Positions 1 to 39,735 of a DNA stretch of 39,735 nucleotides are shown in pieces. Source of the stretch: Escherichia phage AV103; the sequence record OR352934.1. The stretch is one strand, 5' to 3'. The notes under the pieces were generated by a model. It worked only from the letters and a program-made list of their open reading frames with translations. It was not told the origin of the DNA and did no database searches. Both the position numbers and the translations under genes were made by a program. Numbering within the stretch: position 1 is the stretch's first letter; each line of letters opens with the position of its first letter.

Positions 1-1761
1 TCACCACTCAATGAAAGACGTACCGTAACCCTCATCGTCCTCAGAGTATACATCAACTCCTCCTACAGACATCTCAATGATGTGCGCGGCAGACACTGTA
101 GGACGCATCATGTGCTCCTCAAGGAAGTCAGCAAGCACTTCACCTTCGACCTTAATGGAATCCAACTGCATGGACTCACGGAGATACTCAATGCCTAACG
201 CAAGGGCATCCAATCGGTCATCGTGTGCCAGAGCGCCTTTATCACGGGTGATACGGGTCATCTGGTAGAACAGTGAATACTTAATGTCATGCTTACCGTC
301 TACGTCACGAGCGGACTGATAGTCGGCCCTAATGACCTCATCACGAATGACAAGGCGATGAGTCTGCATGACTGGCTCAAGGGTATCACAAATACGCACC
401 TCCTTCATACCGCGAGCACGAATCTCTTCCATTGCACAGTTGTGGTGTTTAAGAAGGATAGGGCTGAATACCTTACCGAACATACCATCACCGAAGTTAC
501 TCTCATAGACAACCGTCTGGACTCCCCATTGCTTCGCTTTCTTAGCGAGCAACTCAAGGGTCTTATCGGAGTAGCCATCACGGAAACCTCCAGCTTCCAT
601 AAGGTAGATATAACCGTTCAGGGTGTACAGTACAACATAACCTGTTTCGTCCTTACCGCGACCACTAGGGTCAATGACCAGAATCTTCTGTTGATACTGT
701 CCTGAGTTGTTGGAACAATCATGGTACGTATGAAGGTCATCACCTTTAAGACCAACGTTAGGAAGGTCCTCAATGATGTTCTGACGGTTCGGAAGCCACT
801 GGTAATGCATTGGGGCCTTCTCTAAGTCTAAGGCCGCTACGATAGCGTCACGGAGCCTCAGAGGGTACTTCTCGGCATCACTCAGGTTCGGGTTAAGCAT
901 GAACTGTAGTGTGAAGCCAGCCTTACCGTATTCCAACTCACGCTCACGAAGGTCATCACGGTCAAAGCGCACAGGGTCTGTAGGAGTCCCAGCTAGTGCC
1001 TCAGGGTTCTCATCGTACTCAGCACGCAGCATAGGAGCAAGTCGCTGTGCGTAATAGAGGTTCTCTTCACGAGTCCTTGGGTACAGAGCAGGCCAGATGA
1101 TAGTGGTGTACCCACGGTTATCTTCCAGTTCCTTATAGAGAGTCATCTCAGTTTGAGGTGTACCAAGGTAGATAACACGAGAAGTGGGCAATGGCTTAAG
1201 TAACGCAGCGAACTCCTGAACGAGAGTCCACAGCTTCTCACGGGCACCCATAGTCGCACTGTTAGACGGAATCTCAACGTCATCCGCAATGATAATGTCA
1301 GCACGGCTACCAGTTAACTGACCAGTGATACCTACTGATTTAACACTAGGAGAGTGGTCAGGTTTAGCTGGACCGACATCAAAGCTGATTACAGAATCAC
1401 GCTGTCCGGGTCTTGGCTTTAACTCAGCTAGGAACGGTAGAAGGTCAATGATGTTCTTAATGAAGATGGAGTTAGCGTCTGCACGTTCCTTAGAGGCTGA
1501 TACGATAAGTATCTTCAACTGAGGGTCTCTCCATAAGGACCACACAACGAACGCACATGTGATGAACGACTTACCGATACCACGGAAAGCCTGTAGGATA
1601 AACTTCTTGTTTTCTCCATTCGCCAGCACCTTAGCCATGTCAATCTGACACTTAGTGGGCACCGGAAGGTTTAACGCCTTCCATAAGACGAACAGGAACG
1701 CCACGAAGTCTCCTTTCAGTTGCGCCACTACGAGCGCATTACGATTGGCTTGAGTAGACAC
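1..1761 (-). CDS. 19: Terminase large subunit (DNA maturation protein B), 586 aa
   Basis: Full-length [22 protein letters not shown]...; length identical to T7 gp19; follows genes 18/18.5 as in T7. Confidence 0.95.
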
Positions 1762-1770
1762 GTTGCCTCC

Positions 1771-2214
1771 TTATTTGATTTCCTGTTTACGTTGCAGTTC
1801 ACGAATAGTATCCTGTAACGCACGAATCCATGCGTCACCCCTCTGGGTCACTGCGAGAATACGCTTAGCATCTCGGTCGTCAAGTTCGGCTCGACCATCA
1901 GGCTCGAACCCACACTGACCATAGGAGGCTCCGGTAGTTTTGACTCTGACGCGCAACCGCTTATTGTCGCTACGCAAATCAGAAATAATCCTATCAGTGC
2001 TACCTTCCAGCGCGGCAAGGTCTTCTTGATACTTAGCCGATATTTCATTGATTGCTCTTTGAGTGCTCGCCGTAGCCTCAACTCTCTTAACGTACTCATT
2101 GTGTACCTCCTGTTTCCATTTAGCGTCCATTGAGTCTGACCCTAGATGCCATCCTAATCCGAATAGCATCCCAGCGAGAACCCAAGGGACTAGTTTACGT
2201 AAAAATTCTAGCAT
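1771..2214 (-). CDS. 18.5: Rz-like i-spanin, 147 aa
   Basis: N-terminal hydrophobic segment (LVPWVLAGMLFGLGW), coiled-coil-like remainder, position after terminase small subunit; contains embedded Rz1-like ORF. Confidence 0.85.
   Translation of the reverse strand: MLEFLRKLVPWVLAGMLFGLGWHLGSDSMDAKWKQEVHNEYVKRVEATASTQRAINEISAKYQEDLAALEGSTDRIISDLRSDNKRLRVRVKTTGASYGQCGFEPDGRAELDDRDAKRILAVTQRGDAWIRALQDTIRELQRKQEIK
1848..2099 (-). CDS. 18.7: Rz1-like o-spanin lipoprotein, 83 aa, embedded in +1 frame of 18.5
   Basis: 83-aa ORF wholly inside 18.5 in another frame; signal peptide and lipobox-like ISGC; proline-rich mature part; same length as T7 gp18.7. Confidence 0.8.
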   Translation of the reverse strand: MSTLRELRLRRALKEQSMKYRLSIKKTLPRWKVALIGLFLICVATISGCASESKLPEPPMVSVGSSLMVEPNLTTEMLSVFSQ

Positions 2215-2267
2215 AATGCCTCCCGTTAACTTTCAGATTTCTCATAGGAGCATCTCGTATAGACAAT

Positions 2268-2313
2268 GACATCCATAAAGACCACTATATGTAGTGGCCT
2301 TGAGTATATCACT
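2268..2313 (-). promoter_or_regulatory. RNase III processing hairpin (R18.5-like)
   Basis: ATCCATAAAGACCACTATATGTAGTGGCCTTGAG inverted repeat, member of the recurring ATAAAGGCCAC...GACCTTGAG family. Confidence 0.5.
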
Positions 2314-2578
2314 GTAAAGTGTAAATATCGTCATCCGTAAGACCGTTATCACCAACTTTCTCTTTGTACTCTTCAAGAGCACCAGCAAGGCCACCCAAGA
2401 TGTGAACATCCGGCTGCAACTTACCAATCTGGAACTTGTGACGGTCTAACAGTTTGTTAATGGCGTTATAGAGTTGTGGGGAACGACGCTCAGGGTCTGA
2501 AAGGTCCGCAAGCATACGCTGAGCCATCGCAGTGTCCAGCATCTCTAAGAATGTAATAAGGCTCTTATCCTTTTCCAT
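2309..2578 (-). CDS. 18: Terminase small subunit (DNA maturation protein A), 89 aa
   Basis: 89-aa ORF MEKDKSLITFLEMLDTAMAQRM..., same length and position as T7 gp18. Confidence 0.9.
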   Translation of the reverse strand: MEKDKSLITFLEMLDTAMAQRMLADLSDPERRSPQLYNAINKLLDRHKFQIGKLQPDVHILGGLAGALEEYKEKVGDNGLTDDDIYTLQ

Positions 2579-2581
2579 ATA

Positions 2582-2785
2582 TCACTCCTTATTGGCTCTC
2601 TTCCAGTCAATTACTTTATCGACTACCTTAGCACCAATCTGAACTACTGTGTAGGCGATAGCGGCAACGTAGAACCACTCATTAAGACTCAGCCCGAAGA
2701 AAAGCCTCGCAGCGCCATCAGCCACACCTGTGCCAACAATAGGTGCAGCTTTGACTAACTCATTATTAAAATCCAAAGACAACAT
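2582..2785 (-). CDS. 17.5: Holin, 67 aa
   Basis: 67-aa ORF with one hydrophobic TM segment (AAPIVGTGVADGAARLFFGL) and charged C-terminus; position between tail fibre and gene 18. Confidence 0.85.
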   Translation of the reverse strand: MLSLDFNNELVKAAPIVGTGVADGAARLFFGLSLNEWFYVAAIAYTVVQIGAKVVDKVIDWKRANKE

Positions 2786-3225
2786 GTGTCCTCCTTATAA
2801 GAGTCCTTCCGTGGACTACACGTCTTTCCTTGATATGATTATTCCAGACCCTTCAACTCAGCCATGAGTTTCAGTAAGTCCTGCTCAATGTCCTTCTTAG
2901 TTCGCTTTTTGGTTTCCTCTGGTGCGTGGAATTTCTTACCGTCCCATGTACACCCTCTCCAGTTACCAGAGAACTCGAAGGAATCAGTCACAATAATGGT
3001 TCCTCCTTCTACTGGTACGTACATACCAGACACAGGCCCGTCGGTAGCCCACATAACGTCGCCGTTAGGTCCAATTCCAACCACCCATGTTTCTTGGCGC
3101 TCATCTAGTTCTTCCATCAAGGTGTACCAATCAACGTTATTGTGGTCACGAATCTCATAGATTGGTTTTCCAAAATAAAACCCTTCGGTCCACTTCCAGT
3201 TAGTAAATACTCTCATTGTCCCTCC

Positions 3226-4887
3226 TTATTGTGACGCAATGATTCTTTTTGTGCCATTATGGAAACCAAGCCATACTGGTCTTAAAAAGATACCAGCAAC
3301 ACCCCCATTACTAACGGTTGTACCTGTTTGAACATGTCCAGATGGCGCTATAATGTCGTGATAACCTCCACCGTATCGGTTCCACACTTGAGGACCTAGA
3401 TAGACATCCCCTATGAAATATCTTCGTATCCAATCATCTAGGTATCCGGAATCATACGCAATACCCCAAACTCTACCATTAGGGTCAAAAGAGCCATTCC
3501 GTACAACCACACGTCCACCATCGGCCCAAATCTCCCCAGGGACGTGGAAGTCTCCATTGGTATTGAACGACCAAAGTTTATCACCTGCCCCTTCGTCTTT
3601 CATATGTATGTGGAATGACGGATGCGCTCCATTCAGCAATGTACCGATAGACCAGCATCCTGCCCACCGTCCAGATTGGTAAGTTCGTTGCTTTATTATT
3701 GGGTGATATGAGCTTGTAGATTGTACACGAATCTGTTGGAAGAAAGGAGCTTTAGTGTTGTACTGGTCAGCGAAAGCGTGAGCTATGCGATCATCAGCAT
3801 CTGACTCTAACACACCGCCAGCTATTGTTAACTGATTAAGTCTAATCTGGTGACGATGTTGCTCAGTCTTGTCCGCTGCATACTCTATGAACCCTATACC
3901 GTCCGGTCGGTCAATAGCGAGGTCAGACTTAAGGAAGTCGCCTTCTTCCCAAAGACCCATACGGAACCTAAATGCGTGGTTAGTTTGGAGTCCGTATACG
4001 GGACCCCCAACCCAATAGCCCCCTCCTCTCCAGAATACAGTATCACCCTGAACGCTATCTACAGCACCAGCAAAAGCATTCATGTTGCCAAGTTTGTCTG
4101 CTTCCTGCTTCGCTCGGTCTGCTTGCTGTTTTGAAGAAGCCGCAGAATCCGCTGAGGCCGTAGCTGAGTTCCCAGCGTTTACCTCAGATTGGCGTGCAGC
4201 GGTAGCGGAGTTACCAGCAGACGTAGCGTATTGACCAGCGGTGTTCTTGAACTGTTCAGCCTCATTACGGAACCCATAAGCCTCATCACGCCACTGCTTC
4301 GTGTTAGCAGCATTAGTGCCAGACTCGGTCTTAAAGCCATCCGCTTGATTTCTGAAAGTCTCAGCCTCATTACGGAACTGCAGGGCCTCGTTACGCGCCT
4401 GCCATGAGCTTTGGTTCATGGTCTTAAGTTGACCAAGCGGAACAGCGTCACGGTCATCAACGGCGTTCGCTAGGTTCACGATACGACGACCACGGGCATC
4501 CAAGTGACCATCATTGTTGACACCAATAGTATCCGCAGTTAAGTCACGGGCTTCTTCCGCTACATGCATAGTCTGAATCTGAGCCACGTTAAGGTCGTAA
4601 GCACGCAGGATTGAACCATCCGTAAAGTCAACAAGACGGTCAGTCGTGGAGGTTACTCGGCGTAGCTCAATAGTAGTGTAACCATCCGCAGGTCCCCAAG
4701 ATTTGGTTAGCGAGATAGTAGTGCGCGTAGCAAAGCGATAATCTGTATTAAGTGTGAGTACCTTACGGTCAACACCAATGAGAGTTACCACTACGAACTT
4801 ACGGGCTAGATATTCAAACGGGATGTTAAAATCACGATTTGAACCATCTAACGGGTAAGTCAAAACGGTCTTAATTACGTTAGCCAT
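3226..4887 (-). CDS. 17: Tail fibre protein, 553 aa
   Basis: 553-aa ORF MANVIKTVLTYPLDGSNRDFNIPFEYLARKFVVVTLIGVDRKVL...; length equals T7 gp17; preceded by a T7-type promoter. Confidence 0.95.
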   Translation of the reverse strand: MANVIKTVLTYPLDGSNRDFNIPFEYLARKFVVVTLIGVDRKVLTLNTDYRFATRTTISLTKSWGPADGYTTIELRRVTSTTDRLVDFTDGSILRAYDLNVAQIQTMHVAEEARDLTADTIGVNNDGHLDARGRRIVNLANAVDDRDAVPLGQLKTMNQSSWQARNEALQFRNEAETFRNQADGFKTESGTNAANTKQWRDEAYGFRNEAEQFKNTAGQYATSAGNSATAARQSEVNAGNSATASADSAASSKQQADRAKQEADKLGNMNAFAGAVDSVQGDTVFWRGGGYWVGGPVYGLQTNHAFRFRMGLWEEGDFLKSDLAIDRPDGIGFIEYAADKTEQHRHQIRLNQLTIAGGVLESDADDRIAHAFADQYNTKAPFFQQIRVQSTSSYHPIIKQRTYQSGRWAGCWSIGTLLNGAHPSFHIHMKDEGAGDKLWSFNTNGDFHVPGEIWADGGRVVVRNGSFDPNGRVWGIAYDSGYLDDWIRRYFIGDVYLGPQVWNRYGGGYHDIIAPSGHVQTGTTVSNGGVAGIFLRPVWLGFHNGTKRIIASQ

Positions 4888-4939
4888 TTGACCTCCTTAA
4901 AGTAAATCTAAGAGACTACAGGGAGAAGATTCTTTCGCC

Positions 4940-4962
4940 TCTCCCTATAGTGAGTCGTATTA
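4940..4962 (-). promoter_or_regulatory. T7 RNAP promoter (phi17)
   Basis: Reverse complement reads TAATACGACTCACTATAGGGAGA immediately upstream of gene 17. Confidence 0.9.
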
Positions 4963-7900
4963 TTTCCTACGTTCCCTCAAGTTAACACCGTTCGCCTCAT
5001 AAATCTTCAACACAAGCTGTTGAGTAAGAGGGTCGTTAGGCACTAACTCTTTGGTAGAGTTCATCAAGCCAGTCATGAAGTCCTGCTCGGTTGCTTTGTT
5101 AGGTGAGTTAACCACACCAGCAGCATTCATTAAGGTAGCCCCTACGTTAGCCACAAAGCCAGCAGAAGGCATCTGTTCCAGCAGGTTTGAACCCATAGCT
5201 CCCATTACCTCTCTAGAGGTGTACGGTTTGTTTTTGTCGCGTTCCTTCGTGGTATCCTTAGGTAGAATCGTAGAGCGAGCCATCTTGGAGGACTCGAACC
5301 CTAAGGCACCACCAACTAGGTCAACCATAGCCAAAGGAGCACCCAAGTGAGAACTACGAGACAACGCAGCGTGGGCAATCATGGTTGGGTCCAGAGCACG
5401 CTCCAAGTACTCCTTACGTTTCTCCTCAGGCAGAGCGTATGCTTTGACGTGTACAGTCATAGCGTAGAAACCACCAGCGAGACCCATAGAGTTGATAATG
5501 CTCAGCGCAGCATCAATAGCTCGGTTGTTCTTGTATCCATCATAGAAGGTTCGCAGGAACTTAGAGTTAAGGGATTTGATAGTGAAAGTCTTAAACTGCA
5601 TTACCATCTTACCTAACGCTCCGAACGCATGGGAATCCTGTAAGGACACCTTATGCGGACGCAGCATTGCCTCATCAGCTACCTTGTCAGCCAGTCGCCA
5701 TAAGTCCATAGCCCTTGGGTCCATAGAGAACGCTTGCTTGTCCTTAATGGTAAACTTCCCGTCCTCACCTCGTACCATATGTTCCTTGATGAGAGACTTG
5801 ATGCCAGCCATCTGCTCAGGAGTTACTGAGGCACCACGAAGGAATCCTTCTTTCTCCCAGCGGGTAGTCCTACCTGCTAGGGTTGCACTAATAACGTCCC
5901 CAAGCATACCTTGACGCGCAGCATCCAGAAGGTAGTTAGTGGTTCCGTTCAGTAGCTTAGTCCACGGAGAGCGAGCAGCCAGTTCCTGTGTGGAGTACTT
6001 CAAGGTCCCTACGATGTTCGCCACAGCAGGTCCGGTATCAGTTGCTTCCCTTAGGCGCTGCACAATGTCAGCACGTTTAGGTCGAATCAACTGGTCCACC
6101 TCCTTCCCGAACAGAGACGCATGGAGTTCCTTGAGTTCCTTAGCGGAAACTGGTTTAGACTTGTAGAGGGTATCACGCAGAATTGGGATACCGTGGCCTA
6201 GAGCACGAACGTTGCCCGTGACAATCATCCCAGCAATCTCCGTAAGGTTCTGAGCGCCCATATAGGCGTTCTTAGCGAAGAACCCTAGGTCATTGATGGA
6301 ACGCAGTGCGGTTTCCCACACAGTGTCCTGATTGCGTCGAGCACGACCAGTGAGAATCTTAACGGTATCCATGAGAGCATGGACCTCGCCAGTCTTCTTA
6401 CCGTCTCCCTCAACTTTCGCTTTGAGAGCCAAAATCTCATCCTTAAGTTCCTTAGTGGTTTTACCAGTAGACCCCATGATGGCGATGTCACCGTTGATAC
6501 GGCGGTCATACGCTGGCATGATGCGGAACATATCGAAGTCCCTTAGGTCGTTCACTGAGAATTGCTGTCCGTCTGGCATAGTGATGGATAGGTCCGAATC
6601 AAACAAGTTACGCGCCTCAAGGAATGAGTTGTTCTCGATACCTACTAAGCCCTCAATGTTCTCTTCGATTATGGAACTATTGGTGAACTGGTCTGAATGG
6701 GAGATACCGTAAGCCTTATCCATAGCGTACTTCTCTACCATCTCTGGCGTTACTTCATTCACCCCGTGTACTTCCTTAAGCATCTCATCAACTCTAGCCT
6801 TGACCTCAGGTCTGGAGACGTAGCTGTTCATCCACGAACGAGCAATACCTTCCTGTAAACCTTCGGCACCGTAGCGTTGAATCATCAGTGCTTTAGCATG
6901 ACGGTCGTAAACGTGGGGAACGTAAGTCCCTTTGTGGCGACTCTCAGGGAAGATACTCACAGCCTTCGTATTACCGAAGATTGCTGGGTTTTCCATGAGT
7001 TCACGCTTGGTGTCAAAGTGACGCTTAATGATGTCCATAACGATTCTCTCAGACGGAGTGAGTGCCTTCTGTAGTTCTGGGCGCTCAATAGCCAGTGCCG
7101 CCCTACGATAGATAGTGTAGCGAGCTTCTTCACGTGACATCTTAGCGCCTCCAGTAGAGAACTCAGGGTCTTTCATCGCGTCAGACATCGCTTTGTACAA
7201 GTCATTATAGGTACGCTGGTCAGTGCCATGAAGTCTCTCATGGATGTCAGAAGCCGTTGCACCAAACTTACCTGAGGCACCGGACTGCATACCAGTCGGA
7301 GAGCGAACGAGGTCAATAGCCACTCTACGGATGTCAGCATCGTCAGACCCCAAGGTCTTCAAGCCAATCTCGGTGAACCCAGCAAGTTTGATTCCTCGTG
7401 CGGCCTTCTCAGGGTCAACCTCTGAGAACTCTTTGAGAGTCTTAGGGTTGATTGGGTTGCTTGCACTTAGGACGGAGCCATCATGTAACACCACGGCACC
7501 TCTCTCTGTTGGTAATTCCTCATAAGGGACACCATTATGTTCACCTTCAAACTTCATGTTCTCAGTGTTCATCCGAGAGAGGTCCGTAGAGTTGGCGTTA
7601 CGTGCTGTCTCACGGGCTTCCAATCGCATCATAGGACCGATGAACTCATTGTCGAACTCAGCTTCTGGTTTACTACGTTTCAGGCCAGCAGCTACAGCGT
7701 CACTGATTGCAGACATACCAGCACCAAACACAAAGCCACCTAAGGCCGCACCAGCATAGTCTGCATCACCACCAGCTACGGAGGTACGGAGACCTTCGGA
7801 TGCAACGTTCAGCGCAGCACTTTCTGCACCAACTACGAGAGCCTTATTGATTAACTTAAAGCCCTTACCAGTTACACCGACCATAGGAACATAGCTAAGT

Positions 7901-8916
7901 GGGTCCACACCAGCGCCAATAACGCCAGCACTCAGTTTGGCACCTAGACCAGCTTCGGCAGCGCGGGAGTCAGCCTCAAAGTTCTCGTTAGCCAGCTTTA
8001 TGAGGTCGTCAAGATTCTCAGGGGAACCACCAGTTACCACGTTGATGTACGCAGGGTTCTTAACCTCTTTCCTAATCTTCTCTAACTCTTCTGGAGTCCA
8101 GATGTGAGAGTTCCAGCGAGTCGGCGTAATGGTGTCTTTAAACACATCAAAACCATTGTCGAGACGACCAGCACGGAAAGCCATCCCAGCTACTGAGTTT
8201 GAGAGTTCAGCTTCGGCAGCATTTTTGAATCCGAAGAAGGTTGAACGATTATTGTACTCGTCAAGTGTTTCTCCGTGGGTCTCCCAAAAGTCCTTGGCGA
8301 ATGGTTTCGCCGGAGCTTCCTGTTCGATACCCTTAACGTCAAAACTTGTGGACTCAGGAAGTTCCTGTGTTACTTTCTGACTGTGACCGATTCCAGCCAA
8401 TCCTACCTCAGCCGGAATGCCTTTACCCTTTGGGGTGATACCTCCAAAAGTTTCCAACTGCCCAGCCATAGGTGACTTAGCAACATCCAGAAGGTTACGC
8501 AGGTAATTACGCCCTTCCTCAGAGATGGACGCGAAGTCTCCCTTGGAGTACGCCTCAAGTTGTGGATTACCCAAGTGTCCCTCGCCTTGGTTGTACGCAA
8601 GGGCAGCTTTGAGTTCGTCCCCATCAAATTTACGCACCAGTTCAGCAAGGTGCTTAGCGGCAGCATTAATAGCTAACTCAGGGTTCAGTCGGTCATCATC
8701 TGGACCATCGGTAACTCGCAACCCCATAGCCTTAGCTGTAGCCTTGGTGAATTGCATCATCCCTAGCGGTCCAGTATTAGATTTAGCTGTAGGTATAAAT
8801 CGTGATTCCGTCCAAGCGACTTTACGTAAAAGGTCATAAGAGACCCCTGTGGCATCAGCCGCCTTCTGGAACAGACCATCATACTCACTTGGTACGTTCT
8901 TATCGTACTTATCCAT
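4960..8916 (-). CDS. 16: Internal virion protein D with N-terminal lytic transglycosylase domain, 1318 aa
   Basis: 1318-aa ORF; N-terminus AWTESRFIPTAKSNTGPLGMMQF is an SLT-type motif; length equals T7 gp16. Confidence 0.95.
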   Translation of the reverse strand: MDKYDKNVPSEYDGLFQKAADATGVSYDLLRKVAWTESRFIPTAKSNTGPLGMMQFTKATAKAMGLRVTDGPDDDRLNPELAINAAAKHLAELVRKFDGDELKAALAYNQGEGHLGNPQLEAYSKGDFASISEEGRNYLRNLLDVAKSPMAGQLETFGGITPKGKGIPAEVGLAGIGHSQKVTQELPESTSFDVKGIEQEAPAKPFAKDFWETHGETLDEYNNRSTFFGFKNAAEAELSNSVAGMAFRAGRLDNGFDVFKDTITPTRWNSHIWTPEELEKIRKEVKNPAYINVVTGGSPENLDDLIKLANENFEADSRAAEAGLGAKLSAGVIGAGVDPLSYVPMVGVTGKGFKLINKALVVGAESAALNVASEGLRTSVAGGDADYAGAALGGFVFGAGMSAISDAVAAGLKRSKPEAEFDNEFIGPMMRLEARETARNANSTDLSRMNTENMKFEGEHNGVPYEELPTERGAVVLHDGSVLSASNPINPKTLKEFSEVDPEKAARGIKLAGFTEIGLKTLGSDDADIRRVAIDLVRSPTGMQSGASGKFGATASDIHERLHGTDQRTYNDLYKAMSDAMKDPEFSTGGAKMSREEARYTIYRRAALAIERPELQKALTPSERIVMDIIKRHFDTKRELMENPAIFGNTKAVSIFPESRHKGTYVPHVYDRHAKALMIQRYGAEGLQEGIARSWMNSYVSRPEVKARVDEMLKEVHGVNEVTPEMVEKYAMDKAYGISHSDQFTNSSIIEENIEGLVGIENNSFLEARNLFDSDLSITMPDGQQFSVNDLRDFDMFRIMPAYDRRINGDIAIMGSTGKTTKELKDEILALKAKVEGDGKKTGEVHALMDTVKILTGRARRNQDTVWETALRSINDLGFFAKNAYMGAQNLTEIAGMIVTGNVRALGHGIPILRDTLYKSKPVSAKELKELHASLFGKEVDQLIRPKRADIVQRLREATDTGPAVANIVGTLKYSTQELAARSPWTKLLNGTTNYLLDAARQGMLGDVISATLAGRTTRWEKEGFLRGASVTPEQMAGIKSLIKEHMVRGEDGKFTIKDKQAFSMDPRAMDLWRLADKVADEAMLRPHKVSLQDSHAFGALGKMVMQFKTFTIKSLNSKFLRTFYDGYKNNRAIDAALSIINSMGLAGGFYAMTVHVKAYALPEEKRKEYLERALDPTMIAHAALSRSSHLGAPLAMVDLVGGALGFESSKMARSTILPKDTTKERDKNKPYTSREVMGAMGSNLLEQMPSAGFVANVGATLMNAAGVVNSPNKATEQDFMTGLMNSTKELVPNDPLTQQLVLKIYEANGVNLRERRK

Positions 8917-8942
8917 TTAGGGCCTCCTTATGTAGCCTTTAG

Positions 8943-11186
8943 TTACTCCTTACGTCCATAGATGAACTTAGGAGTCTGTTTACGTTTCTCTCGGACTCGC
9001 TTAGCAGCAGCTTCACGGGCCTTCTTAGCAGTAGCGATAGGTGCTCGCTTGTTAACATCAGCCAGAGCCTTCTCGCGAGCCTTCTCTTCGAGTTTCTTCT
9101 GGTTCTCACTCCAGACCTTCGAGAGTAACTCTTTATCATAACGGACGCGGACTTGACCAGTGGTGTCCATAAGGTAAATGGAGTCACCTTGAGAATACAT
9201 GGTCAGTTGCTTGTTGGTTATCCAAGGGTTGCTCGCAATGATTCCCTTACGTGCTTCCTCCAGAATATCACGACCTTGCTCCCATGATTTCGGGTCAGAG
9301 TTGACTTGCATCATGTTCTTCGGAATTACACCAACGGTATCACCATCAACATCATCACCAGTGAACGTGTAGGTAGATTCCTTAAGGAACTTGGTCATCT
9401 GCTCCATAGCCATACTTTCGTTCCCTGAGCGATATTTAACTGAGTCATAAATCTTACGCGCAGACTCACGTAGTGACGCTGGCATACGGGCAATCTCAGG
9501 GGACGTAGAGCTATTCAGTGCAGACTCGAATGCTATCATCCTCGAAGCGTTTTGCTCTTTGGAACGCTTGGCAGTCAGTCGGTCAGCGTCAAGAATAACC
9601 TGAGGGTCAATACCCTGCTTGTCCATCATGTCCATCGTCAGGAATAGCTCAGCTTGGTCTGGATATAGCGCAGCAATCAACTGAGGGTCGGCATTACGGA
9701 TTCTACGTAGAGCATCCAGAGCTGGGGTTCGTTCTGGCAACTTACCGTTAATCACAGCGGCAGACCACTCTTGACTAGCATCAGTCACCATAGTCCCGAT
9801 TGCTGTACGGAATGCCCCGTCCTTAGAGTCCGCTTGAAGGTATTTCAGTTTCATCATGTCCTTGGCGCTATCTGGGATGTCCATGCGGTCAATCTCAGCG
9901 AGCTTCTTATTGGCGTAGTTGACCATATCGCTATGCTTGAACTCACCAGTGTTCTCGTTGACTGGCATATCCTTAAAGTCCGTTGAGACCCACTCACCGT
10001 TGATTCGCTTCTGGAACTGCTTGTCGATTACATCAAGTTTGTTCATAGACTTCATGGAATCATCCAGAGCCTTGGCCTGAGCTTTCGTCCATGCGTTCAT
10101 CTGGTTCTGAACTTGCTCCTGTGCCGAGATTAGCCACTCACGTTGTGGTGTCATCTGCTCATCAGGTTGAACCTTATCGAGTTCAGCCTTGATACCTTGA
10201 AGCATCTCCCACGCAGTGCGAGGGTCCTCTTGGTTCAGCGCAGAGTTAATCTTCAAGCGGTACTGCTCGTTCAGCTTAGCGTCATTCTCAAACTGAGAAC
10301 GTTGCGCTGTCACCATGAGAGCATTCCACTGCTCTTCACCCATCAACTCTCGGTAAGTCGTAGTGGCTCCGTTAAGTGTTACCTTCTTGTCGCCTACTCG
10401 CATCAGGAAGTCAGCACCACCAGCACGGCTAGAAGCGTCACTGAATGCTTGACTTATAAGCTGTGTGGCTTGAGCGTCAGACGGGATTGCTCCAGTAACC
10501 AGACCGTTGTCGATGTACTTCTCAAAGAAGTCCGCAGAGTCTTGGCGGCGAAGCATATCGGGGTCTTGAAGGACACTGTTGAGTTCCACTCGGCTGTTCA
10601 TGATGGCACCCTTCTGAGCTTGCTGGCTCAAGAAGTTATCATGTGCGCCATACAGCGAGATGTTACGCTCGGTGATGTCCCCGTTGAAACCACGCTGATA
10701 ATCAACGTCATCAGGGTCAATACCAAACTGCTCAGCGTATGTCTTAGCGCCCTCTTGAAGACGACTGTGACGATACTCTTCCATTTCTTCACGAGTGCGG
10801 AAGACACCCTCTTTGATCTTCTGCATAACGTCATCGTCAACAAGGTACGCTGCATTACGACCAGTCTTGACTCGCAGTGCTTCCATAGCGTATGGGTCAT
10901 CCTGATACAGAAGGGTCCCATTGTTGAGAGCTTCTCGACGTTGCTCAGGGGTCAGCTTACGGATAATCTCGTTGGAGCGTTCGTCAGCTAGGTCTCGTGC
11001 TCTCTGTTCCTTAGCGGTATACATATCAGCACCAGCCTGAGCGAACCGACCAATGGTGTCCAATAGGCTTGACCTTGGTTGTCCAGCTTGAGTGGTTGCT
11101 GCACGATAGCCCATACCGCCAGCACCACCACGTAACCGAGAGAGTCCCGGTTGTGCCGCTTGAAGGGCAGATTCAATTTTACTCAT
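8943..11186 (-). CDS. 15: Internal virion (core) protein C, 747 aa
   Basis: 747-aa ORF, same length and position as T7 gp15. Confidence 0.9.
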   Translation of the reverse strand: MSKIESALQAAQPGLSRLRGGAGGMGYRAATTQAGQPRSSLLDTIGRFAQAGADMYTAKEQRARDLADERSNEIIRKLTPEQRREALNNGTLLYQDDPYAMEALRVKTGRNAAYLVDDDVMQKIKEGVFRTREEMEEYRHSRLQEGAKTYAEQFGIDPDDVDYQRGFNGDITERNISLYGAHDNFLSQQAQKGAIMNSRVELNSVLQDPDMLRRQDSADFFEKYIDNGLVTGAIPSDAQATQLISQAFSDASSRAGGADFLMRVGDKKVTLNGATTTYRELMGEEQWNALMVTAQRSQFENDAKLNEQYRLKINSALNQEDPRTAWEMLQGIKAELDKVQPDEQMTPQREWLISAQEQVQNQMNAWTKAQAKALDDSMKSMNKLDVIDKQFQKRINGEWVSTDFKDMPVNENTGEFKHSDMVNYANKKLAEIDRMDIPDSAKDMMKLKYLQADSKDGAFRTAIGTMVTDASQEWSAAVINGKLPERTPALDALRRIRNADPQLIAALYPDQAELFLTMDMMDKQGIDPQVILDADRLTAKRSKEQNASRMIAFESALNSSTSPEIARMPASLRESARKIYDSVKYRSGNESMAMEQMTKFLKESTYTFTGDDVDGDTVGVIPKNMMQVNSDPKSWEQGRDILEEARKGIIASNPWITNKQLTMYSQGDSIYLMDTTGQVRVRYDKELLSKVWSENQKKLEEKAREKALADVNKRAPIATAKKAREAAAKRVREKRKQTPKFIYGRKE

Positions 11187-11192
11187 AGTTCA

Positions 11193-11783
11193 TTACCTCC
11201 CCGTCTTGGTTCCTTTAGCGGCAACTATAGGTGCCTTAGTTGTGGACTTAGAGTCGAACGCACCGGATGCATAAGCACTCGCAGCGGAAGACCCCATGAT
11301 AGCCAGTGGGTCCAGAACCATCTGTAGCTTACTCTTCTGCTTCTGTTCGCCCTTATAGATTTCTCTAATCTGGCTTGCAGCACCTTGAGTACCGCCAAGT
11401 TGCTGTGCGAAGATTGCTTGGTAGTCACGACGATAGTTCTCAGTTACCATATTGGCTTCCCGAATGAACTGTCCATCTGTGACTCGCTTAATGCGGTCCA
11501 TTGAGGAACCTTCAAGCATACTCTCTCCGATAGCCGCTCGGATAGACCCCATAGCTTGGACCTTCTGCATGTTCTGAGCGGTCAACTCAGAGGACGCTTC
11601 CTCAAGTTTACTTCGAGCTTGTAGCGATAGGTCAGCATTCTGGATGTTCGTCTGCTTCATAAGTTCAAAGGCTTGACGACGACCAGCAGCGGTCTGAGCG
11701 GCAATCATTTTGGCCTGAGTGTGCTGACCACTGATAGCCTGAGCGCCAGCTATAGCGATAGGAATTGCGGCTGCCCAACACAT
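11193..11783 (-). CDS. 14: Internal virion (core) protein B, 196 aa
   Basis: Start taken at internal ATG (MCWAAAIPIAIAG...) preceded by AGGAGG; gives 196 aa as in T7 gp14; the longer 221-aa ORF overlaps gene 13. Confidence 0.85.
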   Translation of the reverse strand: MCWAAAIPIAIAGAQAISGQHTQAKMIAAQTAAGRRQAFELMKQTNIQNADLSLQARSKLEEASSELTAQNMQKVQAMGSIRAAIGESMLEGSSMDRIKRVTDGQFIREANMVTENYRRDYQAIFAQQLGGTQGAASQIREIYKGEQKQKSKLQMVLDPLAIMGSSAASAYASGAFDSKSTTKAPIVAAKGTKTGR

Positions 11784-11787
11784 ATGG

Positions 11788-12204
11788 TTATCCTCCTTTC
11801 GTGATTGTAAATAACTGAAATTGACCATCCTGTGTGTACTCTTCATGGAATACCGCACCGATAGTCTTGAGGAAACGAATGTGGGACGTATTGCCTACCC
11901 ATACGTAATTCCAAAGAGTATCATACTTCTCAAGCATCTTATCGCGATACTCCATGATTAACTTACGGAACTCTCGCTTAGCTTTTCCACTAAGTCGCCA
12001 CACTTGGTCGCTCGTAACGAACCAGCACTGGTCCCCACAGTTACCACCGATAGCTAGAGGGAACCCATGTAGGCTCAACGTGACACACTCGGAAGCATCA
12101 GGGAAACTCGGCTCAATACCCGCAGCCTTAGCTTCAAGAATGTCATGGTGAGCCGGAGTGAATACCTCAAAGTCTGTACTTTTAGTAGGTCTTATAATCA
12201 TCAT
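11788..12204 (-). CDS. 13: Internal virion protein A (gene 13-like), 138 aa
   Basis: 138-aa ORF directly downstream of a T7-type promoter; length equals T7 gp13. Confidence 0.85.
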   Translation of the reverse strand: MMIIRPTKSTDFEVFTPAHHDILEAKAAGIEPSFPDASECVTLSLHGFPLAIGGNCGDQCWFVTSDQVWRLSGKAKREFRKLIMEYRDKMLEKYDTLWNYVWVGNTSHIRFLKTIGAVFHEEYTQDGQFQLFTITKGG

Positions 12205-12231
12205 AAGAAAACCCTCCCGTAGTCGTATTGT

Positions 12232-12254
12232 TCTCCCTATAGTGAGTCGTATTA
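12232..12254 (-). promoter_or_regulatory. T7 RNAP promoter (phi13)
   Basis: Reverse complement TAATACGACTCACTATAGGGAGA upstream of gene 13. Confidence 0.9.
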
Positions 12255-12284
12255 ATTTCGAGCCACCACAGGGAGAACATTTAA

Positions 12285-14675
12285 TTAAATACCGGAACTT
12301 CTCCGTAAGTAGTTACCTTCCCAGCCACACCCAATGATGTTCAGCGGGGTAGTCTCGTCAGACAAGATGGACACGGTATTGAACTTGGCGTTACCAACCA
12401 CAGGGAATCGGTATTGTCCTGTCCCTAAGTTCAATCTCCCAGCCCTCAGAGCGTTAGAGCCTAAGCGGGCACCAGCCATTGTGTACTTCCAGTTGGACGA
12501 TTGGTTCTCAACATAAATGTCGAACGTACCAGACTCCTCATAGTTAACCCACGCTCGGCGTAACTGCAAGCGACCAATGTCTTCCGTTGAGGTTGACCCA
12601 TCGTCGGCAGTCTGCTTGATGAGGAACTTAGAGAACTCATAGACGAAGTTAATGTTGAACCCAATGTACACCGTTCGTCCCTCTAAGTTACCTCTGAGTC
12701 TCAGCCAAGGGTCACTATGCCACCCCGCAGCAGGCTGCTCAAACACTGTTATCTTACCATCAGGTTCTAGTACAGTGATTTTGCCTCTCCCGAAGTTAGC
12801 ACCATAAATGGTTGGAAGATGAATAGAGGTAGTGAATGAGTCATCGTTGTATGTTCCTCTAGGAATCGTGTAGCGAACCTTCATATCCATAAAGGCACGA
12901 TATGGTTCACCTTGTAAGTCAATGGCATTCTTAGTAAAAGCTATTTTAGCTAGGAACGTATTGAACTCATTGCGAAGAATCACATACATAGTTGAGTTGA
13001 TACTCTGACACGCCAGAACCTGTACGTTTTCCCCAAAGTCCCAATGAGACCACGACTGTTGTCTCAACTCTTCGTTCAGGTACAGGAATTTGTAGATGAA
13101 GATTTTACTTGGGTCCCCATGAGATAGTACAGAACAGAAGTTTTCCGTACCACTACCGCAGATACTGAACACACCGTTAGGGATATAGTTAGGAACGTGT
13201 GCTGTAATGTCCTCAGCGTTCTTAACGGAACTTACGTCCTGCACAGCGTAGTACCTGTGGATGGACGTGAAGCTGGACCTTGGACTAGCAAAGTAGACAT
13301 TACGCCCAATGCCATACGGTCTCGCTCGGTCCTGTACGTCAAACTGAGTCGTTAGGTTCAACTCAACCGACTTAGACGTGAGAGTGCCAGAAGCTGTCAG
13401 GACGAATTGTGCCTCATCGGACCAGATTAGTAACTCTTCTGAGAACGGGACGGCGTACTTAAGGATTGCTATCCTGTTTGTACTAACAGCTACGTCTATA
13501 GGGTCATCGTCACTTAGGTTAGCGACTGACGCTGGGAAGAAGTTAAAATATTTTGCAGTACGGCTCAATATAATGTTCTCTCCGCTAAGGAATCCTAAAC
13601 GGTTACGGAAGAAGAAGACATCGTTAATCGTAGAGCCTACGAATGAAGGATACGGGTTAGTATCAGCATCACCGCACACCCTAGGGTTCCATGAGATGGT
13701 CTTGAACTCAAAGTTGCCGTCAGAGGCCCTGACTAGAGCGTGAGGCATCGTATCGTGCGTGTAGTGCAGCTTGGTGTTCCACCCAACAACTTCCTTCCAT
13801 ACCTTACGACTGGTATCATACTGAACGTAATACTGGTCAGCGGACTTTGAGGAATCTCCCACAATCTTAACCATATAGCCGTCTGGGGCGTTTGGTGGTA
13901 ACTTAGAGAACGACTGAGCGTAGTGGGTGACAGGACTAATTAGCTGGTCTGCATAACCATCCTCTGTCGATATGTTCCACACCTCACCACTGGCAGGTGC
14001 TATCACATGGATGAAACCTTGACCAACATTGAATGTCCACCCGTAGGGTCCTAGGTTGTTCCTGAGTTGATTAGCCAACTCGTTAGCCAGCCATTGAGCA
14101 TCAGTATTGTTGACGTGTTCTGGAGCGGACCCGTTAGGGATTGTGTACGATGCATATACTGCACCATTAATCAGCACCTTCAACGTTCTTCCATACTGAC
14201 CGCCTCGCACGTTAATCAGTGCGTCACCTTTATCCCGAAAGTTACCACCAGTTGAAATTTCGGTGGACTCGGTTACTGTGACGTTTCTGTTAACGACAAA
14301 CGTGTAGTCGGCAACTGTCACCATCCGAAGGTCGTTCCTTGGGTTAGCTGTCTGTACATATGCTGCCCCTGTAGGGAAACGCACTTGTTTCTCGTTACCA
14401 GCAAGGTCAAACACACGGATGGTACTTCCGGTAAACACTGCGTAGTACCGCTCATACTCGTCACGGTTTATCAAGTGAATTAAAGGCGCTTGTCCTAAGT
14501 CTCCACTTCCTCCGAGTGTCTTAAGGAAAACCAGAGGTGGACGCTTTTGGAGGCCCTCGGTCTCCGAAGACCAACCGTTAACTTGGCGTGACCCTTGGTC
14601 TGGATAACGAAGGATGTCAGGCTGTTGGCTGATACCACCCTTCAAGTTCTTGATTGATTGGCTAATGAGTGCCAT
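12285..14675 (-). CDS. 12: Tail tubular protein B, 796 aa
   Basis: 796-aa ORF MALISQSIKNLKGGISQQPD...; size and position match T7 gp12. Confidence 0.95.
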   Translation of the reverse strand: MALISQSIKNLKGGISQQPDILRYPDQGSRQVNGWSSETEGLQKRPPLVFLKTLGGSGDLGQAPLIHLINRDEYERYYAVFTGSTIRVFDLAGNEKQVRFPTGAAYVQTANPRNDLRMVTVADYTFVVNRNVTVTESTEISTGGNFRDKGDALINVRGGQYGRTLKVLINGAVYASYTIPNGSAPEHVNNTDAQWLANELANQLRNNLGPYGWTFNVGQGFIHVIAPASGEVWNISTEDGYADQLISPVTHYAQSFSKLPPNAPDGYMVKIVGDSSKSADQYYVQYDTSRKVWKEVVGWNTKLHYTHDTMPHALVRASDGNFEFKTISWNPRVCGDADTNPYPSFVGSTINDVFFFRNRLGFLSGENIILSRTAKYFNFFPASVANLSDDDPIDVAVSTNRIAILKYAVPFSEELLIWSDEAQFVLTASGTLTSKSVELNLTTQFDVQDRARPYGIGRNVYFASPRSSFTSIHRYYAVQDVSSVKNAEDITAHVPNYIPNGVFSICGSGTENFCSVLSHGDPSKIFIYKFLYLNEELRQQSWSHWDFGENVQVLACQSINSTMYVILRNEFNTFLAKIAFTKNAIDLQGEPYRAFMDMKVRYTIPRGTYNDDSFTTSIHLPTIYGANFGRGKITVLEPDGKITVFEQPAAGWHSDPWLRLRGNLEGRTVYIGFNINFVYEFSKFLIKQTADDGSTSTEDIGRLQLRRAWVNYEESGTFDIYVENQSSNWKYTMAGARLGSNALRAGRLNLGTGQYRFPVVGNAKFNTVSILSDETTPLNIIGCGWEGNYLRRSSGI

Positions 14676-14695
14676 TAGAGCCTCCTTATTGATGA

Positions 14696-15286
14696 TTAGC
14701 GAGTCAGTAGACCAGAAGTGAACGCATCGCCATCCAGCATATTGTACCCACCGTAGTCCACTTCGTACTCCATACAGAGACGTCTAGCTTCATCTTCCTC
14801 TTCTTGAAGTACACCCTCTACCTCTGGTGCCCCAAAGAATCGGTTGTTGAACTGACGGGAAGCCTTGGTTACTATCCAGTAGCGGAAGCACTCAGGCATC
14901 TCATCGTAGTCTCGAAGACGTATAATGTTCACAGTAATGCCAGAGTCAAAGCGGTCTGTTTGATTCGTTCGGTCATACACATAGCCACCTCGGTTGACGT
15001 AGATGGATTGACCGGAAGTAGACATTAAGGATAAATAGTCATCGCTGTATACAATCAGGTTGGAGTAAACATCAGGTAAGAGCGTTACACCTTCCTCAAT
15101 GTTGAACGTCCAGCCACGAGACTGAATCTGTCGGTTAATCTTATTGAGAATACGTCGAGCGTTCGCCACGTCTGCGTTAGCATCACCTTCCAGCGTCGAT
15201 ACCGGAGGTTCCCCGATAGATGCCAGAATGTCGTTCACAGCGGATAACTCAGCGGCAGTCTCAACGTTCATATCGTAAGAGCGCAT
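14696..15286 (-). CDS. 11: Tail tubular protein A, 196 aa
   Basis: 196-aa [32 protein letters not shown]...; SD GAAAGGAGGAACTAT-ATG just downstream of the terminator. Confidence 0.95.
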
Positions 15287-15304
15287 ATAGTTCCTCCTCC
15301 TTTC

Positions 15305-15350
15305 AGCAAAAAACCCCTCAAGACCCGTTTAGAGGCCCCAAGGGGTTATG
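15305..15350 (-). terminator. T7 late terminator Tphi
   Basis: Reverse complement CTAGCATAACCCCTTGGGGCCTCTAAACGGGTCTTGAGGGGTTTTTTG: GC-rich hairpin plus U-tract between capsid gene and gene 11. Confidence 0.95.
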
Positions 15351-15354
15351 CTAG

Positions 15355-16544
15355 TTATTGCTCAGCGGTGGCGGCAGCCAACTCAGCTTCCTTTCGGGCT
15401 TTGTTAGCAGCGCGGGTGCGTGCGGCCTTCTGTGCTGGCGTTAAGGTTTCTTCTGTTGAAGTAACACTCTCCTCTTCGGGACTAGCAGCGACCGTTGAGG
15501 CCACTCCCAGCATTACTTCCCCTTGAAAACCACTGCACCAGCAGCTTCTGGGCGCAGACCACCGTGGCCCATTGCATACTTAGCAATAATCTGGTCTGCT
15601 TGGAAGTTAGCACGGCGAGCGCGCTCCAGAGCCAAGTCACGCAGTTTAACAGTACCTACCGCAGAGCGGTGCATGAACAGGCCGATAACGTTGTCCTTAG
15701 CAACCTTGTCGTTACCACTCTTAGTGGCAGGGAAGGCGTGCTTCTGACCAGTAGTATCATCACGAGAGGTGCCAGCACCACCAGCGGTGAGGTGAGGAAC
15801 TTCTACAACCTCAAAGCCCATAACGTTGCGGATAGAACCCTTCTCAGGGTCAATCAGAGCAGCGTAGTTTGCTGCGTTCGGCATAAGTGCTGCCAGAATC
15901 GCAGAGTAGCTATCTGGGTCGCAGTAGAACACACGGTCAGCAGCCGGAACATAGTTCTTAGTCAGAGCCGCACGAGCCTTGGTCAGAGCCGCAATAATCT
16001 CCTTACCCAGCGCAACTTGGTCGGTAAGTGCCGCCTTGTCCTGAGTGGTCTCAATTACGGTAGCAGTGCCCAGACCTGCAATGTTCTCATCAGAGGCGCT
16101 CGCCAAGTTACACAGGCCAGCAATCTCAGCCAGAACCGCACCATCAGCAGCCATAGCCAGAGATTCACCCAACTGAGAGGTATACTCAGAGCGAACGTCA
16201 TAGTGGTTCATCGCGTCCTCAATATCGTAAATCAGAACGTCAGCCGTCAGTAGGCCATCAATGGTGATGGTCTTCTCGGTGTGTTTGATGTCTTTACGTT
16301 TATCATCGAGGTTCTCACCAGGAGACAAGTAAGCTGCCTGAGTGCGACCCAGTACAGGGAACTGAGCGGATTTACCGCTGGAGATGGAACGGACCATGTG
16401 GCGAGAAGTGGTCACAGAGGTACGAGCGAATGCAGTCAGAACTTCACCACCAAATACCTTCAAGAACAACGCCAGTTTATCAGAAGCGCTTGCACCTTTA
16501 CCTTGGTTAGTACCCAGTTGCTGTCCACCAGTCATAGTAGTCAT
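15355..16544 (-). CDS. 10B: Minor capsid protein 10B, made by -1 frameshift near the 3' end of 10A
   Basis: Sense strand has GGTTTTC close to the 10A stop; the -1 frame stays open for about 53 codons (...TLTPAQKAARTRAANKARKEAELAAATAEQ*), stopping at 15355-15357 just before Tphi. Confidence 0.6.
15513..16544 (-). CDS. 10A: Major capsid protein 10A, 343 aa
   Basis: 343-aa ORF MTTMTGGQQLGTNQGKG...; preceded by phi10 leader and SD AAGGAGA. Confidence 0.95.
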   Translation of the reverse strand: MTTMTGGQQLGTNQGKGASASDKLALFLKVFGGEVLTAFARTSVTTSRHMVRSISSGKSAQFPVLGRTQAAYLSPGENLDDKRKDIKHTEKTITIDGLLTADVLIYDIEDAMNHYDVRSEYTSQLGESLAMAADGAVLAEIAGLCNLASASDENIAGLGTATVIETTQDKAALTDQVALGKEIIAALTKARAALTKNYVPAADRVFYCDPDSYSAILAALMPNAANYAALIDPEKGSIRNVMGFEVVEVPHLTAGGAGTSRDDTTGQKHAFPATKSGNDKVAKDNVIGLFMHRSAVGTVKLRDLALERARRANFQADQIIAKYAMGHGGLRPEAAGAVVFKGK

Positions 16545-16602
16545 ATGTATGTCTCCTTCTTAAAGTTAAACAAGAATGATTTCTAGAGGGAAACCGTTGT
16601 GG

Positions 16603-16625
16603 TCTCCCTATAGTGAGTCGTATTA
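16603..16625 (-). promoter_or_regulatory. T7 RNAP promoter (phi10) with GGGAGACCACAACGGTTTCCC leader hairpin
   Basis: Reverse complement TAATACGACTCACTATAGGGAGACCACAACGGTTTCCCTCTAGAAAT...AAGGAGA...ATG. Confidence 0.95.
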
Positions 16626-16638
16626 ATTTAAGAGTCTA

Positions 16639-17562
16639 TCAGAAGTTCGAGTCGATTACTTTCTGTTCGACTTGACGACGATAATTGGCATCTGTGCGAT
16701 ACCGAGGGTCGCTCATAGCTTTAATCATCTCGCTACGGTCCGCAAAGCCTTCACGCTTGGTCGCCTGAGGTTTAGCCGGAATAGCACGATTAGTCACGCT
16801 ACGAGTTGGCTTACGACCGAACGCCTTAGCGCGAGACTCACCAGCCAAGTTGATGATAGCCTTAACGGTCGCTAAGTCACGATTGGTCAACGCATTGTCC
16901 AGTGACTGTGCAGCCTCAGGGTTGTGCGTCTCAAGGTGATTGTACAGTGCGTCAAAACGCTCACGACCGCCAGCGTACTCAATGACACTGTTTACGTACC
17001 GCTCCACCAGAGCCTCTTGACCACGAATGTATGAGTCAATGAAAGCCTTCGTGTAGCCAATTTCAGCCAGCTTAGCGTAGGACTCAGCGGACAACTCTTC
17101 GTTCTCCTCGTACTCACGCTGGATGGCCTCTATGGTCTCAACACTCATGCCACGCTCGGCAGCAATGTTAATCATCTCTTGGAAGCCCTCTTCGTGCTCG
17201 CCAAGTTGCTCAGAGGCGGCTACCAGTTCTTCTGGAGTCTCACCCAGCGGGGTAAACTCCTCGGAACCTTCGGTGTCATCAGCGCCTTCTTCACCAGTGT
17301 CCACATCGGTCGGCTCAGAGCCATCCCCAATGCGAACCTGAATGCGGCCTTCGTCATCCTCTTGACCGAATGGGTCAGAGTTGTCGTACAGGTCACGTTC
17401 TGTTTCCACTTCGTCGGACGCTAACTCGATTGCATCATCGCCATCACGGGCAGCAACATCAAGAGCCAGCATGTTCTGCTCATGTTCCTCAACGGAACCA
17501 CCAGACATCACAGCGGAGTTCACGCCAAAAGATGCATATACGTCTGCATTAGATTCAGCCAT
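16639..17562 (-). CDS. 9: Capsid assembly (scaffolding) protein, 307 aa
   Basis: 307-aa highly acidic ORF between portal and capsid genes; same length as T7 gp9. Confidence 0.95.
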   Translation of the reverse strand: MAESNADVYASFGVNSAVMSGGSVEEHEQNMLALDVAARDGDDAIELASDEVETERDLYDNSDPFGQEDDEGRIQVRIGDGSEPTDVDTGEEGADDTEGSEEFTPLGETPEELVAASEQLGEHEEGFQEMINIAAERGMSVETIEAIQREYEENEELSAESYAKLAEIGYTKAFIDSYIRGQEALVERYVNSVIEYAGGRERFDALYNHLETHNPEAAQSLDNALTNRDLATVKAIINLAGESRAKAFGRKPTRSVTNRAIPAKPQATKREGFADRSEMIKAMSDPRYRTDANYRRQVEQKVIDSNF

Positions 17563-17638
17563 TATTATTGTCTCCTTAAAGTTGAACTACAGGGAGACGC
17601 AGCGAAGGTCCGCAGTACGGATTGCCTCGAAGTCTTAC

Positions 17639-17661
17639 TCTCCCTATAGTGAGTCGTATTA
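17639..17661 (-). promoter_or_regulatory. T7 RNAP promoter (phi9)
   Basis: Reverse complement TAATACGACTCACTATAGGGAGA overlapping the 3' end of gene 8. Confidence 0.9.
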
Positions 17662-19269
17662 AATACCCGGCTGTAGACCTACGGACTCAGCGGCAGCAGT
17701 CATAGCCTCAGGTGAAGCTGTGGCCTGCGCAGCCATACCTTGACCAAGCGCAGCAGCACCACTATCCATACCCATTTGCATAGACTGTTGAGCCATCCTC
17801 TGTTGCTTCTGTTCTTCGGTAAGAAGGATACCAGAAGTGTCAATACCGATGGCGTTAGCAATGCGCAACTTAATCATAGCAAGGTTGATGTCAGGGTCAT
17901 CACGCATAGGAGCTAGAGCAGCCCACGCAGTGACACAACGCTCCAGCTTATCGAGGTCTTGACCACGACCGATTGCTTCCAGACCTGTACTAATGGTTGG
18001 CTCTACGGCTTCCTTAGGTAACTCAGGAATCTGTTGCGTGGCTTGTAGTTGCTTCAAGAGCACTCGTACCAGAGGCAATTGTAATTCTTGAGAAAGGATT
18101 GAGTAGACACCACCTAAAGTATCTTCAAGTTCAGAAGCGACATACCGAATCTCTTCGGCGGTAACACGTTCACCTGTGCGCTGAACCGCAGAGTTCAACA
18201 TAAAGGCAAACGAAAGTCGAGCCTCAATAGCGTCACTGACAGCCTTGGCTACAGTAAAGTCTGCTTGCTTCTCCAGTTGGAGGAACGAGATGTCTTCTGG
18301 ACGACCAGTAACGAAGTCACCAGTCTGAGCTTTGGTCAGTCGGCGTGGCTGGGTGATACCAGCAGGATTCACTAAGCCGATAACCTTAGAGCTAATCATG
18401 GACATCTTGACGATAGCCTCTTGGAGATTCTCAAGGGACCGTAAGTCACCTAAGTATTCCTCAATGTACGAACGACCGTAGGATTCACCGTCCAGACGAA
18501 CCATTCGAATCGGGATGTATGGGCAAGCATCTTTAGGATACGCCCCATCGGAGCCTTGTATCTCCATACCTTCAACCTCTTCGTAGCGGAGATATTCGTC
18601 TGACTCTTCGTCCAAGTAGATGTGAGTATACACATCAATGGTCTCATCAGGTTTCTTCTCACCGCCTTGACCTTCTACAGCCTTACGGATGTCCTCAGGG
18701 AGAGCACCAAAAGCTATCTGGTCACGAGTCACCATTTGCAGAACGTTGCCGAATGCGTCTCGTTGGACCACATAAGAAGACAATCGGTACAGCTTCATGG
18801 GATTATAGTTTGACCCTTCCGGTTCAGGTAGGTACAGCAGGACATTACCAGCTACGACTAACTGTTTGAGAGCCTCAAAGAGAGTCACTCGGTAACTGTT
18901 AGACTCAATGTAGTTCATGATGATACGCTCTACCATCGAGAGACCCTCATCGACCTTAGCGAGTCCATCGGGGTCATTCAGTAACTGTTTTGCTTCATAC
19001 TCAGAGATGGTCAGCTTCATCCACGTTTGCATCGGGAAGAGAGCCAGCATGAGCTTAGAGGCCAAGTTATTGAGACCGCGAGCACCCACAGCTTGCCACG
19101 GAGTTGTGTAGTCTGTGGATGAGTTATCGGAGTCCTTAGGGAAGAGGGACGGAATGGTATACTGAGCGCAGTTTTGGGCACGAGTCTCATAAGGAGCGCG
19201 GTCGTTCTTTAATCGCTCATAGACCGACTTTGCACCTTCCTCGGCTAGACCTGTACGCTTCTCAGCCAT
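17659..19269 (-). CDS. 8: Portal (head-to-tail connector) protein, 536 aa
   Basis: 536-aa ORF MAEKRTGLAEEGAKSVYERLKNDRAPYETRAQN...; length equals T7 gp8. Confidence 0.95.
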   Translation of the reverse strand: MAEKRTGLAEEGAKSVYERLKNDRAPYETRAQNCAQYTIPSLFPKDSDNSSTDYTTPWQAVGARGLNNLASKLMLALFPMQTWMKLTISEYEAKQLLNDPDGLAKVDEGLSMVERIIMNYIESNSYRVTLFEALKQLVVAGNVLLYLPEPEGSNYNPMKLYRLSSYVVQRDAFGNVLQMVTRDQIAFGALPEDIRKAVEGQGGEKKPDETIDVYTHIYLDEESDEYLRYEEVEGMEIQGSDGAYPKDACPYIPIRMVRLDGESYGRSYIEEYLGDLRSLENLQEAIVKMSMISSKVIGLVNPAGITQPRRLTKAQTGDFVTGRPEDISFLQLEKQADFTVAKAVSDAIEARLSFAFMLNSAVQRTGERVTAEEIRYVASELEDTLGGVYSILSQELQLPLVRVLLKQLQATQQIPELPKEAVEPTISTGLEAIGRGQDLDKLERCVTAWAALAPMRDDPDINLAMIKLRIANAIGIDTSGILLTEEQKQQRMAQQSMQMGMDSGAAALGQGMAAQATASPEAMTAAAESVGLQPGI

Positions 19270-19283
19270 GTGTCACCTCCTGT

Positions 19284-19604
19284 TTAAATGTTGATGCCGC
19301 CACCGGAGCTACGGGCTACACTCAAGGACTTCTTACCGCCAGAACGAGCTTTCCTGCGTCCGCTTTCGGTCTGTGCTTCGTCCTCAGTGGAAACCTCTTT
19401 CTCAGGTACGTCAACAATTTGTGCAGCAGGGGTCGCAGCAGCCGTTGGCTGTGGTACTTCCACCACCTGTGCTTCACCAGCACCACCTGCCAGCGCACCA
19501 GCAACCTGTTTAATAGGACGAGTCACTTCCTTGGTAACTTTCTTCACAGCTTTCTCAACGGGCTTAGTGATTTTCTTCACTACCTTCTTAACTTTCTTAC
19601 CCAT
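19284..19604 (-). CDS. 7.3: Gene 7.3-like virion/host-range protein, 106 aa
   Basis: Lysine-rich N-terminus MGKKVKKVVKKITKPVEKAVKKV and C-terminus KSLSVARSSGGGINI, as I recall for T7 gp7.3. Confidence 0.85.
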   Translation of the reverse strand: MGKKVKKVVKKITKPVEKAVKKVTKEVTRPIKQVAGALAGGAGEAQVVEVPQPTAAATPAAQIVDVPEKEVSTEDEAQTESGRRKARSGGKKSLSVARSSGGGINI

Positions 19605-19607
19605 AAC

Positions 19608-20009
19608 TTATACCTCCTTAAAGTATACACGCATTGTCTCGCCTTCATGTTTACAGCGGGACACCCAATCGCAATCGTGGAGTTCTGCAAGGTACTTAAA
19701 GCGTTTCGCGAGGAATCGCTGTAAGCCCTTAGAGTCTGCCTCAGGATTAATAACAACTGACGTAACGTCCAGAATGTCTCCCTTGTGGTGAATGTCACAG
19801 CTTACGCACCACGCGAAGTACGCTACATGTTTTCCGGTAGAGTCCAGAATGTACTCTTCACGGCAACCAGACATGTCCATAACTTCGTCAACGTAGAGGC
19901 TGTAGCCCACAAAGTGTCCTTCGAATCCCTTAGGCAACCCAAGGTGTTCCACAGTCCACCGAATTGCACGGAAGCGACTCTTGGCCTCCACACATGTGAA
20001 CTCAGGCAT
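19608..20009 (-). CDS. 7: Gene 7 host-range protein, 133 aa
   Basis: 133-aa ORF between 6.7 and 7.3; same length as T7 gp7. Confidence 0.85.
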   Translation of the reverse strand: MPEFTCVEAKSRFRAIRWTVEHLGLPKGFEGHFVGYSLYVDEVMDMSGCREEYILDSTGKHVAYFAWCVSCDIHHKGDILDVTSVVINPEADSKGLQRFLAKRFKYLAELHDCDWVSRCKHEGETMRVYFKEV

Positions 20010-20275
20010 TACTTCTTACCTCCGAATGCGGACTTACGGATTGAAGATTTCATACGAGCTGAACCAGTACCACTGGCTTTAGACTTCGCTACGGAATCAT
20101 CGCGTTCGACCTTGAGGTCTTTGCGTCCAGACACTTCGGTGCCTTCGGTATCCGTCTCATCAGAAGACCCACCGAACTCTACGCTTGACACTTCTTTGGT
20201 CAGAGGCGCTGGCTCAACGGCTCGAATCTGATTGGTATCCATCTTCGGAACTTTAACTTTCGGTGAGAAACACAT
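20009..20275 (-). CDS. 6.7: Gene 6.7 virion protein, 88 aa
   Basis: Start at internal ATG (MCFSPKVKVPKMDTNQIRAVEPAPL...) with SD GGGAGGA; 88 aa as T7 gp6.7. Confidence 0.8.
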   Translation of the reverse strand: MCFSPKVKVPKMDTNQIRAVEPAPLTKEVSSVEFGGSSDETDTEGTEVSGRKDLKVERDDSVAKSKASGTGSARMKSSIRKSAFGGKK

Positions 20276-20279
20276 AAGG

Positions 20280-20534
20280 TCAATCCTCCCCATCATCTCT
20301 TAGTTGTTCCTTGCGTAACTCAATCTCATCAATGACGTTAGAGGCATACTGTAGGCCCTGAATGAAACCCAAGATGTGGGCTTCACTACAACCATTAGCA
20401 CGCATAAGTCCTATATGACCAGACGCTTCGAGATACGCATAGTTGAATCGAACCTGTAGATACTCAGCGGTTGCACGAGGCACATCTGGAATATCGTTAG
20501 GGTTCTTAAGTAATTGGTTAATAGGTGTTAACAT
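20280..20534 (-). CDS. 6.5: Gene 6.5 protein, 84 aa
   Basis: 84-aa ORF immediately downstream of phi6.5. Confidence 0.8.
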
Positions 20535-20570
20535 GATAAAGATTCCTCTTAGAGTTAAATCTTAAAGTAA

Positions 20571-20645
20571 TAATCATAAAGGCCCCTATCTCCCTATAGT
20601 GAGTCGTATTAATTTAGGGACCTTGAGTTTATCACTTAGTGTCGT
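20571..20645 (-). promoter_or_regulatory. RNase III site (R6.5-like) enclosing the phi6.5 promoter
   Basis: ATCATAAAGGCCCC...GGGACCTTGAG inverted repeat flanks the promoter sequence. Confidence 0.5.
20589..20611 (-). promoter_or_regulatory. T7 RNAP promoter (phi6.5)
   Basis: Reverse complement TAATACGACTCACTATAGGGAGA. Confidence 0.9.
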
Positions 20646-20745
20646 GTAACGACTTGATTACTAGGGCTAAGTCCCAAAGGCCCAACGAAATGATGCACGT
20701 TCCGAGAGCACAAATAATAATGCCAAGCCACTCTATGGTCTCCAC
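20632..20745 (-). CDS. 6.3: Gene 6.3-like small hydrophobic protein, 37 aa, GTG start
   Basis: GTG at 20745 preceded by AAGGAGA with 7-nt spacer; translates (M)ETIEWLGIIICALGTCIISLGLWDLALVIKSLHDTK; overlaps the gene 6 stop as T7 6.3 does. Confidence 0.5.
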   Translation of the reverse strand: METIEWLGIIICALGTCIISLGLWDLALVIKSLHDTK

Positions 20746-21635
20746 AGGTAAATCTCCTTGTCAATAAAGTTGTACTCGTTGAACCGAAGGATGCGAGCCA
20801 TCTGGCCCTGCTTGATAATATCCTCTTCGGTCATACCAGCCTTAGCACCAATGGACTTAATGCAGTCCCAAAGCGTCTCATGAGGCTCAGGGGCGCGTTT
20901 AACCCATTTAGTAACCTCTTGGCCTTTGTTCTTACCAGACTTAAGCACAGACGTTTTAGGCTCGACTATGAACGGGTTATTCAAGAAGTCCTCGGCGGTA
21001 TCACCCCATCCGGCAATCCCTGAGTAACCATCGGTGATGTCACCTTTGATTGTCTGGAAGAGGTGCCACCAGTCAGCGGACTCCTCTGTCTGAGTAATGA
21101 TGTTACCAGTGGTACACCACAGGAAATCACAGTTAGGGATGGTCTTAAAGTCCTTATCGCACGAGATGATTACCGCCTTACGAGCACCGAAGGCAGACGG
21201 ATTGGAAGCAATAACTCCCATAACGTCATCACCCTCAAGCATCGGCTCGCGGATGCAATAGAACTCTTCGCGCTCAAAGAGAGCATCAAGGAACTCAAAG
21301 TAACCTACAGGTTTCTTAGTGGCCTTACGGTTAGCCTTGTAGTTCGGGTCAACCAGTTCTTTACGCCAGTTAACACTATCGGTGAACGCAAGGACAATCG
21401 GAGCACCTACCCAAGCCTTCTTACGGGTCTCGTAGGACTTAATGGAATCCTCAAGAATCTGACGGGCCTTAGCGTGGTCACAACAGCGATGCCAAATCTC
21501 TTCCTCCCATGAGGCATCAAACTCAGCAGCACTCATCGCTTGGAAGACCAGCCAGTCACCATCCATCACAAGGATGCCCTTGTCGTCACAGCCTTCACGT
21601 AACTCGTAGAATTGTTTCAGGTCAAGAAGCGCCAT
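20733..21635 (-). CDS. 6: 5'-3' exonuclease, 300 aa
   Basis: 300-aa ORF, same length and position as T7 gp6. Confidence 0.95.
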   Translation of the reverse strand: MALLDLKQFYELREGCDDKGILVMDGDWLVFQAMSAAEFDASWEEEIWHRCCDHAKARQILEDSIKSYETRKKAWVGAPIVLAFTDSVNWRKELVDPNYKANRKATKKPVGYFEFLDALFEREEFYCIREPMLEGDDVMGVIASNPSAFGARKAVIISCDKDFKTIPNCDFLWCTTGNIITQTEESADWWHLFQTIKGDITDGYSGIAGWGDTAEDFLNNPFIVEPKTSVLKSGKNKGQEVTKWVKRAPEPHETLWDCIKSIGAKAGMTEEDIIKQGQMARILRFNEYNFIDKEIYLWRP

Positions 21636-21780
21636 TAAGTTTCTCCTCTAGCTCAGCCACGTATTCGTCAGCTTCCATTAGTTGATTCTTAAGGCTATCG
21701 TTCTCACGTTCCAGAGAGTCGATGTAGCCCTGCATATCGTTCCATACATCGCGCGGAATAGTCACAAGGTCGCTAGACAT
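21622..21780 (-). CDS. 5.9: Gene 5.9 RecBCD inhibitor, 52 aa
   Basis: Internal ATG gives MSSDLVTIPRDVWNDMQGYIDSLERENDSLKNQLMEADEYVAELEEKLNGAS; start overlaps the 5.7 stop (TAATG). Confidence 0.8.
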   Translation of the reverse strand: MSSDLVTIPRDVWNDMQGYIDSLERENDSLKNQLMEADEYVAELEEKLNGAS

Positions 21781-21989
21781 TATACACACCCTCCCATTCG
21801 TTTCAGAAAGCGAGTACCAGAAGCAGTAATTTCCCAAGCGCCACCGTTACGTCCACTTGTGGTCAGGCACGAGATGTGACCACGGGAAGCGGCCTCCGCT
21901 ACGAGGCTCGCATTGTTACGTACATAGTTGGACTGGAAAGTCTTAGGGCAACTTTTGATTGCTTGCAGCACTTTCAAGTAGTCAGACAT
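21780..21989 (-). CDS. 5.7: Gene 5.7 protein, 69 aa
   Basis: 69-aa ORF, same length and position as T7 gp5.7. Confidence 0.85.
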   Translation of the reverse strand: MSDYLKVLQAIKSCPKTFQSNYVRNNASLVAEAASRGHISCLTTSGRNGGAWEITASGTRFLKRMGGCV

Positions 21990-22288
21990 CAGAACACCTC
22001 CCGTACAGTTGCAGGAGAGAGTTTGAAGTAGTCCTTATCGGCATACTCTTCGTGCATGTCCTTGATTGCCTCACGAAATGATGTACGCACTACGAACGCC
22101 ATCAAACCTTCCATACCGTTGGTCAGGAACTGGACAATCATTTCCTTCTGTTTACCATCTGGGACAATCGCACCTGAGCCGACCTGCTTACATAGATGCA
22201 GCATGTCTTTCTCTAAGATTGCCTGAACGTCAGACGGCATCTTTGCGGTAACATCAAAGGACACTTTAAATTTCTTAGTGATAGCCAT
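21989..22288 (-). CDS. 5.5: Gene 5.5 protein (H-NS-binding in T7), 99 aa
   Basis: Start at ATG 22288 (MAITKKFKVSFDVTAKM...) with SD GGAGAAATTATT; the in-frame upstream part of the 157-aa ORF overlaps polymerase exon 2. Confidence 0.85.
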   Translation of the reverse strand: MAITKKFKVSFDVTAKMPSDVQAILEKDMLHLCKQVGSGAIVPDGKQKEMIVQFLTNGMEGLMAFVVRTSFREAIKDMHEEYADKDYFKLSPATVREVF

Positions 22289-22307
22289 AATAATTTCTCC
22301 TATAGTA

Positions 22308-22463
22308 TCAGTGACATACGGCCCAGTTAGGACCCATCTTACCTTCGGTATCCAGAAGACACCGGAAGTTCCAGTGGTCTCCAACCCAGCGCATTGCTTC
22401 TTGTGCGGTCTCAATGACCACCTTAGCAATCTCTTCGGTACGGCAACCCACTTGAATCTCATC
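22308..22463 (-). CDS. 5: DNA polymerase exon 2 (C-terminal 51 aa)
   Basis: Frame translates DEIQVGCRTEEIAKVVIETAQEAMRWVGDHWNFRCLLDTEGKMGPNWAVCH*, the conserved polymerase C-terminus; continues exon 1 after the intron. Confidence 0.85.
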   Translation of the reverse strand, partial: DEIQVGCRTEEIAKVVIETAQEAMRWVGDHWNFRCLLDTEGKMGPNWAVCH

Positions 22464-23063
22464 CTTTCTGTATTCTCCTATTACTAGGAGTGTCGGACTA
22501 TATCATCAGCCTTTGAGTTGACTGTCTGGCGCTTCGGGTAACGAGGGAATCTCACCCTCGGCCCTACTCCTTTCGGATAGTCTCTACGCCTTCCACTCTC
22601 TAATCCACTTACAAGCGGCAGAGAACGTTACACCAAACTTCTCACCTAAGTGTGTCCCTGTACATCCAGTCTCAAACCAGTATTCCTTCGCGGACTCTTT
22701 ACGGTCAGCGTAGCGTTCCATGTTTGTCTTGACTGTATGCTCAGAACCTTCTAGTAACTGGAGGTGCTCTACGTTACAGCACGCCCTGTTCCTACACTTG
22801 TGGTCTACTTCATACCCTTCTGGTATATCCCCGTAGTGTTCCTTCCAGACTGTCCTGTGATACATTTCTAGTACACCGTTCGTCTTCTTTCGGAAATAAC
22901 CATCAGCATTAAGTTTGTGTGACGTAGGGATGATACAACCACTCTCTGTGGTCGCAAGGATTAACTTCTTGCCTCTCATATATCCTCCCTATGGCTTGGC
23001 TCGGTATTGCCCAGAAGGGTTTCACCGAGTTCACCAGATTTAATGTGCACAATGAGATAGTTT
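22464..23063 (-). mobile_element. Intervening sequence in the DNA polymerase gene, probable group I intron carrying an HNH endonuclease ORF (600 bp)
   Basis: Polymerase frame stops 7 codons after ...FAYMAWVH and resumes 600 nt downstream; exon 1 ends in U, intron ends in G; internal ORF has its own SD; about 200 nt of non-coding flank. Confidence 0.8.
22584..22979 (-). CDS. Intron-encoded HNH homing endonuclease, 131 aa
   Basis: HNH motif EVDHKCRNRACCNVEHLQL; SD GGGAGGATAT-ATG; lies wholly inside the interruption of gene 5. Confidence 0.85.
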   Translation of the reverse strand: MRGKKLILATTESGCIIPTSHKLNADGYFRKKTNGVLEMYHRTVWKEHYGDIPEGYEVDHKCRNRACCNVEHLQLLEGSEHTVKTNMERYADRKESAKEYWFETGCTGTHLGEKFGVTFSAACKWIREWKA

Positions 23064-25022
23064 ATGCACCCATGCCATGTACGCAAAGTCCCCATCCCAG
23101 CCATGCTTCAAGCCTTTCTCTACGAGCATCTCTTCGGTCTTGATAATCCACAGTTTGCAGATGAGAGCACCCGCAGATTGCAGTAGTGTATTCAAGGCAG
23201 CGTGAGGACTACGAACGTGTACCTTACGACCATCCAGACCTTTAATCCAGCGGCGTTTCCACTTGACTTGTTGCTCACCAGCTACCCATTGAGAGGACTC
23301 GACAAGTGTCTGTTGGATAGACTCACGGAGTGCTGCAATCGCTGGTGTGTTCTCAAGGAATTTCTTCTTGAGTTCCTTACCGCGTTCTTTACCAGCACCT
23401 ACAATCTGTCCAATCTTCTCATCACCAGCGCCATAAAGGAACCCATAGATGAACGTCTTGGCGTTATCACGGGTAGGCAGTTCGGCAGCTAGTTGGTTCT
23501 TAGTGTGGATGTCACCATGAAGAATCTCTCTAGCGTACTCACCGTTATCAAAGCGAGCCATGAAGTGGGCCAAACAGCGCAACTCAAGGCCGGATGCGTC
23601 GATACCTGCCTGAACCCAAGGCTTACCAGTTATCCCATCCAAATGGTGCTCAGCGCCAAAAGCAGCGCGACACTGCTCTCCATAAGGAGAACGTACACCC
23701 GGAATTTGTGCAAGGTTGGGGAACGCATGGGTCGCACGACCCGTAACTGCTCCATTAGGGTTAACAGAACCATGAATCTTACCATCCTCAGCAACGTAAC
23801 GAAGCCATGCCTTGTCTCCCTCAGCGGACTGTCCGATTCGCTTCTGAATCATCAAGTACTCTTTAATGAGGTCGATAGCGGCTTGCTTCTCAGGGTCATC
23901 TACACGCACTCCTTCGAGTACCTCATCGTCCACCACAGGAGCACCATTATCGGTGTACTTGGTCGGGACCCATCCAGCCTCTTGGAGTTTCTTCTGAATG
24001 TGGTCACGAGACGAAGGGTTAAACACAACGTGCTCAACTGGAGTATAAGGAGCACCAGCAACATACTCGCGGGTGTCCAGTTCGCAAGGCTCACGGCCTT
24101 CTCGCTGTGCCTTGTTCTTAGGCTTCTTAAAGATACCACCTACTTTAGGTATCTTAATGCGAGGGTATTTAGGCAGTGGCTTACCTGTCCGTGGATGGCA
24201 GAACATTTCGGTGCCACCTTTAGGCTGATACCACGAGCCGAACGTTTCGGTCAATTTACGGAGCAACTCAGAGCGTCTAGCAGCTAACTCTACGTACAAC
24301 TCTTCGATTGCTTTCGTGTCAAACGGGAACCCATTGCGCTCTTGCTTAGCGAGTAGCCATGCAGCACGATGCTCAATGTCAACGGCCTCAAGGGATTCTG
24401 ACCAGAACGTAGTGTATCCTACGTCCGTAAAGTCAATCTCAGGAGGGAAGTAATGTTTGTCAGAGAGTAGCTTCTCAAGGAGAGTTTTAGTGACCACAAC
24501 GTCCTGAACGTTATAGGCCATCATCTCTTCGTTGAAGTTCCACCACTCCATCCCGTCAACGTATTCTTCACCCTGCTCTTCAAGCATACGCTTAAAGTCG
24601 TCCTTGTATTCACCTTTCATCTCGCCTAAGCGATAGCCCCACGCCTCCAGAGCGTGAGACCCAAAGCGTTTCCCAGGCAACTTACCGGAACGCAGAAGAC
24701 CCATATCGGTGTCCTTGAGGTTAGAGTGAATCAAGCGTGACAGCACAAGTGTGTCAATACAGTTCTCACGAGGAATGTGGAACTCTCGGTTCAACTGCAA
24801 CTTAGCCAGCTTGGTTAACGCAGGGATGTCAAATTTAGTGAAGTTATGTCCTACGATGAGTCCTCCCTTTGCTACCTCAGCTTCTAATGCGTCAAGGTAT
24901 TTATTAAAGTCCACAGGGCGATACTTGTTGTATTCTCCAGTACTGTAGTCATAGATAACCGCGCAATGGAATTTAGTAGTGGTCTCAAGTAGACCGTTTG
25001 ATTCGATGTCTGAGACAATCAT
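23064..25022 (-). CDS. 5: DNA polymerase exon 1 (N-terminal 653 aa)
   Basis: [27 protein letters not shown]... 3'-5' exo and pol motifs; exon 1 + exon 2 = 704 aa, the T7 gp5 length. Confidence 0.9.
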
Positions 25023-25459
25023 TAGAGTTCTCCTTTAAGATACCTTATGGCATTCTCCAACCTATCTGTAGAATCGAAGAATTTACCTAAACCAATATTG
25101 CAGTGCCAGCATAATAGCCCACGAACTTTCAGAGTTAAATGGTCGTGGTCAATACAGGCTACCTTATGTCTCTCGGATGAGTGTGCCATTATAGCGTCTC
25201 CACATATCTTACACCTCCCTCCTTGCGAGTTCCATAATTCCTCATACTGCTCTACTGTCAGGCCATACTTCTTGATTTGAGATTTACGAGAACTCCACCT
25301 ATGGGCCTCTCGCTTCTCAGCATCATGCTTATGGTATCTCGCATTGTTATCTTTACGGACGCACTCTTTACACCAAGTTCTAAGACCGTCCTTCATGCGG
25401 GAAGCCTTACCGAACTCGGAGAGCGGCTTTCCGTTCCCACATTTAGAACAAATCTTCAT
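25022..25459 (-). CDS. HNH / endonuclease VII-family protein with N-terminal CxxC zinc finger, 145 aa (putative free-standing homing endonuclease)
   Basis: MKICSKCGNGKP...WCKEC... then CKICG...CIDHDHLTLKVRGLLCWHCNIGLG, resembling T4 endonuclease VII; SD GGAGGTGG; stop overlaps polymerase ATG. Confidence 0.75.
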   Translation of the reverse strand: MKICSKCGNGKPLSEFGKASRMKDGLRTWCKECVRKDNNARYHKHDAEKREAHRWSSRKSQIKKYGLTVEQYEELWNSQGGRCKICGDAIMAHSSERHKVACIDHDHLTLKVRGLLCWHCNIGLGKFFDSTDRLENAIRYLKGEL

Positions 25460-25462
25460 GCC

Positions 25463-25485
25463 ACCTCCTATAGTGAGTCGAATAG
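25463..25485 (-). promoter_or_regulatory. T7 RNAP promoter (phi4.7-like)
   Basis: Reverse complement CTATTCGACTCACTATAGGAGG directly upstream of the 145-aa HNH ORF. Confidence 0.7.
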
Positions 25486-25488
25486 TAT

Positions 25489-25525
25489 TCATGAAGGCCA
25501 CCACTTGGGCGACCTTGAGGATACC
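25489..25525 (-). promoter_or_regulatory. RNase III hairpin (R4.7-like)
   Basis: AAGGCCACCACTTGGGCGACCTTGAG inverted repeat between gene 4.5 and the phi4.7-like promoter. Confidence 0.45.
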
Positions 25526-25529
25526 ACTC

Positions 25530-25799
25530 TTAGCTTTCAATCTTGTCGAGGATAGCCATAGCTTCATTGATGCGACCAGCCTCATGAATTGCTGTCACGG
25601 CAGCTTTGGTAAGCGCATTGACCAGACGCAGTGCTTGCTCATCTGTCAACGTCATACGCTGAGTGTGATTCTTAGAGGACTTAGAGTCCTTCCATCGGTA
25701 AACCATAGTCGCCTTACCGTTGCGAACGTTGATGTGGACTCGACGGTTCCACTGGTCAGCGGTATCGGATAGACGGATAGTTTCAGCTACGTTTGACAT
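25530..25799 (-). CDS. 4.5: Gene 4.5 protein, 89 aa
   Basis: Internal ATG with SD GGAGAAACCATT gives MSNVAETIRLSDTADQWNRRVHINV..., 89 aa. Confidence 0.8.
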   Translation of the reverse strand: MSNVAETIRLSDTADQWNRRVHINVRNGKATMVYRWKDSKSSKNHTQRMTLTDEQALRLVNALTKAAVTAIHEAGRINEAMAILDKIES

Positions 25800-25818
25800 A
25801 ATGGTTTCTCCTGTTTGA

Positions 25819-26031
25819 TTACTCAAAGAATTTGGAAAGCTGTTGAGCTTGGTTTGCTACACGGGCAGCTTCGGTAACTTTGGCGGATGCACTATCAGCC
25901 AGTTCGTTGGAGCGAATCGCCAGAGCGCGTGACTGTGTGGCCTCTTTACGGGCCTCATCGTTCAGACGTTTTGCTTCCACGTTGTACATACGAACCAGCA
26001 GTTGGCCTAATTTCTTAATCAGTTTGAACAT
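25819..26031 (-). CDS. 4.3: Gene 4.3 protein, 70 aa
   Basis: 70-aa ORF downstream of phi4.3; same length as T7 gp4.3. Confidence 0.8.
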   Translation of the reverse strand: MFKLIKKLGQLLVRMYNVEAKRLNDEARKEATQSRALAIRSNELADSASAKVTEAARVANQAQQLSKFFE

Positions 26032-26042
26032 GGGTGTCTCCT

Positions 26043-27792
<1,750 letters not shown>

Positions 27793-27824
27793 TCAACAAT
27801 GAGAACAAAGGGAAACCGTTGTGG

Positions 27825-27847
27825 TCTCCCTTTAGTGAGTTCAATTA
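27825..27847 (-). promoter_or_regulatory. T7 RNAP promoter (phi3.8) with GGGAGACCACAACGGTTTCCC leader
   Basis: Reverse complement AATTAATTGAACTCACTAAAGGGAGACCACAACGGTTTCCC, directly upstream of gene 4 here. Confidence 0.85.
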
Positions 27848-27848
27848 A

Positions 27849-28304
27849 TTATCCACGGTCAGAAGTTACAAGTTCATTCTTCTCCCACCAACGCTTAAGG
27901 TCGAACGACGGGCAAGCCTTAGGGGCCACGTCATGATGCGCCCGAAGCACAGCGCCTTCGTACTTAGCCAGCAGTGTGACAAGCAGTGAGCGGAGGGATT
28001 GCATTTGGGCTGGCGTAAAGTTAGCGTCAAACTTACCTTTATCGTCGATACCACCTACAAGGCATACACCAATAGAGTTGTGATTGTAGTCCTTAGCGTG
28101 AGAGCCTACAGCCATCTCATCGCGGCCTTCCTCTACAGTACCATCGCGCTTGATGATAAAGTGATACCCGACATCAAGCCAACCTTGCTCTTTATGCCAC
28201 TGACGAATCTCACGGACACCTACATTCTGACTTGGCTTGGTAGCCGAGCAGTGAACAAAGATTGCGTCAGTAGATTCACGTTGTTTAAACTGTACACGAG
28301 CCAT
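27849..28304 (-). CDS. 3.5: Lysozyme (N-acetylmuramoyl-L-alanine amidase; RNAP inhibitor), 151 aa
   Basis: 151-aa ORF MARVQFKQRESTDAIFVHCSATKPSQNVGVREIRQWHKEQGWLDVGYHFIIKRDGTVEEGRDE...; amidase_2 fold motifs. Confidence 0.95.
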   Translation of the reverse strand: MARVQFKQRESTDAIFVHCSATKPSQNVGVREIRQWHKEQGWLDVGYHFIIKRDGTVEEGRDEMAVGSHAKDYNHNSIGVCLVGGIDDKGKFDANFTPAQMQSLRSLLVTLLAKYEGAVLRAHHDVAPKACPSFDLKRWWEKNELVTSDRG

Positions 28305-28759
28305 TATTTCTTTCCTCCCTTCGATTGTTTCAGCTTGTCAAATGGCACCTCCTTTTTGGGTTCTTTGAGCCATTCTACAGGAATTAATTTGTCAGCAAAC
28401 AGAATACCGTGCTTCTCACACCACTCGCCATAACTGGTCGGAGACCCTTTATACAGCTTGGTGCGTGAGCTTGAGAACACCAGTCGGATGTCCAGTTCGG
28501 GGAACTGTTCGCGAACCAATAAGTGTTTCTTTCGGTCGTCACTCTCCCATAAACCTTTGGTTTCAATAAAGATTCCGTTAGGCAGCAGGAAGTCTGGAGT
28601 ATACACATGGTTGCTCGCAGGGACAACGTAAGGGATTTTCCATAGTTCATAGTCGAACTGAATGCCCTTACCCTCTAGCTGCTTAGAGACCTTATCTTCT
28701 AGGCCGGAACGGAATGTCCCGACCTTTCGGATACCACGCGCAGCGTATGCGCCAGCCAC
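28304..28759 (-). CDS. 3: Endonuclease I (Holliday junction resolvase), 151 aa
   Basis: MAGAYAARGIRKVGTFRSGLEDKVSKQLEGKGIQFDYE...PDFLLPNGIFIETKGLWESDDRKKH, the T7 endo I family. Confidence 0.95.
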   Translation of the reverse strand: MAGAYAARGIRKVGTFRSGLEDKVSKQLEGKGIQFDYELWKIPYVVPASNHVYTPDFLLPNGIFIETKGLWESDDRKKHLLVREQFPELDIRLVFSSSRTKLYKGSPTSYGEWCEKHGILFADKLIPVEWLKEPKKEVPFDKLKQSKGGKK

Positions 28760-29458
28760 TTAGAAATCTCCGTCTTCGTCTACTTCATCGGACTCTTCGT
28801 CGTCTTCGTCCCAGCTTTCTTCGTCGCGTGGTTTGCTCGCTTTGGCAGAACCAGAGGCAACATAGCCGTTCTCTTCAACTTCGTCAGCCCAATCATCTTC
28901 ACCGCCACCAAAGGTAGCCAGTTCGACCAGCATTACGGATTCCAGTTGCAGCTTAACGCTCGCTCCTACAGCGGTGTTCCACTTGTACGGAACCAGAGAG
29001 TATTTGACTTTCAGCTTAGAGCCACCGCCGATAATCGGAACGTCTTCCATCTTCTTACCTTTGGAGTCAACCACAACCAGATTGATGTGTTTGGTTTCTT
29101 TAGTCTTCTTGTCCTGATAGGAAGCGTATGCCTTAAACTTAAAGGTAGTCGTGCCGTCACCGTTATCGAAGAACGGCATGTCACCTTCATACGGTTTCAG
29201 CGGTTTCTTACCGCGAGCTACAGCAGGCGGGTTCGCTTCGTATTCCTCAACGGCAGCAGCATAAGCCTCTTCGTGACACTTCACGATTTCATCGACCATA
29301 CGCTGGCAGCGCGGGTCTTTGTTGGGAATAGTCAGGTCAACTTTATAGACACCGCGAGGGTTCCCGAAGCCACGCTCTTCGTTGCCGTAGTCCGGCTTGG
29401 AGAGGTAAGCGTAAGGTTCAGCAGTACCCAGCGCAGAGGTGAAAATCTTCTTAGCCAT
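28760..29458 (-). CDS. 2.5: Single-stranded DNA-binding protein, 232 aa, acidic C-terminal tail
   Basis: 232-aa ORF ending DEDDEESDEVDEDGDF; length equals T7 gp2.5. Confidence 0.95.
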   Translation of the reverse strand: MAKKIFTSALGTAEPYAYLSKPDYGNEERGFGNPRGVYKVDLTIPNKDPRCQRMVDEIVKCHEEAYAAAVEEYEANPPAVARGKKPLKPYEGDMPFFDNGDGTTTFKFKAYASYQDKKTKETKHINLVVVDSKGKKMEDVPIIGGGSKLKVKYSLVPYKWNTAVGASVKLQLESVMLVELATFGGGEDDWADEVEENGYVASGSAKASKPRDEESWDEDDEESDEVDEDGDF

Positions 29459-29507
29459 AATGTTAATCTCCTTTAGGTTTCGTTTGGTTTCTCAAAGGGA
29501 GTCTTCC

Positions 29508-29527
29508 CTCCCTAATAGTGAGTCGTA

Positions 29528-29530
<3 letters not shown>
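29508..29530 (-). promoter_or_regulatory. T7 RNAP promoter (phi2.5)
   Basis: Reverse complement TAATACGACTCACTATTAGGGAGG. Confidence 0.85.
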
Positions 29531-29843
<313 letters not shown>

Positions 29844-29923
29844 ATTCAACCTCTATAGCCCAATACATTAAGCGAAGTAACGCGCCTACTCCAGCGCAAA
29901 TTAATCCGAAGTACAGAACATCG

Positions 29924-30151
29924 TTAAGCATAGCGGTTCACCATAACACAGTCATCAGAATACTCATACTCCTCTACCTTAATAATCAGACTAGGTGTCT
30001 TCTTATAAGCAAACGGTAGGAGGTCACTATCACAATACTCACTGTGTCCTAGCGAGAACATCAACATACCAATGCGCAGCGCCTTGTATGCACGATAAAA
30101 CCTGTGCGCTCTACGCTTCACCGATGCAGCTTGAAGTTCTTCACGCGTCAT
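29924..30151 (-). CDS. Hypothetical small protein, about 75 aa
   Basis: ORF with start overlapping the 3' end of gene 1.7; weak SD; no recognisable motif. Confidence 0.35.
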   Translation of the reverse strand: MTREELQAASVKRRAHRFYRAYKALRIGMLMFSLGHSEYCDSDLLPFAYKKTPSLIIKVEEYEYSDDCVMVNRYA

Positions 30152-30680
30152 AACACTTATCCTTATGTTTCTCGTACAGTTCACCGTAGAACCCAGCTTT
30201 CGCCATGTCTTTCTCTAAGTAAGCCAGTTCGGACTTCTTACCAGCACGTAGGCGGTACTTAAGGATGTTCCCTAAGCAGTACCCTTTGAACTGCTCGCGA
30301 GTCATTGAACGGGCAATCACTTCGATAGCCTCAATGTCGTCGAACAGCATGTAATGGGAAGGCTTAGTGACACCTTCGATTGACTCAGCGGAAGGCTGGT
30401 CGTCTGTAGGAGTTACCTCTGGTTTATCCAGTTTAGGTTTACGCGGGTCCATCGCTCGGATTTCACTTAAGGTAATGTTCTCATCGTTTGTTACAGGGCA
30501 CTCACCACAAGGTACTCCAGCGCAGAACAGGCCGCAGCCAGATGTGTCACCAGTACGACCCTCGTTATTGTCTATCAACTTAATGATAATCTCTTGTTCA
30601 TGTTCGGTCATATTGTTAGCTCCTTTATTACAGGTGTGTGGATAACGGTCGTCTTTCTCTAAGCAAGCTATGCATCCCAT
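30141..30680 (-). CDS. 1.7: Gene 1.7-like protein (nucleotide kinase in T7), 179 aa
   Basis: Cys-rich N-terminus GCIACLEKDDRYPHTCNKG...CGLFCAGVPCGEC and conserved C-terminus KGYCLGNILKYRLRAGKKSELAYLEKD. Confidence 0.8.
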   Translation of the reverse strand: MGCIACLEKDDRYPHTCNKGANNMTEHEQEIIIKLIDNNEGRTGDTSGCGLFCAGVPCGECPVTNDENITLSEIRAMDPRKPKLDKPEVTPTDDQPSAESIEGVTKPSHYMLFDDIEAIEVIARSMTREQFKGYCLGNILKYRLRAGKKSELAYLEKDMAKAGFYGELYEKHKDKCYDA

Positions 30681-30940
30681 CAGAACACCTCCTTGATTCG
30701 TTTGAGTAACAGACGGACGAACGGGAAGCGGGTCACTGCCACACTAAGAACCGGACGTTTCTTGTCCATTGCTTTCTCAAAGTCACCACGGGTGATAATG
30801 ATGTGGACGCTTGGTGCCAAAGGAACTGTGTTACCAATAAGAGGTAACTTAGCTCGGTGCTCGCTCGCACATACGATTGAACGGTCAGCACGGCGAATCG
30901 TGAAATTCTCAAGACTTTTGTTGTAATGAAGTCGAAACAT
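30680..30940 (-). CDS. 1.6: Gene 1.6-like protein, 86 aa
   Basis: 86-aa ORF downstream of phi1.6; stop overlaps gene 1.7 start. Confidence 0.7.
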
Positions 30941-30945
30941 ATAGT

Positions 30946-30968
30946 GTCTCCTTTAGTGAGTCGTATTA
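30946..30968 (-). promoter_or_regulatory. T7 RNAP promoter (phi1.6)
   Basis: Reverse complement TAATACGACTCACTAAAGGAGAC. Confidence 0.85.
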
Positions 30969-31055
30969 AGCGTGACCATCTGGCATATCATCATCGCTAC
31001 AGTGGAGCGCAAGGCATCCTATGATGACAATGAGTGATGGTATTAAGTACATCAT
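30966..31055 (-). CDS. 1.5: Gene 1.5-like small protein, 29 aa
   Basis: MMYLIPSLIVIIGCLALHCSDDDMPDGHA between phi1.5 and phi1.6; hydrophobic; 29 aa as T7 gp1.5. Confidence 0.5.
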   Translation of the reverse strand: MMYLIPSLIVIIGCLALHCSDDDMPDGHA

Positions 31056-31062
31056 GATGTGT

Positions 31063-31085
31063 ACCTCCTTTAGTGAGTCGTATTA
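31063..31085 (-). promoter_or_regulatory. T7 RNAP promoter (phi1.5)
   Basis: Reverse complement GTTAATACGACTCACTAAAGGAGG. Confidence 0.85.
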
Positions 31086-31238
31086 ACAGTTAACGATGCT
31101 CCACACGCATATACATGCTGAGATGAGTAAGCACCCACCGATAAACACAAACGCTACCGGAGGATGTACAACAAGAAGATATGTGAACATGAGGATAACT
31201 GCCCAAGCCGCAAGGAATTTACAGACCTTCTTAAACAT
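31083..31238 (-). CDS. 1.4: Gene 1.4-like membrane protein, 51 aa
   Basis: Internal ATG with SD AGGAGA gives MFKKVCKFLAAWAVILMFTYLLVVHPPVAFVFIGGCLLISACICVWSIVNC. Confidence 0.7.
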   Translation of the reverse strand: MFKKVCKFLAAWAVILMFTYLLVVHPPVAFVFIGGCLLISACICVWSIVNC

Positions 31239-31250
31239 ATAGTGTCTCCT

Positions 31251-31284
31251 TATAAACGCAGAAAGGCCCACCCTAAGGTGAGCC
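31251..31284 (-). terminator. Early (host RNAP) terminator TE
   Basis: Reverse complement GGCTCACCTTAGGGTGGGCCTTTCTGCGTTTATA: hairpin plus U-rich tract just after the ligase gene. Confidence 0.8.
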
Positions 31285-31291
31285 AGTGTGA

Positions 31292-32308
31292 TTACATTTT
31301 CTCTTGAGGGTTGTCCTCGGTTCCACGGAACATTACGAACGATGGGTGGCGCAATGAGCCATCGGGTGTTTCCTCCATGTACGCAATCTGACAAGCGTGC
31401 CCGTTGTAGTAGGTTTCACCTTCAATGTTAACTGTGTTGGTAAATTCATCCATTAAGGTGCGAGAGATGTTTGTGGCATTAACTACACGACCACTCTCAA
31501 GAAGCACCTCAAATCCGATTACTTTACCTTCATTCGCTAAACCTTCGGTTCCCCATACAAGACCCTGAATGATACCGTCAGCCTCGTTCTCTGGCTTAAG
31601 TTTCCACCAGCCGGACTTCTTACCGCGCTTATAGATGCACATAGGGTCTTTCACAATGAGACCCTCATGCCCTTCTTCACGCTTCTTCTCATACAGTTGC
31701 TGTAGTTCAACCATGTCGTAAACCTCGTAAGACTCAGCCGCTTGCCATTCGATTTCAGGGAAGTATTCCTGTAGCAGAGGCAGCATGTTCTTAACGTGTT
31801 CCTGCATGAGCAACGTCATGACATCACAGTCTTCTCCAGACTCCACGATGTGAAGCGGGAGGATAGCGTACAGTCGGACACTCAGACGTTTGGTGTCCAA
31901 CTCGAACTCAACCTTGGACCCCTTGAGTGGTGGCACACCGCCAACGTCGAACTCAAAGTTCTTATTGTTGAGCCATTTGGTGCGCAGTAGGCCAGACCCG
32001 GTGTTAAAGTCTACGCCTTTGACCATGAGTTCCCCATCGAGCATAAAGCCATCTTTGTAGAAACAACGGTCATCGCTCAGCAGACGCTTCCAGCGAACAT
32101 CAAACCCGTTTAAGTGCTCCAGCGCCGGAATCGTTTTAGACACACGAGAGAGCCAGCAGCAGTTAGCAGTATTGTCTACGCAGATGTTACCACGCACACC
32201 ATCGTACTTAATGTCAGCAATAAGATACCCAGCGTTATCCAGAGCTTTCTTAATGGCAGACTCCACGAAAGACACGGCTTTGAATGGGTTGGTCTTAATG
32301 TTCATCAT
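31292..32308 (-). CDS. 1.3: ATP-dependent DNA ligase, 338 aa
   Basis: Adenylation motif KYDGVRG near the N-terminus; C-terminal ...DGSLRHPSFVMFRGTEDNPQEKM. Confidence 0.95.
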   Translation of the reverse strand: MMNIKTNPFKAVSFVESAIKKALDNAGYLIADIKYDGVRGNICVDNTANCCWLSRVSKTIPALEHLNGFDVRWKRLLSDDRCFYKDGFMLDGELMVKGVDFNTGSGLLRTKWLNNKNFEFDVGGVPPLKGSKVEFELDTKRLSVRLYAILPLHIVESGEDCDVMTLLMQEHVKNMLPLLQEYFPEIEWQAAESYEVYDMVELQQLYEKKREEGHEGLIVKDPMCIYKRGKKSGWWKLKPENEADGIIQGLVWGTEGLANEGKVIGFEVLLESGRVVNATNISRTLMDEFTNTVNIEGETYYNGHACQIAYMEETPDGSLRHPSFVMFRGTEDNPQEKM

Positions 32309-32327
32309 AGTGTTATCTCCTATTGGT

Positions 32328-32366
32328 TAAATGACTAAGGCCACTCAATGAGCGACCTTAAGCATT
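32328..32366 (-). promoter_or_regulatory. RNase III hairpin (R1.3-like)
   Basis: AAGGCCACTCAATGAGCGACCTTAAG inverted repeat. Confidence 0.5.
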
Positions 32367-32388
32367 GTCCCTATACTGAGTCGTATTA
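32366..32388 (-). promoter_or_regulatory. T7 RNAP promoter (phi1.3)
   Basis: Reverse complement TAATACGACTCAGTATAGGGACA. Confidence 0.85.
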
Positions 32389-32658
32389 CTTCCAGTGCTT
32401 CAAATCACTATGCACCTTGCGTAACCACTCGGTCTGTGCGTTGCAGCGCACATCTTCGTCATCGTGCTCGAACTTATTAGATGTTAACTCTACGCCATTC
32501 CGCAAGACCACTCGAAGAGTCTCTCCAGCTACCCATCGGCGCTGTGCATAGTCCTCACGTCGATAAGTCTCAGCGACCACATCAACATCATGGTCTTCTT
32601 TGAGGCGCTTGATAACATCCTTGTACGCTGCCAGATTGCCACTATACAGACGTCCCAT
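32386..32658 (-). CDS. 1.2: Gene 1.2 protein (host dGTPase inhibitor in T7), 90 aa
   Basis: Internal start MGRLYSGNLAA... as recalled for T7 gp1.2; ATG follows the gene 1.1 stop. Confidence 0.8.
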   Translation of the reverse strand: MGRLYSGNLAAYKDVIKRLKEDHDVDVVAETYRREDYAQRRWVAGETLRVVLRNGVELTSNKFEHDDEDVRCNAQTEWLRKVHSDLKHWK

Positions 32659-32659
32659 C

Positions 32660-32791
32660 TTACTGACCCTCCCAGCAGCGTTTATGCGCACGGGTTCGTA
32701 ATGGCTTATTAAACTTACGACCTTTAGTTACCTCGAAGCTGTCATGAGCGTTACGGTTAGAACGTTTGGCCATCTTTTCGAAGTTACGCAT
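32660..32791 (-). CDS. 1.1: Gene 1.1 basic small protein, 43 aa
   Basis: ATG with SD GAGAGGA; MRNFEKMAKRSNRNAHDSFEVTKGRKFNKPLRTRAHKRCWEGQ. Confidence 0.65.
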   Translation of the reverse strand: MRNFEKMAKRSNRNAHDSFEVTKGRKFNKPLRTRAHKRCWEGQ

Positions 32792-32870
32792 ACTTAAAGT
32801 CCTCTCTTAGTAATTCTTTAATTTAAATCTTTAATTAACACTTAAGGGTCTTAAAGTTAAACCTTAAGGT
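32792..32870 (-). other. AT-rich region downstream of phi1.1B (candidate primary replication origin)
   Basis: About 80 bp strongly AT-rich between phi1.1A/B and gene 1.1, the position of the T7 primary origin. Confidence 0.5.
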
Positions 32871-32892
32871 TCCCCTATAGTGAGTCGTATTA
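32870..32892 (-). promoter_or_regulatory. T7 RNAP promoter (phi1.1B)
   Basis: Reverse complement TTAATACGACTCACTATAGGGGAAC. Confidence 0.85.
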
Positions 32893-32904
32893 ACCGGAAG
32901 AAGG

Positions 32905-32948
32905 TCAATCATAAAGGCCACTCTTGCGAATGACCTTGAGTTTGTCCC
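32905..32948 (-). promoter_or_regulatory. RNase III hairpin (R1.1-like)
   Basis: AATCATAAAGGCCACTCTTGCGAATGACCTTGAG between the two phi1.1 promoters. Confidence 0.55.
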
Positions 32949-32968
32949 CTCTATAGTGAGTCGTATTG
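32946..32968 (-). promoter_or_regulatory. T7 RNAP promoter (phi1.1A)
   Basis: Reverse complement CAATACGACTCACTATAGAGGGGAC just after the gene 1 stop. Confidence 0.85.
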
Positions 32969-32976
32969 ATTTGACG

Positions 32977-35628
32977 TTACGCGAACGCGAAGTCTGACTT
33001 AAGGATGTCTTGGAGATTCAAGTTACCTTTAGCCGGAAGTGCTGGCATTTTGTCCAATTGAGACTCATGCAACTGGTCAGCGAACTGGTCGTAGAAGTCA
33101 GCCAGTACATCACAAGACTCATAGGTGTCAACCATAGTTTCGCGCACAGCTTTGAACAGGTTGGCAGCGTCAGCAGGAATGGTCCCGAAGGAGTCGTGAA
33201 TCAATGCAAACGATTCGATTCCGTACTTCTCATGTGCCCACACTACAGTCTTACGCAGATGACTACCATCTTGGCTATGTACAAAGTTAGGAGCTATGCC
33301 GGACTCCTGCTTGTGCGCATCAATCTCGCTATCCTTGTTTGTGTTAATGGTTGGCTGTAGACGGAACTGACCGAGGAAAATCAGGTTCAAGCGAGTCTGA
33401 ATTGGCTTCTTGTATTCCTGCCACACAGGGAAGCCATCAGGAGTTACCCAGTGTACAGCGCAACGCTTGCGTAGAATCTCTCCAGTCTTCTTATCTTTGA
33501 CCTCAGCAGCCAGCAGCTTAGCAGCGGATTTAAGCCAGTTCATTGCTTCAACCGCAGCCACCACCGTGACACTCACAGCTTCCCAAATCAGTTTAGCCAT
33601 ATAACCAGCAGCCTGATTAGGTTGAGTGAACATCAGACCTTTACCGGAATCAATAGCTGGCTGAATGGTATCTTCCAGCACTTGTTGACGGAAGCCGAAC
33701 TCTTTGGACCCGTAAGCCAGCGTCATGACTGAACGCTTAGTCACGCTGCGAGTAACACCGTAAGCCAGCCATTGACCAGCCAGCGCCTTAGTGCCCAGTT
33801 TGACTTTCTCAGAGATTTCACCAGTGTTCTCATCGGTCACGGTAACTACTTCGTTGTCGGTCCCGTTGATTATGTCTTCTTGCAGAATCGCATTGACTTT
33901 CTTAGCAACAATCCCATAGATGTCCTGAACGGTTTCACTAGGCAGCAGGTTAACCGCACGACCACCTACCTCATCGCGGAGCATCGCAGAGAAGTGCTGA
34001 ATGCCGGAGCAAGACCCATCGAACGCCAGTGGAAGAGAGCAGTTGTAGCTAAGACCATGGTGCTGTACCCCAGCGTACTCAAAGCAGAACGCAAGGAAGC
34101 AGAACGGAGAATCTTGCTCAGCCCACCAAGTGTTCTCCAGTGGAGACTTAGCGCAAGCCATGATGTTATCGTGGTTGTCCTCAATGAACTTGATGCGCTC
34201 AGGGAACGGAACCTTATCGACACCCGCACAGTTTGCACCGTGGATTTTCAACCAGTAGTAACCTTCCTTGCCGATTGGTTTACCTTTAGCCAGCGTCAGC
34301 AGTCCTTTGGTCATATCGTTACCTTGCGGGTTGAACATTGACACAGCGTAAACACGACCGCGCCAGTCCATGTTGTAAGGGAACCAGATGGCCTTATGGT
34401 TAGCGAACTTATTGGCTTGCTCAAGCATGAACTCTAAGCTGATACGGCGAGACTTGCGAGCCTTATCCTTGCGGTACACAGCAGCAGCAGCACGTTTCCA
34501 TGCGGTGAGAGCCTCAGGATTCGTGTCGATGTCTTCCGGTTTCATCGGGAGTTCTTCACGTTCAATCGCTGGGATGTCCTCGACAGGGCAGTGCTTCCAC
34601 TTGGTGATTACGTTGGCGACCGCTAGGACTTTCTTGTTGATTTTCCATGCGGTGTTTTGCGCAATGTTAATCGCCTTGTACACCTCAGGCATGTAAACGT
34701 CTTCGTAGCGCATCAGTGCTTTCTTGCTGTGAGTACGTACCAGTGCCAGAGGACGGCGACCGTTAGCCCAATATCCACCACCAGTAATACCAGTCCACGG
34801 CTTAGGAGGAACTACGCAAGGCTGGAACATCGGAGAGATACCAGCCAGTGCACCAGCACGAGTAGCGATAGCCTCAGCGTATTCCGGTGTGAGTTCGATA
34901 GTCTCAGAGTCTTGCCCGACTACGCCAGCGTTTTGACGATGTAAGCTAACCATTCCGGTTGACTCAATGAGCATCTCAATGCAGCGCACACCTACGTGAA
35001 TGGAGTCTTCCTTGTGCCACGAAGACCACGCCTCGCCACCCAGTAGACCCTTAGAGAGCATGTCAGCTTCGACAACCTGCATGAATGCTTTCTTGTAGAC
35101 GTGCCCTACGCGCTTGTTAAGCTGTTCCTCAACGTTTTTCTTGAAGTGCTTAGCTTCAAGGTCACGGATTCGACCAAAGCGCGCCTCGTCCTCAATAGCT
35201 CGACCAATTGCACTTGCTACAGCCTGAACGGTTGTATTGTCTGCGCTAGTGAGGCAAGCCAGAGTTGTCTTAATGGTGATGTACGCTATCGCTTCCGGCT
35301 TGATTTCTTGCAGGAACTGGAAGGCTGTCGGGCGTTTGCCGCGCTTAGCTTTCACTTCCTCAAACCAATCGTTGATGCGTGCAATCATCTTAGGGAGCAG
35401 GGTAGTAATGAGAGGCTTGGCGGCAGCGTTATCCGCAACCTCACCAGCTTTAAGTTGACGCTCAAACATCTTGCGGAAGCGTGCTTCACCCATCTCGTAA
35501 GACTCATGCTCAAGGGCCAACTGCTCGCGAGCTAAACGCTCACCGTAATGGTCAGCCAGAGTGTTGAACGGGATAGCAGCCAGTTCGATATCAGAGAAGT
35601 CGTTCTTAGCGATGTTAATCGTGTTCAT
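32977..35628 (-). CDS. 1: T7-type single-subunit DNA-directed RNA polymerase, 883 aa
   Basis: 883-aa ORF MNTINIAKNDFSDIELAAIPFNTLADHYGERLAREQLALEHESYEMGEARFRKMFERQLKAGEVADNAA...; matches the promoter specificity of all 17 promoters. Confidence 0.97.
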   Translation of the reverse strand: MNTINIAKNDFSDIELAAIPFNTLADHYGERLAREQLALEHESYEMGEARFRKMFERQLKAGEVADNAAAKPLITTLLPKMIARINDWFEEVKAKRGKRPTAFQFLQEIKPEAIAYITIKTTLACLTSADNTTVQAVASAIGRAIEDEARFGRIRDLEAKHFKKNVEEQLNKRVGHVYKKAFMQVVEADMLSKGLLGGEAWSSWHKEDSIHVGVRCIEMLIESTGMVSLHRQNAGVVGQDSETIELTPEYAEAIATRAGALAGISPMFQPCVVPPKPWTGITGGGYWANGRRPLALVRTHSKKALMRYEDVYMPEVYKAINIAQNTAWKINKKVLAVANVITKWKHCPVEDIPAIEREELPMKPEDIDTNPEALTAWKRAAAAVYRKDKARKSRRISLEFMLEQANKFANHKAIWFPYNMDWRGRVYAVSMFNPQGNDMTKGLLTLAKGKPIGKEGYYWLKIHGANCAGVDKVPFPERIKFIEDNHDNIMACAKSPLENTWWAEQDSPFCFLAFCFEYAGVQHHGLSYNCSLPLAFDGSCSGIQHFSAMLRDEVGGRAVNLLPSETVQDIYGIVAKKVNAILQEDIINGTDNEVVTVTDENTGEISEKVKLGTKALAGQWLAYGVTRSVTKRSVMTLAYGSKEFGFRQQVLEDTIQPAIDSGKGLMFTQPNQAAGYMAKLIWEAVSVTVVAAVEAMNWLKSAAKLLAAEVKDKKTGEILRKRCAVHWVTPDGFPVWQEYKKPIQTRLNLIFLGQFRLQPTINTNKDSEIDAHKQESGIAPNFVHSQDGSHLRKTVVWAHEKYGIESFALIHDSFGTIPADAANLFKAVRETMVDTYESCDVLADFYDQFADQLHESQLDKMPALPAKGNLNLQDILKSDFAFA

Positions 35629-35639
35629 TTAGTGCCTCT

Positions 35640-35700
35640 TCCGGTTAGTAAATCGTATCTATTCAGGCCACCCTCAGTCAGATGACCTGTAAGATAAGAC
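35640..35700 (-). promoter_or_regulatory. Possible RNase III site (R1-like) in the 0.7 to gene 1 spacer
   Basis: Imperfect inverted repeat CAGGTCATCTGACTGAGGGTGGCCTG; weak. Confidence 0.3.
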
Positions 35701-35702
35701 TA

Positions 35703-36782
35703 TCAGCCCATTAATCTTGCGTCAAGTTGCTTGTCGATGTTGAGCGGAAGACCGTTAGCGATAGCCGTGCGGTCAGCTTGGACCCAGTGCGCCGCTACTC
35801 GTTCCTCAAGCGCCTTAAAGTCCTTAGCGAGCATGTTGACCCAGAGCATAGCGTTATCGGTCCTTCCTAGTACATCTACAGCTCTCTCATGGTTACGTCG
35901 TTCTTGACGTTCAGCCATTCGCCACGCAGCAACCATTCGCTTGTGCTTCGCTTGGTGTGCTTTACGTGCCTTACGGTTATGGCGCTTTACTTTGCGTGCC
36001 TCCAATCGACCCACATGACGTGCTTTTCGTTCCTTAGCGCGGTCGATTTCTTTCTGTCGTGCGACTTCCTCGACTTCCTTGATGAGTTCCTCTGGGTCAA
36101 TACTGAATGCGCCACCGTCTTTCTTCTGCGAGAATGACACGGGGTCGGTAATGAATGGTGTATCATCGTCGCTGAACATGATGTTCCCGCTGTGCATGTC
36201 GAACGAAGCGATGCCCTCAAAGAACTTGCGGATTAGCTTGCAAGTTTCGACGAACTCGCCATCCCATCCAGTCAACCCATCATGCTCATCTGATTTGTAG
36301 TCAATGATGTCACTTGCAATCTCAGCGTATTTATAATGCTCATCGTTATCGTAACGGTCGCAATCGTTCAGTGCATCAAGTACCACCGTATAGCATCCAG
36401 CGTGACGCTGTACATCGTAGACGTTAGGGATACCAGCGCGACCTTGATACATGCGGCAGAATGCGGTATACGCAGCGCCTGAGTCCTCTTTCTTAAAGCC
36501 CACCTTAATCACCCTGTTAGGCAGCAGCGGGTGGCTATAAGCAGCCGAGAAGTGACCATTACCGAGCATCTTAAACCCCGCGTCAGTCGTGAGACACTTC
36601 AAGGTAGTCCACCAGTCTTGAAACTCAAGTGCCTGATTCAGTTCGGTTAGCTCTCCATCGCGTGTTTCGCTGTTGACCATCTCGACCAGTAAGTCGATAA
36701 GCATCCCTTGACGCTTGTCAAGTTCACAGATTGGAAGTGCTTTGATTGCGTCGATAGCGTTCATGATGTCGATAGCGTTCAC
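35703..36782 (-). CDS. 0.7: Serine/threonine protein kinase / host shut-off protein, about 359 aa
   Basis: Kinase-like N-terminal half and basic C-terminal half; start inferred at GTG 36782 with SD GGAG; alternative ATG at 36764. Confidence 0.85.
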
Positions 36783-36801
36783 TTTGTGTATTCTCCAAAA
36801 G

Positions 36802-36939
36802 TTAGATGTTGTTGAGCTTGCGGTTGATTCGCAGTTCACGCTTAAGGCGTTCGATTCGCTGTTTCATTGCGAACCCATCAGGTGTGCATACAGTTGCCCC
36901 GTTGGGCGTGTGTATAGGCATAACGTAGTGTTTCAGCAT
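36802..36939 (-). CDS. Gene 0.6-like small protein, 45 aa
   Basis: [45 protein letters not shown]; ATG overlaps the preceding ORF stop (ATGCTGA). Confidence 0.5.
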
Positions 36940-37061
36940 TTGCGCATTGCTCCCGTGACGGTGCAAGCCACCAAGTAAGCGCCTACAGCTACACCCAAAG
37001 ACTTCCCAAAGGATGCGCCTACAGCTAGACCTAGAGCGGTGAGTAGTCCGATAGTAAGCAT
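36933..37061 (-). CDS. Gene 0.5-like small hydrophobic membrane protein, about 42 aa
   Basis: [42 protein letters not shown] with SD GGAG; downstream of an RNase III hairpin. Confidence 0.45.
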   Translation of the reverse strand: MLTIGLLTALGLAVGASFGKSLGVAVGAYLVACTVTGAMRKC

Positions 37062-37087
37062 ATGCATTACTCCAATTCAAGTAAAGT

Positions 37088-37135
37088 GATAATCATAAAG
37101 GCCACTCGCTAGGAGCGACCTTGAGCCTATCACTT
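37088..37135 (-). promoter_or_regulatory. RNase III hairpin (R0.5-like)
   Basis: AATCATAAAGGCCACTCGCTAGGAGCGACCTTGAG. Confidence 0.55.
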
Positions 37136-37267
37136 GCTACCGTACATCGCTTTGCGTGCTCGATATGTCTGTGCTAATTGTGCCATGCAGTACCCGAAAG
37201 AAGCACCATAAGCCATCGCTACGCGGTACGTCTGCATCATCTCTTTTGTTAGACCATATTTGACCAT
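37130..37267 (-). CDS. Gene 0.4-like small protein, 45 aa
   Basis: MVKYGLTKEMMQTYRVAMAYGASFGYCMAQLAQTYRARKAMYGSK; ATG 2 nt after the ocr stop with SD GGAGGA. Confidence 0.5.
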   Translation of the reverse strand: MVKYGLTKEMMQTYRVAMAYGASFGYCMAQLAQTYRARKAMYGSK

Positions 37268-37269
37268 GA

Positions 37270-37647
37270 TTATAAATCCTCCTCCCCCTCTTCGCAGTCT
37301 CCCTCTTCCTCTTCCTCTGCGACTTCCTCAAGGTACTCGTTCAGCAAGTCCTCAGCAACTTCCCAGAGGTCAATCGTGAGTTGCTCATAGATGCGAGCTT
37401 GCAGGATGCGAATTGTGTCCGTGGTGTCTGGCATCAGACCGGCATCCTCGAACGCACGATAGATACCGTCGCTTGCCATTACGCTAAAGACCTCAGAGTA
37501 GTGACGCGGAACTACACTATCGGCAGCCTCATGAACAGCATACGATAGATAATCAGGGTCACGGATAGCATCATGATGGATGATTTCTTTCAGTATTGCA
37601 TAAGCGCGGTCGAAAACGTTGCTGTAAGTCATGTTAGACATAGCCAT
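37270..37647 (-). CDS. 0.3: Ocr, DNA-mimic inhibitor of type I restriction-modification, 125 aa
   Basis: [16 protein letters not shown]...[40 protein letters not shown] plus polyacidic tail. Confidence 0.9.
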
Positions 37648-37679
37648 CTTGTGTTACCTCATGGTGTTATTAATCAATG

Positions 37680-37726
37680 CTAATCATAAAGGCCACGCAT
37701 CGTGCATGACCTTGAGTTTAACACTT
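37680..37726 (-). promoter_or_regulatory. RNase III hairpin upstream of ocr
   Basis: ATCATAAAGGCCACGCATCGTGCATGACCTTGAG; near-duplicate of the hairpin upstream of the SAMase gene. Confidence 0.55.
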
Positions 37727-38183
37727 ATTGCACTTGCCAGCGGCGACCGAACTCATCAATCGTGAAGCAGCCTTGCAGCGGTGCGCCTTTAGGCACTTCT
37801 TGGAAACTACCTTGCAGACGTTCGGCCTTATACCCATCGATACCTTTAGCGTACACCAGACCAGCCGTGTGAGTCTGTGATTTGTATACCAGTACGCAGT
37901 CTTGCTCCCACTCATTGCAAGCTAAGCGAGCGACCTGTAAGACCTGTTCTTTGTCCTTGCAGCGTACACGAACCGTCTTTTCCTCAGTCGGTGCACTTGC
38001 GATTGCCTCACGATAGCATCCGGTCAAATCGGTTGACTCAACGGAGCCATAAAGACCCGGTGCGGCACGTAAGGTGCTAACCATGTGGCGGTGTCTGCTC
38101 ATATTCACCTCATCGTCGAGGTTGGAACGGAAAGCTGACACCAGTACATAGAAGACGTTAGCAGGCTCTTTAGTGAAAATCAT
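37725..38183 (-). CDS. S-adenosyl-L-methionine hydrolase/lyase (T3-type SAMase), 152 aa
   Basis: 152-aa ORF MIFTKEPANVFYVLVSAFRSNLDDEVNMSRHRHMVSTLRAAPGLYGS... as I recall for the T3 SAMase; SD GAGGT. Confidence 0.8.
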   Translation of the reverse strand: MIFTKEPANVFYVLVSAFRSNLDDEVNMSRHRHMVSTLRAAPGLYGSVESTDLTGCYREAIASAPTEEKTVRVRCKDKEQVLQVARLACNEWEQDCVLVYKSQTHTAGLVYAKGIDGYKAERLQGSFQEVPKGAPLQGCFTIDEFGRRWQVQ

Positions 38184-38214
38184 TTGGTGTTACCTCATGT
38201 TGGTTCGTTAAGTG

Positions 38215-38262
38215 AATATCATAAAGGCCACGCTTTAAGTGCGACCTTGAGTTATTCGCTTA
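38215..38262 (-). promoter_or_regulatory. RNase III hairpin (R0.3-like) upstream of the first early gene
   Basis: ATCATAAAGGCCACGCTTTAAGTGCGACCTTGAG. Confidence 0.55.
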
Positions 38263-38369
38263 TACGGCACACTCAAGAGCTATTTACCAGATTGTTAAAG
38301 AGCGTCTTTGGTCAGGTTTCGTTAGACCGCATCACCTTTCAGTGTGGTGACTCACTGTTCCGTCATTTC

Positions 38370-38405
38370 GTGGTACATCGTACCGTGTTTACTTCATGTT
38401 GTCAA
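38370..38405 (-). promoter_or_regulatory. Host sigma70 early promoter A3
   Basis: Sense strand TTGACA (38400-38405 rc) - 17 bp - TACGAT (38377-38382 rc). Confidence 0.85.
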
Positions 38406-38479
38406 CCGTTTTGTTTCACCTTATGTGCCGTGGTGCGCTTAAGTCACCTAGAAGACACCGTGCATCCGGTTGACGCTAC

Positions 38480-38516
38480 GTTGTGTATCTTACTGCATGT
38501 TACTTCATGTTGTCAA
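38480..38516 (-). promoter_or_regulatory. Host sigma70 early promoter A2
   Basis: Sense strand AAACAGGCATTGACAACATGAAGTAACATGCAGTAAGAT: TTGACA - 18 bp - TAAGAT. Confidence 0.85.
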
Positions 38517-38609
38517 TGCCTGTTTTTCGTATGACTTATCAGGCTGTCTACTTATCCGGTTGACCCCGGTATCTCAGGGAGTGGCTTTAAGGCCGTTGTC
38601 CCGTTGACG

Positions 38610-38644
38610 AGATGAATAGTAACCCTTAAGACTCTTTAAGTCAA
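38610..38644 (-). promoter_or_regulatory. Host sigma70 early promoter A1
   Basis: Sense strand AAAAAGAGTATTGACTTAAAGAGTCTTAAGGGTTACTAT: TTGACT - 17 bp - TACTAT. Confidence 0.8.
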
Positions 38645-38694
38645 TACTCTTTTTTTAAATTCTTTAATTTCTCTTTTAAGGTATCTTTAAGTAG

Positions 38695-38717
38695 TCTCCT
38701 TATAGTGAGTCGTATTA
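38695..38717 (-). promoter_or_regulatory. T7 RNAP promoter (phiOL, left-end replication promoter)
   Basis: Reverse complement TAATACGACTCACTATAAGGAGAC between the repeat array and A1. Confidence 0.8.
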
Positions 38718-38930
38718 AAGACGATGGATGAAGATTATCTCTTTATAGGTAACAACAAGGCGTCTATAGGATAGGCTTTAGGATGGTCTTTAGGCTGGTC
38801 TTTAGAAGATACTTTAAGATGGGGATTGACTCATGGTGTCTTTAGGTGTAGTCTTTAGGTTGTAGACGGTAGGAATGACTTTAGGAGGTGACTTTAGGAG
38901 GATACTTTAGGAGGCTGTAACAGATAGGGA
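38718..38930. repeat. Left-end array of degenerate CCTAAAG-type heptamer repeats
   Basis: Plus strand shows about 10 copies of CTTTAGG / CTTTAAG / CTTTAGA at irregular 10-25 bp spacing. Confidence 0.75.
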
Positions 38931-39090
38931 CACAGAGAGACACTCAAGGTAACACTCAAAGGTAAACCATCGGGTCATCCCAACCTTAAGTAACCCTCAA
39001 GGTCAACCTTCGGTTGACTTTAGGTGATTGGCTGGGCTTTAGGGACCCCCCCCCCCCTATGGGGGAACTTTGGGTCCGTACACTGTGAGA
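38931..39090. repeat. Direct terminal repeat (single collapsed copy); physical genome end at about 39090
   Basis: Reverse complement begins TCTCACAGTGTACGGACCCAAAGTTCCCCCATAGGGG...CCTAAAGCCCAGCCAATCACCTAAAGTCAACC, matching the T7 left terminus; 160-bp extent assumed by analogy. Confidence 0.6.
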
Positions 39091-39270
39091 TAGTCACTCA
39101 GATTTTTATGGTATATTTTAAAGGACCCTCTAGGAACTCCCTAGGACCTCTCTAAGACCCTCTTTAGGTGACACTGATAGGATGGCCTATCTTTAGGTAT
39201 AGACCTTAGGATAGACCATTAGAGGCTCTTTATGGGTATACCTTAGGACTTGACTCTATAGGGATGAAGT
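39091..39270. repeat. Right-end array of CCTAAAG / CCTAGG-type short repeats
   Basis: CTTTAGG, CCTTAGG and CCTAGG motifs recur between gene 19.5 and the terminal repeat junction. Confidence 0.6.
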
Positions 39271-39329
39271 GGTGTGATGCAATCATACCGCTGAATCCCT
39301 CGGTGAGCCATCAGTCGGTCAGGAAGACC

Positions 39330-39479
39330 CTAATCGCTACAAGTGAGTATAGAGCAAACGGTAGACTCCAGTGAACCGAGGTCTCCAGTAAGCGATGCGT
39401 ACCCAAGGGCAGCACAAAGTACCATAAGAAAGCGGTAGGTGACTCTATGCCGCAATAGGTTCAACAATAAGCGGAACAT
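39330..39479 (-). CDS. 19.5: Gene 19.5 small protein, 49 aa
   Basis: SD GGGAGGAGACTA-ATG; MFRLLLNLLRHRVTYRFLMVLCAALGYASLTGDLGSLESTVCSILTCSD. Confidence 0.7.
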   Translation of the reverse strand: MFRLLLNLLRHRVTYRFLMVLCAALGYASLTGDLGSLESTVCSILTCSD

Positions 39480-39633
39480 TAGTCTCCTCCCTTTATGTTG
39501 GTCTTTAAGTTAAGGTGATATTAATACAATATAATCACCATTCTTAGAGGTCACTTTAGGTACACTACTATGCATACTTTATGCACTCTATAAGTATTCA
39601 TTCAGTATCTATATAGTAACCTTTCGTCCCTCC

Positions 39634-39656
39634 TCTCCCTATAGTGAGTCGTATTG
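39634..39656 (-). promoter_or_regulatory. T7 RNAP promoter (phiOR, right-end promoter)
   Basis: Reverse complement CAATACGACTCACTATAGGGAGAGGA between gene 19 and gene 19.5. Confidence 0.85.
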
Positions 39657-39735
39657 ATTTCTCTTTATATTCAATAACTTAAAAATCGACCTTCCGTGGT
39701 CTCTAATGAATCCCTATGCAATCCTAGTGCATAAA

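Follow-up and report, generated by a model that had tools for sequence, protein, structure and literature searches.

Gene 10 of the phage genome considered here very probably ends in an orthologue of the programmed -1 ribosomal frameshift of T7 gene 10, a reading to which we assign a probability of roughly 0.93. The window, that is, the whole stretch of 39,735 bases that was analysed, represents a complete or near-complete T7-like phage genome whose genes lie on the minus strand, in reverse orientation, and it contains, at equal spacing, all of the sequence components described for T7. According to the mechanism that we propose, most ribosomes would read Val-Phe-Lys-Gly-Lys-stop where the capsid gene ends and set free 10A, the major capsid protein (343 aa). 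In a smaller share of cases the P-site tRNA-Val and the A-site tRNA-Phe would slip back by one base, from GUU.UUC to GGU.UUU; translation of 56 codons in the -1 frame would then yield the minor capsid protein 10B (396 aa) and would end 7 nt before the terminator Tphi. By analogy with T7, the 10B tail is expected to form a surface-exposed and dispensable decoration on a fraction of the capsid subunits. We infer, likewise by analogy, both that frameshifting takes place in the window phage and how efficient it may be: a slippage of ~10% and a dependence on the 5' side of the terminator would be carried over from the T7/Kvp1 literature. The feature itself is already known and biologically nothing new, the 10A/10B frameshift of T7 gene 10 having been described decades ago, reportedly by Dunn and Studier in 1983, by Condron, Atkins and Gesteland in 1991 and by Sipley et al. 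in 1991.

Gene 10 and Its Genomic Context

The window phage is assigned to the genus Teseptimavirus. Over the gene 10 region (15290..16640) it shares 98.2% identity with Cedecea phage Yanou, ~98% with Bas104, 97.6-97.9% with four phages other than Yanou (two of E. coli and two of Shigella) and 93.3% DNA identity with T7. Comparison of window positions 1..25000 with the phage collection returned no match above ~95%, the best reaching ~93-95% (N30, UFV01, SYGE1 and 13a). The low identity over the 25 kb searched, taken together with the ~98% found in gene 10, points to mosaicism; the phage thus probably stands in a mosaic relationship to known phages and probably constitutes a distinct, new species of Teseptimavirus.

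We attribute the gene 10 mRNA to a phi10-type promoter for T7 RNA polymerase at 16603..16625 on the minus strand, where TAATACGACTCACTATAGGGAGA can be read directly; promoter phi10 is annotated at the homologous position in the T7 and 13a records. Gene 10A occupies 16544..15513 on the minus strand in the ORF list, encodes a major capsid protein of 343 aa with a predicted mass of ~36.2 kDa and ends in ...AGAVVFKGK*, with its TAA stop at 15515..15513 on the same strand. The product gives a profile match to the Pfam family PF21703 (Gp10A-like, E 1.7e-114) and matches chain 2xvr_A of the PDB, which is major capsid protein 10A of T7 (E 1.8e-203). On these matches we regard the ORF as an unambiguous homologue of T7 gp10A.

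The Slip Site and the -1 Reading Frame

The slippery heptamer G_GTT_TTC covers Val339-Phe340 at 15525..15531 on the minus strand, where a check of the sequence shows it to follow the 10A frame as X_XXY_YYZ, three codons ahead of the 10A stop. From the slip site through that stop (15531..15513, minus strand) the string reads GGTTTTCAAGGGGAAGTAA. An earlier note on this DNA had claimed a slippery site near the 10A stop, and the position of the heptamer (15531..15525), its correct frame and its distance of three codons from the TAA bear this out. The note had also stated that the 10A C-terminus departs from that of T7 (VVFKGK versus VVFKVE), which is correct, as T7 (L001) reads GTGGTTTTCAAAGTGGAGTAA, and that slip site and extension are nevertheless retained, which agrees with our finding of the same heptamer, frame and stop distance as in T7, followed by an open -1 frame.

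Read from the heptamer, the -1 frame yields GFQGEVMLGV...KARKEAELAAATAEQ* and closes with a TAA at 15357..15355. As delimited by translation and homology, the 10B-specific segment (15355..15525, minus strand) comprises 56 sense codons (QGEVMLGVASTVAASPEEESVTSTEETLTPAQKAARTRAANKARKEAELAAATAEQ) plus this TAA; the tail starts with QGEVMLGV and ends with AELAAATAEQ. The predicted fused 10B would count 396 aa, with a mass of ~41.6 kDa, and would exceed 10A (343 aa) by 53 aa, as is the case in T7. The "53-codon extension" of the earlier note is thus right as the net length difference between 10B and 10A and wrong as a count of -1 codons, which is 56. Its further statement that the extension ends at 15355, directly ahead of Tphi, was accurate, since only the 7 nt CTAGCAT lie between the TAA and the hairpin.

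The tail of the window is identical to that of T7 at 52/56 residues and to that of Yanou at 56/56. It matches PHROG 12582, described as "head protein" (E 2.3e-27); in a Pfam search with the 56-aa tail of the window nothing reached the cut-off. With respect to composition, an acidic half rich in Ser, Thr and Glu is followed by a basic, Ala-rich half that contains the conserved motif LTPAQKAARTRAANKA. A separate match connects residues 355-396 of 10B with residues 22-63 of PDB entry 8rcx chain A, the transcriptional regulator VirS (E 9.6e-09). This match lies near the N-terminus of the VirS chain and may stem from expression-vector-derived sequence rather than from biology.

Conservation Among Relatives

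For the comparison we used 80 IMG/VR relatives together with 3 GenBank records, which provided 66 distinct gene 10 3' ends. GGTTTTC is kept in 58 of the 66 distinct relatives and NGTTTTC in 3 more. The Val codon of the slip site is GTT in 63/66 and neighbouring four-fold sites vary freely, one of them being, for example, GCA in 14, GCG in 42, GCT in 9 and GCC in 1 of the 66 relatives. The base ahead of GTT is G in 59/66, with the corresponding residue being Val, Leu or Ala. Within the tail, variation follows the -1 frame: across the 16 distinct Teseptimavirus tails the variable columns number 14, 11 and 29 at -1 codon positions 1, 2 and 3, of 57 columns each, which amounts to a third-position excess (chi-square ~10.3, 2 df, p ~0.006), and the indels of 3, 6, 21 and 27 nt are all multiples of 3. 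We read these patterns as the mark of purifying selection on the -1 frame and of a selection on the motif that is independent of the amino acids of 10A.

Individual relatives depart from this picture. The first slip position is not G in L005 (A_GTT_TTC) and L017 (C_GTT_TTC), and L083 shows G_GTA_AAG instead of G_GTT_TTC. In L079 the -1 frame meets a premature stop after 15 codons, and a 21-nt in-frame deletion affects the basic half of the tail in L011.

Beyond the genus, phages with a capsid of ~80% identity (L018-L083, compared with 15355..15531 of the window) carry, behind GGTTTTC, at least three unrelated types of -1 tail. One tail type measures 40-55 aa and contains the motif LTPxQKAAxTRAxNKA, which is common to T7 and the window; another measures 90-92 aa (LSVNTFSAR...FKLVVTN) and had no Pfam match at the cut-off. 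Those relatives from other genera that combine the slip site with unrelated tails have no ATG at the junction, so that ribosomes can reach their -1 frame only by a shift. In evolutionary terms, the shift site appears to predate the tails that follow it and to be more stable than they are.

The heptamer alone is uninformative, as GGTTTTC is not enriched in the window, where 5 copies are observed and 4.6 expected. In the genes of this genome, 1.6% of the codon positions are followed by 56 or more open codons in the -1 frame. Among the 11 in-frame slippery-type heptamers found in coding-strand ORFs, only that of gene 10 (1/11) unites a real gene, an adjoining stop and a long open -1 frame. A second G_GTT_TTC, located in gene 12 (14532..14526, minus strand; gene 12 at 14675..12285), was rejected, with a -1 stop after 1 codon; slippage there would merely truncate gp12, and the site is a built-in negative control for the heptamer on its own. 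Also set aside were A_AAG_GGT at 28450, inside a spurious alternative-frame ORF within gene 3, and AAATTTG at 8631, in a spurious alternative-frame ORF inside the 8916..4960 ORF. What lends the feature its real weight is homology and conservation rather than the frequency of the heptamer, and the interpretation of the site as a 10B frameshift, put forward in the earlier note, is supported by T7 homology, by conservation of the motif and by the coding signature of the -1 frame.

Alternative Explanations

Could the tail instead be a gene of its own? A 52-codon ORF runs from an ATG at 15513..15511 to the TAA at 15355 and might be translated alone, through initiation or re-initiation at TAATG. Its ATG overlaps the 10A stop and is preceded by the purine-rich AAGGGGAAG just upstream (15511..15524, minus strand), with a Shine-Dalgarno-like AAGGGG 5 nt upstream of the ATG; neither the ATG nor its GTAATG context varies among 14 Teseptimavirus sequences. 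In addition, the PHROG 12582 profile spans 52 residues, and several records list a separate CDS, as ORF40 "hypothetical protein" in Yanou and as "head protein" in others. Such calls are, however, to be expected of gene finders that are unable to model a frameshift, which report a free 52-aa ORF because of the TAATG and the purine-rich sequence upstream. Independent initiation would also leave the synonymous-site conservation of G_GTT_TTC unexplained, relatives that carry the slip site and homologous tails (LTPxQKAAxTRAxNKA) lack an ATG at this place, and the T7 product is a 10A-10B fusion that is found in virions. We therefore hold a free-standing small protein to be quite improbable. There is, in our estimation, a very slight chance that motif and open frame are a non-functional, inherited relic with negligible shifting or an unselected tail. 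It would agree with the dispensability of 10B for the laboratory growth of T7 and T3 (PMC5592923, PMC3276506), with the early stop of L079 and the 21-nt deletion of L011, and with a local context after the slip site that is unlike that of T7. A relic does not, on the other hand, account for a frame that is open and that shows third-position bias and solely in-frame indels across relatives, for a heptamer conserved at synonymous sites across genera, or for a tail that Yanou, a phage isolated independently, shares in full despite a 1.8% DNA difference in the gene 10 region.

A longer product might also arise during transcription, if RNA polymerase slipped on the T-run and a one-base deletion was thereby introduced into some transcripts. 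The site does contain a homopolymeric T4 run (15529..15526), but four bases are too short for this purpose; at the established sites of transcriptional slippage, a run of ~6-9 or more identical bases is required (reviewed in PMC5009743). The T7 site, moreover, has been classed as ribosomal tandem slippage (PMC5009743), and we see next to no chance for a transcriptional origin of 10B. Programmed ribosomal frameshifting as in T7 is the reading that we retain, and it has implications for annotation: gene 10 should carry a joined 10B CDS of 396 aa and not a stand-alone 52-aa ORF. In the T7 record, 10B is a joined CDS made of two pieces; that of 13a describes its translation as "via slippery sequence". 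Automatic pipelines often call a free 52-aa "hypothetical" or "head" protein, as has happened in the closest relatives.

RNA Structures Downstream of the Slip Site

A terminator scan detected a Tphi-type terminator on the minus strand (15308..15347), with a 15-bp stem and a 6-nt loop at 15347..15312 and a T-run that extends to 15308. In the alignment, window and T7 agree at every base of the stretch that begins with the -1 stop and closes with the T-run, Tphi included, and Tphi is annotated at the homologous place in the T7 record. The CCCC of its 5' arm is located at 15345..15342, 180 nt 3' of the heptamer; its presence was tested in the window, and its role is taken from work on T7, in which the terminator CCCC, located >200 nt 3' of the slip site, takes part in frameshifting in a manner left unexplained (PMC5009743).

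Closer to the slip site, folding predicts a 12-bp hairpin on the minus strand (15481..15511; GCUGG.AGUGGCC / UCAAC / GGUCGCU.GCUAGU; -17.6 kcal/mol). It begins 13 nt past the heptamer; when 14 distinct Teseptimavirus sequences were folded, 12 of them were predicted to form it. Across these 14 sequences 96.4% of cells are paired, and all variation is one-sided, each change keeping a standard pair; there are 0 compensatory changes and no excess over shuffles. RNAalifold, applied from the slip site to Tphi in 11 Teseptimavirus sequences, yielded 75 pairs with 0 compensatory changes and an unfavourable covariation term. As it performed no better than shuffles, we dropped the hairpin as a demonstrated stimulator; it is possibly a candidate 3' stimulator, judged from the predicted fold. 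At 5-9 nt 3' of the heptamer, where a canonical stem-loop would start, the window has none, the only local hairpin being the one that follows the 13-nt spacer, and no Rfam family was matched in 15200..16700 at a permissive threshold.

Other clades display different structures. In the clade with the 90-92-aa tail (L030, L025, L031, L034, L041, L043 and 12 others) a 16-bp hairpin lies ~21 nt 3' of the slip site, at +22..+60 after the heptamer, and is 97.9% paired. Two adjacent pairs covary (A-U 9 / G-C 7 and C-G 9 / U-A 5 / U-G 2), and the observed covariation score was reached by 0/500 shuffles. A third clade (L019, L021, L023, L028, L062 and L079) presents a strong hairpin after a 6-nt spacer, and the L027-type clade has no such hairpin.

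Since the terminator requirement of T7 is unexplained, the whole gene 10 mRNA was scanned for a partner of the Tphi side, the query being the stretch of 22 nt (15354..15333) that separates the stop of 10B from the Tphi loop. The best partner in the window is the slip site itself, at -25.1 kcal/mol as compared with a mean of -11.2 (sd 3.8; z ~-3.7), through the pairs GGUUUUCAAGGGG:CCCCUUGGGGCC and AUGCUGG:CUAGCAU. The second-best partner, ~20 nt 3' of the heptamer, reaches -24.4 kcal/mol and would pair GGCCUCAA:UUGGGGCC, GG:CC within the CCCC, and UGCUAG:CUAGCA. In T7 and in 7/9 other Teseptimavirus loci scored, this second duplex ranks first across the whole gene; in 13a, as in the window, the slip site ranks first. 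The complementarity arises because the hairpin 13 nt past the slip site and Tphi have similar tops (GGCCTCAACGGTC and GGCCTCTAAACGGGTC, respectively) and because both hairpin regions hold a CTAG palindrome (GCTAGT in 15511..15481, CTAGCA on the Tphi side).

We speculate that a transient long-range pairing, in competition with the 15511..15481 hairpin and with Tphi, could be the missing frameshift stimulator, an idea suggested by the predicted duplexes that we nonetheless consider improbable. The partner sequences are invariant and show no covariation, the pairing is absent in two close relatives and in most of the other clades scanned, and the two local hairpins together are more stable than the long-range duplex. 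The lead is weak and amounts effectively to one observation, with p ~0.05. If true, it might explain, at the level of RNA, why frameshifting in T7 gene 10 needs the distant 5' side of Tphi. Concerning G-runs in this region, GGGGG at +17 in T7 corresponds to GGGAG in the window, which has GGGG at +3; the notion that the run had "moved" from +17 to +3 and paired with the Tphi CCCC was discarded, N30/C5, L008 and phiA1122 being without a G4 within 30 nt.

Comparison With Known Systems

Among the known systems considered here is E. coli dnaX, which shifts at A_AAA_AAG with the aid of an upstream Shine-Dalgarno stimulator and of a stem-loop ~6 nt downstream. Common to dnaX and the window is a presumed tandem tRNA slippage on an X_XXY_YYZ-like heptamer by a bacterial ribosome. 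They differ in that the spacer of the window measures 13 nt, with no close stem-loop, in that re-pairing at the first position would be imperfect (G_GU), and in that the T7 system relies on a distant terminator element.

Phages T3 and phiYeO3-12 also perform a -1 shift near the end of the homologous capsid gene, which generates a minor and dispensable variant. Their shift, unlike that proposed for the window, takes place two codons further on, at the Lys codon within C_CCA_AAG, and leads into a T3-like tail of 85-92 aa that forms a Big_2 Ig-like domain. The window has neither C_CCA_AAG nor Big_2; it has GGTTTTC and a 56-aa tail and does not belong to the T3 type, Big_2 being found solely in the tails of the T3-like relatives. 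Another known case is the gp10B of Kluyvera phage Kvp1, which stems from a T7-like capsid gene with the poly-U/Phe site TTTTCA that is also present in the window. Kvp1 belongs to another genus and has another tail, and whereas the window is known from its sequence, Kvp1 has been verified by mass spectrometry, which found peptides of 10B produced by a shift at TTTTCA (PMC2579914).

The closest counterpart is T7 itself, in which the -1 shift at G_GUU_UUC is a tandem slippage whose first position (G_GU) is imperfect (PMC5009743). There, 10B accounts for ~10% of translations (PMC1635266) and for ~5-10% of the virion, with its C-terminus forming an unstructured surface extension (PMC8923235). The window differs from T7 in the codons that follow the slip, AAG GGG AAG (KGK, or QGEV in the -1 frame) in place of AAA GTG GAG (KVE, or QSGV in the -1 frame), and as these three post-slip codons are not the same, the efficiency of shifting could differ as well. 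Further differences are the tail substitutions A19E and E33K and a 10A of 343 aa, the T7 10A chain having 345 aa. Against these stand the likenesses: the same G_GTT_TTC in the same frame, three codons before the stop, 56 codons in the -1 frame, a 10B longer than 10A by 53 aa, and an identical Tphi with its CCCC, at an equal distance from the slip site.

Follow-up and report, generated by a model that had tools for sequence, protein, structure and literature searches.

Why a T7-like phage should lack a gene that T7 carries between gene 7.3 and the portal gene (gene 8) is the question raised by 14 nucleotides in the genome of Escherichia phage AV103 (OR352934.1), of which the whole stretch of 39,735 nucleotides analysed here is called the window. 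A sequence-only reading of the window had stated that gene 7.3 ends at position 19284 and gene 8 starts at 19269, that gene 7.7 is absent from the 14-bp spacer between them, and that this amounts to a clean deletion or insertion polymorphism at an accessory locus. The open reading frames and the sequence of the minus strand agree exactly with these positions, and the gene is indeed absent. However, to describe the locus by what is absent from it is misleading, as it is an insertion in T7 and a few lineages that needs explaining rather than a deletion in the window phage. We consider it very probable that nothing has been lost here, that the window displays the common endonuclease-free junction and that T7 and a minority of its relatives gained an HNH insertion, a direction that we read from the distribution among outgroups and not from a dated phylogeny.

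The window is the genome of a T7-like phage (Teseptimavirus); relative to the T7 orientation it is stored in reverse complement, and it is circularly permuted. It aligns by blastn with T7 (NC_001604) in collinear blocks of 80-95% identity over almost its whole length, and the T7 blocks that bracket the site are 16833-19843 and 20240-35455. Its nearest relatives among GenBank phages (EmilieLinder_Bas103, JeanTinguely, vB_SmaP-UFV01 and 13a) are ~93-95% identical over 25 kb; no GenBank record is identical to the window, the top genome-scale identity being ~95%. Matches to the right end (39131-39937) and the left end (1-927) of T7 overlap at ~38926..39090, and the terminal repeat appears to be present once in the window, collapsed by assembly.

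Five homologues of the late block, 6.5-6.7-7-7.3-8, lie on one strand in the T7 order, as judged by PHROG and blastn. Genes 6.5 (20280..20534), 6.7 (20009..20296) and 7 (19608..20009), all on the minus strand and each with a PHROG match, are followed on the same strand by gene 7.3 (19284..19604), which encodes a virion/tail assembly protein of 106 aa (PF11653 VirionAssem_T7, E 1.5e-43; phrog_1320, E 1.9e-27), ends with a TAA stop at 19284-19286 and whose product is 73% identical to T7 gp7.3 across 86 aligned residues. Gene 8 (17659..19269, minus strand; ATG at 19267-19269) encodes the portal or head-tail connector of 536 aa (phrog_449, head-tail adaptor, E 8.6e-223); the protein is as long as T7 gp8, and the gene differs from that of T7 at 127 positions over 1611 nt. 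The block is flanked by two T7 RNA polymerase promoters on the minus strand, each an exact match to the consensus: one of 23 nt at 20589..20611, in a position that fits T7 phi6.5, and one at 17639..17661, at the position of T7 phi9, which overlaps the end of gene 8. Since no such promoter lies between these two sites, 7.3 and 8 are co-transcribed, within a 6.5-6.7-7-7.3-8 transcription unit driven by the phi6.5-equivalent promoter. Two antisense open reading frames on the plus strand (19230..19724 and 19288..19791) were taken as spurious, as they lie opposite 7.3 and gene 7, both of which have strong family matches.

The spacer itself, ACAGGAGGTGACAC (19270..19283, minus strand), runs from the 7.3 TAA to the gene 8 ATG and holds the Shine-Dalgarno sequence AGGAGGT (19275..19281) 5 nt 5' of that ATG; it is the ribosome-binding site of the portal gene. 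There is no open reading frame between 7.3 and the portal gene, nor did we find a sigma-70-like promoter, an intrinsic terminator or a T7 promoter there; a search of the whole window with Rfam at the gathering threshold gave no matches, and the 14 nt contain no scar. The same spacer is also the unoccupied insertion site of the HNH endonuclease genes of the 7.7 family.

This second role becomes apparent from the comparison with T7. There, 7.3 ends at 19834, gene 7.7 (130 aa, 393 nt, the frame of roughly 130 aa that the sequence-only reading had placed at this site) occupies 19848-20240, and gene 8 begins at 20240. T7 and the window have homologous 7.3 and portal genes, the same Shine-Dalgarno sequence after the 7.3 stop and the same late unit between phi6.5 and phi9. 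Unlike the window, T7 has the 393-nt HNH gene between that Shine-Dalgarno sequence, here in a 13-nt spacer, and the portal ATG, with which the stop of 7.7 overlaps in TAATG, and the first ~300 nt of its gene 8 are of a different version (T-type, see below). In a genome-wide blastn comparison T7 positions 19844-20239 have no counterpart in the window, which has no ~130-aa HNH frame of the 7.7 type, with its ...TWRHI end and TAATG overlap, at this locus. Moreover, tblastn of the window with the 7.7-family proteins of T7, C5, ESh6, 13a, Bas102, Vec13 and L061, and with T7 2.8, 3.8 and 5.3, revealed no displaced copy of 7.7, the sole match being a distant paralogue inside an intron of gene 5 (ORF 22584-22979), 33-48% identical to the 7.7-family proteins. 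The absence of 7.7 is therefore real and a fixed feature of the gene order, so that chance is not relevant to it.

How unusual is such a direct junction? The sequence-only reading had itself suggested an alignment with T7 and T3 across 7.3-8, and had named a 14-bp junction common to T7-like genomes as the observation that would speak against it. T7 is occupied by 7.7, and T3 (NC_003298) has a direct 10-nt junction. Like the window, T3 thus lacks an endonuclease gene at this site, and its spacer carries GGAGG; unlike the window, it belongs to the genus Teetrevirus, has a spacer of 10 rather than 14 nt, lacks a gene 7 ahead of 7.3 and has a portal N-terminus that reads MADSKRTG.... Using the portal N-terminus as a probe, we then took 80 T7-like loci from IMG/VR, 79 of them evaluable, and estimated how far the portal start lies from the 7.3 stop: the gap is 13-23 nt in 73 of the 79, including loci with T3-like, Klebsiella-phage-like and Erwinia-phage-like portals, and only 6 of the 79 have an HNH gene. 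The window's own spacer, in the form [A/T]CAGGAGGTGACAC, recurs in ten IMG/VR contigs (by a pattern scan that left the first spacer base free) and is present in Bas104 and L035-L044.

The GenBank records point in the same direction. A 255-nt junction probe matched 173 phage records, 52 of them contiguously across the junction. A sample of 60 rows, drawn at even steps down the ranking of the 173, comprised 15 natural empty junctions, 3 T7 clones from which most of 7.7 had been removed, 35 T7 or laboratory derivatives and 7 other occupied junctions. Extrapolated from this sample, and hence not a full census, GenBank holds ~43 natural isolates with an empty junction, contiguous across it at 90-98% identity, against ~20 natural occupied ones and ~100 T7 laboratory derivatives. 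Natural Teseptimavirus isolates with a direct junction are 92-97% identical to the window over 1.6 kb, with only point differences. The T7 type of gp7.7 (at least 95% aa identity) is found in 108 records which, among the matches listed, are laboratory derivatives or strains of T7 or belong to the Yersinia phiA1122/YpsP-G group. The empty 7.3/8 junction is thus the common state and probably the ancestral one, and T7 is among a minority with an apparently mobile, dispensable HNH gene of the homing-endonuclease type. Of the polymorphism proposed by the sequence-only reading, presence versus absence and the cleanness of the junction hold; its direction and its significance do not, given how common the empty state is. 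Neither arrangement is new in kind, as public genomes with annotated junctions of either sort, empty or occupied, are numerous.

The occupants of the site also argue for insertion. T7 7.7 is annotated in RefSeq as an HNH endonuclease and matches Pfam HNH_3 (E 2.6e-13; 49.8 bits, where the cut-off is 24.8). Within Teseptimavirus the same site is occupied by at least four HNH lineages that have diverged from one another, namely those of T7, of C5/HZ2R8/Bas102/LNA7 (~70% aa identity to T7 gp7.7), of ESh6/ESh2/L048 and of 13a/AH67C600_Q5; further occupants are found in Vec13 (Kayfunavirus, 46% identity) and in L061 (50% identity), an IMG/VR contig whose portal is more divergent. All family members share the N-terminal HNH_3 core; a C-terminal region is conserved too, which in most of them ends in ...TWRHI with a stop that overlaps the portal ATG (TAATG), the exception being Vec13, which ends in ...TWRS with one base between its stop and the portal ATG. 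The last endonuclease codons (TGG AGA/AGG) contain a GGAG ahead of the portal gene. The C5 type keeps the whole empty-site spacer and an ATG upstream of the HNH gene (TCAGGAGGTGACAC-ATG-GAG...), indicating that the insertion point is the portal start codon. It would follow from this arrangement that T7 and a minority of its relatives acquired a free-standing HNH gene (7.7, ~130 aa) at the first codon of the portal gene and that this gene took over the portal Shine-Dalgarno sequence for itself, the portal gene then probably being re-initiated by way of the TAATG overlap and the GGAG in the last endonuclease codons.

Gene 7.7 is dispensable. Engineered T7 clones without 7.7 have been deposited as complete genomes, and viability is kept upon deletion of 7.7 (PMC12153263; bioRxiv 10.1101/2025.09.07.674715). 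The latter study counts 2.8, 3.8 and 7.7 among the homing endonucleases and reports an attenuation of the GAPS4 defence system by homing-endonuclease proteins of this sort (bioRxiv 10.1101/2025.09.07.674715). The same preprint refers to Birkholz et al. for interference competition by a phage homing endonuclease (as cited in 10.1101/2025.09.07.674715). Our literature search returned dispensability and homing-endonuclease status for gp7.7, and no report of a cleavage activity, a cleavage site or a target.

Occupancy of the site is accompanied by a difference in the adjoining portal gene. Gene 8 nt 12-27 (19243..19258, minus strand) contain five diagnostic third-codon positions, portal nt 12, 15, 21, 24 and 27, at which all changes are synonymous. 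The window reads AAGCGTACAGGTCTAGCC and has G, T, T, A and C at positions 19258, 19255, 19249, 19246 and 19243, which we call the E-type ('empty-site') haplotype, and it differs at all five from T7, whose T-type haplotype has A, A, A, T and G. The E-type, AAG CGT ACA GGT CTA GCC, is shared by the window, Bas104 and nine IMG/VR contigs; Bas104, EmilieLinder_Bas103, JeanTinguely, NC-A, N30, IME390, 64795_ec1 and EG1 all resemble the window in gene order (6.5-6.7-7-7.3-8), in the [A/T]CAGGAGGTGACAC spacer and in this haplotype. The T-type, AAA CGA ACA GGA CTT GCG, was present in 11 of the 11 occupied alleles inspected, which represent four endonuclease lineages. A site-by-site comparison of the alignments covered 11 empty alleles and 8 occupied ones, to which three further occupied ones were added. 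Of the empty alleles, 12 have a haplotype that is clear, and 11 of these, the window included, are of the E-type; the association (empty, 11 E and 1 T; occupied, 0 E and 11 T) gives a Fisher probability of ~1e-5, which is indicative only, the alleles not being phylogenetically independent. A chimera of the T7 endonuclease 3' end with an E-type flank had no full-length match in GenBank phages, among the matches listed, and it is on this result and on the 11 inspected alleles that we base the view that an E-type flank does not occur in occupied alleles.

The association is not absolute. PDP351P2 (OZ035763.1, L115 601-720) combines an empty 14-nt junction with a T-type block that has 0 differences from T7 in nt 1-36, and either has lost the endonuclease gene precisely or is a recombinant, while Vi06 (L049, Vi06-like) has an empty junction and a mixed haplotype. 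Occupancy and flank are therefore separable. The divergence extends well beyond the diagnostic segment, over about the first 300 nt of gene 8 (18970..19269, minus strand): in 30-nt windows, differences between empty and occupied alleles exceed those within the groups in the majority of windows as far as about nt 300, an excess that disappears beyond it. The fixed differences fall into two clusters, portal nt 12-27 and nt 87-126, and none of them falls within the final 150 nt of 7.3. The portal gene of the window differs from that of T7 by 9-12 nt per 60 over nt 1-300 (~17%) and by 0-2 per 60 over nt 301-600 (0-3%). The mean pairwise difference in the first 30 portal nt is 0.0 among occupied and 0.55 among empty alleles.

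What might maintain such a block? It looks, from the pattern of differences, like a linkage or co-conversion tract beside the insertion site, or like the footprint of an endonuclease target site. Free-standing phage homing endonuclease genes with linked conversion of flanking markers are exemplified by the seg and mob genes of T4, and intron-encoded I-HmuI can be named likewise. The 7.7 family resembles free-standing homing endonucleases in that a small HNH gene lies between conserved essential genes and is patchy among close relatives, and in that several diverged lineages occupy one site next to a linked divergence block in the adjacent conserved gene. It is unlike those systems in that its homing is putative, and the window, having no such gene, offers only a putative recipient or resistant site. 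An asymmetric block beside a patchy HNH gene is the expected outcome of co-conversion by a homing endonuclease, and plain linkage or shared ancestry fits it as well. If homing operates, endonuclease-driven gene conversion would keep the endonuclease gene and the adjoining portal segment together, and the window phage would be either a natural cleavable recipient or a resistant variant.

A more specific scenario is that the dimorphism at nt 12-27 and the ~300-nt block mark the region that the 7.7 family as a whole recognises or cleaves and that the window carries the cleavable allele. We regard this scenario as tentative and would sooner bet against it. With two clusters of fixed differences and a block that reaches to about nt 300, the sequence does not pinpoint a recognition site. 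If it were true, phages of the T7, 13a, C5 or ESh6 type would, in a co-infection, cut the window phage near the portal start and convert it. Homing and marker exclusion in T7-like phages could then be studied on a model open to direct test, and the persistence of 7.7 in T7 would have an explanation.

It is also conceivable that the two portal haplotypes reflect a constraint on translation initiation, the T-type codons keeping a weaker internal Shine-Dalgarno sequence and the AUG accessible behind an endonuclease 3' end. The near invariance of the first 30 portal nt within each class suggests some constraint at the nucleotide level, and the mean unpaired probability computed with ViennaRNA over -14..+6 is higher for the T-flank than for the E-flank behind four of five endonuclease ends (0.55/0.46, 0.49/0.35, 0.57/0.27 and 0.48/0.32), the two flanks being equal or nearly so behind two empty spacers. 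However, these folding effects are slight, and 13a shows the opposite order (0.31 vs 0.38), so that predicted RNA structure at the portal start yields a weak and inconsistent trend for the dimorphism. Moreover, the linked divergence reaches far past the translation initiation region, to about nt 300, and the T-flank also occurs with an empty spacer, in PDP351P2. We therefore think it rather unlikely that translation accounts for the haplotypes.

If the junction of the window had instead arisen by secondary loss, an ancestor with a 7.7-type gene would have shed it precisely, as in the cycle of gain, degeneration and loss of homing endonucleases. PDP351P2 illustrates what such an event should leave behind, since an empty junction with a T-type flank is the expected product of precise loss from a C5-type allele by way of ATGG microhomology, and the tolerance of laboratory T7 to deletion of 7.7 noted above (engineered clones; PMC12153263) indicates that a loss would be survivable. 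However, the flank of the window is of the E-type and not the T-type of every occupied allele inspected, its junction matches those of Bas104 and the ten IMG/VR contigs save for the first spacer base, the extrapolated ~43 natural isolates are contiguous across it, and more distant relatives, T3 included, are empty too. Engineered deletions also look different. They keep a 13+23-nt remnant, TCAGGAGGTTATC|CGTAAGACATGGAGACACATTTA, as in the T7 'Mutant' clones MZ375288.1 (L119, 150-290) and MZ375281.1 (L120, 180-320), in which the 13-nt spacer and the last 23 nt of 7.7 precede the portal ATG; this remnant is clearly unlike the natural empty junction, which in the window measures 14 nt and is scarless. 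Secondary loss in the window phage is thus improbable. That 7.7 was merely dropped by mis-assembly or annotation hardly deserves consideration, for even though a circularly permuted sequence with a collapsed terminal repeat is the product of an assembler, the same junction is present in numerous phages that were sequenced independently and in metagenomic contigs, and the flanking genes are intact and full length.

Gain of an HNH gene by T7 and a minority of its relatives thus remains the preferred explanation, and the window then shows the default T7-like gene arrangement, a result that matters little for this phage itself. It is T7 that makes a poor reference for normal gene content at the 7.3/8 locus, because its 7.7 is apparently a mobile insertion, and the presence or absence of small HNH genes in T7-like genomes is not to be scored as deletions. 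The occupancy-linked portal haplotype is the one modestly new point. Two discrete portal 5' haplotypes are an inexpensive handle for testing whether proteins of the gp7.7 family are active homing enzymes, and they warn against inferring phylogeny from the first ~300 nt of the portal gene.

Elsewhere in the window, mobile endonuclease genes are distributed differently than in T7. The DNA polymerase gene (gene 5) is interrupted by a 600-nt insertion (22463..23064, minus strand) at T7 position 16311/16312 that matches the full Rfam Intron_gpI model with 36.1 bits (E 2e-7), short of the gathering score (50), and contains a 131-aa HNH_3 endonuclease ORF (22584..22979, minus strand). The insertion is 98% identical to the matching region in phages 13a and Bas104, and most of it is found in 39 GenBank records; we take it to be akin to the group I intron with a homing endonuclease described in DNA polymerase genes of T7-like phages. 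The intron-encoded gene is the only HNH gene in the window, which is without the endonuclease-like genes 2.8, 3.8, 5.3 and 7.7 of T7 and has short direct junctions at ~28735..28756, ~27762..27797 and 22305/22306 in place of the first three. The window's load of mobile endonuclease genes thus differs from that of T7.

Several other regions set the window apart from T7. Two stretches have no blastn similarity to it: 25034..25465, a diverged gene 4.7 region, and 29924..30184 (minus strand), where an 86-aa ORF with no PHROG match lies upstream of the homologue of gene 2 (RNA polymerase inhibitor). Among the early genes, those for a 152-aa phrog_2226 protein (37725..38183, minus strand; E 5.6e-55), presumably similar to the SAM-cleaving protein of T3 gene 0.3, and for a 125-aa Ocr-like anti-restriction protein (37270..37647, minus strand; phrog_2568, E 1.2e-45) lie side by side, and the window phage appears to carry both anti-restriction genes where T7 has only Ocr. 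Finally, the tail fibre gene (3226..4887, minus strand; 553 aa) has DNA similarity to T7 gene 17 in its first ~830 nt only, half the gene, and is followed by an extra 125-aa ORF (2839..3216, minus strand) without a T7 counterpart that has a weak match to a tail-fibre-assembly protein (phrog_136, E 1e-5), which suggests that the receptor-binding module at 2839..4887 was exchanged together with a chaperone of its own.

Follow-up and report, generated by a model that had tools for sequence, protein, structure and literature searches.

Class III promoter phi6.5 of Escherichia phage AV103 in the apical loop of a predicted RNase III hairpin, the counterpart of R6.5 in phages T7 and T3

We propose that the region between genes 6.3 and 6.5 of Escherichia phage AV103 very probably carries a T7/T3-type RNase III site, R6.5, whose apical loop is the class III promoter phi6.5. 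The window, i.e. the whole stretch of DNA that was analysed, is the 39,735-nucleotide record OR352934.1. A first-pass annotation made from its letters had placed phi6.5 inside an RNase III-type hairpin at 20571-20645. This assignment is borne out by the sequence, the predicted fold, the homology with T7 and T3 and the covariation across genera, and the span is correct to within a few bases. The core reading is thus supported, cleavage by RNase III in AV103 being presumed from homology. The arrangement is one that has already been described, so that our finding is a rediscovery of the T7/T3 R6.5 site with its nested phi6.5. In T7, the host RNase III cleaves polycistronic transcripts at hairpins that are conserved, and several of these hairpins coincide in part with phage promoters.

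Results

Organisation of the region between genes 6.3 and 6.5

Relative to a T7-like genome (Teseptimavirus), the window is given as the reverse complement, and transcription runs from right to left in window coordinates. When the whole window was searched with the 23-mer consensus of T7 promoters, allowing up to three mismatches, nine occurrences were found, 9/9 on the minus strand; a looser scan yielded 17 phage-type promoters, again all (17/17) on that strand. As all phage-type promoters lie on the minus strand, this strand is the transcribed sense strand, on which the RNA has to be read. The 600 bases around the phi6.5 locus share 94.8% identity with T7 and 95-97% with other Teseptimavirus phages, and the left 25 kb of the window is 92-95% identical to the nearest records.

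The ends of the window are devoid of a terminal direct repeat. The minus strand starts about 80 nt ahead of a promoter at 39656-39634, and the next promoter, at 38717-38695, follows with a spacing of 939 nt, which matches the distance between phiOR and phiOL in T7 once a terminal repeat has been collapsed. From the missing repeat and the promoter spacing, the sequence looks like a circularly permuted assembly and not like the packaged linear genome.

The promoter (Table 1) has the exact 23-bp consensus, points in the direction of the genes, stands upstream of the late gene block, as expected of a class III promoter, and aligns to the annotated T7 promoter phi6.5 at T7 18545. The space of 97 nt between genes 6.3 and 6.5 houses both nested signals. 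By coordinate arithmetic, the leader of gene 6.5 is 60 nt long from the phi6.5 start and about 41 nt long from the predicted RNase III cut.

Read on the sense strand, the RNA presents in order AAGUGAUAA / ACUC / AAGGUCCCUA / AAU + promoter / UAGGGGCCUU / UAUGA / UUAUUACUU. With ViennaRNA, the minimum free energy (MFE) and centroid structures agree on two stems, a lower one of 9 bp and an upper one of 10 bp, which are separated by a 4/5-nt internal loop and capped by a loop of 26 nt. The hairpin energy lies between -20.9 and -25.7 kcal/mol (z = -3.4), and 0-1 of 200 dinucleotide shuffles folded equally well. As modelled, this two-stem shape is the canonical architecture of the T7 RNase III substrates, i.e. 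about two turns of double-stranded RNA split by an asymmetric internal loop. The upper stem includes a U·G wobble on the minus strand, where the plus strand has an A/C mismatch at the same position. The flanking arms named in the first-pass annotation do occur, at 20573-20586 (ATCATAAAGGCCCC) and 20617-20627 (GGGACCTTGAG), but they had been quoted on the plus strand, i.e. the non-transcribed one. The Rfam scan of the whole window at the gathering threshold returned zero matches; as Rfam apparently has no family for the T7 RNase III sites, this says nothing against the assignment.

The first-pass annotation had also held that read-through RNA can fold a stem with the promoter in its loop, which agrees with our predictions: an RNA entering from upstream holds both arms and folds the site, and an RNA beginning at +1 (20594) is without the 5' arms and adopts a different predicted fold.

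Table 1. Coordinates, in the AV103 window, of the phi6.5 hairpin, its neighbouring genes and the other RNase III-type sites
Feature	Position	Strand	Basis and remarks
phi6.5 class III promoter, exact T7 consensus TAATACGACTCACTATAGGGAGA	20611..20589	minus	Exact match; predicted +1 is the G at 20594
Lower stem, 5' arm AAGUGAUAA	20629..20637	minus	Predicted folds; helix 86.5% paired across 12 phages
Internal loop, 5' side ACUC	20625..20628	minus	Conserved in the canonical sites of this genome
Upper stem, 5' arm AAGGUCCCUA	20615..20624	minus	Predicted folds and cross-genus alignment; T7 R6.5 maps to 20624
Apical loop, 26 nt: AAU and the whole 23-nt phi6.5 promoter (-17..+6)	20589..20614	minus	Predicted folds
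Upper stem, 3' arm UAGGGGCCUU	20579..20588	minus	Corresponds to +7..+16 of the phi6.5 transcript
Internal loop, 3' side UAUGA	20574..20578	minus	Predicted RNase III cut at or next to 20576/20575 (UUUAU/GAUU, slash at the cut)
Lower stem, 3' arm UUAUUACUU	20565..20573	minus	Predicted folds and alignment
Gene 6.3, 37 aa, DUF5516	20632..20745	minus	Gene upstream of the hairpin; ORF and domain match
UGA stop codon of gene 6.3	20634-20632	minus	Within the 5' arm of the lower stem
Gene 6.5, 84 aa, Pfam T7-like_Y65	20280..20534	minus	First gene downstream of the hairpin
Canonical module, R0.3 position	38224..38248	minus	Upstream of the SAM lyase gene; one of two more early sites (38248)
T3-type S-adenosylmethionine (SAM) lyase gene	38183-37728	minus	Pfam S-AdoMet_lyase, E 2e-43
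Canonical module upstream of the ocr gene	37689..37713	minus	Extra early site relative to T7; the other of the two more early sites (37713)
T7-type Ocr DNA mimic gene	37647-37273	minus	Pfam ocr, E 7.5e-45
Canonical module, T7 R0.5 homologue	37098..37122	minus	Pattern, T7 mapping and fold; T7 R0.5 maps to 37122
Divergent hairpin, T7 R1 homologue	~35664..35689	minus	T7 R1 maps to ~35689-35664; absent from the first-pass list
Module, T7 R1.1 homologue	32914..32937	minus	Between phi1.1A-like (32968-32946) and phi1.1B-like (32892-32870) promoters; T7 R1.1 maps to 32937
Module, T7 R1.3 homologue	32337..32359	minus	Variant UUAAGG...CCUUAGUC; just 3' of the phi1.3-like promoter (32388-32366); T7 R1.3 maps to 32359
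Divergent hairpin, T7 R3.8 homologue	~27807..27833	minus	Begins at most 3 nt from the phi3.8-like +1 (27830); T7 R3.8 maps to ~27833-27807; absent from the first-pass list
Module, T7 R4.7 homologue	25494..25516	minus	Variant UUCAUGA; 3' arm of the lower stem overlaps the phi4.7-like promoter (25485-25463); T7 R4.7 maps to 25516
Divergent hairpin, T7/T3 R13 homologue	~12229..12279	minus	-30 kcal/mol, z -6.6; T7 R13 maps to ~12279-12229; absent from the first-pass list
Module, T7 R18.5 homologue	2278..2301	minus	Variant AAGGCCAC/GUGGUCUU; T7 R18.5 maps to 2301

Two copies of the motif ACTYTAAGR (minus strand, 20568-20560 and 20555-20547) come directly after R6.5 and adjoin the Shine-Dalgarno sequence of gene 6.5. 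This motif, which has 14 occurrences in the whole window (1.6 expected), 13 of them on the minus strand, resembles what we take to be the 'epsilon' translational enhancer UUAACUUUAAG of the T7 gene 10 leader. Repeats like CTTTAAG/CTTAAAG precede gene 6.5 in all the relatives that we examined.

A module shared with other sites of the AV103 genome

The hairpin belongs to a family of modules. The pattern AAGGTC-N(8-38)-GGCCTT occurs seven times on the minus strand of the window, where 0.15 would be expected. Since the AAGGTC...GGCCTT core is its own reverse complement, it is uninformative as to the strand. The longer and asymmetric pattern CTCAAGGYC...GGYCTTTATG has six copies, 6/6 on the minus strand, against an expectation of 0.00. 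At 20627-20575, the shared sense-strand module CUCAAGGUC ... GGCCUUUAUGAU is matched exactly. The first-pass annotation had listed seven further copies (2268, 25489, 32328, 32905, 37088, 37680 and 38215), all of which proved to be real, each coordinate falling 5-10 nt to the left of the module core. All seven have the same predicted two-stem shape, with z values from -3.1 to -5.5.

In addition, three divergent hairpins correspond to T7 R1, R3.8 and R13 (Table 1), so that the result includes a full map of 11 RNase III-type sites for this genome. The R13 hairpin is a second case of a promoter within a hairpin, with the difference that phi13 is base-paired and not looped out: the phi13 segment -9..+9 (promoter 23-mer at 12254-12232) makes up the 3' arm of a 17-bp stem. 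Four further hairpins adjoin or overlap promoters, namely those of R1.1 (32968-32870), R1.3 (32388-32337), R3.8 (27847-27807) and R4.7 (25516-25463). Promoter-linked sites thus account for 6 of the 11 RNase III-type sites, a linkage that is annotated in T3 too. Furthermore, the phi17 transcript would have a stable 5' stem-loop, GGGAGAGG...CUUCUCCC, which starts from +1 (window 4945-4900, minus strand) and is like the R3.8 hairpin in kind.

In the early region, the SAM lyase and ocr genes are in tandem, and a separate canonical RNase III hairpin stands ahead of each. According to the annotated records, this early position is occupied by ocr in T7 (gene 0.3) and by the SAM-lyase type only in T3, whereas AV103 possesses both; this duplication accounts for the one extra early processing site relative to T7.

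Comparison with R6.5 and other sites of T7 and T3

We take T7 R6.5, together with phi6.5, to cover T7 nucleotides ~18500-18578 and its RNase III cut to be at T7 18563 (Dunn & Studier 1983). The 201 nt around T7 18563 are 97% identical to the window, and T7 18563 falls on window position 20576. Ten T7 RNase III coordinates (Dunn & Studier 1983) were mapped onto the window in this way: all ten fell on or next to a site-type hairpin, and for 8/10 the place within the canonical module was the same. In the copies of the T7 records V01146, NC_001604 and AY264774 that were examined, only promoters are annotated, and no RNase III feature.

The AV103 element occupies the same 6.3/6.5 locus as T7 R6.5 and has the identical promoter 23-mer, both stems identical and the same internal loop but for one base. 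This base, a U in AV103 and a C in T7, is the sole substitution of the element and lies 5' of the presumed scissile bond, where the cut context reads UUUAU/GAUU here and UUUAC/GAUU in T7 (slash at the bond); the U matches the consensus of the other sites.

The T3 record NC_003298 carries a stem_loop feature, 'RNase III recognition site R6.5' (17135-17206), with 'T3 promoter phi6.5' (17160-17182) nested inside. This site resembles that of AV103 in its intergenic position, its two-stem architecture, its internal loop and a promoter lying fully in the loop. It differs in that the loop is the T3-specific promoter AATTAACCCTCACTAAAGGGAAG and that the upper stem, AAGGCUCUCU/AGAGGGAGCCUU, bears several compensatory changes relative to AV103. 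In the same T3 record, R13 (25443-25480) contains phi13 (25457-25479), and R1.1, R1.3 and R3.8 overlap the ends of their promoters. R13 of T7 and T3, which is present in AV103 and annotated in T3, also has a class III promoter within an RNase III hairpin. It differs from R6.5 in that the promoter forms the 3' arm of a single long stem, without the CUCAAGGUC/GGCCUUUAUGA module.

A further comparison is provided by T7 R1.1, which has served as the standard model substrate in work on E. coli RNase III (Nicholson laboratory). It has in common with the AV103 element a lower stem, an asymmetric internal loop, an upper stem AAGGUC.../...GGCCUU and, on the 3' side, UUUAU/GAUU, but its apical loop counts 4 nt and it is located between two promoters, not around one.

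As to published work, R6.5/phi6.5 has been named as a T7 pair of cleavage site and promoter in which the start site is upstream of the cut, in a paper that also reports the processing of T7 polycistronic RNAs by RNase III, citing Dunn & Studier 1983 for it (PMC6938266). Judging by its position and its sequence homology with the T7-group RNase III sites, the AV103 element is the counterpart of T7/T3 R6.5.

Conservation and covariation of the hairpin among Studiervirinae

With gp6.5 alone as the query, the search for related loci retrieved close relatives only (17 loci, 78-100% identity). For the comparative set, we took the 200 nt that precede gene 6.5 in 12 Studiervirinae phages, found with tblastn and gp6.5 in the phage collection, where 1,209 records contain gp6.5, and in T3, T7 and the window. 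Of these 15 sequences, the window being one, 14 have a long hairpin with the phi6.5 promoter in its apical part, and the lower-stem, internal-loop and upper-stem layout is common to most of the 14. The hairpin was found in the genera Teseptimavirus, Teetrevirus, Berlinvirus, Helsettvirus, Przondovirus, Minipunavirus, Ningirsuvirus, Pifdecavirus, Pektosvirus and Kayfunavirus. The sole exception among the 15 is Pseudomonas phage Ghual01, where no obvious two-stem hairpin appeared in the ~200 nt ahead of gene 6.5; Ghunavirus, the hosts of which are pseudomonads, may have lost the element or replaced it. In all five phages with depositor-annotated promoters (T3, Kvp1, K11, fPS16 and EcoDS1), the promoter is inside the predicted hairpin. 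The loop sequence varies with the specificity of the polymerase (T7-, T3- and K11-type promoters), and the stems remain complementary.

Covariation was measured on a MAFFT alignment of 12 phages (~9 genera) that was made without regard to structure and in which pairs were then counted. Standard pairs fill 93.2% of the cells, compared with 79.4 ± 1.7% in the shuffles, none of which (0/500) reached the observed value. The upper helix is 100% paired in the 12 phages, and 6 of its 9 pairs have changed on both sides, i.e. in a compensatory manner. The covariation score is 0.415 versus 0.182 for the shuffles, and was likewise reached by 0/500 of them, and the pairing drops to 41-60% when the 3' partner is slid by 1-3 columns. 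The G·U wobbles occur on the sense strand only, with UG in 7/11 and 4/11 sequences at two positions. Since the alternation of G-C or A-U with G·U, seen at several positions, works only in the sense RNA, it argues against a palindrome at the DNA level and indicates that the structure acts as RNA. The base pairing is kept by selection at the RNA level.

Discussion

The preceding observations can be set against three other explanations. A DNA-level inverted repeat, i.e. a cruciform or a protein-binding palindrome that modulates phi6.5 activity or replication, would account for arms that form an inverted repeat bracketing the promoter exactly. We nevertheless consider it very improbable, because the pairing is strand-specific: in a cruciform, as on the opposite strand, the wobbles seen here and in the relatives would be A/C mismatches. 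Moreover, the flanking CUC and UAUGAU motifs are found on the sense strand only, the stem and internal-loop module recurs at seven sites that have no promoter inside, and the T3 record labels the element as an RNase III site. The hairpin might also be a conserved RNA structure that serves independently of RNase III, as a pause or attenuation signal for T7 RNA polymerase or as a block to exonucleases, cleavage being incidental. The stability and conservation of the hairpin are in keeping with this idea, as is the reported growth of T7 on RNase III-deficient hosts (PMC6938266), which implies that the phage gains a modest or conditional fitness advantage from the cut. Three points nevertheless make it improbable: no U-run follows the hairpin, which is therefore unlike an intrinsic terminator; a mere block to exonucleases would need no conserved asymmetric internal loop; and the sequence and geometry of this loop are shared with the homologues of T7 R0.5, R1.1 and R18.5. 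These three sites are mapped RNase III cleavage sites of T7.

The complementarity around the promoter might, lastly, have arisen by chance, and enclosure of a promoter by base pairs is indeed weak evidence when taken alone, such pairs being common at other promoters and in shuffled flanks. We counted the MFE pairs that enclose the promoter in 118-nt windows for all 17 promoters and discarded this measure, which fails to single out phi6.5: many promoters have 12-19 such pairs, shuffled flanks average 9-14, and the 20 pairs of phi6.5 are reached by 21% of the shuffles. As the enclosing pairs are uninformative, the case rests on the module statistics, the homology and the covariation. Against chance stand the recurrence of the module (6-7 copies for 0.00-0.15 expected), the covariation score that 0/500 shuffles attain, and the conservation of the arrangement in ~10 genera with different promoter sequences. 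The probability left to chance complementarity is practically nil, as module recurrence and covariation effectively refute it.

To the sequence, fold, recurrence, homology to T7 and T3, covariation and promoter position established here, the proposed working of R6.5 as an RNase III site adds cleavage by RNase III, a cut position and effects on RNA stability, which we infer from T7 biology. No terminator for the phage polymerase appears to lie between the site and the class II promoters upstream of it, so that polymerases starting there would read through phi6.5, and the read-through RNA, holding both halves, would fold into the two-stem hairpin. The host RNase III would then cleave this RNA once, the alignment to T7 18563 placing the cut at about 20576/20575, in the 3' side of the internal loop. 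The upstream message, ending with gene 6.3, would keep a protective 3' hairpin, and the downstream message, from gene 6.5 onward, would begin with a 5'-monophosphate leader of ~41 nt. An RNA initiated at phi6.5 (+1 at 20594) would possess the 3' arms only, form no site, escape cleavage, and retain its 5'-triphosphate and a 60-nt leader. The apical loop is ignored by RNase III; it is therefore free to carry the 23-bp promoter, which offers the simplest account of how the two signals can nest in the short 6.3/6.5 space. As regards the proposal of the first-pass annotation that 3'-end formation of the upstream messages is coupled to initiation of the 6.5 transcript, the two do share a location, but we found no sign of a mechanistic link: cleavage and initiation take place on separate RNA molecules, so that the 'coupling' is one of co-location only.

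It is possible, though we hold it to be rather unlikely, that the nesting serves beyond compaction, the loop promoter having been kept in at least nine Studiervirinae genera to yield two chemically distinct populations of late mRNA. The covariation and the predicted escape of the primary transcripts are consistent with this two-population proposal. If it were true, the uncut triphosphate RNAs and the RNase III-cut monophosphate RNAs would decay at different rates, and the phages would thereby possess an inbuilt means of moving genes 6.5-10 from expression by class II read-through to class III expression.

Our finding matters chiefly for annotation, in that a textbook element of T7 gene expression was re-identified from raw sequence. 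To this the map of the 11 sites and the covariation make modest additions: the covariation shows that R6.5 with the promoter in its loop has been kept in ~9-10 Studiervirinae genera, the promoter specificities of which differ.

Follow-up and report, generated by a model that had tools for sequence, protein, structure and literature searches.

How a T7-like phage makes its DNA polymerase when the reading frame of gene 5 is broken at a conserved motif is the question raised by this locus. The window, by which we mean the whole 39,735-nucleotide stretch that was analysed (Escherichia phage AV103), represents the entire genome of a T7-like phage (Teseptimavirus), circularly permuted and in reverse orientation. 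Except for a few segments that have been replaced, it is collinear with T7. Its identity to Escherichia phages Bas103 and JeanTinguely is ∼94–95%, and that to phage 13a is 92.7%, over a test stretch of 24 kb. All of the features described below lie on the minus strand. Judged from sequence comparisons, gene 5, the essential polymerase gene of this T7-like phage, very probably carries a mobile IA2 group I intron that shares its lineage with those of PhiI, W31, 13a and K1F.

Gene 5 is interrupted between His653 and Asp654

The open reading frame at 25022..23040 encodes 660 amino acids, of which the first 653 are polymerase codons running to ...FAYMAWVH, followed by the residues KLSHCAH and a stop. 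Exon 1 of gene 5 (codons 1–653; 23064..25022), defined from the list of open reading frames and alignment with T7, ends in ...GUGCAU (His653). The polymerase frame resumes at 22463 in exon 2 (codons 654–704 and the stop codon; 22308..22463), which starts with GAU GAG and encodes DEIQVGCRTEEIAK...NWAVCH*. Joining exon 1 (1959 nt) to exon 2 (156 nt) gives a protein of 704 amino acids with a single terminal stop, and this spliced product is identical to T7 gp5 at 677 of 704 positions (96.2%) without gaps. An initial annotation, made from the window alone, had described a polymerase frame that ends after seven unrelated codons and exons that sum to 704 amino acids, the length of T7 gp5; both statements hold, including the coordinates of the break.

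Comparison with T7 by blastn aligns window positions 23064..25034 with T7 14340–16311 at 92% nucleotide identity, and 22305..22463 with T7 16312–16470. Since T7 positions 16311 and 16312 are adjacent bases, the insert is exactly 22464..23063, a length of 600 nt, which is the extent that had been proposed. The corresponding sequence of the intron-less T7 gene 5 is ...GGGTACAT|GATGAAATCC..., and the junction cannot be slid in either direction because exon 1 ends in T and the intron in G, while the intron starts with A and exon 2 with G. The U at the end of exon 1 and the G at the end of the insert, which the initial annotation had recognized as expected of group I splice sites, are both present, and are shared by all of the homologues compared below. 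The insert separates His653 from Asp654, splitting the VH|DE of polymerase motif C such that Asp654 and Glu655 are the first two codons of exon 2. In the structure of the T7 polymerase Asp654 is one of two catalytic aspartates that bind metal, and a product made without splicing would therefore be inactive.

Predicted ribozyme fold of the insert

The 600-nt insert, which runs from AAACUAUC... to ...CAGAAAG, was assigned as a group I intron from the T7 comparison, a match to Rfam, its identity to the phage 13a intron, and covariation. A covariance-model search, proposed initially as a check, gave a mixed outcome: the group I family Intron_gpI (RF00028) matches over the full model (model 1–253; 22474..23073) with an E value of 2.5e-7, but the score of 36.1 bits falls below the 50-bit gathering score, likely because the ∼430-nt insert in P6a is scored as an insertion. 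The Rfam match was not the sole basis for the structure; the fold was drawn by hand with the Rfam alignment as a guide, and the two halves of the ribozyme were run separately in RNAfold, which recovered P1, P4, P5, P7.1, P7.2, P8 and P9. The 3′ half, containing the last four of these helices, has a z-score of −2.8.

The predicted internal guide sequence, AUCUCAUUGUGCAC, lies at 23045..23058, and was identified from pair counts for P1 and P10 and, in the case of P1, also by RNAfold. P1 forms between the 3′ part of the guide (23052..23045) and a stretch made up of the last bases of exon 1 and the two bases that open the intron; GUGCAU|AA pairs with UUGUGCAC, and a U.G pair sits at the 5′ splice site. 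The 5′ part of the guide (23058..23052) forms P10, in which AUCUCAU pairs with positions +2 to +8 of exon 2 (AUGAGAU, 22462..22456).

The 5′ half of the predicted ribozyme core (22980..23044) extends to the Shine-Dalgarno sequence GGAGG of an open reading frame within the intron, and was placed by the Rfam alignment, RNAfold and pair counts. It contains the 5′ strand of P3 (23038..23032), both strands of P4 (23029..23023 with 23006..23000; CUCGGUG with UACCGAG) and of P5 (23019..23017 with 23012..23010; CCC with GGG), and the 5′ strands of P6 (22999..22998) and P6a (22994..22991). The 3′ strands of P6a and P6 (22596..22589) lie within the last codons of the intron open reading frame, completing the pairings CCAU with GUGG in P6a and CC with GG in P6.

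The 3′ half of the core (22464..22583) was placed by the Rfam alignment, RNAfold and compensatory changes. It begins with the 5′ strand of P7 (22582..22577), whose 3′ strand is at 22501..22496; the pairing of GACUAU with AUAGUC fits the consensus GACUA...UAGUC. The 3′ strand of P3 (22531..22525) pairs CGCCAGA with the upstream UCUGGUG, and is followed directly by P8 (22524..22507; CAGUC with GGCUG), with P9 (22490..22475; CUCCUA with UAGGAG) further downstream and the terminal G (omega-G) of the intron at 22464. No P2 helix is present in the intron fold. Between the 5′ strand of P7 and the 3′ strand of P3 are P7.1 (22576..22569) and P7.2 (22564..22536), in a stretch that reads CCGAAAGG-A-GUA-GGGCCGAGGG...CCCUCGUUACCC and in which P7.1 corresponds to CCGAAAGG. 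The presence of P7.1 and P7.2 in this interval, joined by a G-U-A linker, is described as the criterion for subgroup IA2 (PMC3428280), and the insert is placed in IA2 for this reason.

Comparative analysis of the ribozyme

When the intron served as query in a blastn search set for distant matches, 115 phage records were returned, and in 55 of these the match covers at least 80% of the intron. We aligned 15 sequences, including 13 of these records (65–99% identity) and one IMG/VR contig, after replacing the interiors of the open reading frames by N6, and entered P7 in the structure as a pseudoknot with P3. The IMG/VR scan, which used the P4–P5 motif TCGGTGAA...AATACCGAGC, was unspecific and returned at least 120 loci; nearly all of the matches listed are other phage group I introns in other genes, and among those listed the polymerase site is represented by two only, L129 and L134, of which L134 alone was added to the alignment.

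Across the 15 homologues, standard pairs occupy 98.0% of the 934 cells of the P1–P10 fold, whereas in controls with the 3′ partners slid by one to three columns only 34–46% were paired. Compensatory changes on both sides are seen at 26 of 65 pairs (103 cells), compared with at most seven pairs changed on both sides in the slid controls, and none of 500 column shuffles attained any of the observed measures. These changes are distributed among P3 (at five of its seven pairs), P5, P6, P7.1, P7.2, P8 and P9. P4 and P7 are essentially invariant and so speak neither for nor against those helices. A P1–P9 fold is thus both recoverable from the insert and conserved, and together with the P3/P7 pseudoknot, the pairing of P10, the covariation and the full-model, though sub-threshold, Rfam match it upholds the initial suggestion of a probable group I intron.

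The pairings with the exons behave similarly. All 15 sequences have U.G at the 5′ splice site and an intron that ends in G. Pairing in P1 extends to 100% of its cells, and in 4 of the 15 sequences G-C has become A-U in step with the exon: where exon 1 ends in AUGCAU rather than GUGCAU, in the Gordonclarkvirinae phages and Vibrio phage Vp_R1, the guide has GUGCAU in place of GUGCAC. Of the cells of P10, 88.7% are paired, and the helix covaries with exon positions at which the change is synonymous; in phage VSG32, for example, exon 2 has GAA instead of the synonymous GAG, and the P10 strand has U instead of C, converting a C-G pair to U-A. The ribozyme core is almost invariant while the open reading frame diverges, the window and VSG32 having five differences in the core and 76 in the open reading frame.

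The window intron is 600 nt long, compared with 601 nt in all close relatives, and the missing base is a G in the 3′ strand of P5 (GGG at 23010..23012 as opposed to GGGG), with loss of the closing U.G pair. This may be a homopolymer sequencing error, or else a real change, probably a tolerable one.

The intron encodes an HNH protein

An open reading frame of 131 amino acids (22584..22979) occupies the P6a loop and encodes a protein of the HNH homing endonuclease family, as indicated by a Pfam match, homology to T3 gp5.3 and a low dN/dS ratio. It matches HNH_3 (PF13392) with an E value of 6.7e-17 (61.3 bits against a cut-off of 24.8), and its Shine-Dalgarno sequence, GGAGG, is 4 nt upstream of the ATG, in agreement with the initial description of an HNH gene with its own ribosome-binding site. 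A PDB sequence search with the protein gave no match at E values up to 1, I-HmuI included. The protein is 98.5% identical to the product annotated as 'endonuclease' in phage 13a, and its dN/dS against relatives is 0.07–0.19, so it is under purifying selection. Two substitutions, R87M and L102F, distinguish it from all of the close relatives compared.

The intron has 84 nt before the open reading frame and 120 nt after it, and it had been suggested that these flanks could form the ribozyme core. The sizes are correct and the flanks do contribute the core, but the suggestion slightly understates its extent since the last codons of the open reading frame form the 3′ strands of P6a and P6. The tail GAG UGG AAG GCG UAG supplies both strands, and the UAG stop (22586..22584) falls in J6/7.

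No T7-type promoter was found within the intron when up to three mismatches were allowed, compared with nine elsewhere in the genome; no terminator was found within the intron either, and sigma-70-like matches are at chance level. The open reading frame is presumably translated from the gene 5 pre-mRNA. We note that CCAUAGGGAGG, also within the intron, resembles the 3′ end of the T7 promoter.

The gene 5.3 position and the relationship to T3 gp5.3

There is no gene at the gene 5.3 position of the window, where gene 5.5 (Pfam Phage_T7_55, E 3e-63) directly follows gene 5. The absence of a free-standing gene 5.3 downstream of the polymerase, as had been observed initially, is therefore correct. 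The accompanying description of 5.3 as an HNH gene in T3 and T7 applies to T3 only, whose gp5.3 matches HNH_3; T7 gp5.3 matches instead the PD-(D/E)XK endonuclease family PF11645 and has no HNH match.

The T3 gene 5.3 product (F-TslI) shares the HNH_3 family with the window protein, and the two are 48% identical over 95 amino acids (E 4e-31). On domain and homology the window protein would be placed in the I-TslI/F-TslI group of HNH homing endonucleases. They differ in that the T3 gene is free-standing, just downstream of an intron-less gene 5, whereas the window gene is intronic, and the T3 protein lacks the ∼35-residue C-terminal extension of the intron protein. Bonocora and Shub reportedly found in 2009 that T3 gp5.3 and the intron enzyme share a single cleavage position in the polymerase gene.

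Relationship to previously described introns

The element in the window is already known; it is the same as the annotated intron of phage 13a, and is ordinary for this group of phages. In support of this, the 13a intron (EU734174) is 98.7% identical to that of the window, and the PhiI and W31 introns match it in host gene, site, subgroup, and in the location and family of the open reading frame. The join() annotation of 13a gives the same exon junction, and the eight differences between the two introns comprise seven in the open reading frame (with two amino acid changes) and the single-nucleotide deletion in P5, a helix that is one pair shorter in the window than in its closest relatives. A join() coding sequence for gene 5 together with an 'endonuclease' is annotated in 13a, Bas103 and K1F (DQ111067), and Bas103, Bas104 and JeanTinguely have the same gene 5 intron and 'endonuclease' annotation as 13a. 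A literature search on phage 13a and its intron yielded nothing useful. The K1F intron, a polymerase intron mentioned in PMC4925675, is 80% identical to that of the window; its P10 is shorter, and P7.2, P8 and P9 show compensatory changes.

The polymerase introns of PhiI and W31 (AY769989 and AY769990) are described as IA2 introns with an HNH open reading frame in P6a, inserted at site 881 in the numbering of E. coli Pol I (PMC3428280). They share with the window the host gene and Pol I position 881 (the His|Asp of motif C), the IA2 structure with P7.1, P7.2 and GUA, the lack of P2, the HNH open reading frame in P6a, and its own ribosome-binding site. The likeness is an indirect one of site and architecture, linked through 13a and K1F, and in these features we found no substantive difference. 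These introns and the 13a, Bas103 and K1F annotations bear out the initial remark that introns have been reported at this position in T7-like phages.

A similar design, in which an IA2 intron encoding an HNH nicking or homing endonuclease interrupts a family A polymerase gene, is seen with I-HmuI of SPO1, I-HmuII of SP82, I-BasI of Bastille and I-PfoP3I of Pf-WMP3, all listed among IA2 introns with HNH genes in PMC3428280. The insertions in these phages are at Pol I position 674, whereas that of the window is at 881.

Distribution of the intron

Using a 1-kb query across the junction, with the intron included, 464 phage records match and 33 of these cover at least 80% of the query; the distribution of the intron is patchy. 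Among T7-like genera it is present in Teseptimavirus, Teetrevirus, Berlinvirus and Kayfunavirus. The intron copies of Kayfunavirus PDP351P3 and phage BUCT788 are 92–100% identical to that of the window (in 100-nt bins) and the flanking gene 5 exons are 50–68% identical, with the level of identity shifting sharply at both intron ends. This disparity indicates recent horizontal transfer.

Introns with an HNH gene are also present at the His|Asp junction of the polymerase in the Studiervirinae Aeromonas phage PT2, in the 112-kb Vibrio phage Vp_R1 (Grimontviridae), and in Klebsiella phage RCIP0053 and Edwardsiella phage DT115P1. They are likewise found in the ∼77-kb Gordonclarkvirinae phages ECBP2, SU7 and PAS59, as well as in the similar (∼77 kb), unclassified PE006. 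It is conceivable, albeit somewhat less than an even prospect, that a single lineage of intron and HNH gene has spread recently across phage genera and distant families, always at the His|Asp of motif C and with its guide re-tuned to the local exons. The breadth of the lineage at a single codon junction, with the guide adapted to each host gene, is the only mildly new angle offered by this locus.

Alternative explanations

A broken gene 5 frame could in principle be an artefact of assembly or sequencing, or the insert could be an intein, and the bare fact of an interrupted frame, which is all that speaks for either, makes these the least credible of the readings considered; we regard them as having almost no chance of being correct. 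A frameshift or assembly error was rejected on the exon join, the T7 alignment, and the presence of a 600- or 601-nt insert at the same site in at least 55 independent phage records. The intein was rejected since translation would stop after seven codons, and again at the end of the open reading frame, no Hint domain is detected by Pfam, and an RNA family is matched; with these in-frame stops the insert is not removable at the protein level. A remnant that can no longer splice, leaving a truncated 660-residue polymerase or two polypeptides that assemble from a 'fractured' gene, is scarcely more plausible. Many GenBank records, such as those of ECBP2, VSG32 and pO111, do call two polymerase coding sequences, and the window has lost a nucleotide from P5. 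However, exon 2 has neither a start codon nor a Shine-Dalgarno sequence of its own at the junction, and the catalytic Asp654–Glu655 would be apart from the rest of the active site. Moreover, the core is far more conserved than the open reading frame, with compensatory changes in nearly every helix and involving both exons, a pattern expected only if splicing is under selection.

A more modest departure would be that the intron still splices while its HNH protein has lost the ability to drive homing, leaving the intron as an inherited passenger. Homing-endonuclease genes commonly decay after an intron becomes fixed in a population, and the R87M and L102F substitutions are peculiar to the window among the close relatives compared. 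Nonetheless, the open reading frame is intact with a strong HNH_3 match, its dN/dS values are low, and the transfer between genera appears recent given the near-identity of the introns within divergent exons, so that we consider an inactive protein unlikely, albeit less so than the loss of splicing. A group I intron with a homing-endonuclease gene of the HNH type inside it, as the initial annotation had supposed, is thus the reading favoured by the fold, the covariation, the HNH_3 match and the homology to T3 gp5.3.

A model for splicing and homing

For the element in the window we infer self-splicing, the specificity of cleavage, and homing from work on PhiI, W31 and T3; guanosine-initiated self-splicing of the PhiI and W31 introns, both in vivo and in vitro, was shown by Bonocora and Shub in 2004, as described in PMC3428280. 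By analogy, gene 5 would be transcribed as a single pre-mRNA, in which P1 would arise by pairing of the guide with the six terminal bases of exon 1, placing a U.G wobble at the splice site. The P3–P9 core, with its P3/P7 pseudoknot, would bind a free guanosine for its attack on the 5′ splice site, and P10 would align exon 2 such that the 3′-OH of exon 1 could attack after the terminal G. Splicing would join His653 to Asp654, yielding the 704-residue polymerase with the junction ...GGGUGCAU|GAUGAGAUU (GUGCAU|GAUGAG); without it, the product would lack the Asp-Glu of motif C and the C-terminal 51 residues. The HNH endonuclease would be translated on the gene 5 transcript from its own Shine-Dalgarno sequence, and in a mixed infection may cleave those gene 5 alleles that lack the intron, close to where it inserts, so that repair from an intron-bearing genome would copy the intron in.

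In the collaborative homing model, reviewed in PMC3984707, a free-standing endonuclease and an intron that share a conserved target later unite. The window fits the united state in that an HNH gene is present within the intron and there is no gene at the 5.3 position.

Implications

The practical value of these observations is mainly in the correct annotation of gene 5, and they add no new knowledge of the element itself. The gene needs to be annotated as a two-exon join (25022..23064, 22463..22308), without which the polymerase is called as truncated or as two genes, as is the case in several public records. In engineering of this phage or in crosses with T7, the endonuclease would be expected to skew which gene 5 region the progeny inherit.

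The locus offers a textbook example of an essential gene that hosts a selfish yet harmless element, and illustrates how, by the route that has been proposed, a free-standing endonuclease of the T3 5.3 type and an intron with the same conserved target site could become one mobile unit. If the spread of a single lineage across phage families is real, and its breadth has not been catalogued, it would show cleanly, in a natural setting, how an intron can follow a target conserved in all of its hosts from one virus family to another.

Genome organization relative to T7

Compared with T7, the window has a circularly permuted order: segments 38926..39735 and 38181..39090 map to T7 39131-39937 and 1-927, respectively. 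The sequence reads through the junction of the right and left ends, where the terminal repeat of ∼165 nt occurs only once, suggesting that the direct terminal repeats were collapsed in assembly. A 1.2-kb segment at 2833..4055 has no nucleotide match to T7 and is equivalent to T7 35455-36297, the 3′ part of tail-fibre gene 17; this replacement is the host-range module swap usual in the T7-like phage group. We note that the early region of this single genome encodes two different anti-restriction proteins, a T3-type S-adenosylmethionine lyase (37725..38183, minus strand; Pfam PF23780, E 2e-43) and a T7-type Ocr DNA mimic (37270..37647, minus strand; PF08684, E 7.5e-45).

Nuclease genes

The nuclease genes of the window constitute an entirely different set from those of T7, since T7 genes 2.8 (annotated 'endonuclease'; T7 9857-10276), 3.8 (HNH; 11225-11590), 5.3 (PD-(D/E)XK-like; 16483-16839) and 7.7 (HNH; 19848-20240) are all missing from it. 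In the window-wide comparison the alignment to T7 is clean on both sides of each of these four gaps. The window instead carries the HNH gene of the gene 5 intron together with an open reading frame encoding an Endonuclease VII domain.

This second gene is a 187-aa reading frame at 25022..25585 on the minus strand (PF02945, E 2e-20), and its 3′ end is the exact start point of gene 5, the DNA polymerase gene. Two different nuclease genes therefore flank or interrupt gene 5. Residues 1–40 of the predicted product match the N-terminus of T7 gp4.7, while the remainder stands in place of gene 4.7; comparison with T7 shows that 25035..25464 has no counterpart there. The frame probably represents the insertion into gene 4.7 of a free-standing gene for a homing endonuclease of the Endonuclease VII-motif (DHHRN) type, whose start is likely internal, at MKICSKCG. 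At least 80% of the reading frame is covered in 125 phage records, the top match being 95.7% identical.

Relatives of the gene 5 intron

Outside the T7 group, too, phages have homologues of the intron and its HNH gene interrupting their family A polymerase genes, and the insertion point is the same His|Asp junction. These phages are ECBP2, PAS59 and PE006 (loci L007, L010 and L015), Vibrio phage Vp_R1 (L009), Klebsiella phage RCIP0053 (L008), Edwardsiella phage DT115P1 (L011) and Aeromonas phage PT2 (L006), with 65–72% nucleotide identity over whole-intron matches. The polymerase is entered as two separate genes in most of the records (L006-L011, L015). At the P2 position, an additional hairpin (ACGUCGAGUAAUUGACGU) is present in RCIP0053 and DT115P1 and absent from the window's intron.

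The 3′ strand of P5 (23010..23012, minus strand) reads GGG in the window but GGGG in the related gene 5 introns of phages 13a, Bas103, VSG32 and PC192, making P5 one U·G pair shorter. In the ribozyme core, this is the sole difference from 13a and Bas103 within the 5′ half, and it may be a homopolymer sequencing error.

The P4-J4/5-P5-J5/4-P4′ motif, TCGGTGAA(N6-30)AATACCGAGC, is present in at least 120 viral contigs in IMG/VR (L016-L135), the shortest of those listed being 4-kb fragments and the longest contigs of jumbo-phage size, ∼400 kb. Among the matches listed, the upstream sequence, comprising the 5′ exon and P1, differs in nearly all occurrences, and presumably these copies therefore sit in other genes. 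A near-identical P4-P6 core sequence is evidently common to phage group I introns in many different genes.

Follow-up and report, generated by a model that had tools for sequence, protein, structure and literature searches.

The 145-residue open reading frame (ORF) directly upstream of the DNA polymerase gene (gene 5) of Escherichia phage AV103 is probably a homing endonuclease gene (HEG), free-standing and of the F-CphI type, which would home by way of a cut in the region of gene 5 encoding the Exo II motif. This is, in our judgement, the best explanation of the observations taken as a whole, and comparisons between genomes indicate where the AV103 nuclease probably cuts. The window analysed was the whole stretch of 39,735 nucleotides (sequence record OR352934.1), and the features discussed below are listed in Table 1.

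Table 1. Features of the gene 4.7/gene 5 region of AV103 (positions are those of the window)
Feature	Position	Strand	Details	Basis
T7 RNA polymerase promoter, phi4.7 orthologue	25463..25485	(-)	-17..+6; +1 at 25468	exact core
Nuclease ORF	25022..25459	(-)	145 aa + stop, MKICSKCGNG...YLKGEL then stop; slot of T7 gene 4.7	
Zinc-ribbon module CxxC...CxxC, N-terminal	25355..25459	(-)	residues 1-35; C4, C7, C30, C33	
Catalytic endonuclease VII domain	25034..25276	(-)	residues 62-142 of 145	PF02945 match
Shine-Dalgarno of gene 5 (AAGGAG)	25030..25035	(-)	within last nuclease codons	sequence
Foreign patch (co-conversion-like tract)	24795..25464	(-)	nuclease ORF + ~first 228 nt of gene 5	
Carrier-linked allele, Exo II motif region	24832..24855	(-)	gene 5 nt 168-191, codons 57-64	
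Gene 5 (DNA polymerase) exon 1	23064..25022	(-)	codons 1-653	T7 gene 5 alignment, ORF list
Group I intron	22464..23063	(-)	600 nt, between H653 and D654	RF00028 + alignment gap
Intron ORF, HNH_3	22584..22979	(-)	131 aa	PF13392, E=6.7e-17
Gene 5 exon 2	22308..22463	(-)	codons 654-704 + stop	93% identity to T7 nt 16312-16470

Results

Domain Structure and Family of the Nuclease ORF

An in-frame ATG further upstream, at 25585, gives a version of 187 residues in the ORF listing, which takes in the promoter as well as the last part of gene 4.5. Because all homologues begin MK[IV]CSKCG, we take 25459 to be the true start. At the other end, the stop codon (TAA, 25024-25022) shares bases with the ATG of gene 5 (25022-25020) to give TAATG (25024..25020), an overlap claimed in the earlier note that can be read directly in the sequence. 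The GC content of the ORF is weakly atypical, at 44.3% compared with 48.6% for the genome (8th percentile).

The N-terminal part of the protein is predicted to form β-hairpins plus helices, with a helical linker at residues 31-64. Across 40 homologues, C30 and C33 of its zinc finger are invariant, and C4 and C7 are conserved in at least 90%. We presume this zinc-ribbon module to be a DNA-binding domain; it was by the N-terminal region alone that the ORF matched other PHROG nuclease families. The C-terminal domain has the ββα-metal nuclease fold. Its match to Pfam PF02945 extended over profile positions 5-81 of 82 and scored 73.8 bits (E=1.1e-20), where the cut-off is 23.6, and the ORF was assigned to phrog_2633, ‘endonuclease VII’ (1.3e-41). 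The motif Cx2-4C ... D-H-D-H ... R ... Cx2C-N is represented by C83/C86, D104-H105-D106-H107, R113 and C117/C120-N121, and eight of these residues (C83, C86, H105, H107, R113, C117, C120 and N121) are invariant in the 40 homologues. The best sequence matches among solved structures were Hpy99I, a restriction enzyme that, unlike the AV103 protein, has a methylase partner, and T4 endonuclease VII; their active sites align with the ORF. In F-CphI and in T4 endonuclease VII, the same catalytic-domain residues have proved essential (PMC6083498). Every catalytic and zinc ligand is intact in the ORF.

The description from which we started, i.e., a free-standing gene for a 145-residue protein combining a CxxC..CxxC finger with an endonuclease VII core, was therefore borne out by PF02945 and phrog_2633, the Pfam search proposed in the earlier note having returned a nuclease-family match far above the cut-off. 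The 145-residue ORF gave no match to HNH_3 (PF13392), and of the two nucleases in this region only the intron ORF did so; it does not belong with the canonical, I-TslI-like HNH homing endonucleases, which are marked by HNH_3 or by an HNH motif with a central Asn.

By BLASTP, residues 2-142 of the ORF were 35% identical to residues 10-139 of F-CphI of cyanophage S-PM2 (E=3e-22), an alignment that includes the zinc finger. The two proteins share full-length homology, the N-terminal CxxC..CxxC and the C-terminal Cx2C-DHDH-R-Cx2C-N, with identical spacing from D/H to R (+8) and from R to N (+8), and each is encoded by a free-standing gene beside a conserved essential or important gene. F-CphI is a characterised free-standing homing endonuclease (Zeng et al., 2009; Fang et al., 2018, PMC6083498), and its sequence was taken from S-PM2. 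A homologue in Synechococcus phage S-H34 was considered as an F-CphI orthologue beside psbA and rejected on inspection. According to Fang et al. (2018), a C-terminal position of the motif and the presence of a separate phage resolvase mark homing endonucleases apart from resolvases (PMC6083498). AV103 has both features, because the motif is C-terminal and gene 3 encodes T7 endonuclease I (Phage_endo_I, PF05367, 1.8e-81). The ORF thus has the appearance of a free-standing, F-CphI-type HEG of the ‘DHHRN’ / endonuclease VII-motif family. To our knowledge, F-CphI is the one enzyme of this homing family characterised so far.

The Promoter and the Gene 4.7 Slot

The promoter core CGACTCACTATAGG occurs as an exact match at 25467-25480 (minus strand). 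There are 14 exact core sites in AV103, all on the minus strand, when 0.01 would be expected by chance, and AATACTATTCGACTCACTATAGGAG is, base for base, the phi4.7 promoter annotated in T7. Transcription is predicted to start at 25468, so that the leader GGAGGUGGC would precede the AUG; the ORF starts 9 nt behind the promoter. Similarity to T7 stops directly after GGAG (+1..+4), and it is there that the foreign cassette starts. The promoter itself is a resident element of the backbone, outside the cassette, and we propose that it supplies upstream homology for recombination. In Salmonella phage RN5i1 the nuclease gene lies directly after gene 4.7 and has no promoter of its own. The claim that the gene is driven by its own T7 promoter can thus be kept as regards the identity with phi4.7, but not as regards ownership.

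Although the gene stands in the T7 gene 4.7 slot, BLASTP gave no significant alignment between the ORF and T7 gp4.7. Moreover, gp4.7 and RN5i1 ORF027 matched phrog_4023 rather than the phrog_2633 of the ORF, and in RN5i1 a gp4.7 homologue and the nuclease gene stand side by side. For these three reasons we rejected orthology with T7 gp4.7, the alternative that had been named as refuting the nuclease reading. This settles the occupant of the AV103 slot as a mobile nuclease and not a gp4.7 orthologue, and in this phage the nuclease gene has replaced T7 gene 4.7.

A Mobile Patch Comprising the Nuclease Gene and the 5′ End of Gene 5

Inside a patch of ~670 bp, with its left edge within the promoter and its right edge within gene 5, identity to T7 was 60-76%, compared with about 93-100% on both sides. 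Conversely, identity to Aeromonas phage KFSA9 was 95-100% inside the patch and 65-92% outside. The nuclease gene and roughly the first 230 nt of gene 5 thus arrived together, in one block. Comparison of IL33 with PRA33 (Przondovirus) gave a replicate, in which the patch consisted of the HEG and about 190 nt of gene 5; in a second, from EcSW4 and Pipis, it consisted of the HEG and about 306 nt, the patch analysis among the distant homologues (EcSW4, T7-Ah and PSV6) covering Kayfunavirus only. In Berlinvirus, the change took in no more than two small islands, both within gene 5. Yersinia phage WX1 has a backbone in common with AV103 but a different allele of the patch, and in both WX1 and IL33 the divergent tract stops just past the Exo II site.

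The nuclease gene was present in 3 of 80 sampled relatives, and absent from T7 and from the other 77. Carriers span at least four genera of T7-like phages in a patchy manner, with the gene always abutting the polymerase gene. Genes annotated ‘endonuclease VII’ in Studiervirinae (KFSA9, RN5i1, WX1, Klebsiella IL33/BIS33/Rappa3 and others), which are known from database annotations only, encode proteins 79-98% identical to that of AV103; they likewise abut or overlap the start of gene 5, and are accompanied by the same carrier-linked Exo II allele. RN5i1 differs from AV103 in that its nuclease gene was inserted after gene 4.7, which is kept. Remnants of the nuclease gene were found in Vi06 (about 120 nt), CHRF_10027 (about 43 nt) and PC127 (16 nt), and in the latter two all that survives is a tail of 16-43 nt with the gene 5 Shine-Dalgarno sequence. 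Scattered occurrence at a single locus, flanks that were co-converted and remnants of decay together make up a homing signature, and the gene, previously called a putative homing endonuclease gene, behaves as one.

Between nuclease alleles, dN/dS was 0.04-0.05, with dS of about 0.5, and the gene is under purifying selection. This bears on two readings in which it does not home at present. An inactive relic, translationally coupled to gene 5 and retained because its 3′ end holds the gene 5 ribosome-binding site, would explain why the Shine-Dalgarno sequence lies within the last nuclease codons and why the tail survives in Vi06, CHRF_10027 and PC127. We regard this as highly improbable in view of the low dN/dS and of an intact ORF with all its catalytic and zinc ligands, whereas relatives that have truly decayed show deletions and no intact ORFs. 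Purifying selection does imply a protein in use, as it would be if the product were a working phage nuclease, either a Holliday-junction resolvase or repair enzyme, or a degrader of host or competitor DNA, without homing; in addition, the Pfam family is named for the T4 resolvase, and GenBank relatives are labelled ‘endonuclease VII’ or ‘recombination endonuclease VII’. We nevertheless consider such a role very unlikely. The gene is missing from T7 and most relatives, survives as remnants in others, and moves with a flanking tract. A resolvase function is made unlikely by the resolvase that AV103 already has in gene 3. T4 endonuclease VII (gp49) is a junction resolvase with an N-terminal motif; similarity to it covers residues 9-69 of 157 only, the dimerisation domain is missing from the AV103 ORF, and the domain order is reversed. 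A resolvase of the T4 type was rejected as unlikely on the C-terminal position of the catalytic domain and the presence of endonuclease I.

A Carrier-Linked Allele in the Exo II Region of Gene 5

The AV103 allele in the Exo II region reads GTA GGA CAT AAC TTC ACT AAA, i.e., V-G-H-N-F-T-K. At codons 58-63 of gene 5, G-H-N-[F/I]-T-K was found in 15 out of 15 carriers or remnant-carriers, none of which had the standard allele, while 78 of 80 non-carriers had alleles of the F-H-N-G-[H/T]-K type, an association inflated by shared ancestry, with roughly four to six independent lineages rather than 15. When the change is read as a recoding of F-H-N-G-H-K to G-H-N-F/I-T-K, Phe and Gly trade places. 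Non-carriers of different genera have a nearly invariant core, TTCCACAACGGTCACAAGTA. Two non-carriers, PC127 and IMG/VR locus L095, have G-H-N-F/I-T-K without the nuclease gene, and the idea that the carrier allele is perfectly diagnostic was rejected on their account; they fit genomes that have lost the nuclease gene, although simple linkage would give the same pattern.

When RN5i1 was compared with non-carrier relatives over gene 5 nt 49-344, 11 of the 15 mismatches fell within nt 168-186 (permutation p<=1e-4). Between this island, which matches the AV103 allele, and the insertion lie ~120 nt that are identical to the backbone. A second variable island, at nt 1-48, adjoins the insertion and differs among carriers. 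Beside the distant homologues EcSW4, T7-Ah and PSV6 the signature of the carrier allele was not found, their Exo II regions being different. Next to those of T7-Ah and PSV6 (48-52% identity) the polymerase reads F-H-N-G-I-R-Y-D, so that immunity changes, if any, are not universal.

From the conversion tracts and the carrier-linked allele, we predict cleavage by the nuclease where gene 5 encodes Exo II, at nt ~168-191 of T7-type alleles, which in T7 would place the target around genome position 14,520-14,545. The AV103 allele would then be a resistant version of that target. It may further be that the selfish nuclease recognises the DNA encoding Exo II, that immunity needs compensated recoding and that the nuclease has created, and now maintains, two mutually exclusive versions of this active-site motif in at least three phage genera, an extension that we offer tentatively, at somewhat short of even chances.

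A HEG could instead have its target at the gene 4.7/gene 5 junction or in gene 4.7, with immunity arising from an insertion or replacement that destroys the target, and the Exo II polymorphism hitch-hiking or being independently maintained. Exact replacement of gene 4.7 by the nuclease gene in AV103 and IL33, from the promoter to the gene 5 ribosome-binding site, the RN5i1 island beside the insertion and the two non-carriers with the carrier-type allele are in its favour. However, RN5i1 keeps gene 4.7 along with its nuclease gene, and its island at nt 168-186 stands apart from the insertion yet has the AV103 sequence, whereas the island at nt 1-48 varies. Coupled with the end points of the WX1 and IL33 tracts and the lack of the standard allele among carriers, these results make a junction target unlikely, and we favour the Exo II site.

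The Intron in Gene 5

Rfam at the gathering threshold found no intron in AV103. A permissive search, from which alone RF00028 was obtained, matched the full model with 36.1 bits (E=1.6e-7), where the gathering score is 50, and we call the intron from this sub-threshold match together with the exact 600-nt gap in the alignment with T7. The exon sequences flanking it are 98% identical to T7. There was no similarity between the 145-residue ORF and the HNH ORF of the intron, which is a separate, independent mobile element; WX1 also has the intron. Two nucleases in one polymerase gene had been claimed previously, and that is correct, the second being intron-borne, of the HNH_3 family and unrelated to the first.

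F-TslI of T3 and I-TslI of phiI/W31 are HNH homing endonucleases of T7-group polymerase genes (reported by Bonocora and Shub, 2004 and 2009), and target gene 5 of T7-like phages. The AV103 intron ORF (HNH_3) is of the I-TslI/F-TslI kind. The 145-residue ORF, by contrast, belongs to another family, is found at the opposite side of gene 5 and is predicted to cut a different target.

Collaborative homing, or intron formation, was the model with which the earlier note had associated the two nucleases. In AV103, the free-standing enzyme would, like F-CphI and T3 F-TslI, cleave polymerase genes that lack the intron at the position where it inserts, and so mobilise the intron. F-CphI, its closest characterised homologue, does act in this manner beside psbA (PMC6083498; PMC3984707), and AV103 has both a free-standing nuclease gene and a gene 5 intron. 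Nevertheless, the intron bears an endonuclease ORF of its own, from a different family. KFSA9, IL33, RN5i1 and several Klebsiella phages have the nuclease gene although their polymerase gene is uninterrupted, and would, under collaborative homing, cut themselves. The conversion tracts, like the predicted target, fall in the 5′-terminal part of gene 5, and ~1.8 kb separates them from the insertion site, whose flanks are of T7 type. The model was not supported, and we consider it extremely improbable for this gene.

Discussion

We propose that homing would proceed as follows. In a mixed infection, the nuclease gene would be expressed with class II (the middle genes), and its product would cut the polymerase gene of a co-infecting phage lacking the nuclease gene at or near gene 5 nt 168-191, within the Exo II motif region (...GTG TTC CAC AAC GGT CAC AAG TA...). 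The break would be resected and then repaired off the carrier genome, with homology provided upstream by the conserved promoter and gene 4.5 and downstream by gene 5. As a result, gene 4.7 would be replaced by the nuclease gene, and the 5′ end of gene 5 would be co-converted. The carrier would be protected from its own enzyme by the V-G-H-N-F/I-T-K allele (F58G, G61F/I, H62T), which retains the Exo II residues N60, F/Y64 and D65.

This differs from the F-CphI system in several respects. The gene for F-CphI is downstream of psbA and the enzyme cleaves intron-less psbA at the point where the intron inserts (PMC6083498), whereas the AV103 gene lies upstream of the polymerase gene and its predicted target, Exo II, has no relation to the intron. 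Immunity in AV103 would be due to substitutions that change amino acids, rather than to an intron as for F-CphI. The same catalytic domain occurs in the intron ORF of Yersinia phage Berlin (43% identity over residues 62-141), although that ORF is located some 1.65 kb inside gene 5 and its N-terminal half is different. Proteins encoded in the gene 13.5 slot of phiYeO3-12-like and Klebsiella phages are 44-45% identical over the full length, but their genes lie between those for internal virion proteins. Both the Berlin intron ORF and the gene 13.5 ORFs were regarded as homing endonucleases by Fang et al. (PMC6083498). Elements of this kind are ordinary in phages. Our literature search yielded no paper on the nuclease upstream of gene 5, its homing or its target, although one may still be published elsewhere.

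If the predicted site is right, the AV103 enzyme would have a nuclease specificity that is new and directed at a long target. The gene would also be a clear example of a selfish element that imposes amino acid changes on a catalytic motif in an enzyme essential for replication, and would explain in part the mosaic boundaries around gene 5 in therapeutically used T7-like phages of Klebsiella, Salmonella and Yersinia. On the tentative reading with two maintained versions of Exo II, the polymerase gene would be bracketed by two independent drives, one at Exo II and the other, that of the intron nuclease, at motif C; in mixed infections the two could pull the whole of gene 5 into competitors.

An endonuclease VII-like gene in the slot of gene 4.7

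The earlier note had described a 145-residue ORF combining a zinc finger with an endonuclease VII core, and had proposed a Pfam search. The ORF is present, and residues 62-142 matched PF02945 (Endonuclease_7) at 73.8 bits (cut-off 23.6 bits); in PHROGs, the full-length protein was assigned to phrog_2633 'endonuclease VII' (E=1.3e-41), a generic name that its GenBank relatives already bear. A sequence search against solved structures gave significant matches to Hpy99I and T4 endonuclease VII only, the alignment running through D104-H105-D106-H107, R113 and C117xxC120-N121; C30, C33, C83, C86, H105, H107, R113, C117, C120 and N121 were invariant in 40 homologues. The closest characterised relative was F-CphI of cyanophage S-PM2 (35% identity over the whole length, including the zinc finger; E=3e-22), an experimentally characterised free-standing homing endonuclease and founder of the 'DHHRN' family (PMC6083498). 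The resolvase clade has an N-terminal motif, and the endonuclease clade a C-terminal motif, in podoviruses also having T7 endonuclease I (PMC6083498). The catalytic motif of our ORF is C-terminal, and gene 3 of the window matches Phage_endo_I (E=1.8e-81). Podovirus genes of this kind were anticipated to be homing endonucleases by Fang et al. 2018 (PMC6083498). These sequence comparisons point to an F-CphI-like, free-standing homing endonuclease gene with an endonuclease VII motif.

The genome is that of a T7-like phage (Teseptimavirus), and the window is the reverse complement of the T7 map, circularly permuted. A T7-type promoter has its start site 9 nt upstream of the nuclease ATG; its core occurs at 14 sites in the window, all on the minus strand, versus 0.01 expected by chance. 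The gene had been credited with a phi4.7-like promoter of its own: the complete element is the annotated T7 phi4.7 promoter, with no differences, but it is resident rather than the gene's own. The overlap claimed between the ORF's stop and the gene 5 ATG was seen as TAATG, and the last nuclease codons contain AAGGAG, the gene 5 Shine-Dalgarno sequence. In the DNA alignment, T7 identity broke off directly after GGAG at promoter +1 to +4 and returned at the gene 5 ribosome-binding site. The nuclease gene has replaced gene 4.7 and relies on the resident promoter. That the ORF might instead be a conserved orthologue of T7 gp4.7, as the earlier note had allowed, was rejected, because no similarity was found between the two, they belong to separate PHROGs (phrog_4023 for gp4.7), and Salmonella phage RN5i1 has both genes, its gp4.7 homologue preceding a nuclease with 95% identity to ours.

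Features of the window at and around gene 5, and junctions at missing T7 genes for putative nucleases
Feature	Window position	Strand	Details
Nuclease ORF	25459..25022	minus	encodes 145 aa
Promoter core CGACTCACTATAGG	25467-25480	minus	exact match
Group I intron, 600 nt	22464..23063		splits gene 5 after codon 653; T7 alignment gap and Rfam RF00028
Gene 2.8 junction	~28735/28756		T7 9861-10277
Gene 3.8 junction	27762/27797		T7 11214-11585
Gene 5.3 junction	22305/22306		T7 16471-16832
Gene 7.7 junction	19269/19275		T7 19844-20239

Distribution and divergent patches

Genome comparisons indicate that the nuclease gene is mobile. Homologues of it occurred in 1,909 phage records (tblastn). Close homologues (79-98% identity) were found in Teseptimavirus, Berlinvirus and Przondovirus, adjoining the polymerase start in every case, and more distant ones (48-52% identity), in Kayfunavirus, Aeromonas phage T7-Ah and Pifdecavirus, were located likewise. 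Of 80 sampled IMG/VR relatives, just 3 had the gene, whole or as a remnant.

A patch from 25464 to ~24795, which covers the nuclease ORF and gene 5 up to about nt 228, was 60-76% identical to T7, versus 93-100% on either side; against Aeromonas phage KFSA9, identity was 95-100% within the patch and 65-92% in the flanks. Similar comparisons were made between phages with the nuclease gene beside gene 5 (carriers) and without it. The Przondovirus carrier IL33 and non-carrier PRA33 (which has gp4.7) share a backbone of 93-100% identity and diverge in the nuclease gene and in ~190 nt of gene 5; in Kayfunavirus, carrier EcSW4 and non-carrier Pipis have backbones at least 97% identical and diverge in the nuclease gene plus ~306 nt. 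Yersinia phage vB_YenP_WX1 shares its backbone (95-100% identity) and its intron with the window, and its patch over 24795..25464 is a different allele (DNA 63-88%, nuclease 86% amino acid identity), the divergence stopping just past gene 5 nt ~187. This implies that the cassettes were gained independently or that one nuclease allele has displaced another here. In the WX1 record (OP168920), product names appear shifted by one gene, with the polymerase exon labelled 'endonuclease' and gp4.5 'endonuclease VII', so database names at this locus are unreliable.

A predicted target in gene 5

In all 15 carriers or remnant-carriers (only a piece of the gene left) examined, i.e., the window, KFSA9, PDP351P2, WX1, RN5i1, IL33, RAD13, NAN33P2, Rappa3, 71Y, HZJ31, MC04, a 104-aa variant, Vi06 and CHRF_10027, gene 5 codons 57-65 read V-G-H-N-[F/I]-T-K-[F/Y]-D. 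Non-carriers had V-F-H-N-G-H-K-Y-D or close variants (78 of 80), including F-H-N-G-T-K, F-H-N-G-H-N and M-H-N-G-T-K; the association (Fisher's exact p about 1e-15) is inflated by shared ancestry. The two non-carriers with the variant allele, PC127 and IMG/VR locus L095, are interpreted as genomes having lost the nuclease gene. In T7 gp5, this region corresponds to Exo II (N60, Y64 and D65), a motif in the proofreading domain; these residues are retained in the variant allele, with the Phe and Gly positions swapped. Polymerases beside more distant homologues have F-H-N-G-I-R or L-H-N-G-V-N, a caveat, like PC127 and L095, to the target prediction below. The motif G-H-N-[F/I]-T-K-[F/Y]-D is likewise present near the N-terminus of distantly related (33-37% identity) family A polymerases encoded on unrelated viral contigs (IMG/VR loci L116, L119, L102, L105, L115, L117 and L120), so the carrier-type allele is a naturally viable Exo II variant, not an oddity.

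The strongest single result for the target site is the clustering of mismatches in RN5i1. Compared with non-carrier Berlinvirus-like genomes, it has 15 mismatches in gene 5 nt 49-344, 11 of them in nt 168-186 (p<=1e-4, permutation over nt 49-900). This island matches the window's allele; a second, nt 1-48, adjoins the insertion and varies between carriers. Among 68 unique sequences from several genera, the core found in non-carriers, TTCCACAACGGTCACAAGTA (nt 172-191), hardly varies. Judging from these alleles, the target is probably the Exo II-coding site, in the region of nt ~168-191. The nuclease would cut alleles of the T7 type here or close by, repair templated by the carrier genome would copy the nuclease gene and all DNA up to the cut, and the variant Exo II allele would be the carrier's immunity.

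Decay and selection

In Salmonella phage Vi06 (locus L008, 2458-2621), all that remains of the nuclease ORF upstream of gene 5 is its 3'-terminal ~120 nt (compare window 25143..25022). The deletion junction is AATAC-CATTTAACTC, and the microhomology ATTTAACTC is common to the Vi06-type promoter (intact in CHRF_10027) and the nuclease codons H-L-T-L; the deletion looks like recombination through this microhomology, an event that would have destroyed the promoter. CHRF_10027 retains ~43 nt of the ORF, and Salmonella phage PC127 (locus L094, 1480-1501), which lacks the gene, still has its final 16 nt, AAGGAGAACTCTAATG, together with the Exo II allele of carriers. In all three, the gene 5 ribosome-binding site lies inside the surviving piece. 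The RN5i1 gene (locus L005) lies between the near-repeats TTTAAGGAG (3985-4000) and TTAAAGGAG (4420-4440), two Shine-Dalgarno sites, and the PC127 junction is precisely what recombination between these repeats would produce.

The 104-aa version, in IMGVR_UViG_3300033068_000001 (loci L101 / L028, about 5290-5605, minus strand), lacks the helical linker (residues ~37-82) through an in-frame deletion, so that the zinc finger leads directly into the CKIC...DHCH core, and it adjoins a carrier-type polymerase allele; it may still work, as a mini-enzyme, or represent a step in decay. Intact nuclease copies, with dN/dS of 0.04-0.05 at dS about 0.5, are under strong purifying selection.

The intron nuclease and comparison with T7

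As the earlier note had stated, the same polymerase gene hosts an intron-encoded HNH: the intron, whose RF00028 match (36.1 bits, E=1.6e-7) is under the gathering score of 50, contains an ORF matching PF13392 (HNH_3). The suggested analogy with collaborative homing or intron formation was not supported. Collaborative homing needs an intron with no ORF of its own and one target common to both elements (PMC3984707); it is unlikely here, since this intron has its own ORF and is inserted ~1.8 kb from the inferred target of the upstream nuclease. The two nucleases were unrelated in direct comparison and independently distributed across phages, and comparisons of family, distribution and site gave no evidence of cooperation.

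Elsewhere, window 2833..4055 (1.2 kb), the distal part of tail fibre gene 17 (T7 35456-36296), showed no DNA match to T7; a host-range module was presumably exchanged here. Segments of 160-460 nt around genes 0.3-0.6, 1.2 and 1.8/2, in the early/middle region (37719..38180, 37135..37297, 32404..32618 and 29740..30148), also lacked DNA-level T7 alignment. Window 38926..39090 (~165 nt) aligns to both T7 ends (blocks 39131-39937 and 1-927), so the window spans a single terminal repeat copy and the record gives the genome in circularly permuted or concatemer-junction form.

The kind of element is already known, from F-CphI-like homing endonuclease genes and GenBank 'endonuclease VII' relatives. 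The cassette anatomy, replicated conversion tracts, decay series and specific target prediction appear to be new; a literature search found no paper on the gene-5-upstream nuclease or its target, which is not proof of being unpublished.

T7 genes 2.8, 3.8, 5.3 and 7.7, annotated or suspected HNH-type endonucleases, are all cleanly missing from the window, which has two elements that T7 does not, a nuclease gene in place of 4.7 and an intron that encodes an HNH protein. Because of these differences, the mobile-nuclease sets of two phages about 92% identical are wholly different, and in the window two independent selfish elements bracket the polymerase gene.

Follow-up and report, generated by a model that had tools for sequence, protein, structure and literature searches.

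Two hypervariable internal segments account for the length difference between the DNA ligases of Escherichia phage AV103 and T7

Introduction

The DNA ligase encoded by T7 gene 1.3 seals nicks as the phage DNA is replicated and recombined, and the phage can do without it if the host has normal ligase. The window analysed here is the whole 39,735-nt sequence of Escherichia phage AV103 (OR352934.1). Its ligase open reading frame is 338 aa long, and an earlier note, which gave about 359 aa for T7, attributed the difference to internal deletion of sequence, probably from a surface loop. Is the AV103 ligase a shortened form of the T7 enzyme, or is T7 the unusual member of the family? Both lengths in the earlier note are confirmed by the open reading frame list and by the T7 record, in which gene 1.3 (NC_001604 6475..7554) encodes 359 aa. 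We therefore asked where the two proteins differ, and which length is usual among their relatives.

Results

The AV103 ligase gene occupies the gene 1.3 position and carries the T7 expression signals

The AV103 genome is of the T7 group (Teseptimavirus-like) and is read on the minus strand, where there are nine matches to the T7-type promoter. The ligase matches the T7 DNA ligase chain (PDB 1A0I) with an E-value of 2e-187, in two stretches with a gap between them in the OB domain. The gene and its signals are as follows.

31292..32308, minus strand: ATP-dependent DNA ligase coding sequence, gene 1.3 orthologue, 338 aa plus TAA stop (open reading frame list)
32315..32321, minus strand: Shine-Dalgarno sequence AGGAGAT, 6 to 7 nt 5' of the ATGATG start (read from the sequence)
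32366..32388, minus strand: phi1.3 T7-type promoter TAATACGACTCAGTATAGGGACA, upstream of the ligase (pattern match)
31252..31285, minus strand: homologue of the early terminator TE, with the hairpin GGCTCACCTTAGGGTGGGCC and a T-rich tract, directly 3' of the ligase stop

When the gene and its flanks are aligned with T7 DNA, the Shine-Dalgarno sequence, the ATGATG start and the TAA stop are the same in both phages. The phi1.3 region of AV103 aligns with the annotated phi1.3 promoter region upstream of T7 gene 1.3, and TE differs from the annotated T7 terminator by a single base change, in the hairpin loop. Downstream of TE, AV103 aligns with the start of T7 gene 1.4. The gene order in AV103 (883-aa RNA polymerase, 43-aa open reading frame corresponding to gene 1.1, gene 1.2 open reading frame, phi1.3, ligase, TE, gene 1.4) places the ligase at the syntenic position expected of a T7-group gene 1.3 orthologue, as seen in the alignment with the annotated T7 locus.

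Two observations concern the region upstream. The gene 1.2 open reading frame (32386-32691, minus strand) begins in the open reading frame list at a GTG and is 101 aa long, and its stop codon overlaps the phi1.3 promoter. The real start is likely the ATG at 32658 (MGRLYSGNL..., 90 aa), which sits 1 nt past the gene 1.1 stop codon, a spacing like that in T7; T7 gp1.2 is 85 aa long (258-nt coding sequence). It should also be noted that the stretch separating gene 1.2 from the ligase in AV103 (32309-32385) contains no homing endonuclease. An endonuclease is annotated under or beside the ligase match in Bas104, JeanTinguely, JacobBurckhardt, Yanou and 64795_ec1. The Bas104 endonuclease lies immediately upstream and overlaps the ligase start, and the Bas104 ligase has an altered N-terminus, MIINFKTS.

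The catalytic domains and motifs are intact

Two domains make up the AV103 ligase.

31595..32308, minus strand: nucleotidyltransferase (adenylation) domain, aa 1-238 (PF01068 match at aa 9-238)
31295..31594, minus strand: OB-fold domain, aa 239-338, including motif VI (PF17879 match and AF2 model)

Both Pfam models score well above their cut-offs (114.8 bits against 26.2 for PF01068; 149 bits against 25 for PF17879). The PF17879 match is split in two in AV103, with the break where the extra loop of T7 sits, whereas T7 ligase gives a single contiguous match of 109 positions.

Motif I is KYDG at aa 34-37, with the K34 codon at 32207..32209 (minus strand) aligned to K34 of T7. It is followed by motif III (DGEL, aa 91), motif IIIa (LYAILP, aa 146), motif IV (EGLIVK, aa 215), motif V (WWKLKP, aa 234) and motif VI (LRHPSFVMFRG, aa 319-329). 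The residues K34, D36 and G37 are invariant in 38 relatives, and the catalytic motif columns in general are invariant or nearly so (38 to 43 relatives aligned). The protein therefore has the features of ATP-dependent DNA ligases: a motif I of the form KxDG, motifs III, IIIa, IV and V, and an OB domain with motif VI.

Given a backbone 96% identical to that of T7, intact motifs and conserved expression signals, we predict that the AV103 ligase is almost certainly an active orthologue. From its backbone identity to the characterised T7 enzyme, it would be expected to self-adenylate with ATP and to seal nicks.

The length difference lies at two internal sites of divergent sequence

In the BLASTP alignment of the AV103 and T7 ligases there are 296 identities over 359 positions (82%) and 21 gap positions at two internal sites, so the two proteins are not of equal length. 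One site is a gap of 2 aa near AV103 residue 121, and the other a gap of 19 aa after residue ~300. The N-terminus (MMNIKTNPFK...) and the C-terminus (...RGTEDNPQEKM) are identical in the two proteins, as the earlier note had said of the terminal blocks, and the 21-aa difference is wholly internal. Each gap lies in a hypervariable segment.

31874..31972, minus strand: VR1, aa 113-145, located after motif III and before motif IIIa; 33 aa in AV103, 35 aa in T7
31397..31441, minus strand: VR2, aa 290-304, last part of the OB helix plus the loop before the following strand; 15 aa in AV103, 34 aa in T7

VR2 supplies 19 of the 21 residues of the difference. AV103 lacks the T7 VR2 segment KEATLSQWGFFSPYGIGDNDACTINPYDGW, which in T7 connects the OB helix to the following strand, and has in its place NIEGETYYNGH and a 57-nt gap. 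Nucleotide identity between AV103 and T7 along the gene is as follows.

aa 1-112: 92.9%
VR1, aa 113-145: 50.5%
aa 146-289: 91.7%
VR2, aa 290-304: 42.2% (45 alignable nt, plus the 57-nt gap)
aa 305-338: 91.2%

Just past VR1 there is a run of 90 nt that is 100% identical in the two phages, and outside VR1 and VR2 the proteins are 96.2% identical over 288 columns. Since both indels sit in patches of 42-50% nucleotide identity flanked by 91-93% identity, the alignment points to replacement by divergent alleles at VR1 and VR2 instead of clean excision. The "internal deletion(s)" of the earlier note are internal, but our data do not support their being deletions.

Three simpler causes were considered and rejected. 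Misassignment of the start codon does not apply, as the ATGATG start and the ribosome-binding site are those of T7. Truncation and frameshift are excluded by the alignment of the ends, start and stop with T7. A clean slippage deletion between direct repeats is rejected, since replacement extends to the sequence on either side of the gap.

T7, and not AV103, has the unusual ligase length

We searched about 5.8 billion proteins for homologues of the AV103 ligase, found 1219 relatives at E <= 1e-20, and examined the 120 best-matching cluster representatives, 118 of them full length. Allele counts are given over 120 sequences, namely these 118 together with AV103 and T7.

The median ligase length is 339 aa among the 118 full-length proteins; 97 of them have 345 aa or fewer and 12 have at least 354 aa. 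VR2 has the AV103 length of 15 aa in 84 of the 120 sequences and the T7 length of 34 aa in 7, although short forms may be slightly over-represented since the best 120 relatives are the top matches to a short-allele query. For VR1 the shortest alleles have 30 aa and the longest 48 aa; the AV103 length of 33 aa is the most frequent (47/120), and the T7 length of 35 aa occurs in 23/120. Counted by raw members, the T7-type clusters are big (252 in P0011), which probably reflects the use of T7 in laboratories. As judged from these sequences the AV103 ligase is not short: the 338/339-aa form is the mode and T7 is the outlier, which reverses the polarity implied by the word "shorter" in the earlier note.

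The two VR2 lengths also differ in how widely they occur. Among the relatives listed, the 15-aa VR2 is found on backbones that are 74-97.6% identical to T7, whereas the 34-aa VR2 is found only on backbones that are at least 92.7% identical to it. The short form is also present in T3, which belongs to another genus (Teetrevirus), and in a protein of Klebsiella phage PMBT12. From this distribution the short VR2 is most probably the general, ancestral state and the 34-aa VR2 of T7 a derived loop expansion, with the limit that the ancestral state is not rigorously rootable since the cassettes recombine.

Variation is concentrated at the same two places throughout the family alignment. Column entropy averages 2.03 in VR1 and 1.49 in VR2, a 3- to 4-fold rise over the backbone (0.48 to 0.62). 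Insertions relative to the AV103 ligase fall after residues 125-131 or 293-298; elsewhere there are only N-terminal extensions and two single-residue cases. The closest metagenome-derived clusters among those listed are 338 aa long and 98% and 96% identical to the AV103 ligase.

VR1 and VR2 alleles occur in many combinations

The alleles at the two sites are not tied to each other. The T7-type VR1 (TDTKNQEFHE...) is paired with VR2 segments of 15, 20 and 34 aa. The AV103-type VR1 (LN.KNFEFDVGGVPPLKGSKVEF...), which is also found in SYGE1 and Bas104, is paired with two distinct 15-aa VR2 types and with VR2 segments of 20 and 23 aa. A third VR1 (LNKKNMQFD...) is paired with both 15-aa and 34-aa VR2. 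The exact AV103 VR2 peptide, TNTVNIEGETYYNGH, is common to four clusters among those listed, including that of Kluyvera phage Kvp1, whose ligase has 340 aa. Free pairing of this kind on related backbones is what would be expected from homologous recombination through the conserved backbone. Because the alleles combine in so many ways on closely related backbones, ligase length is a poor lineage marker, and the suggestion that the AV103 length marks a lineage in a minor way is weak.

The sequences of individual alleles give some indication of how their lengths change. P0073, a relative from the ENA with a 354-aa ligase, has a tandem duplication of 15 aa in VR1 (GGVPPLKGSKVDFCL / GGVPPLKGSKIDFRL), so in-frame duplication is one route of length change at this site. 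In VR2, most of the longer alleles listed (20 to 46 aa) are unrelated in the middle and share the end pattern NP(Y/F)xG(W/H/Y), while the 15-aa alleles end in (Y/F)Y(N/D/T)G(W/H/Y/F). These end patterns suggest repeated independent insertions at one loop position, upstream of the entry to a conserved strand. A literature search for prior accounts of loop variability in Teseptimavirus ligases found nothing relevant.

Structure models place VR2 in a helix-to-strand connection of the OB domain

We used AF2 models of the AV103 ligase and of a T7-type ligase (P0018, 358 aa) to examine both sites. The models are of moderate confidence (mean pLDDT 68.3 for AV103 and 69.7 for P0018) and were used for the order of secondary structure around VR1 and VR2, not for fine geometry. 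The best PDB match to the AV103 model is 1A0I (Foldseek, E = 1e-44), and other minimal and larger ATP-dependent ligases come next.

In the AV103 model the OB domain has strands at residues 244-252, 263-270, 275-278, 304-309 and 323-330, and a helix at 283-296. VR2 covers the end of this helix and the 7-residue loop that leads to the strand at 304-309. In the T7-type model the helix runs from 284 to 302 and is followed by a 22-residue coil with pLDDT of about 57 to 63; the T7-specific VR2 residues are modelled as a helix extension and a low-confidence coil. VR1, with the 2-aa site, is mostly coil in the AV103 model, and its pLDDT in the AF2 models is 85 to 91. The assignment to a surface loop in the earlier note agrees with the predicted position of the 19-aa site in the OB helix-to-strand connection and of the 2-aa site in a mostly coil region.

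In apo T7 DNA ligase, the adenylation domain and the OB domain each contain one unstructured loop of 9 residues (PMC6144786). The structure library holds 332 residues for 1A0I against a chain sequence of 348 residues, a shortfall that would fit some 16 to 18 residues left unmodelled. A literature search for the residue coordinates of the disordered loops in 1A0I found none. VR1 and VR2 may coincide with these two disordered, putatively DNA-binding loops. It is conceivable, though decidedly unlikely, that they do and that they are under diversifying selection. If so, the loops could tune binding to DNA or a partner, or evade a host factor that targets phage ligase, and the 15-aa and 34-aa forms of VR2 would differ in function.

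Discussion

Possible origins of the length difference

Taken as a whole, the AV103 ligase gene is very probably an intact, functional T7-group gene 1.3 orthologue that is shorter than its T7 counterpart by way of two hypervariable segments, the T7 VR2 being the expanded one. The other account closest to the earlier note is a true lineage-specific deletion, in which an ancestor with a ligase of T7 length (359 aa) lost 6 nt and 57 nt from the two loops. A backbone that is 96% identical to T7 outside VR1 and VR2 does make a recent common backbone ancestor plausible, and both gaps are in frame. However, deletion does not explain why the residues beside the gaps are also replaced (42-50% nucleotide identity, against 91-93% outside), nor why the AV103 VR2 peptide recurs unchanged in other clusters, that of Kvp1 included. 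The 15-aa length extends to T3 and to relatives with as little as 74% backbone identity, and the 34-aa allele is limited to near relatives of T7; a deletion in the AV103 lineage is accordingly highly improbable. An assembly error or a decaying gene can be dismissed almost entirely. The frame is single and uninterrupted with all catalytic motifs kept, and 338-aa ligases are found in the independent genomes of SYGE1 (1017-nt coding sequence) and vB_YenP_WX1 (match over all 338 residues), as well as in the two metagenome-derived 338-aa clusters at 96% and 98% identity.

A different kind of alternative is that the loops are targets of diversifying selection, through DNA contact, host defence or partner recognition, and that their length reflects functional specialisation and not neutral drift. 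The concentration of variation in two segments of an otherwise conserved enzyme (entropy of 2.03 and 1.49 against about 0.5) and the many discrete, unrelated, in-frame alleles that reassort would be compatible with such selection, as would the shortfall of 1A0I in the structure library (332 of 348 residues). Surface loops under relaxed constraint, combined with recombination between diverged lineages, nevertheless account for the same pattern, and AF2 models VR1 with fairly high confidence. We regard selection for loop function as unlikely.

The reading we prefer, two reassorting hypervariable segments in an intact ligase, can be put as a sequence of proposed steps. The gene 1.3 product of AV103 is a minimal two-domain (nucleotidyltransferase and OB) ATP-dependent DNA ligase of a T7-group podovirus, and its gene, just upstream of TE, would be transcribed from phi1.3. 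By analogy with the T7 enzyme, it would adenylate itself on Lys34 and pass the AMP to the 5'-phosphate at a nick, which would then be sealed. Ligases of the T7 group appear to contain two hypervariable, length-polymorphic surface segments, VR1 and VR2, and the phages would carry different, anciently diverged alleles of each, probably swapped by homologous recombination through the conserved backbone. At each site AV103 has the most frequent length (33 aa for VR1 and 15 aa for VR2), and T7 combines a 35-aa VR1 with a rare 34-aa VR2, most probably a derived expansion confined to its closest relatives.

Consequences for annotation and engineering

Since 338-aa ligases are present in GenBank phages, a short-loop T7-group ligase is already known; it is indeed the norm. 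What these comparisons correct is a reference bias: neither the 359-aa ligase of T7 nor the Pfam OB model that fits T7 contiguously is typical. Ligases of 335-345 aa in T7-like phages should not be flagged as shortened or deleted during annotation. A modest point of use in enzyme engineering is that two loop positions accommodate 4 to 31 inserted residues in this family. VR1 and VR2 also illustrate mosaic recombination inside a gene in the Autographiviridae, and it is of some interest that nearly all length variation of the family falls in two loops of a minimal ligase, which reassort as cassettes.

Comparison with known systems

Several observations on the wider AV103 genome bear on its relatives. 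In the half of AV103 from 20 to 39.7 kb, matches to the best of these (Bas104, JeanTinguely and SYGE1) extend over only about 87-89% of the sequence, at 93-94% identity, so the genome is a mosaic without a near-identical deposited counterpart. Comparison of the first and last 600 nt of the 39,735-nt sequence revealed no shared repeat, so the terminal repeats are not both present in it. The open reading frame at the gene 1.7 position (30141-30680, minus strand) encodes 179 aa, compared to 196 aa for the T7 nucleotide kinase (591-nt coding sequence), and is as long as the annotated nucleotide kinase of Bas104 (540 nt). By position this difference from T7 appears to be N-terminal, and T7 again has the longer form.

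Among deposited records, no match is identical to the AV103 ligase gene, and the best nucleotide identity is 93.1%. The ligases of Yersinia phages vB_YenP_WX1 and WX2 and of Cedecea phage Yanou are 96.4-96.7% identical to that of AV103 over all or nearly all 338 residues. The ligase of Escherichia phage vB_EcoP_SYGE1 (annotated 1017-nt coding sequence, 93.8% protein identity) has the AV103-type VR1 but a different 15-aa VR2 allele, TANVKEHGDDYYNGW. T3 ligase (346 aa, Teetrevirus) matches that of AV103 in the 15-aa length of VR2 and in domain organisation, but its VR1 is 8 residues longer and it is only about 75% identical.

More distant minimal ligases, those of Chlorella virus and the Lig E group, share the nucleotidyltransferase and OB core without an extra DNA-binding domain (PMC6212786, PMC6144786). 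Minimal enzymes are among the structural matches to AV103 (2Q2T, 1FVI and 4D05), with only 16-18% identity. The Chlorella virus enzyme has a latch hairpin, which lies elsewhere in the OB domain than the variable loop of AV103 and T7 (PMC6144786).

The closest characterised system remains T7 gp1.3 (1A0I). Its gene, like that of AV103, is flanked by gene 1.2 and TE/gene 1.4 and shares the promoter, ribosome-binding site, start and stop, and the protein has the same nucleotidyltransferase and OB architecture with catalytic motifs that are identical or conservatively changed. It differs in carrying another VR1 allele (35 aa against 33 aa) and, at VR2 (34 aa against 15 aa), an extended OB helix and a long coil before the next strand.

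Follow-up and report, generated by a model that had tools for sequence, protein, structure and literature searches.

The protein kinase gene 0.7 of Escherichia phage AV103 probably starts at a GTG codon behind a GGAG Shine–Dalgarno sequence

The main translation start of gene 0.7 in phage AV103 is most probably the GTG codon whose first base lies at position 36782, a reading to which we assign a probability of about 0.88 on the basis of comparative sequence evidence. An earlier note on this DNA had placed the kinase start at the same codon, and this placement is supported by the homology of the start position to those of other kinase genes, by the presence of the sole credible Shine–Dalgarno (SD) sequence, and by conservation in the relatives that carry the same leader. 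AV103 (GenBank OR352934) is a Teseptimavirus of 39,735 bp obtained from wastewater, with JeanTinguely as its closest relative (PMC10844046). The window, i.e., the whole stretch of 39,735 nucleotides that was analysed, presents the genome in reverse orientation, and the features of the kinase region are all on the minus strand. They are as follows:

32977..35628, minus strand: gene 1, RNA polymerase (open reading frame and profile match)
35703..36782, minus strand: gene 0.7, T7-type Ser/Thr protein kinase with host shut-off domain (GTG-start open reading frame, 359 aa plus stop)
35703..36839, minus strand: mechanical longest open reading frame, 378 aa, GTG-initiated (open reading frame list)
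36762..36764, minus strand: in-frame ATG, codon 7 (Met7), rejected as main start (SD duplex of only -1.8 kcal/mol)
36780..36782, minus strand: GTG initiation codon, proposed true start (homologous to kinase ATG starts and invariant in relatives)
36783..36792, minus strand: A-rich spacer of 10 nt between SD and GTG (sequence reading)
36793..36796, minus strand: GGAG Shine–Dalgarno core (duplex of -6.4 kcal/mol with the 16S 3′ end, invariant in relatives)
36802..36939, minus strand: gene 0.6A-like, 45 aa (PHROG 8393, E=8.6e-28)
36837..36839, minus strand: upstream in-frame GTG, rejected (opens the mechanical 378-aa frame, inside the 0.6-like coding sequence)
36933..37067, minus strand: gene 0.5-like, 44 aa (open reading frame list)

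Identity of the kinase and anatomy of its start

By sequence comparison, the gene 0.7 product of AV103 is a kinase of the T7 gp0.7 type, collinear with gp0.7. The alignment to T7 gp0.7 that the earlier note had proposed as a check was carried out from the GTG and gave 88.6% identity with zero gaps over 359 aa in each protein. The profile of PHROG 2828, annotated as serine-threonine kinase, matches with E=2.7e-170, residues 1–359 lying on profile positions 1–366 of 366, and the match to the protein read from the GTG begins at profile position 1. Homology to the family (PHROG 2828, Pfam PF27024 Phage_T7_kinase) is thereby found from end to end, including the N-terminus. Numbered from the GTG, Gly76 and the DPV motif at 213–215 are retained in register with T7 gp0.7. 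In PMC13645617, these are described as catalytic residues of the T7 kinase, with G76F being catalytically dead, and the boundary of the kinase domain is set at 1–242, followed by the host shut-off domain. The C-terminal host shut-off region is retained in AV103 too, as the gap-free alignment runs on to residue 359.

PF27024 is recorded for P0007, a protein of the same cluster as the AV103 kinase, and PF26851 (Phage_T7_0_6) for the 0.6 gene of identical length in the contig L100. A local Pfam-A scan of the kinase, 0.6-like and 0.5-like proteins returned zero matches, and precomputed tables give PF27024, PF26851 and PF26813 for near-identical proteins, so that the two Pfam sources differ in release. 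Among solved structures, none was related by sequence to the kinase.

The early region is syntenic with that of T7, the kinase lying downstream of the 0.5-like and 0.6-like genes and directly upstream of gene 1. T7 gene 0.7 (gp0.7 or T7K, UniProt P00513; NC_001604, 2021..3100) occupies the same place between 0.6 and gene 1, has the same length, G76 and DPV motif, and has its start codon at the homologous position. The two genes differ in how they are initiated, with an ATG behind AAGGA and a 9-nt spacer in T7, and a GTG behind GGAG and a 10-nt spacer in AV103. They also differ in what precedes them, as T7 has a 0.6B/0.65 segment of which AV103 lacks about 228 bp.

In AV103, the 0.6-like gene ends with TAA at 36804–36802, 19 nt upstream of the GTG. 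The GGAG occupies 36796–36793 and the spacer 36792–36783, in agreement with the earlier note, which had described a GGAG 10 nt 5′ of the codon. The T7 N-terminus given there, MNITDIM, is correct according to the T7 record NC_001604, and the GTG indeed aligns with it, being homologous to the start codon of gp0.7; residues 3–4 are AI in AV103 where T7 has IT. The coordinates given for the first in-frame ATG were equally right, since position 36764 is codon 7, from which the protein would be six residues shorter. The 378-aa frame does overlap the 0.6-like gene, by 38 nt. Further upstream, the 0.5-like and 0.6-like genes overlap at ATGCTGA (36933–36939, minus strand), with the 0.6 start on the 0.5 stop, an overlap that is typical of translationally coupled genes. 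At 45 aa, the 0.6-like protein stops short of the 53 aa of T7 gp0.6A, and a gp0.6B frameshift product is impossible in AV103.

The pairing of the leader with the 16S 3′ end separates the candidate codons clearly, with energies of -6.4 kcal/mol for GTG 36782, -1.8 for ATG 36764 and -0.6 for GTG 36839. No SD weaker than -2 is found among the 57 annotated T7 genes. In these genes, the distance between a GGAG and the start ranges from 2 to 11 nt and measures 9–11 nt in 16 of the 48 GGAG sites upstream of annotated genes, so the 10-nt spacer of AV103 falls within the T7 range as well as within the functional distance of about 5–13 nt. By a rough estimate, a GGAG would stand at a usable distance from a given codon by chance in a few percent of cases only, which suggests that the SD at GTG 36782 exceeds chance expectation. 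In the record of Serratia phage Pila, the GGAG is marked as ribosome-binding site. The initiation region is less structured than shuffled controls (minimum free energy -14.1, shuffled mean -18.6, z=+1.47), and both SD and start codon are unpaired in the centroid structure. In general, GTG is a weaker initiation codon than ATG. Still, six of the 57 annotated T7 genes (2.8, 6.3, 7.7, 17.5, 19 and 19.2; NC_001604) start with it, indicating that GTG initiation is routine in the T7 phage group; like AV103 gene 0.7, they have their GTG behind an SD, but T7's own gene 0.7 is not among them. Judged by codon, pairing, distance and accessibility, GTG 36782 has the properties expected of a Shine–Dalgarno-led initiation site.

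Initiation would then proceed by pairing of the 30S subunit with GGAG 36796–36793, so that the GTG, 10 nt further on in an unstructured, A-rich leader, receives the initiator tRNA. Ribosomes that end the 0.6-like gene 19 nt upstream may contribute by re-initiating at the GTG. The product would be the 359-aa kinase collinear with T7 gp0.7, and the GTG would probably be its sole start.

Start codons in related phages and the competing candidates

Kinase loci were compared from several sources, namely 80 from IMG/VR together with GenBank records, five metagenome contigs and Logan assemblies. An ATG stands at aligned codon 1 in 66 of the 80 IMG/VR loci, which comprise T7 proper, T3-like, K11-like and more distant phages, and AAGGA, or a sequence close to it, precedes the ATG by about 9 nt in nearly all of these 66. 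In two of the 80 the protein match stops short of codon 1, and the remaining 12 are T7-like, a few of them duplicating GenBank records that were fetched separately. Counting other records along with the 66 loci outside the GTG subclade, there are 72 ATG-type kinase genes, and in all of them the ATG start is homologous to GTG 36782. At the ATG loci the N-terminus reads M-N-[YI]-T-D-[MI], with codons 2–5 conserved as N-[YI]-T-D and codon 7 not being Met. The presence of ATG at the aligned codon 1 across these loci indicates that the homologous start in AV103 is the GTG, not Met7.

T7-like leaders are of two types, which are perfectly linked to the start codon. The leader A[AC]AGGA is followed by ATG in 11 distinct contexts (T7, N30, L012, NC-A, L092, UFV01, Yanou, Bas102, WX2 and others), and the leader TGGAGAA by GTG in about 20 distinct contexts. 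The metagenome scan contributed five loci, all agreeing with the other sequences. Teseptimaviruses of the second type, among them 3A_8767 (NC_048004), CICC 80001 (NC_027387), Pila, Bas64 and Bas65, share the architecture of AV103: the stop of 0.6A or another upstream gene, TGGAGAA, 9–10 nt, GTG, and the kinase. Compared with AV103, this subclade shows point differences only in the spacer and in codons 2–6. A site-by-site comparison of 16 distinct relatives shows no variation in either GGAG or GTG, both of which also occur in the further leader-bearing relatives; the spacer between them is variable, including a 1-nt indel. GTG 36782 is the sole start candidate that is kept in all of the about 20 relatives with the GGAG leader. 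In both Pila and HZ2R8, no other start-type codon lies between the preceding stop and this GTG.

The unit of GGAG and GTG accompanies gene 0.7 even where a different gene lies upstream, as in L093, Bas104 and JeanTinguely. In these three an unrelated 65-aa hydrophobic protein replaces 0.6 (Bas104, L163 297–494; JeanTinguely, also called Bas64, L165 859–1056; metagenome contig L093), and similarity to AV103 resumes about 16–20 nt before the GTG, placing a mosaic boundary just upstream of the GGAG. Some relatives have an additional in-frame ATG two to three codons 5′ of the GTG, i.e., 64795_ec1 (L086, NC_031114.1), SYGE1 (P0004) and CICC 80001 (L003). With only 1–3 nt between it and the GGAG, this ATG is too near to be served by that SD. 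AV103 does not have it and reads ATA or CAC there instead.

L100–L103, four contigs of up to 39.6 kb that each come from a different sequencing run, have a 70-nt leader near-identical to that of AV103 and fully identical in the 48 nt before the GTG. They read ATA at codon 7, with no in-frame ATG before codon 27. Since T7 can do without gene 0.7, the intact frame in these contigs is no proof of function.

The 5′ end of gene 0.7 additionally contains a short repeat:

36747..36782, minus strand: two imperfect 18-nt tandem copies, GTGAACGCTATCGACATC / ATGAACGCTATCGACGCA (sequence reading)

The GTG and the ATG of codon 7 occupy equivalent positions in the two copies. The same segment (36747–36782, minus strand) contains GAACGCTATCGAC, 13 nt that are repeated exactly and in direct orientation with a spacing of 18 nt, encoding NAID...NAID. 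A repeat search returned only a loose pair with an 18-nt period at 36739–36774, with 72% and a register shifted by 8 nt; Tandem Repeats Finder detected no repeat at the start of gene 0.7. Where T7 has ATTACC, the first copy in AV103 has GCTATC, which may reflect conversion of the first copy by the second. All phages in which the AI version was seen carry the GTG leader.

That translation starts solely at ATG 36764, giving a 353-aa kinase and leaving the GTG and the next 15 nt as untranslated leader, is very improbable. An ATG is the stronger initiation codon, the leader is unstructured, and the depositors of EFA-2 and phiCFP-1 chose Met7. In addition, the substitution pattern at codons 2–6 is relaxed within the GTG subclade: variable sites at codon positions 1/2/3 number 3/2/1 there, dominated by the IT/AI block swap, compared to 4/3/11 in codons 8–30. 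By itself, such a local pattern is no proof of translation of codons 2–6. However, the GGAG stands 28 nt from this ATG, and the remaining duplex of -1.8 kcal/mol is of a weakness seen in no annotated T7 gene. The codon itself varies among relatives, being ATA in L100–L103, ACG in NC-A and GTG in Bas102 (both of the ATG type), and CAA or CAG, i.e., Gln, in T3-like phages. The 18 nt between GTG and Met7 are free of indels and stops in about 20 relatives, and the 353-aa sequence is absent from a public collection of about 15 billion proteins. Met7 was rejected as main start for its lack of an SD and for its replacement by ATA, ACG or GTG in relatives. A mixed situation, in which most ribosomes would start at the GTG and a measurable minority at Met7 to give two isoforms six residues apart, is unlikely as well. 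It would fit a GTG that is only a moderate start, having a 4-nt SD with a spacer at the long end, an in-frame ATG located downstream in an unstructured, A-rich region, and the equivalent positions of both codons in the imperfect repeat. Yet Met7 has no SD, several relatives dispense with it, and nothing hints at a function for a form that is shorter by six residues.

Initiation at the upstream GTG 36839, from which a 378-aa protein overlapping the end of the 0.6-like gene would result, has a negligible probability. It is the first start-type codon in the open frame and the same GTG is present in seven relatives, but its SD duplex amounts to -0.6 kcal/mol and its bases, read in another frame, fall within the codons for the conserved KRELRI of gene 0.6. 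Of the 16 GGAG-leader contexts scanned, 9 have in-frame stops between this codon and the kinase frame. No kinase homologue has an equivalent of the 19 additional residues, and the 378-aa sequence is absent from the same protein collection. The 378-aa frame was rejected on three of these grounds, i.e., no SD, a location inside the conserved 0.6 coding sequence, and the in-frame stops in relatives.

A possible origin of the GTG leader

The leader with AAGGA, 9 nt and ATG is common to T7, K11-like and T3-like phages and can therefore be regarded as ancestral, with the GGAG–GTG leader being derived in the subclade. The members of this subclade lack 228–231 bp that are found in T7 and NC-A, comprising the body of the 0.65/0.6B frame and the old leader of 0.7. 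What is left next to the GTG may be traced to gene 0.65:

36781..36798, minus strand: TTGGAGAATACACAAAGT, probably what remains of codons 1–6 of gene 0.65 (source of the SD, the spacer and the GT of the GTG)

Compared with the head of 0.65 in NC-A, ATGGAAAATACCGAAGGT, this segment has 13 ungapped matches out of 18, and the two occupy corresponding positions downstream of the 0.6A stop. Identity falls to 1/6 right after the match. Two of the mismatches, GAA/GAG and ACC/ACA, are third-position differences when read in the 0.65 frame. At a single offset, at least 13 of 18 bases would agree by chance with a probability of about 3e-4. Descent of the GGAG leader from the ancestral 0.7 leader, AAGGACACAA, was considered and rejected, the 6 ungapped matches out of 21 being at chance level. 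The match followed by the sudden drop, taken together with the chance-level similarity to the 0.7 leader, points to a deletion end-point inside the start codon.

It is somewhat more probable than its opposite that one deletion of about 230 bp gave rise to the GTG and its SD at the same time, after which the leader spread as a mobile unit through many T7-like phages. With this deletion would have gone the body of 0.65 (the 0.6B region) and the ancestral AAGGA...ATG leader of 0.7, and the first six codons of 0.65 would have been joined, out of frame, to the 0.7 start codon. By this route, the old ATG GAG of 0.65 would have become the GGAG ribosome-binding site, and the new GTG would consist of G and T from codon 6 of 0.65 and G from the old ATG, with the end-point of the deletion within the start codon. 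The re-armed initiation region of gene 0.7 would be makeshift and probably weaker.

NC-A is the only intact relative found with a similar 0.65 head; the head of the hypothesised parent would read ATGGAGAATACACAAAGGT... A search for an intact parent with a 0.65 gene beginning TGGAGAAYRCACAAAG gave 58 IMG/VR matches, each of which either belonged to the deletion subclade or was due to chance. The leftover 0.65 frame is open from TTG 36798 for 24 codons to a TGA (36724–36798, minus strand), overlapping the 0.7 start out of frame. The leader-bearing relatives all have TTG or CTG in place of the old 0.65 ATG, and the leftover frame is probably not translated. In Yersinia phage vB_YenP_WX2 (OP219460.1; L096 369–824), a 151-aa Cys/His-rich frame is present between 0.6 and 0.7. 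It has the arrangement CxxC ... HSH ... CxxC, resembles a homing nuclease of the HNH or endonuclease VII kind, and is annotated as protein kinase. From these sequence comparisons, the junction between 0.6 and 0.7 appears to be a hot spot for insertions and deletions.

Annotation and expression of the kinase

The GTG start is already annotated in the record of AV103 itself and in those of many relatives, and is in that sense nothing new. WPK33070.1, serine/threonine kinase [Escherichia phage AV103], is exactly the 359-aa version from the GTG, and a length of 359 aa is found in 13 of 15 members of the 90% cluster among the matches listed. The kinase is annotated from the GTG in AV103, 3A_8767, CICC 80001, KKE5P, PGX1, Pila, WW2, Bas64, Bas65 and Bas104, from Met7 in EFA-2 and phiCFP-1, which have the same or nearly the same leader, and from the ATG two codons upstream in 64795_ec1 (RefSeq, 361 aa) and SYGE1. 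RefSeq itself is inconsistent, annotating 64795_ec1 from the upstream ATG and CICC 80001 from the GTG. The record named Enterococcus phage EFA-2 (MT350293.1) is about 94% identical to AV103 around gene 0.7, and its deposited host, Enterococcus faecalis, is implausible for a Teseptimavirus.

In the literature searched, no paper was found that gives the N-terminal sequence of gp0.7 or initiation profiling. Expression data are available for two relatives, i.e., Bas64 (JeanTinguely) and Bas65 (JacobBurckhardt), both of which carry GGAG, 10 nt and GTG. According to PMC13645617, the kinases of both were found in expression proteomics and drove extensive (mass) phosphorylation upon infection. The GGAG–GTG leader thus drives the expression of an active kinase. 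Kinase activity in infection has been demonstrated by experiment for T7, Bas64 and Bas65 (PMC13645617).

A phage specialist would find nothing surprising in a GTG start. The value of the comparison lies in annotation hygiene, as the records of relatives disagree and the comparison favours 359 aa and the numbering of T7. This numbering matters because G76, DPV213–215 and the domain 1–242 are under study as parts of an anti-defence weapon (PMC13645617). For the biology of the GTG subclade, the combination of a GTG codon and an SD of 4 nt may imply a reduced dosage of the kinase.

Follow-up and report, generated by a model that had tools for sequence, protein, structure and literature searches.

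The window, as we call the whole stretch of 39,735 nucleotides that was analysed, comprises the complete genome of a T7-like Teseptimavirus, read on the minus strand, and its backbone is approximately 95% identical to those of Bas103, Bas104 and JeanTinguely over 22 kb. We found that its first two early genes, adjoining and on the same strand, encode a T3-type SAM lyase (SAMase) and then the DNA mimic Ocr. An earlier note on this DNA had described both genes. We found their reading frames where it had placed them, on the minus strand at 37725..38183 (SAMase, T3 gp0.3 type, 152 aa) and 37270..37647 (Ocr, 125 aa), and the family assignments it had made were correct (Pfam PF23780 S-AdoMet_lyase, 2e-43, and PF08684 ocr, 7.5e-45, respectively). 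Neither protein sequence had an exact match on record. In line with the same note, T3 and T7 carry a single gene of the pair each. The closest backbone relatives of the window carry Ocr without SAMase.

The pair lies downstream of host promoters, with an RNase III-type hairpin between the genes. A promoter scan placed candidate host sigma-70 early promoters A1 (38644-38616), A2 (38516-38487) and A3 (38405-38377) within 38377..38644 on the minus strand, each agreeing with the consensus at 9-10 of 12 positions. Over 38500-38290 this region aligned to T7 and JeanTinguely at 93-98% identity. A1-A3 would drive an early transcript across both SAMase and Ocr. The internal T3 promoter B was considered as an extra promoter for Ocr and rejected, as its -10 element, TACAAT in T3, reads TGCAAT in the window and the promoter scan gave no call there.

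The SAMase obtained 148 bits against PF23780 (cut-off 28), with residues 13-151 aligned to positions 1-132 of the 133 in the profile, and it matched phrog_2226 (5.6e-55). It shares 146 of 152 residues with T3 gp0.3 (PDB 7ock chain L); the six substitutions between the two are C23D, S62A, A79E, A81V, N83Q and P124Q. The protein keeps E67 and E68 (...APTEEKTV...), and in work on SAM lyase chemistry the substrate-positioning glutamate is E68 of T3, equivalent to E69 of Svi3-3 (PMC7877911). An in-frame internal start, M28 (38102), has its own GAGGTG and corresponds to the annotated T3 0.3B product. The dN/dS of the gene was 0.08-0.09 against T3, RPN15 and P694. Judging from the 96% identity and from homologues, the SAMase would cleave SAM to MTA and homoserine lactone and, as T3 gp0.3 does, would probably bind and block MetK. 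T3 SAMase is active against type I R-M as well as BREX (10.1101/2023.02.27.530186). The gene is the first after promoters A1-A3 both in the window and in T3 (gp0.3, PDB 7ock/8bb1), but in T3 it is followed by genes 0.6/0.65, while in the window it is followed by Ocr and the backbone is T7-like.

Ocr obtained 152 bits against PF08684 (cut-off 25), over profile positions 1-101 of 101, and matched T7 Ocr (PDB 1s7z) with 1.8e-47 over residues 1-115. Its AlphaFold2 model (pLDDT 86.8) has helices at 8-25, 31-45, 50-57 and 78-121. When the model was compared with eight solved Ocr chains in Foldseek, TM values were 0.77-0.94 and rmsd 1.3-1.8 A, and besides Ocr chains the Foldseek search with this model gave no match below E = 3. 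In the model the four-helix Ocr fold is intact. The solved structures of T7 Ocr comprise 1s7z and complexes with type I methyltransferase, BrxX/PglX, AriA and RNA polymerase. By analogy with its homologues, the Ocr dimer would bind and inhibit type I R-M and BREX methyltransferases.

The window Ocr and T7 Ocr are alike in fold, in overall acidic bias (32 D+E and 7 K+R in the window; 34 and 6 in T7) and in the leader GAGGTAACACAAG-ATG, but the window protein belongs to a divergent lineage. Its identity to T7 Ocr is only 71%, compared with 88-96% among T7-type Ocr proteins; 20 differences between it and the T7-type proteins are fixed, and its acidic tail is longer. The fixed differences include the absence of E17, D27, D33, D36, E65, D97 and E110 (numbering includes Met1), i.e. 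seven acidic positions of the folded domain were lost and part of the charge was shifted to the tail. Position D36 is D in all 37 other Ocr homologues (37/37) and is replaced here. Mutants of T7 Ocr that lose 5-6 charges in one patch remain active, and combined mutants that lose at least 10 charges, including patch 59-67, are inactive (PMC3439906). Since seven acidic residues are gone and the protein deviates at family-conserved positions, full anti-restriction activity of the window Ocr is not guaranteed. Amino-acid change was raised in codons 9-66 (dN 0.22-0.24, compared with 0.03-0.055 inside the T7-type cluster). A simple mosaic gene with a more distant donor for its middle part found no support, as dS against T7 in codons 9-66 was 0.39, not above that of the T7-type cluster, on small counts. 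There are differences of position as well: Ocr is the first early gene in T7 and the second in the window, and the hairpin ahead of it is of T3 R0.5 type in the window and of T7 R0.3 type in T7.

Downstream of Ocr the window and T7 are again alike, with a small open reading frame in the gene 0.4 position and an R0.5 hairpin. This frame (37130..37267, minus strand, 45 aa) matched phrog_5058 (3.2e-20). In nucleotide identity it is 85-93% to ORF033 of RPN15 and only 37-48% to T7 gene 0.4. We expect one transcript to cover this frame and Ocr.

An RNase III-type hairpin and CATGAGGTAACAC stand ahead of each of the two genes, as the earlier note had described. The translation-initiation region of SAMase (38184..38199, minus strand), which is the T3-type 0.3 leader, consists of CATGAGGTAACAC (38187-38199), then CAA, then ATG; that of Ocr (37648..37663, minus strand) consists of CATGAGGTAACAC (37651-37663), then AAG, then ATG. 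We found CATGAGGTAACAC exactly twice in the window, 3 nt ahead of each ATG (0.07 expected). The 79-nt leaders of the two genes share 62 of 79 bases, well above shuffled controls (mean 44, max 52). Their similarity is therefore real, but "near-identical", as they had been called, is an overstatement: the stems diverge, and the likeness comes from three blocks of 11-16 nt around them that match exactly. Nor is the shared Shine-Dalgarno block a local feature, as it is the normal gene 0.3 leader of T3-type SAMase and T7-type Ocr genes in many phages. The leader GAGGTAAC(A/G)CAAG-ATG precedes Ocr in T7, JeanTinguely, 13a, P694 and A7, and in P151 it reads ...ACACA.

Three RNase III-type hairpins were predicted on the minus strand, each folding as a lower stem, an internal loop and an upper stem. 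The bulged hairpin ahead of SAMase (38206..38266, core 38218-38251; -20.2 kcal/mol, z -2.4) is of T3 R0.3 type, and its core equals the annotated T3 R0.3 site with 1 mismatch. The hairpin between the genes (37676..37725, core 37683-37716; -21.3 kcal/mol) overlaps the stop codon of SAMase and is of T3 R0.5 type, with a core identical to the annotated T3 R0.5 site (33/33). The third (37080..37141, core 37092-37125; -25.3 kcal/mol, z -3.3) is of T7 R0.5 type and would close the Ocr-0.4 message, and its core is identical to T7 1438-1470 (33/33). We take T7 1438-1470 to be the R0.5 site, with cleavage near nt 1468 (Dunn and Studier 1983). The hairpin motif ATCATAAAGGCCACG...GACCTTGAG reported earlier on the plus strand is the reverse complement of CTCAAGGTC...CGTGGCCTTTATGAT. 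A motif scan of the window found the latter four times, all on the minus strand (38218-38251, 37683-37716, 37092-37125 and 32908-32940), with 0 expected by chance. In a covariation analysis of 30 distinct hairpin sites, 92.8% of cells were paired, compared with 79.8% in shuffles (0 of 500 shuffles matched), ten pairs had compensatory changes, and slid controls were 34-50% paired. An Rfam scan of 36700-39735 at E <= 1 matched no family, and there is no curated model for such hairpins. By the T7 paradigm, host RNase III would cleave at the three predicted hairpins in vivo.

We compared the region with T3-like and T7-like sequences by sliding identity and junction alignments. From 38500 to 38290 the window is 93-98% identical to T7-like and approximately 80% to T3-like sequence. 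Between approximately 38268 and 37693 lies a T3-type cassette that comprises the R0.3 hairpin, the leader, SAMase and the T3 R0.5 hairpin; it is 92-97% identical to T3-like sequence and absent from T7 and JeanTinguely. Its flanks are T7-like, and T7-type sequence continues from approximately 37670 on. The left recombination junction was placed at 38269..38285 (minus strand), just upstream of the R0.3 hairpin: 38285 is the last T7-like base that differs from T3, and similarity to T7 stops at 38270. The right junction, CCTTTATGATTA (37681..37692, minus strand), is made up of 12 nt common to T3-type R0.5 and T7-type R0.3 hairpins; 37693 is the last T3-specific base, and the agreement with Ocr leaders like those of 13a/L037 begins at 37679. 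Both crossovers thus lie at or next to hairpins, and this bears out the suggestion of the earlier note that recombination in the conserved leader brought in a cassette. Its other suggestion, duplication, did not hold, as neither hairpin is a copy of the other. A few bases at the junctions (38264-38269, 37680) set the window apart from T3 as well as from T7. The donors are deduced from relatives, and T3 and T7 themselves are not the parents.

The rarity that the earlier note implied was not found. About nine deposited phages already carry SAMase and Ocr-type genes, annotated as such: Salmonella phage vB_SAg-RPN15, Escherichia phages P694, P151 and Ebrios, Stenotrophomonas phage IME15, Aeromonas phages KFSA9, avDM11-UST and PZL-Ah1, and Shigella phage vB_ShiP-A7. 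The pair spans three named genera (Teetrevirus RPN15, Berlinvirus P694/P151/A7, Teseptimavirus Ebrios). Among IMG/VR loci, the tandem accounted for 2 of the 24 with Ocr and 3 of the 20 with SAMase. Carriage of both genes is not routine in T3/T7 references, in line with the earlier note, and the two-gene arrangement is uncommon, not new. The gene 0.3 locus is commonly described as holding one gene or the other (e.g. PMC8594841, PMC11680406). Our literature search found no explicit discussion of phages with both genes; the vB_ShiP-A7 paper lists both open reading frames without comment.

In the deposited tandem phages the two genes adjoin at the start of the early region, as in the window, and an RNase III-type hairpin divides them in those whose sequence was examined. 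RPN15 has T3 R0.3 and R0.5 hairpins around SAMase, as the window does. However, none of these phages is close to the window over both genes: with a 1.2-kb query, P151 was 79% identical over 81% and RPN15 90.5% over 65%, and the Ocr proteins of RPN15 and Ebrios are only 43-44% identical to that of the window. The gene order in A7 is reversed, with a hairpin between the genes. Ebrios and IME15 have a small open reading frame between the genes and an Ocr-like protein of approximately 174 aa, and the three Aeromonas phages have extra hypothetical genes under the match. L036, an independent scaffold from a metagenome, holds the 3' end of SAMase, the T3 R0.5 hairpin and an Ocr that is 95% identical in protein sequence, and its DNA is 91.7% identical over 37895-37279 of the window. 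Since this scaffold independently carries the same SAMase-hairpin-Ocr junction, the arrangement is natural. Exchange of hairpin-bounded cassettes in a T7-like early region was also observed in two other phages. Shigella phage ESh2 (Teseptimavirus) has a SAMase 95% identical to that of the window behind a T3-type R0.3 hairpin and is without Ocr; because Ocr was lost, its SAMase is a replacement and not an addition. In Escherichia phage 13a it is gene 0.45, not SAMase, that stands ahead of Ocr; the R0.3 hairpin is duplicated there and two R0.3-type hairpins flank gene 0.45.

Could the junction be an assembly chimera in which co-occurring phages, one T3-like and one T7-like, were joined at a hairpin sequence common to both? 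The sequence on either side of the cassette is conserved in both phage groups, and the window resembles a circularised assembly and has an odd run of 12 G at 39046-39057. However, 12 nt is all that is shared at the right junction, too little for k-mer joining, and the same junction is found in L036, together with the same rare Ocr lineage, and the same architecture in isolated phages. We rejected this explanation, which we regard as extremely improbable. We rejected with the same firmness a local duplication of the leader module with SAMase landing afterwards between the copies. The shared bases and exact blocks of the leaders would agree with it, as would the true R0.3 hairpin duplication in 13a. 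It is contradicted by the site-by-site identity to two different T3 hairpins: the upper stems, GCACTTAAAGCGTG and ATGCACGATGCGTG, differ and match annotated T3 R0.3 and R0.5, respectively. In addition, the shared Shine-Dalgarno block is found separately in T3 and in T7.

Two further explanations are somewhat less remote. The tandem may be ancestral to the T3/T7 group, with Ocr lost in T3-like and SAMase in T7-like phages, so that the window keeps the old state. The spread of the pair over three named genera and the GAGGTAACAC leader common to both gene types agree with this, but the cassette in the window is 92-97% identical to T3, and its flanks switch sharply to T7-like sequence only approximately 80% identical to T3. 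Moreover, among tandem phages different SAMase lineages (81-97%) are joined to four Ocr lineages (43-96%), the order in A7 is reversed, and the closest backbone relatives have Ocr alone. We consider common ancestry of the tandem quite unlikely. Alternatively, one gene could be a redundant passenger heading for loss, and the pair a transient recombination intermediate instead of a selected double defence. According to published work, the two proteins do have type I R-M and BREX as common targets (10.1101/2023.02.27.530186), only a minority of IMG/VR loci have the tandem, and dN is raised in Ocr codons 9-66. Nevertheless, both reading frames are intact and of full length, the predicted Ocr fold is preserved, and between the window and L036 Ocr had a dN/dS of 0.08 and the SAMase fragment one of 0.10. 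Purifying selection (dN/dS about 0.08) has thus acted on both genes since they were paired, and a passenger is unlikely.

We therefore consider it likely that a T7-like phage acquired a T3-type SAMase module, kept its Ocr, and expresses both as independent anti-defence routes. A module of T3/phiYeO3-12 type (R0.3 hairpin, 0.3 leader, SAMase, T3 R0.5 hairpin) would have recombined into a T7-like early region. The left crossover would lie in the conserved spacer that immediately precedes R0.3, and on the right the R0.5 hairpin of the donor would have paired with the non-allelic R0.3 hairpin of the recipient via CCTTTATGATTA. Because the right crossover used this non-allelic R0.5/R0.3 pairing, the resident Ocr would have been kept and not replaced. 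Following the T7 paradigm, host RNA polymerase would start at A1-A3, and RNase III cutting at the three hairpins would yield two mRNAs, one for SAMase and one for Ocr-0.4; both would have a strong GAGGT ribosome-binding site and be protected by a hairpin at the 3' end. Judging from homologues, Ocr would fill the DNA-binding groove of the same enzyme classes that SAMase affects. SAMase and Ocr would hit the same defences by independent routes, since one would cleave SAM and the other would occupy the groove. What has been published on the activities of T3 SAMase and T7 Ocr makes a layered defence a reasonable inference. The advantage of carrying both is not a given, because largely the same systems are targeted.

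The Ocr of the window and L036 might be a retuned DNA mimic and not a drifting copy, with a burst of change in helices A-C after pairing with SAMase, followed by purifying selection. This reading, which includes the loss of seven phosphate-mimicking acidic residues and the replacement of D36, we hold to be doubtful. If it were correct, binding could shift, e.g. to BrxX or RNA polymerase instead of type I methyltransferases, or Ocr could evade an Ocr-sensing system such as PARIS AriA, with type I restriction left to the SAM lyase. The charge-reduced lineage, an outlier of its family, is the sole element that might repay experiments.

In summary, both proteins and the hairpins are textbook elements of T3 and T7, and the understanding of anti-restriction is unchanged. 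The window does correct the usual account, in which the gene 0.3 locus holds either SAMase or Ocr. It also offers a natural double-inhibitor phage in which to ask whether SAM depletion and DNA mimicry add up against type I R-M, BREX and Ocr-sensing systems. The junctions show at base resolution that conserved RNase III hairpins serve as joints for recombination, which let early-gene cassettes be added (the window, 13a), swapped (ESh2) or reordered (A7).

The first two early genes of the window, both on the minus strand, were identified as a T3 gp0.3-type SAM lyase (SAMase) and a T7 gp0.3-type DNA mimic (Ocr), in agreement with the earlier note. The 152-aa protein of ORF 37725-38183 matched the S-adenosylmethionine lyase family PF23780 (2e-43) and shared 146 of 152 residues with the T3 enzyme (PDB 7ock). 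Both E67 and E68 are present, the latter of which matters by mutagenesis (PMC7877911). The 125-aa protein of ORF 37270-37647 covered the entire ocr profile PF08684 (7.5e-45) and aligned over residues 1-115 with T7 Ocr (1s7z, 1.8e-47). Its AlphaFold2 model (pLDDT 86.8) gave TM scores of 0.77-0.94 to eight solved Ocr chains, and a fold search with this model returned nothing except Ocr below E = 3. T3's annotated E. coli promoter B lies inside the end of gene 0.3; its -10 element TACAAT reads TGCAAT at 37727-37732 because of a synonymous GTA-to-GTG change, and no promoter was called there by consensus scan.

Three Teseptimavirus phages of Escherichia, EmilieLinder_Bas103, AnnaIndermaur_Bas104 and JeanTinguely, matched a 22-kb stretch of the window at ~95% identity, with 94-96% of the stretch covered. 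The minus strand carries the genes. Since the T7 left end (TCTCACAGTGTACGG..., ~39090, by sequence reading), a phiOL-type T7 promoter after it and host promoters A1, A2 and A3 (38644-38377, by consensus scan) precede the SAMase-Ocr region, this region is where the early (class I) genes begin. The window is a circularly permuted phage genome, in which the late right-end region, with a phi-OR-type T7 promoter (~39655-39630) and a 49-aa ORF (39330-39479), runs straight into that left end; a single copy of the terminal repeat was seen (38925-39735 and position 1 onward). The terminal-repeat region holds a 12-G run (39046-39057, minus strand) where T7 has GGGGG (CCCCCATAGGGGGTACC), which may be a homopolymer or end-joining assembly artefact, or a true length variant.

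We compared the sequences preceding each gene. The motif CTCAAGGTC-N-TGGCCTTTATGAT occurred four times in the window, on the minus strand and between early genes only (chance expectation, none), while CATGAGGTAACAC occurred exactly twice, once ahead of each gene, as the earlier note had described. The two 79-nt leaders, said there to be near-identical, were clearly related and fell short of near-identity (62 positions identical; shuffle maximum 52). Each of the three hairpin sites here folds as two stems, lower and upper, separated by an asymmetric internal loop. Pairs were counted on this structure in 30 distinct hairpin sites from the window and related phages. Standard pairs filled 92.8% of cells, compared with 79.8% after shuffling (0 of 500 shuffles reached the observed value) and 34-50% when partners were slid by 1-3 columns, and 10 pairs were changed on both sides. 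The core at 38219-38251 matched the annotated T3 R0.3 with one mismatch, that at 37684-37716 the annotated T3 R0.5 (33/33) and that at 37093-37125 T7 1438-1470 (33/33). The three hairpins are predicted to be ordinary RNase III processing signals of the T7 group.

Pairwise and sliding comparisons revealed a sharp mosaic. Positions 38500-38290 were closest to T7 and JeanTinguely (93-98%; about 80% to T3), ~38268-37693 was closest to T3 and RPN15 (92-97%) with no counterpart in T7 or JeanTinguely, and from ~37670 the closest match was Ocr of the T7 type with its leader. In the window, the second half of the leader before Ocr (CATTGATTAA...) matched leaders of the type found in 13a and in metagenome contig L037. 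The left switch lay in a spacer common to T3 and T7 (38285-38269); the right switch lay within CCTTTATGATTA (37692-37681), the hairpin 3' side common to T3 R0.5 and T7-type R0.3. Therefore, the inserted unit is T3's own R0.3 - gene 0.3 - R0.5 block. Donor R0.5 would have paired with recipient R0.3, leaving Ocr retained and not replaced. Of the two origins proposed earlier, acquisition or duplication at the leader, acquisition is upheld by switches at or near hairpins. Local leader duplication was ruled out. The resemblance of the leaders has two sources: T3 R0.3 and R0.5 are paralogous sites, and GAGGTAACAC, the Shine-Dalgarno block, is the usual gene-0.3 leader, standing in front of T3-type SAMase genes (T3, RPN15, Ebrios) and Ocr genes (T7, JeanTinguely, 13a, P694, A7) alike.

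An exact-sequence look-up found neither the SAMase nor the Ocr of the window on record. The SAMase-Ocr junction could be read as an assembly chimera; against this, the closest Ocr among 5.8 billion proteins (P0001, 95% identical) is encoded on an 845-bp metagenome scaffold whose Ocr gene is preceded by a SAMase 3' end and the T3 R0.5 hairpin (91.7% DNA identity to window 37895-37279). As an independent sample, this scaffold argues against a chimera and permits a test of selection. Between window and scaffold, Ocr gave a dN/dS of 0.08 and the SAMase fragment one of 0.10; SAMase against T3, RPN15 and P694 gave 0.08-0.09. Both genes are under purifying selection and are being kept.

A fused SAMase+Ocr protein query (1032 records with either gene) found the two close together in nine distinct phages: P151, P694 and vB_ShiP-A7 (Berlinvirus), vB_SAg-RPN15 (Teetrevirus), Ebrios (Teseptimavirus) and, with genus not given, IME15 and the Aeromonas phages KFSA9, avDM11-UST and PZL-Ah1. 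Among IMG/VR loci, the partner gene accompanied Ocr in 2 of 24 cases and SAMase in 3 of 20, always in these same isolates. The two-gene state is uncommon, yet already deposited and annotated; the arrangement is not new. The papers searched treat gene 0.3 as an either/or locus (PMC8594841, PMC11680406, 10.1101/2023.02.27.530186), and both ORFs appear uncommented in the vB_ShiP-A7 paper. PHROGs (phrog_2226) and many RefSeq phage records (NC_071009, NC_028863, NC_048180, NC_047942, NC_003298) annotate T3-type SAM lyase genes as 'SAM-dependent methyltransferase'. This label is misleading, since the T3 protein whose structure was solved is a SAM lyase, and it conceals the pairing from keyword searches.

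Among the tandem phages, SAMases of three lineages are joined to Ocr proteins of four, in one phage in the opposite order, which points to several independent assemblies and not one ancestral pair. In ESh2 (Teseptimavirus) a SAMase 95% identical to that of the window stands without Ocr, a replacement; A7 has the order Ocr, hairpin, SAMase; and in 13a gene 0.45 is the first early gene, ahead of Ocr, with an R0.3-type hairpin on either side. Within the T7 group, cassettes bounded by hairpins are thus gained, exchanged and rearranged. The 13a hairpins (EU734174, 287-316 and 551-577) are nearly identical and T7-type: here an inserted cassette is bracketed by a genuine duplication of the hairpin. 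In ENA metagenome contigs L037 and L038 (3-212), the gene for an Ocr sharing 78% identity with that of the window follows the end of an ORF (69 aa called) that is not SAMase; this ORF may represent a different type of first-slot gene. Ebrios (1600-2124) and IME15 encode a 174-aa Ocr-like protein that exceeds T7 Ocr by ~50 residues, shares only 43-48% identity with it and is separated from SAMase by a small ORF. The 45-aa ORF after the window Ocr (37130-37267, minus strand) is of another type than T7 gene 0.4 (37-48% nt identity); its matches were RPN15 ORF033 (85-93%) and phrog_5058 (function unknown). The whole Ocr-0.4 block was closest to LNA7, 3A_8767, JB01 and 13a (82-85%).

T7-type Ocr proteins are mutually 88-96% identical, tandem phages P694, P151 and A7 included, and the window Ocr is only 71-75% identical to this cluster. 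Twenty differences from the cluster are fixed in both the window and the scaffold Ocr, seven of them losses of acidic residues (E17A, D27A, D33Y, D36Y, E65A, D97V, E110A), with no acidic residue gained in the folded part. Several changes fall at sites where 31-37 of 37 diverse homologues agree; position 36 is D in all 37. Over codons 9-66, dN was 0.22-0.24; within the T7-type cluster it was 0.03-0.055, with dS comparable. The divergence may represent relaxed constraint, or it may represent retuning. Activity of the window Ocr is likely but not assured, because T7 Ocr mutants losing 5-6 charges in one patch are still active and those combining ten or more losses are inactive (PMC3439906). This divergent lineage is the single lead worth pursuing.

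Following the T7/T3 literature, transcription would start from A1-A3 and RNase III would cut the transcript into a SAMase mRNA and an Ocr-0.4 mRNA. SAMase would then cleave SAM and inhibit MetK, and Ocr would mimic DNA to counter type I R-M and BREX. By this analogy, the layered defence suggested in the earlier note is plausible.

Follow-up and report, generated by a model that had tools for sequence, protein, structure and literature searches.

The question raised by this locus is whether an uninterrupted run of 12 G in the sense strand of Escherichia phage AV103 belongs to the phage genome or to its sequencing, and what such a run would mean in the place where it stands. AV103 (GenBank OR352934) is a wastewater isolate with an ESBL E. 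coli as its host (PMC10844046). The stretch of DNA analyzed here, called the window throughout, comprises 39,735 nt and has 91-95% nucleotide identity to N30, 13a, T7 and others; on this identity, the gene order and the T7-type promoters, AV103 is assigned to Teseptimavirus with the minus strand as the sense strand. The window starts exactly at the stop codon of gene 19, the large terminase gene, which lies reversed at 1-1761 (minus strand). The left-end motif is present in the window only once, and therefore the deposited record is a circularly permuted, reverse-complemented contig in which the terminal repeats are collapsed to one internal copy. Short-read assemblers are known to collapse the terminal repeats of T7-like phages (PMC10438801), and terminal repeats are never mentioned in the AV103 paper (PMC10844046). 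In the virion, the genome is expected to measure about 39,900 bp, with its ends at plus-strand positions 39090 and 38926.

Features of the AV103 terminal repeat and its surroundings, in window coordinates
Feature	Position	Strand	Remarks
G12 homopolymer (C12 on the plus strand)	39046..39057	-	Read directly; expanded 3' arm of the C-run/ATA/G-run motif
C5 arm (39061-39065) and ATA loop (39058-39060)	39058..39065	-	Same as in T7
T7-type direct terminal repeat, single assembled copy, 165 bp by homology	38926..39090	-	From TCTCACAGTGTACGG to GTGTCCCT
Conserved genome left-end sequence TCTCACAGTGTACGG (site of left-end formation)	39076..39090	-	Only match in the window
ATCTGTT just after the repeat	38919..38925	-	Right boundary GTGTCCCT then ATCTGTT; conserved in the alignment
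CCTAAAG-type short-repeat array (T7 'SRL')	38760..38916	-	Direct-repeat families D1-D6; right of the repeat in the sense direction
CCTAAAG-type short repeats (T7 'SRR')	39149..39250	-	Families D2, D5 and D7; right-end side of the junction
T7-type promoter, phiOL position	38695..38717	-	TAATACGACTCACTATAAGGAGA on the minus strand; family D10
T7-type promoter, phiOR position, upstream of gene 19.5	39634..39656	-	Family D10

The boundaries of the repeat were computed from the conserved end motifs, and the repeat was aligned to T7, phiA1122, N30 and others. The right-end unique sequence ...TCTGAGTGACTA directly precedes the left-end sequence, as it does in T7 and more than 20 relatives, and this contact between the two ends is therefore the arrangement of a concatemer junction. 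The right boundary of the repeat is followed by ATCTGTT, which we take to be CJ, the class II signal at which T7 RNA polymerase pauses or terminates; in the record of Yersinia phage Y the corresponding site bears the annotation 'CJ ... involved in DNA packaging'. CCTAAAG arrays on either side and promoters at phiOL and phiOR are in their places as well, and the locus is, judged from its sequence, a T7-type terminal repeat and concatemer junction of Teseptimavirus. The G-run starts 34 nt from the left end (given as TCTCACAG for this measurement), and the motif opens with its C-run at about 26-27 nt, which bears out the placement of the tract by the earlier note inside the terminal repeat, in the concatemer-junction and packaging region.

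Both strands of the tract read as that note gave them, with GGGA-C12-TATGGGGGAAC on the plus strand (39041-39069 being AGGGA-C12-TAT-GGGGG-AACT) and GTTCCCCCATAGGGGGGGGGGGGTCCC on the minus strand; within the repeat the sense strand is ...AAAGTT-C5-ATA-G12-TCCCTAAAGCCCAGCC.... The C12 run is the sole homopolymer longer than 7 nt in the window, a C8 pattern matches nowhere but inside it, and the next C or G run has 5 nt. Given the base composition, C or G runs of at least 12 nt have an expected count of about 0.003 in 39.7 kb. Thus the run is not a chance feature. The longest other homopolymer, and the only other run above 6 nt, consists of seven T at 38650-38656 (plus strand), in an A+T-rich stretch just past the phiOL promoter.

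The relation of the tract to the T7 motif was described as a replacement of the palindrome by the homopolymer, and in this respect the description has to be amended: the C5-ATA part is intact, and the G arm alone is lengthened. T7 sequences do have C5-ATA-G5 at this place, as the note stated, and the G arm of AV103 is longer by 7 nt than that of T7 and by 8 nt than the commoner G4 state. An alignment of the repeat in 14 sequences (AV103 and 13 relatives) shows a clean homopolymer insertion of 7-8 nt with conserved flanks and invariant CCCC and GGGG columns.

Length variation at this motif is directly observed among the relatives. Motif sequences were gathered from IMG/VR, metagenomes, GenBank phages and the window itself, giving 34 distinct T7-group left repeats. 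The C-run has 5 nt in 13 of these, 6 nt in 17, 7 nt in one, 8 nt in two and 11 nt in one, and the G-run has 3 nt in two, 4 nt in 27, 5 nt in three, 7 nt in one and 12 nt in one. The mode is C6/G4, the arms around ATA are unequal in 33 of the 34 (C5/G12 in AV103), and the symmetric C5/G5 state is found once, in T7 itself. Consequently, the symmetric palindrome, which had served as the reference state, does not represent the group, and the often-quoted C5-ATA-G5 of T7 is atypical of its own genus.

The nearest counterpart of the AV103 tract is found in JeanTinguely (MZ501081), named as the closest relative of AV103 in the AV103 paper (PMC10844046). This independent Swiss isolate from another laboratory shares with AV103 the C5-ATA, an expanded G-run, the T-C-C flank and the position in the repeat; it differs by an intermediate expansion, G7 instead of G12, and by several substitutions deeper in the repeat. 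Homopolymer expansion at the same motif is also seen in IMG/VR contig 3300045988_000100 (C11), Salmonella phage C2 (C8), JacobBurckhardt (C8) and EFA-2 (C7), where, unlike in AV103, the expanded arm is the C arm and G4 is kept. The last of these names comes from MT350293.1, a typical coliphage-type T7-like genome labelled 'Enterococcus phage EFA-2'; in addition, a portal protein of the identical family is annotated as Staphylococcus hyicus, and both labels probably reflect host mislabelling or contamination in public records.

Altered runs occur in laboratory T7 as well. Deposited T7 mutant clones carry C6/G4, C5/G4 and C6/GGGTG, and therefore changes at this site are viable. In T7_170S (C6/GGGTG), the only clone in which the right-end copy was read, the change is identical in both copies of the repeat. 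In the genomes MZ375264, MZ375266 and MZ375273, deposited as 'Mutant Escherichia phage T7 clone', there are further deletions, both within the repeat and in gene 19.5; a literature search did not find the source publication of the MZ3752xx clones. Other G and C runs of the repeats vary too, with G3-G7 at CCTTGAGn. CCTTGAG7TCCC occurs about 90 nt into the repeat of a human-gut metagenome contig (38,894 nt), the relatives of which have G3-G4, and the second C-run of Przondovirus-like repeats ranges from C3 to C8.

The length of 12 itself is confined to AV103 in the collections searched. A 75-nt query across the tract, with about 164 full-length matches, was covered over more than 69 nt by no GenBank record. 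The pattern C5ATAG7 or longer was absent from T7-like IMG/VR contigs, all 93 pattern hits being chance 15-mers elsewhere, and scans of metagenomes and genome collections with the downstream 20-mer yielded a few more T7-like junctions, all of them without G-run expansion. No near-identical sister strain of AV103 was found by exact look-ups of gp19.5, gp19, gp17 and gp1. Contigs with an identical gp4 are mosaics, 94-98% identical, in which the repeat falls outside the 10-kb flank, and the terL homologue search returned the 90% cluster representative only.

That G12 is unmatched among about 200 relatives is one of the observations that would be expected if the true G-run were short (4-7 nt) and the consensus over-extended. 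Polymerase stutter in the Nextera XT PCR, phasing errors in the G-run and assembler behaviour at the collapsed repeat are the candidate causes of such an artefact, and long G/C homopolymers are error-prone. AV103 was sequenced from Nextera XT libraries on a MiSeq (2x250) and assembled de novo in CLC Genomics Workbench, and the deposit consists of assemblies only, with no reads (PMC10844046). At 27-45 nt from the physical left end, the tract falls in a part of the genome that transposase libraries cover poorly, and assembler-introduced errors in or near the terminal repeats of T7-like phages have been reported (PMC10438801). Since the outermost tens of bases of a linear genome are under-represented in such libraries, we infer that most reads behind the tract sequence come from the right-end copy.

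The size of the supposed error, however, speaks against an artefact: an over-call of 7-8 nt is far beyond the usual Illumina consensus homopolymer error of +/-1-2 nt, and a 12-nt run, being much shorter than reads and assembler words, enters a de Bruijn or CLC contig only if it is in the reads. Independent isolates from other laboratories have expansions at this site (G7, C7, C8 and C11). Moreover, the major genes are free of frameshifts, although the window as a whole has several runs of 5-7 nt. The major ORFs have the lengths known from T7 (586, 553, 1318, 747, 536, 307, 300, 566 and 883 aa) and the one exception, gene 5, is explained by an intron; therefore the assembly shows no tendency to homopolymer indel errors. 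The poly-G (dark-cycle) artefact of two-colour instruments was considered and rejected, because AV103 was sequenced on a four-colour MiSeq; in addition, the run is internal, with conserved repeat sequence on both sides.

The gene 5 exception deserves a separate description. The DNA polymerase gene is interrupted by an insert of about 600 bp (22474-23073, minus strand) between the positions equivalent to residues 653 and 654 of T7 gp5, and a homopolymer frameshift as the cause of its apparent truncation at 660 aa was rejected in favour of this intron insertion. The insert matches the full-length Rfam group I intron model with 36.1 bits (E=2e-07), without reaching the gathering score of 50, and it carries a 131-aa HNH_3 endonuclease ORF at 22584-22979 (Pfam E=7e-17); in related metagenomic contigs gene 5 is uninterrupted, with 704 aa. 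Just upstream of gene 5, a 187-aa ORF (25022-25585, minus strand) with a Recombination endonuclease VII domain (Pfam E=2e-20) occupies the position of T7 gene 4.7, its stop overlapping the gene 5 start (ATGA), and probably encodes a free-standing homing endonuclease.

Taken together, the real slippage-prone tract is the better supported of the two readings that had been offered for the run, and we put the probability that G12 is a genuine expansion at about 0.8. The double-coverage artefact suggested as the other reading finds no support in the combination of MiSeq, Nextera XT and CLC with frameshift-free major genes, and an artefact of any of the kinds discussed above appears unlikely. The exact count of 12 could nevertheless be wrong by one or two bases, given that Illumina accuracy falls in and after long G runs and that the Nextera XT protocol includes PCR, and the phage stock may contain a mixture of lengths.

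Given a genuine expansion, the tract could have a function of its own. The long G·C run, or a hairpin or G-rich structure formed by it, might modulate left-end cleavage, repeat duplication, packaging or the transcription that crosses the junction, and could then serve as a tunable 'contingency' element. The tract does lie where T7 processes concatemers and packages its DNA, and the terminal repeat is part of a plasmid packaging signal (bioRxiv 10.1101/2024.04.20.590424; PMC13236587). Furthermore, the C-run at +26 has kept its position across three Studiervirinae genera, which suggests selection on something there: repeats of T3, phiYeO3-12 and Przondovirus-like phages have, like AV103, a variable C-run (C5-C8) about 26 nt from the TCTCA(C/T)AGT left end, with C8 in T3 (C8-ATAG-CCCC), C6 in phiYeO3-12 and C5 to C8 in 40 Przondovirus-like sequences. 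This hints that a C-rich patch at this position is under some constraint.

The run length, however, varies freely among close relatives, and the complementary G arm and the inverted repeat are missing in T3-like phages (T3 has ATAGCCCC) and in Przondovirus-like phages (GGTACCC). The free length variation and the lack of the G arm in these sister genera argue against a need for the inverted repeat or for an exact spacing at this point. DNA hairpins of the motif are weak, from -3.8 to -7.5 kcal/mol on both strands of AV103, T7, phiA1122 and the C11 contig, and no more stable than those of dinucleotide shuffles (z from -0.55 to +2.0). The hairpin hypothesis was rejected accordingly: a stem of 4-5 bp can form, yet shuffled sequence folds equally well. 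A canonical three-tetrad G-quadruplex was also rejected, since it needs at least 15 nt (G3-N-G3-N-G3-N-G3) and the run has 12, with the next GGG about 50 nt off.

A scan for sigma-70-like promoters and terminator-like elements gave no site overlapping the tract, nor is the tract covered by any of the ORFs listed, all of them of at least 150 aa. In the window nothing reached the Rfam gathering threshold, a spurious lncRNA hit near the repeat having E=0.32. A phase-variable contingency locus was rejected by position, as there is no ORF of 150 aa or more, promoter or terminator at the tract and the T7 promoters lie over 300 nt from it. In the open-access literature, no paper discussing the motif or the tract was found. 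On balance, a functional or adaptive tract seems very improbable.

To a similarly small degree we credit the proposal that the C-run/G-run site is a conserved mutational hot spot of the Studiervirinae, tied to duplication of the terminal repeat or to terminase action. One conceivable variant is that the site marks the start or stall of strand-displacement synthesis or of a nick, the tract length tuning packaging and end formation. If the hot-spot proposal were true, the G12 of AV103 would be an extreme, selectable state. Other G and C runs of the repeats vary too, with G3-G7 at CCTTGAGn. CCTTGAG7TCCC occurs about 90 nt into the repeat of a human-gut metagenome contig (38,894 nt), the relatives of which have G3-G4, and the second C-run of Przondovirus-like repeats ranges from C3 to C8.

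In the G12 tract we thus most likely see one arm of a known motif, in an element of known type, lengthened by ordinary slippage. The comparative data favour the slippage-prone tract that the earlier note had envisaged, by the range of the C-run (5-11) and the G-run (3-12) in the 34 repeats and by the viable T7 mutants; slippage itself we infer. Both runs would be non-coding homopolymers that gain and lose units through slipped-strand mispairing, and in the AV103 lineage the G-run would have gone from the 4-5 nt that are usual to about 12, slippage presumably becoming likelier as the tract lengthened. The terminal repeat undergoes extra DNA synthesis and single-strand annealing in concatemer formation and repeat duplication, and these processes, together with packaging, may add opportunities to slip. 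The repeat appears to tolerate changes of 6-8 bp at this spot. Judging by the tolerance seen in relatives, the expansion is probably near-neutral and the tract has little or no function of its own.

For biology at large, it has little weight that a non-coding homopolymer in a well-known type of phage repeat is polymorphic in length. Nonetheless, 6-8 extra bp are evidently tolerated 26-45 nt from the genome end, and this constrains models that make end recognition depend on an exact spacing or on a defined hairpin in this portion of the repeat. Those who curate T7-like genomes should expect true length variation here and refrain from 'correcting' it to the T7 state, while the exact counts of long runs are provisional until checked on virion DNA.

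Compared with T7, AV103 has the same or nearly the same left-end sequence, C5-ATA, downstream CCTAAAGCCCAGCCAATCACC and GTGTCCCT|ATCTGTT boundary, and also resembles it in the CCTAAAG arrays on both sides and in the promoters at phiOL and phiOR. The T7 motif occupies nucleotides 25-37; in AV103 the G arm has 12 nt instead of 5 and is followed by TCCC where T7 has TACC, the repeat measures about 165 bp, compared with 160 in T7, and the deposited sequence has one copy only. A second comparison is offered by slipped-strand SSRs and the contingency loci of bacteria and phages. The AV103 tract, in contrast to these loci, lies outside a gene or promoter spacer, and on/off switching of expression is not apparent; it has in common with them a mononucleotide unit number that differs between close relatives while the flanks are conserved.
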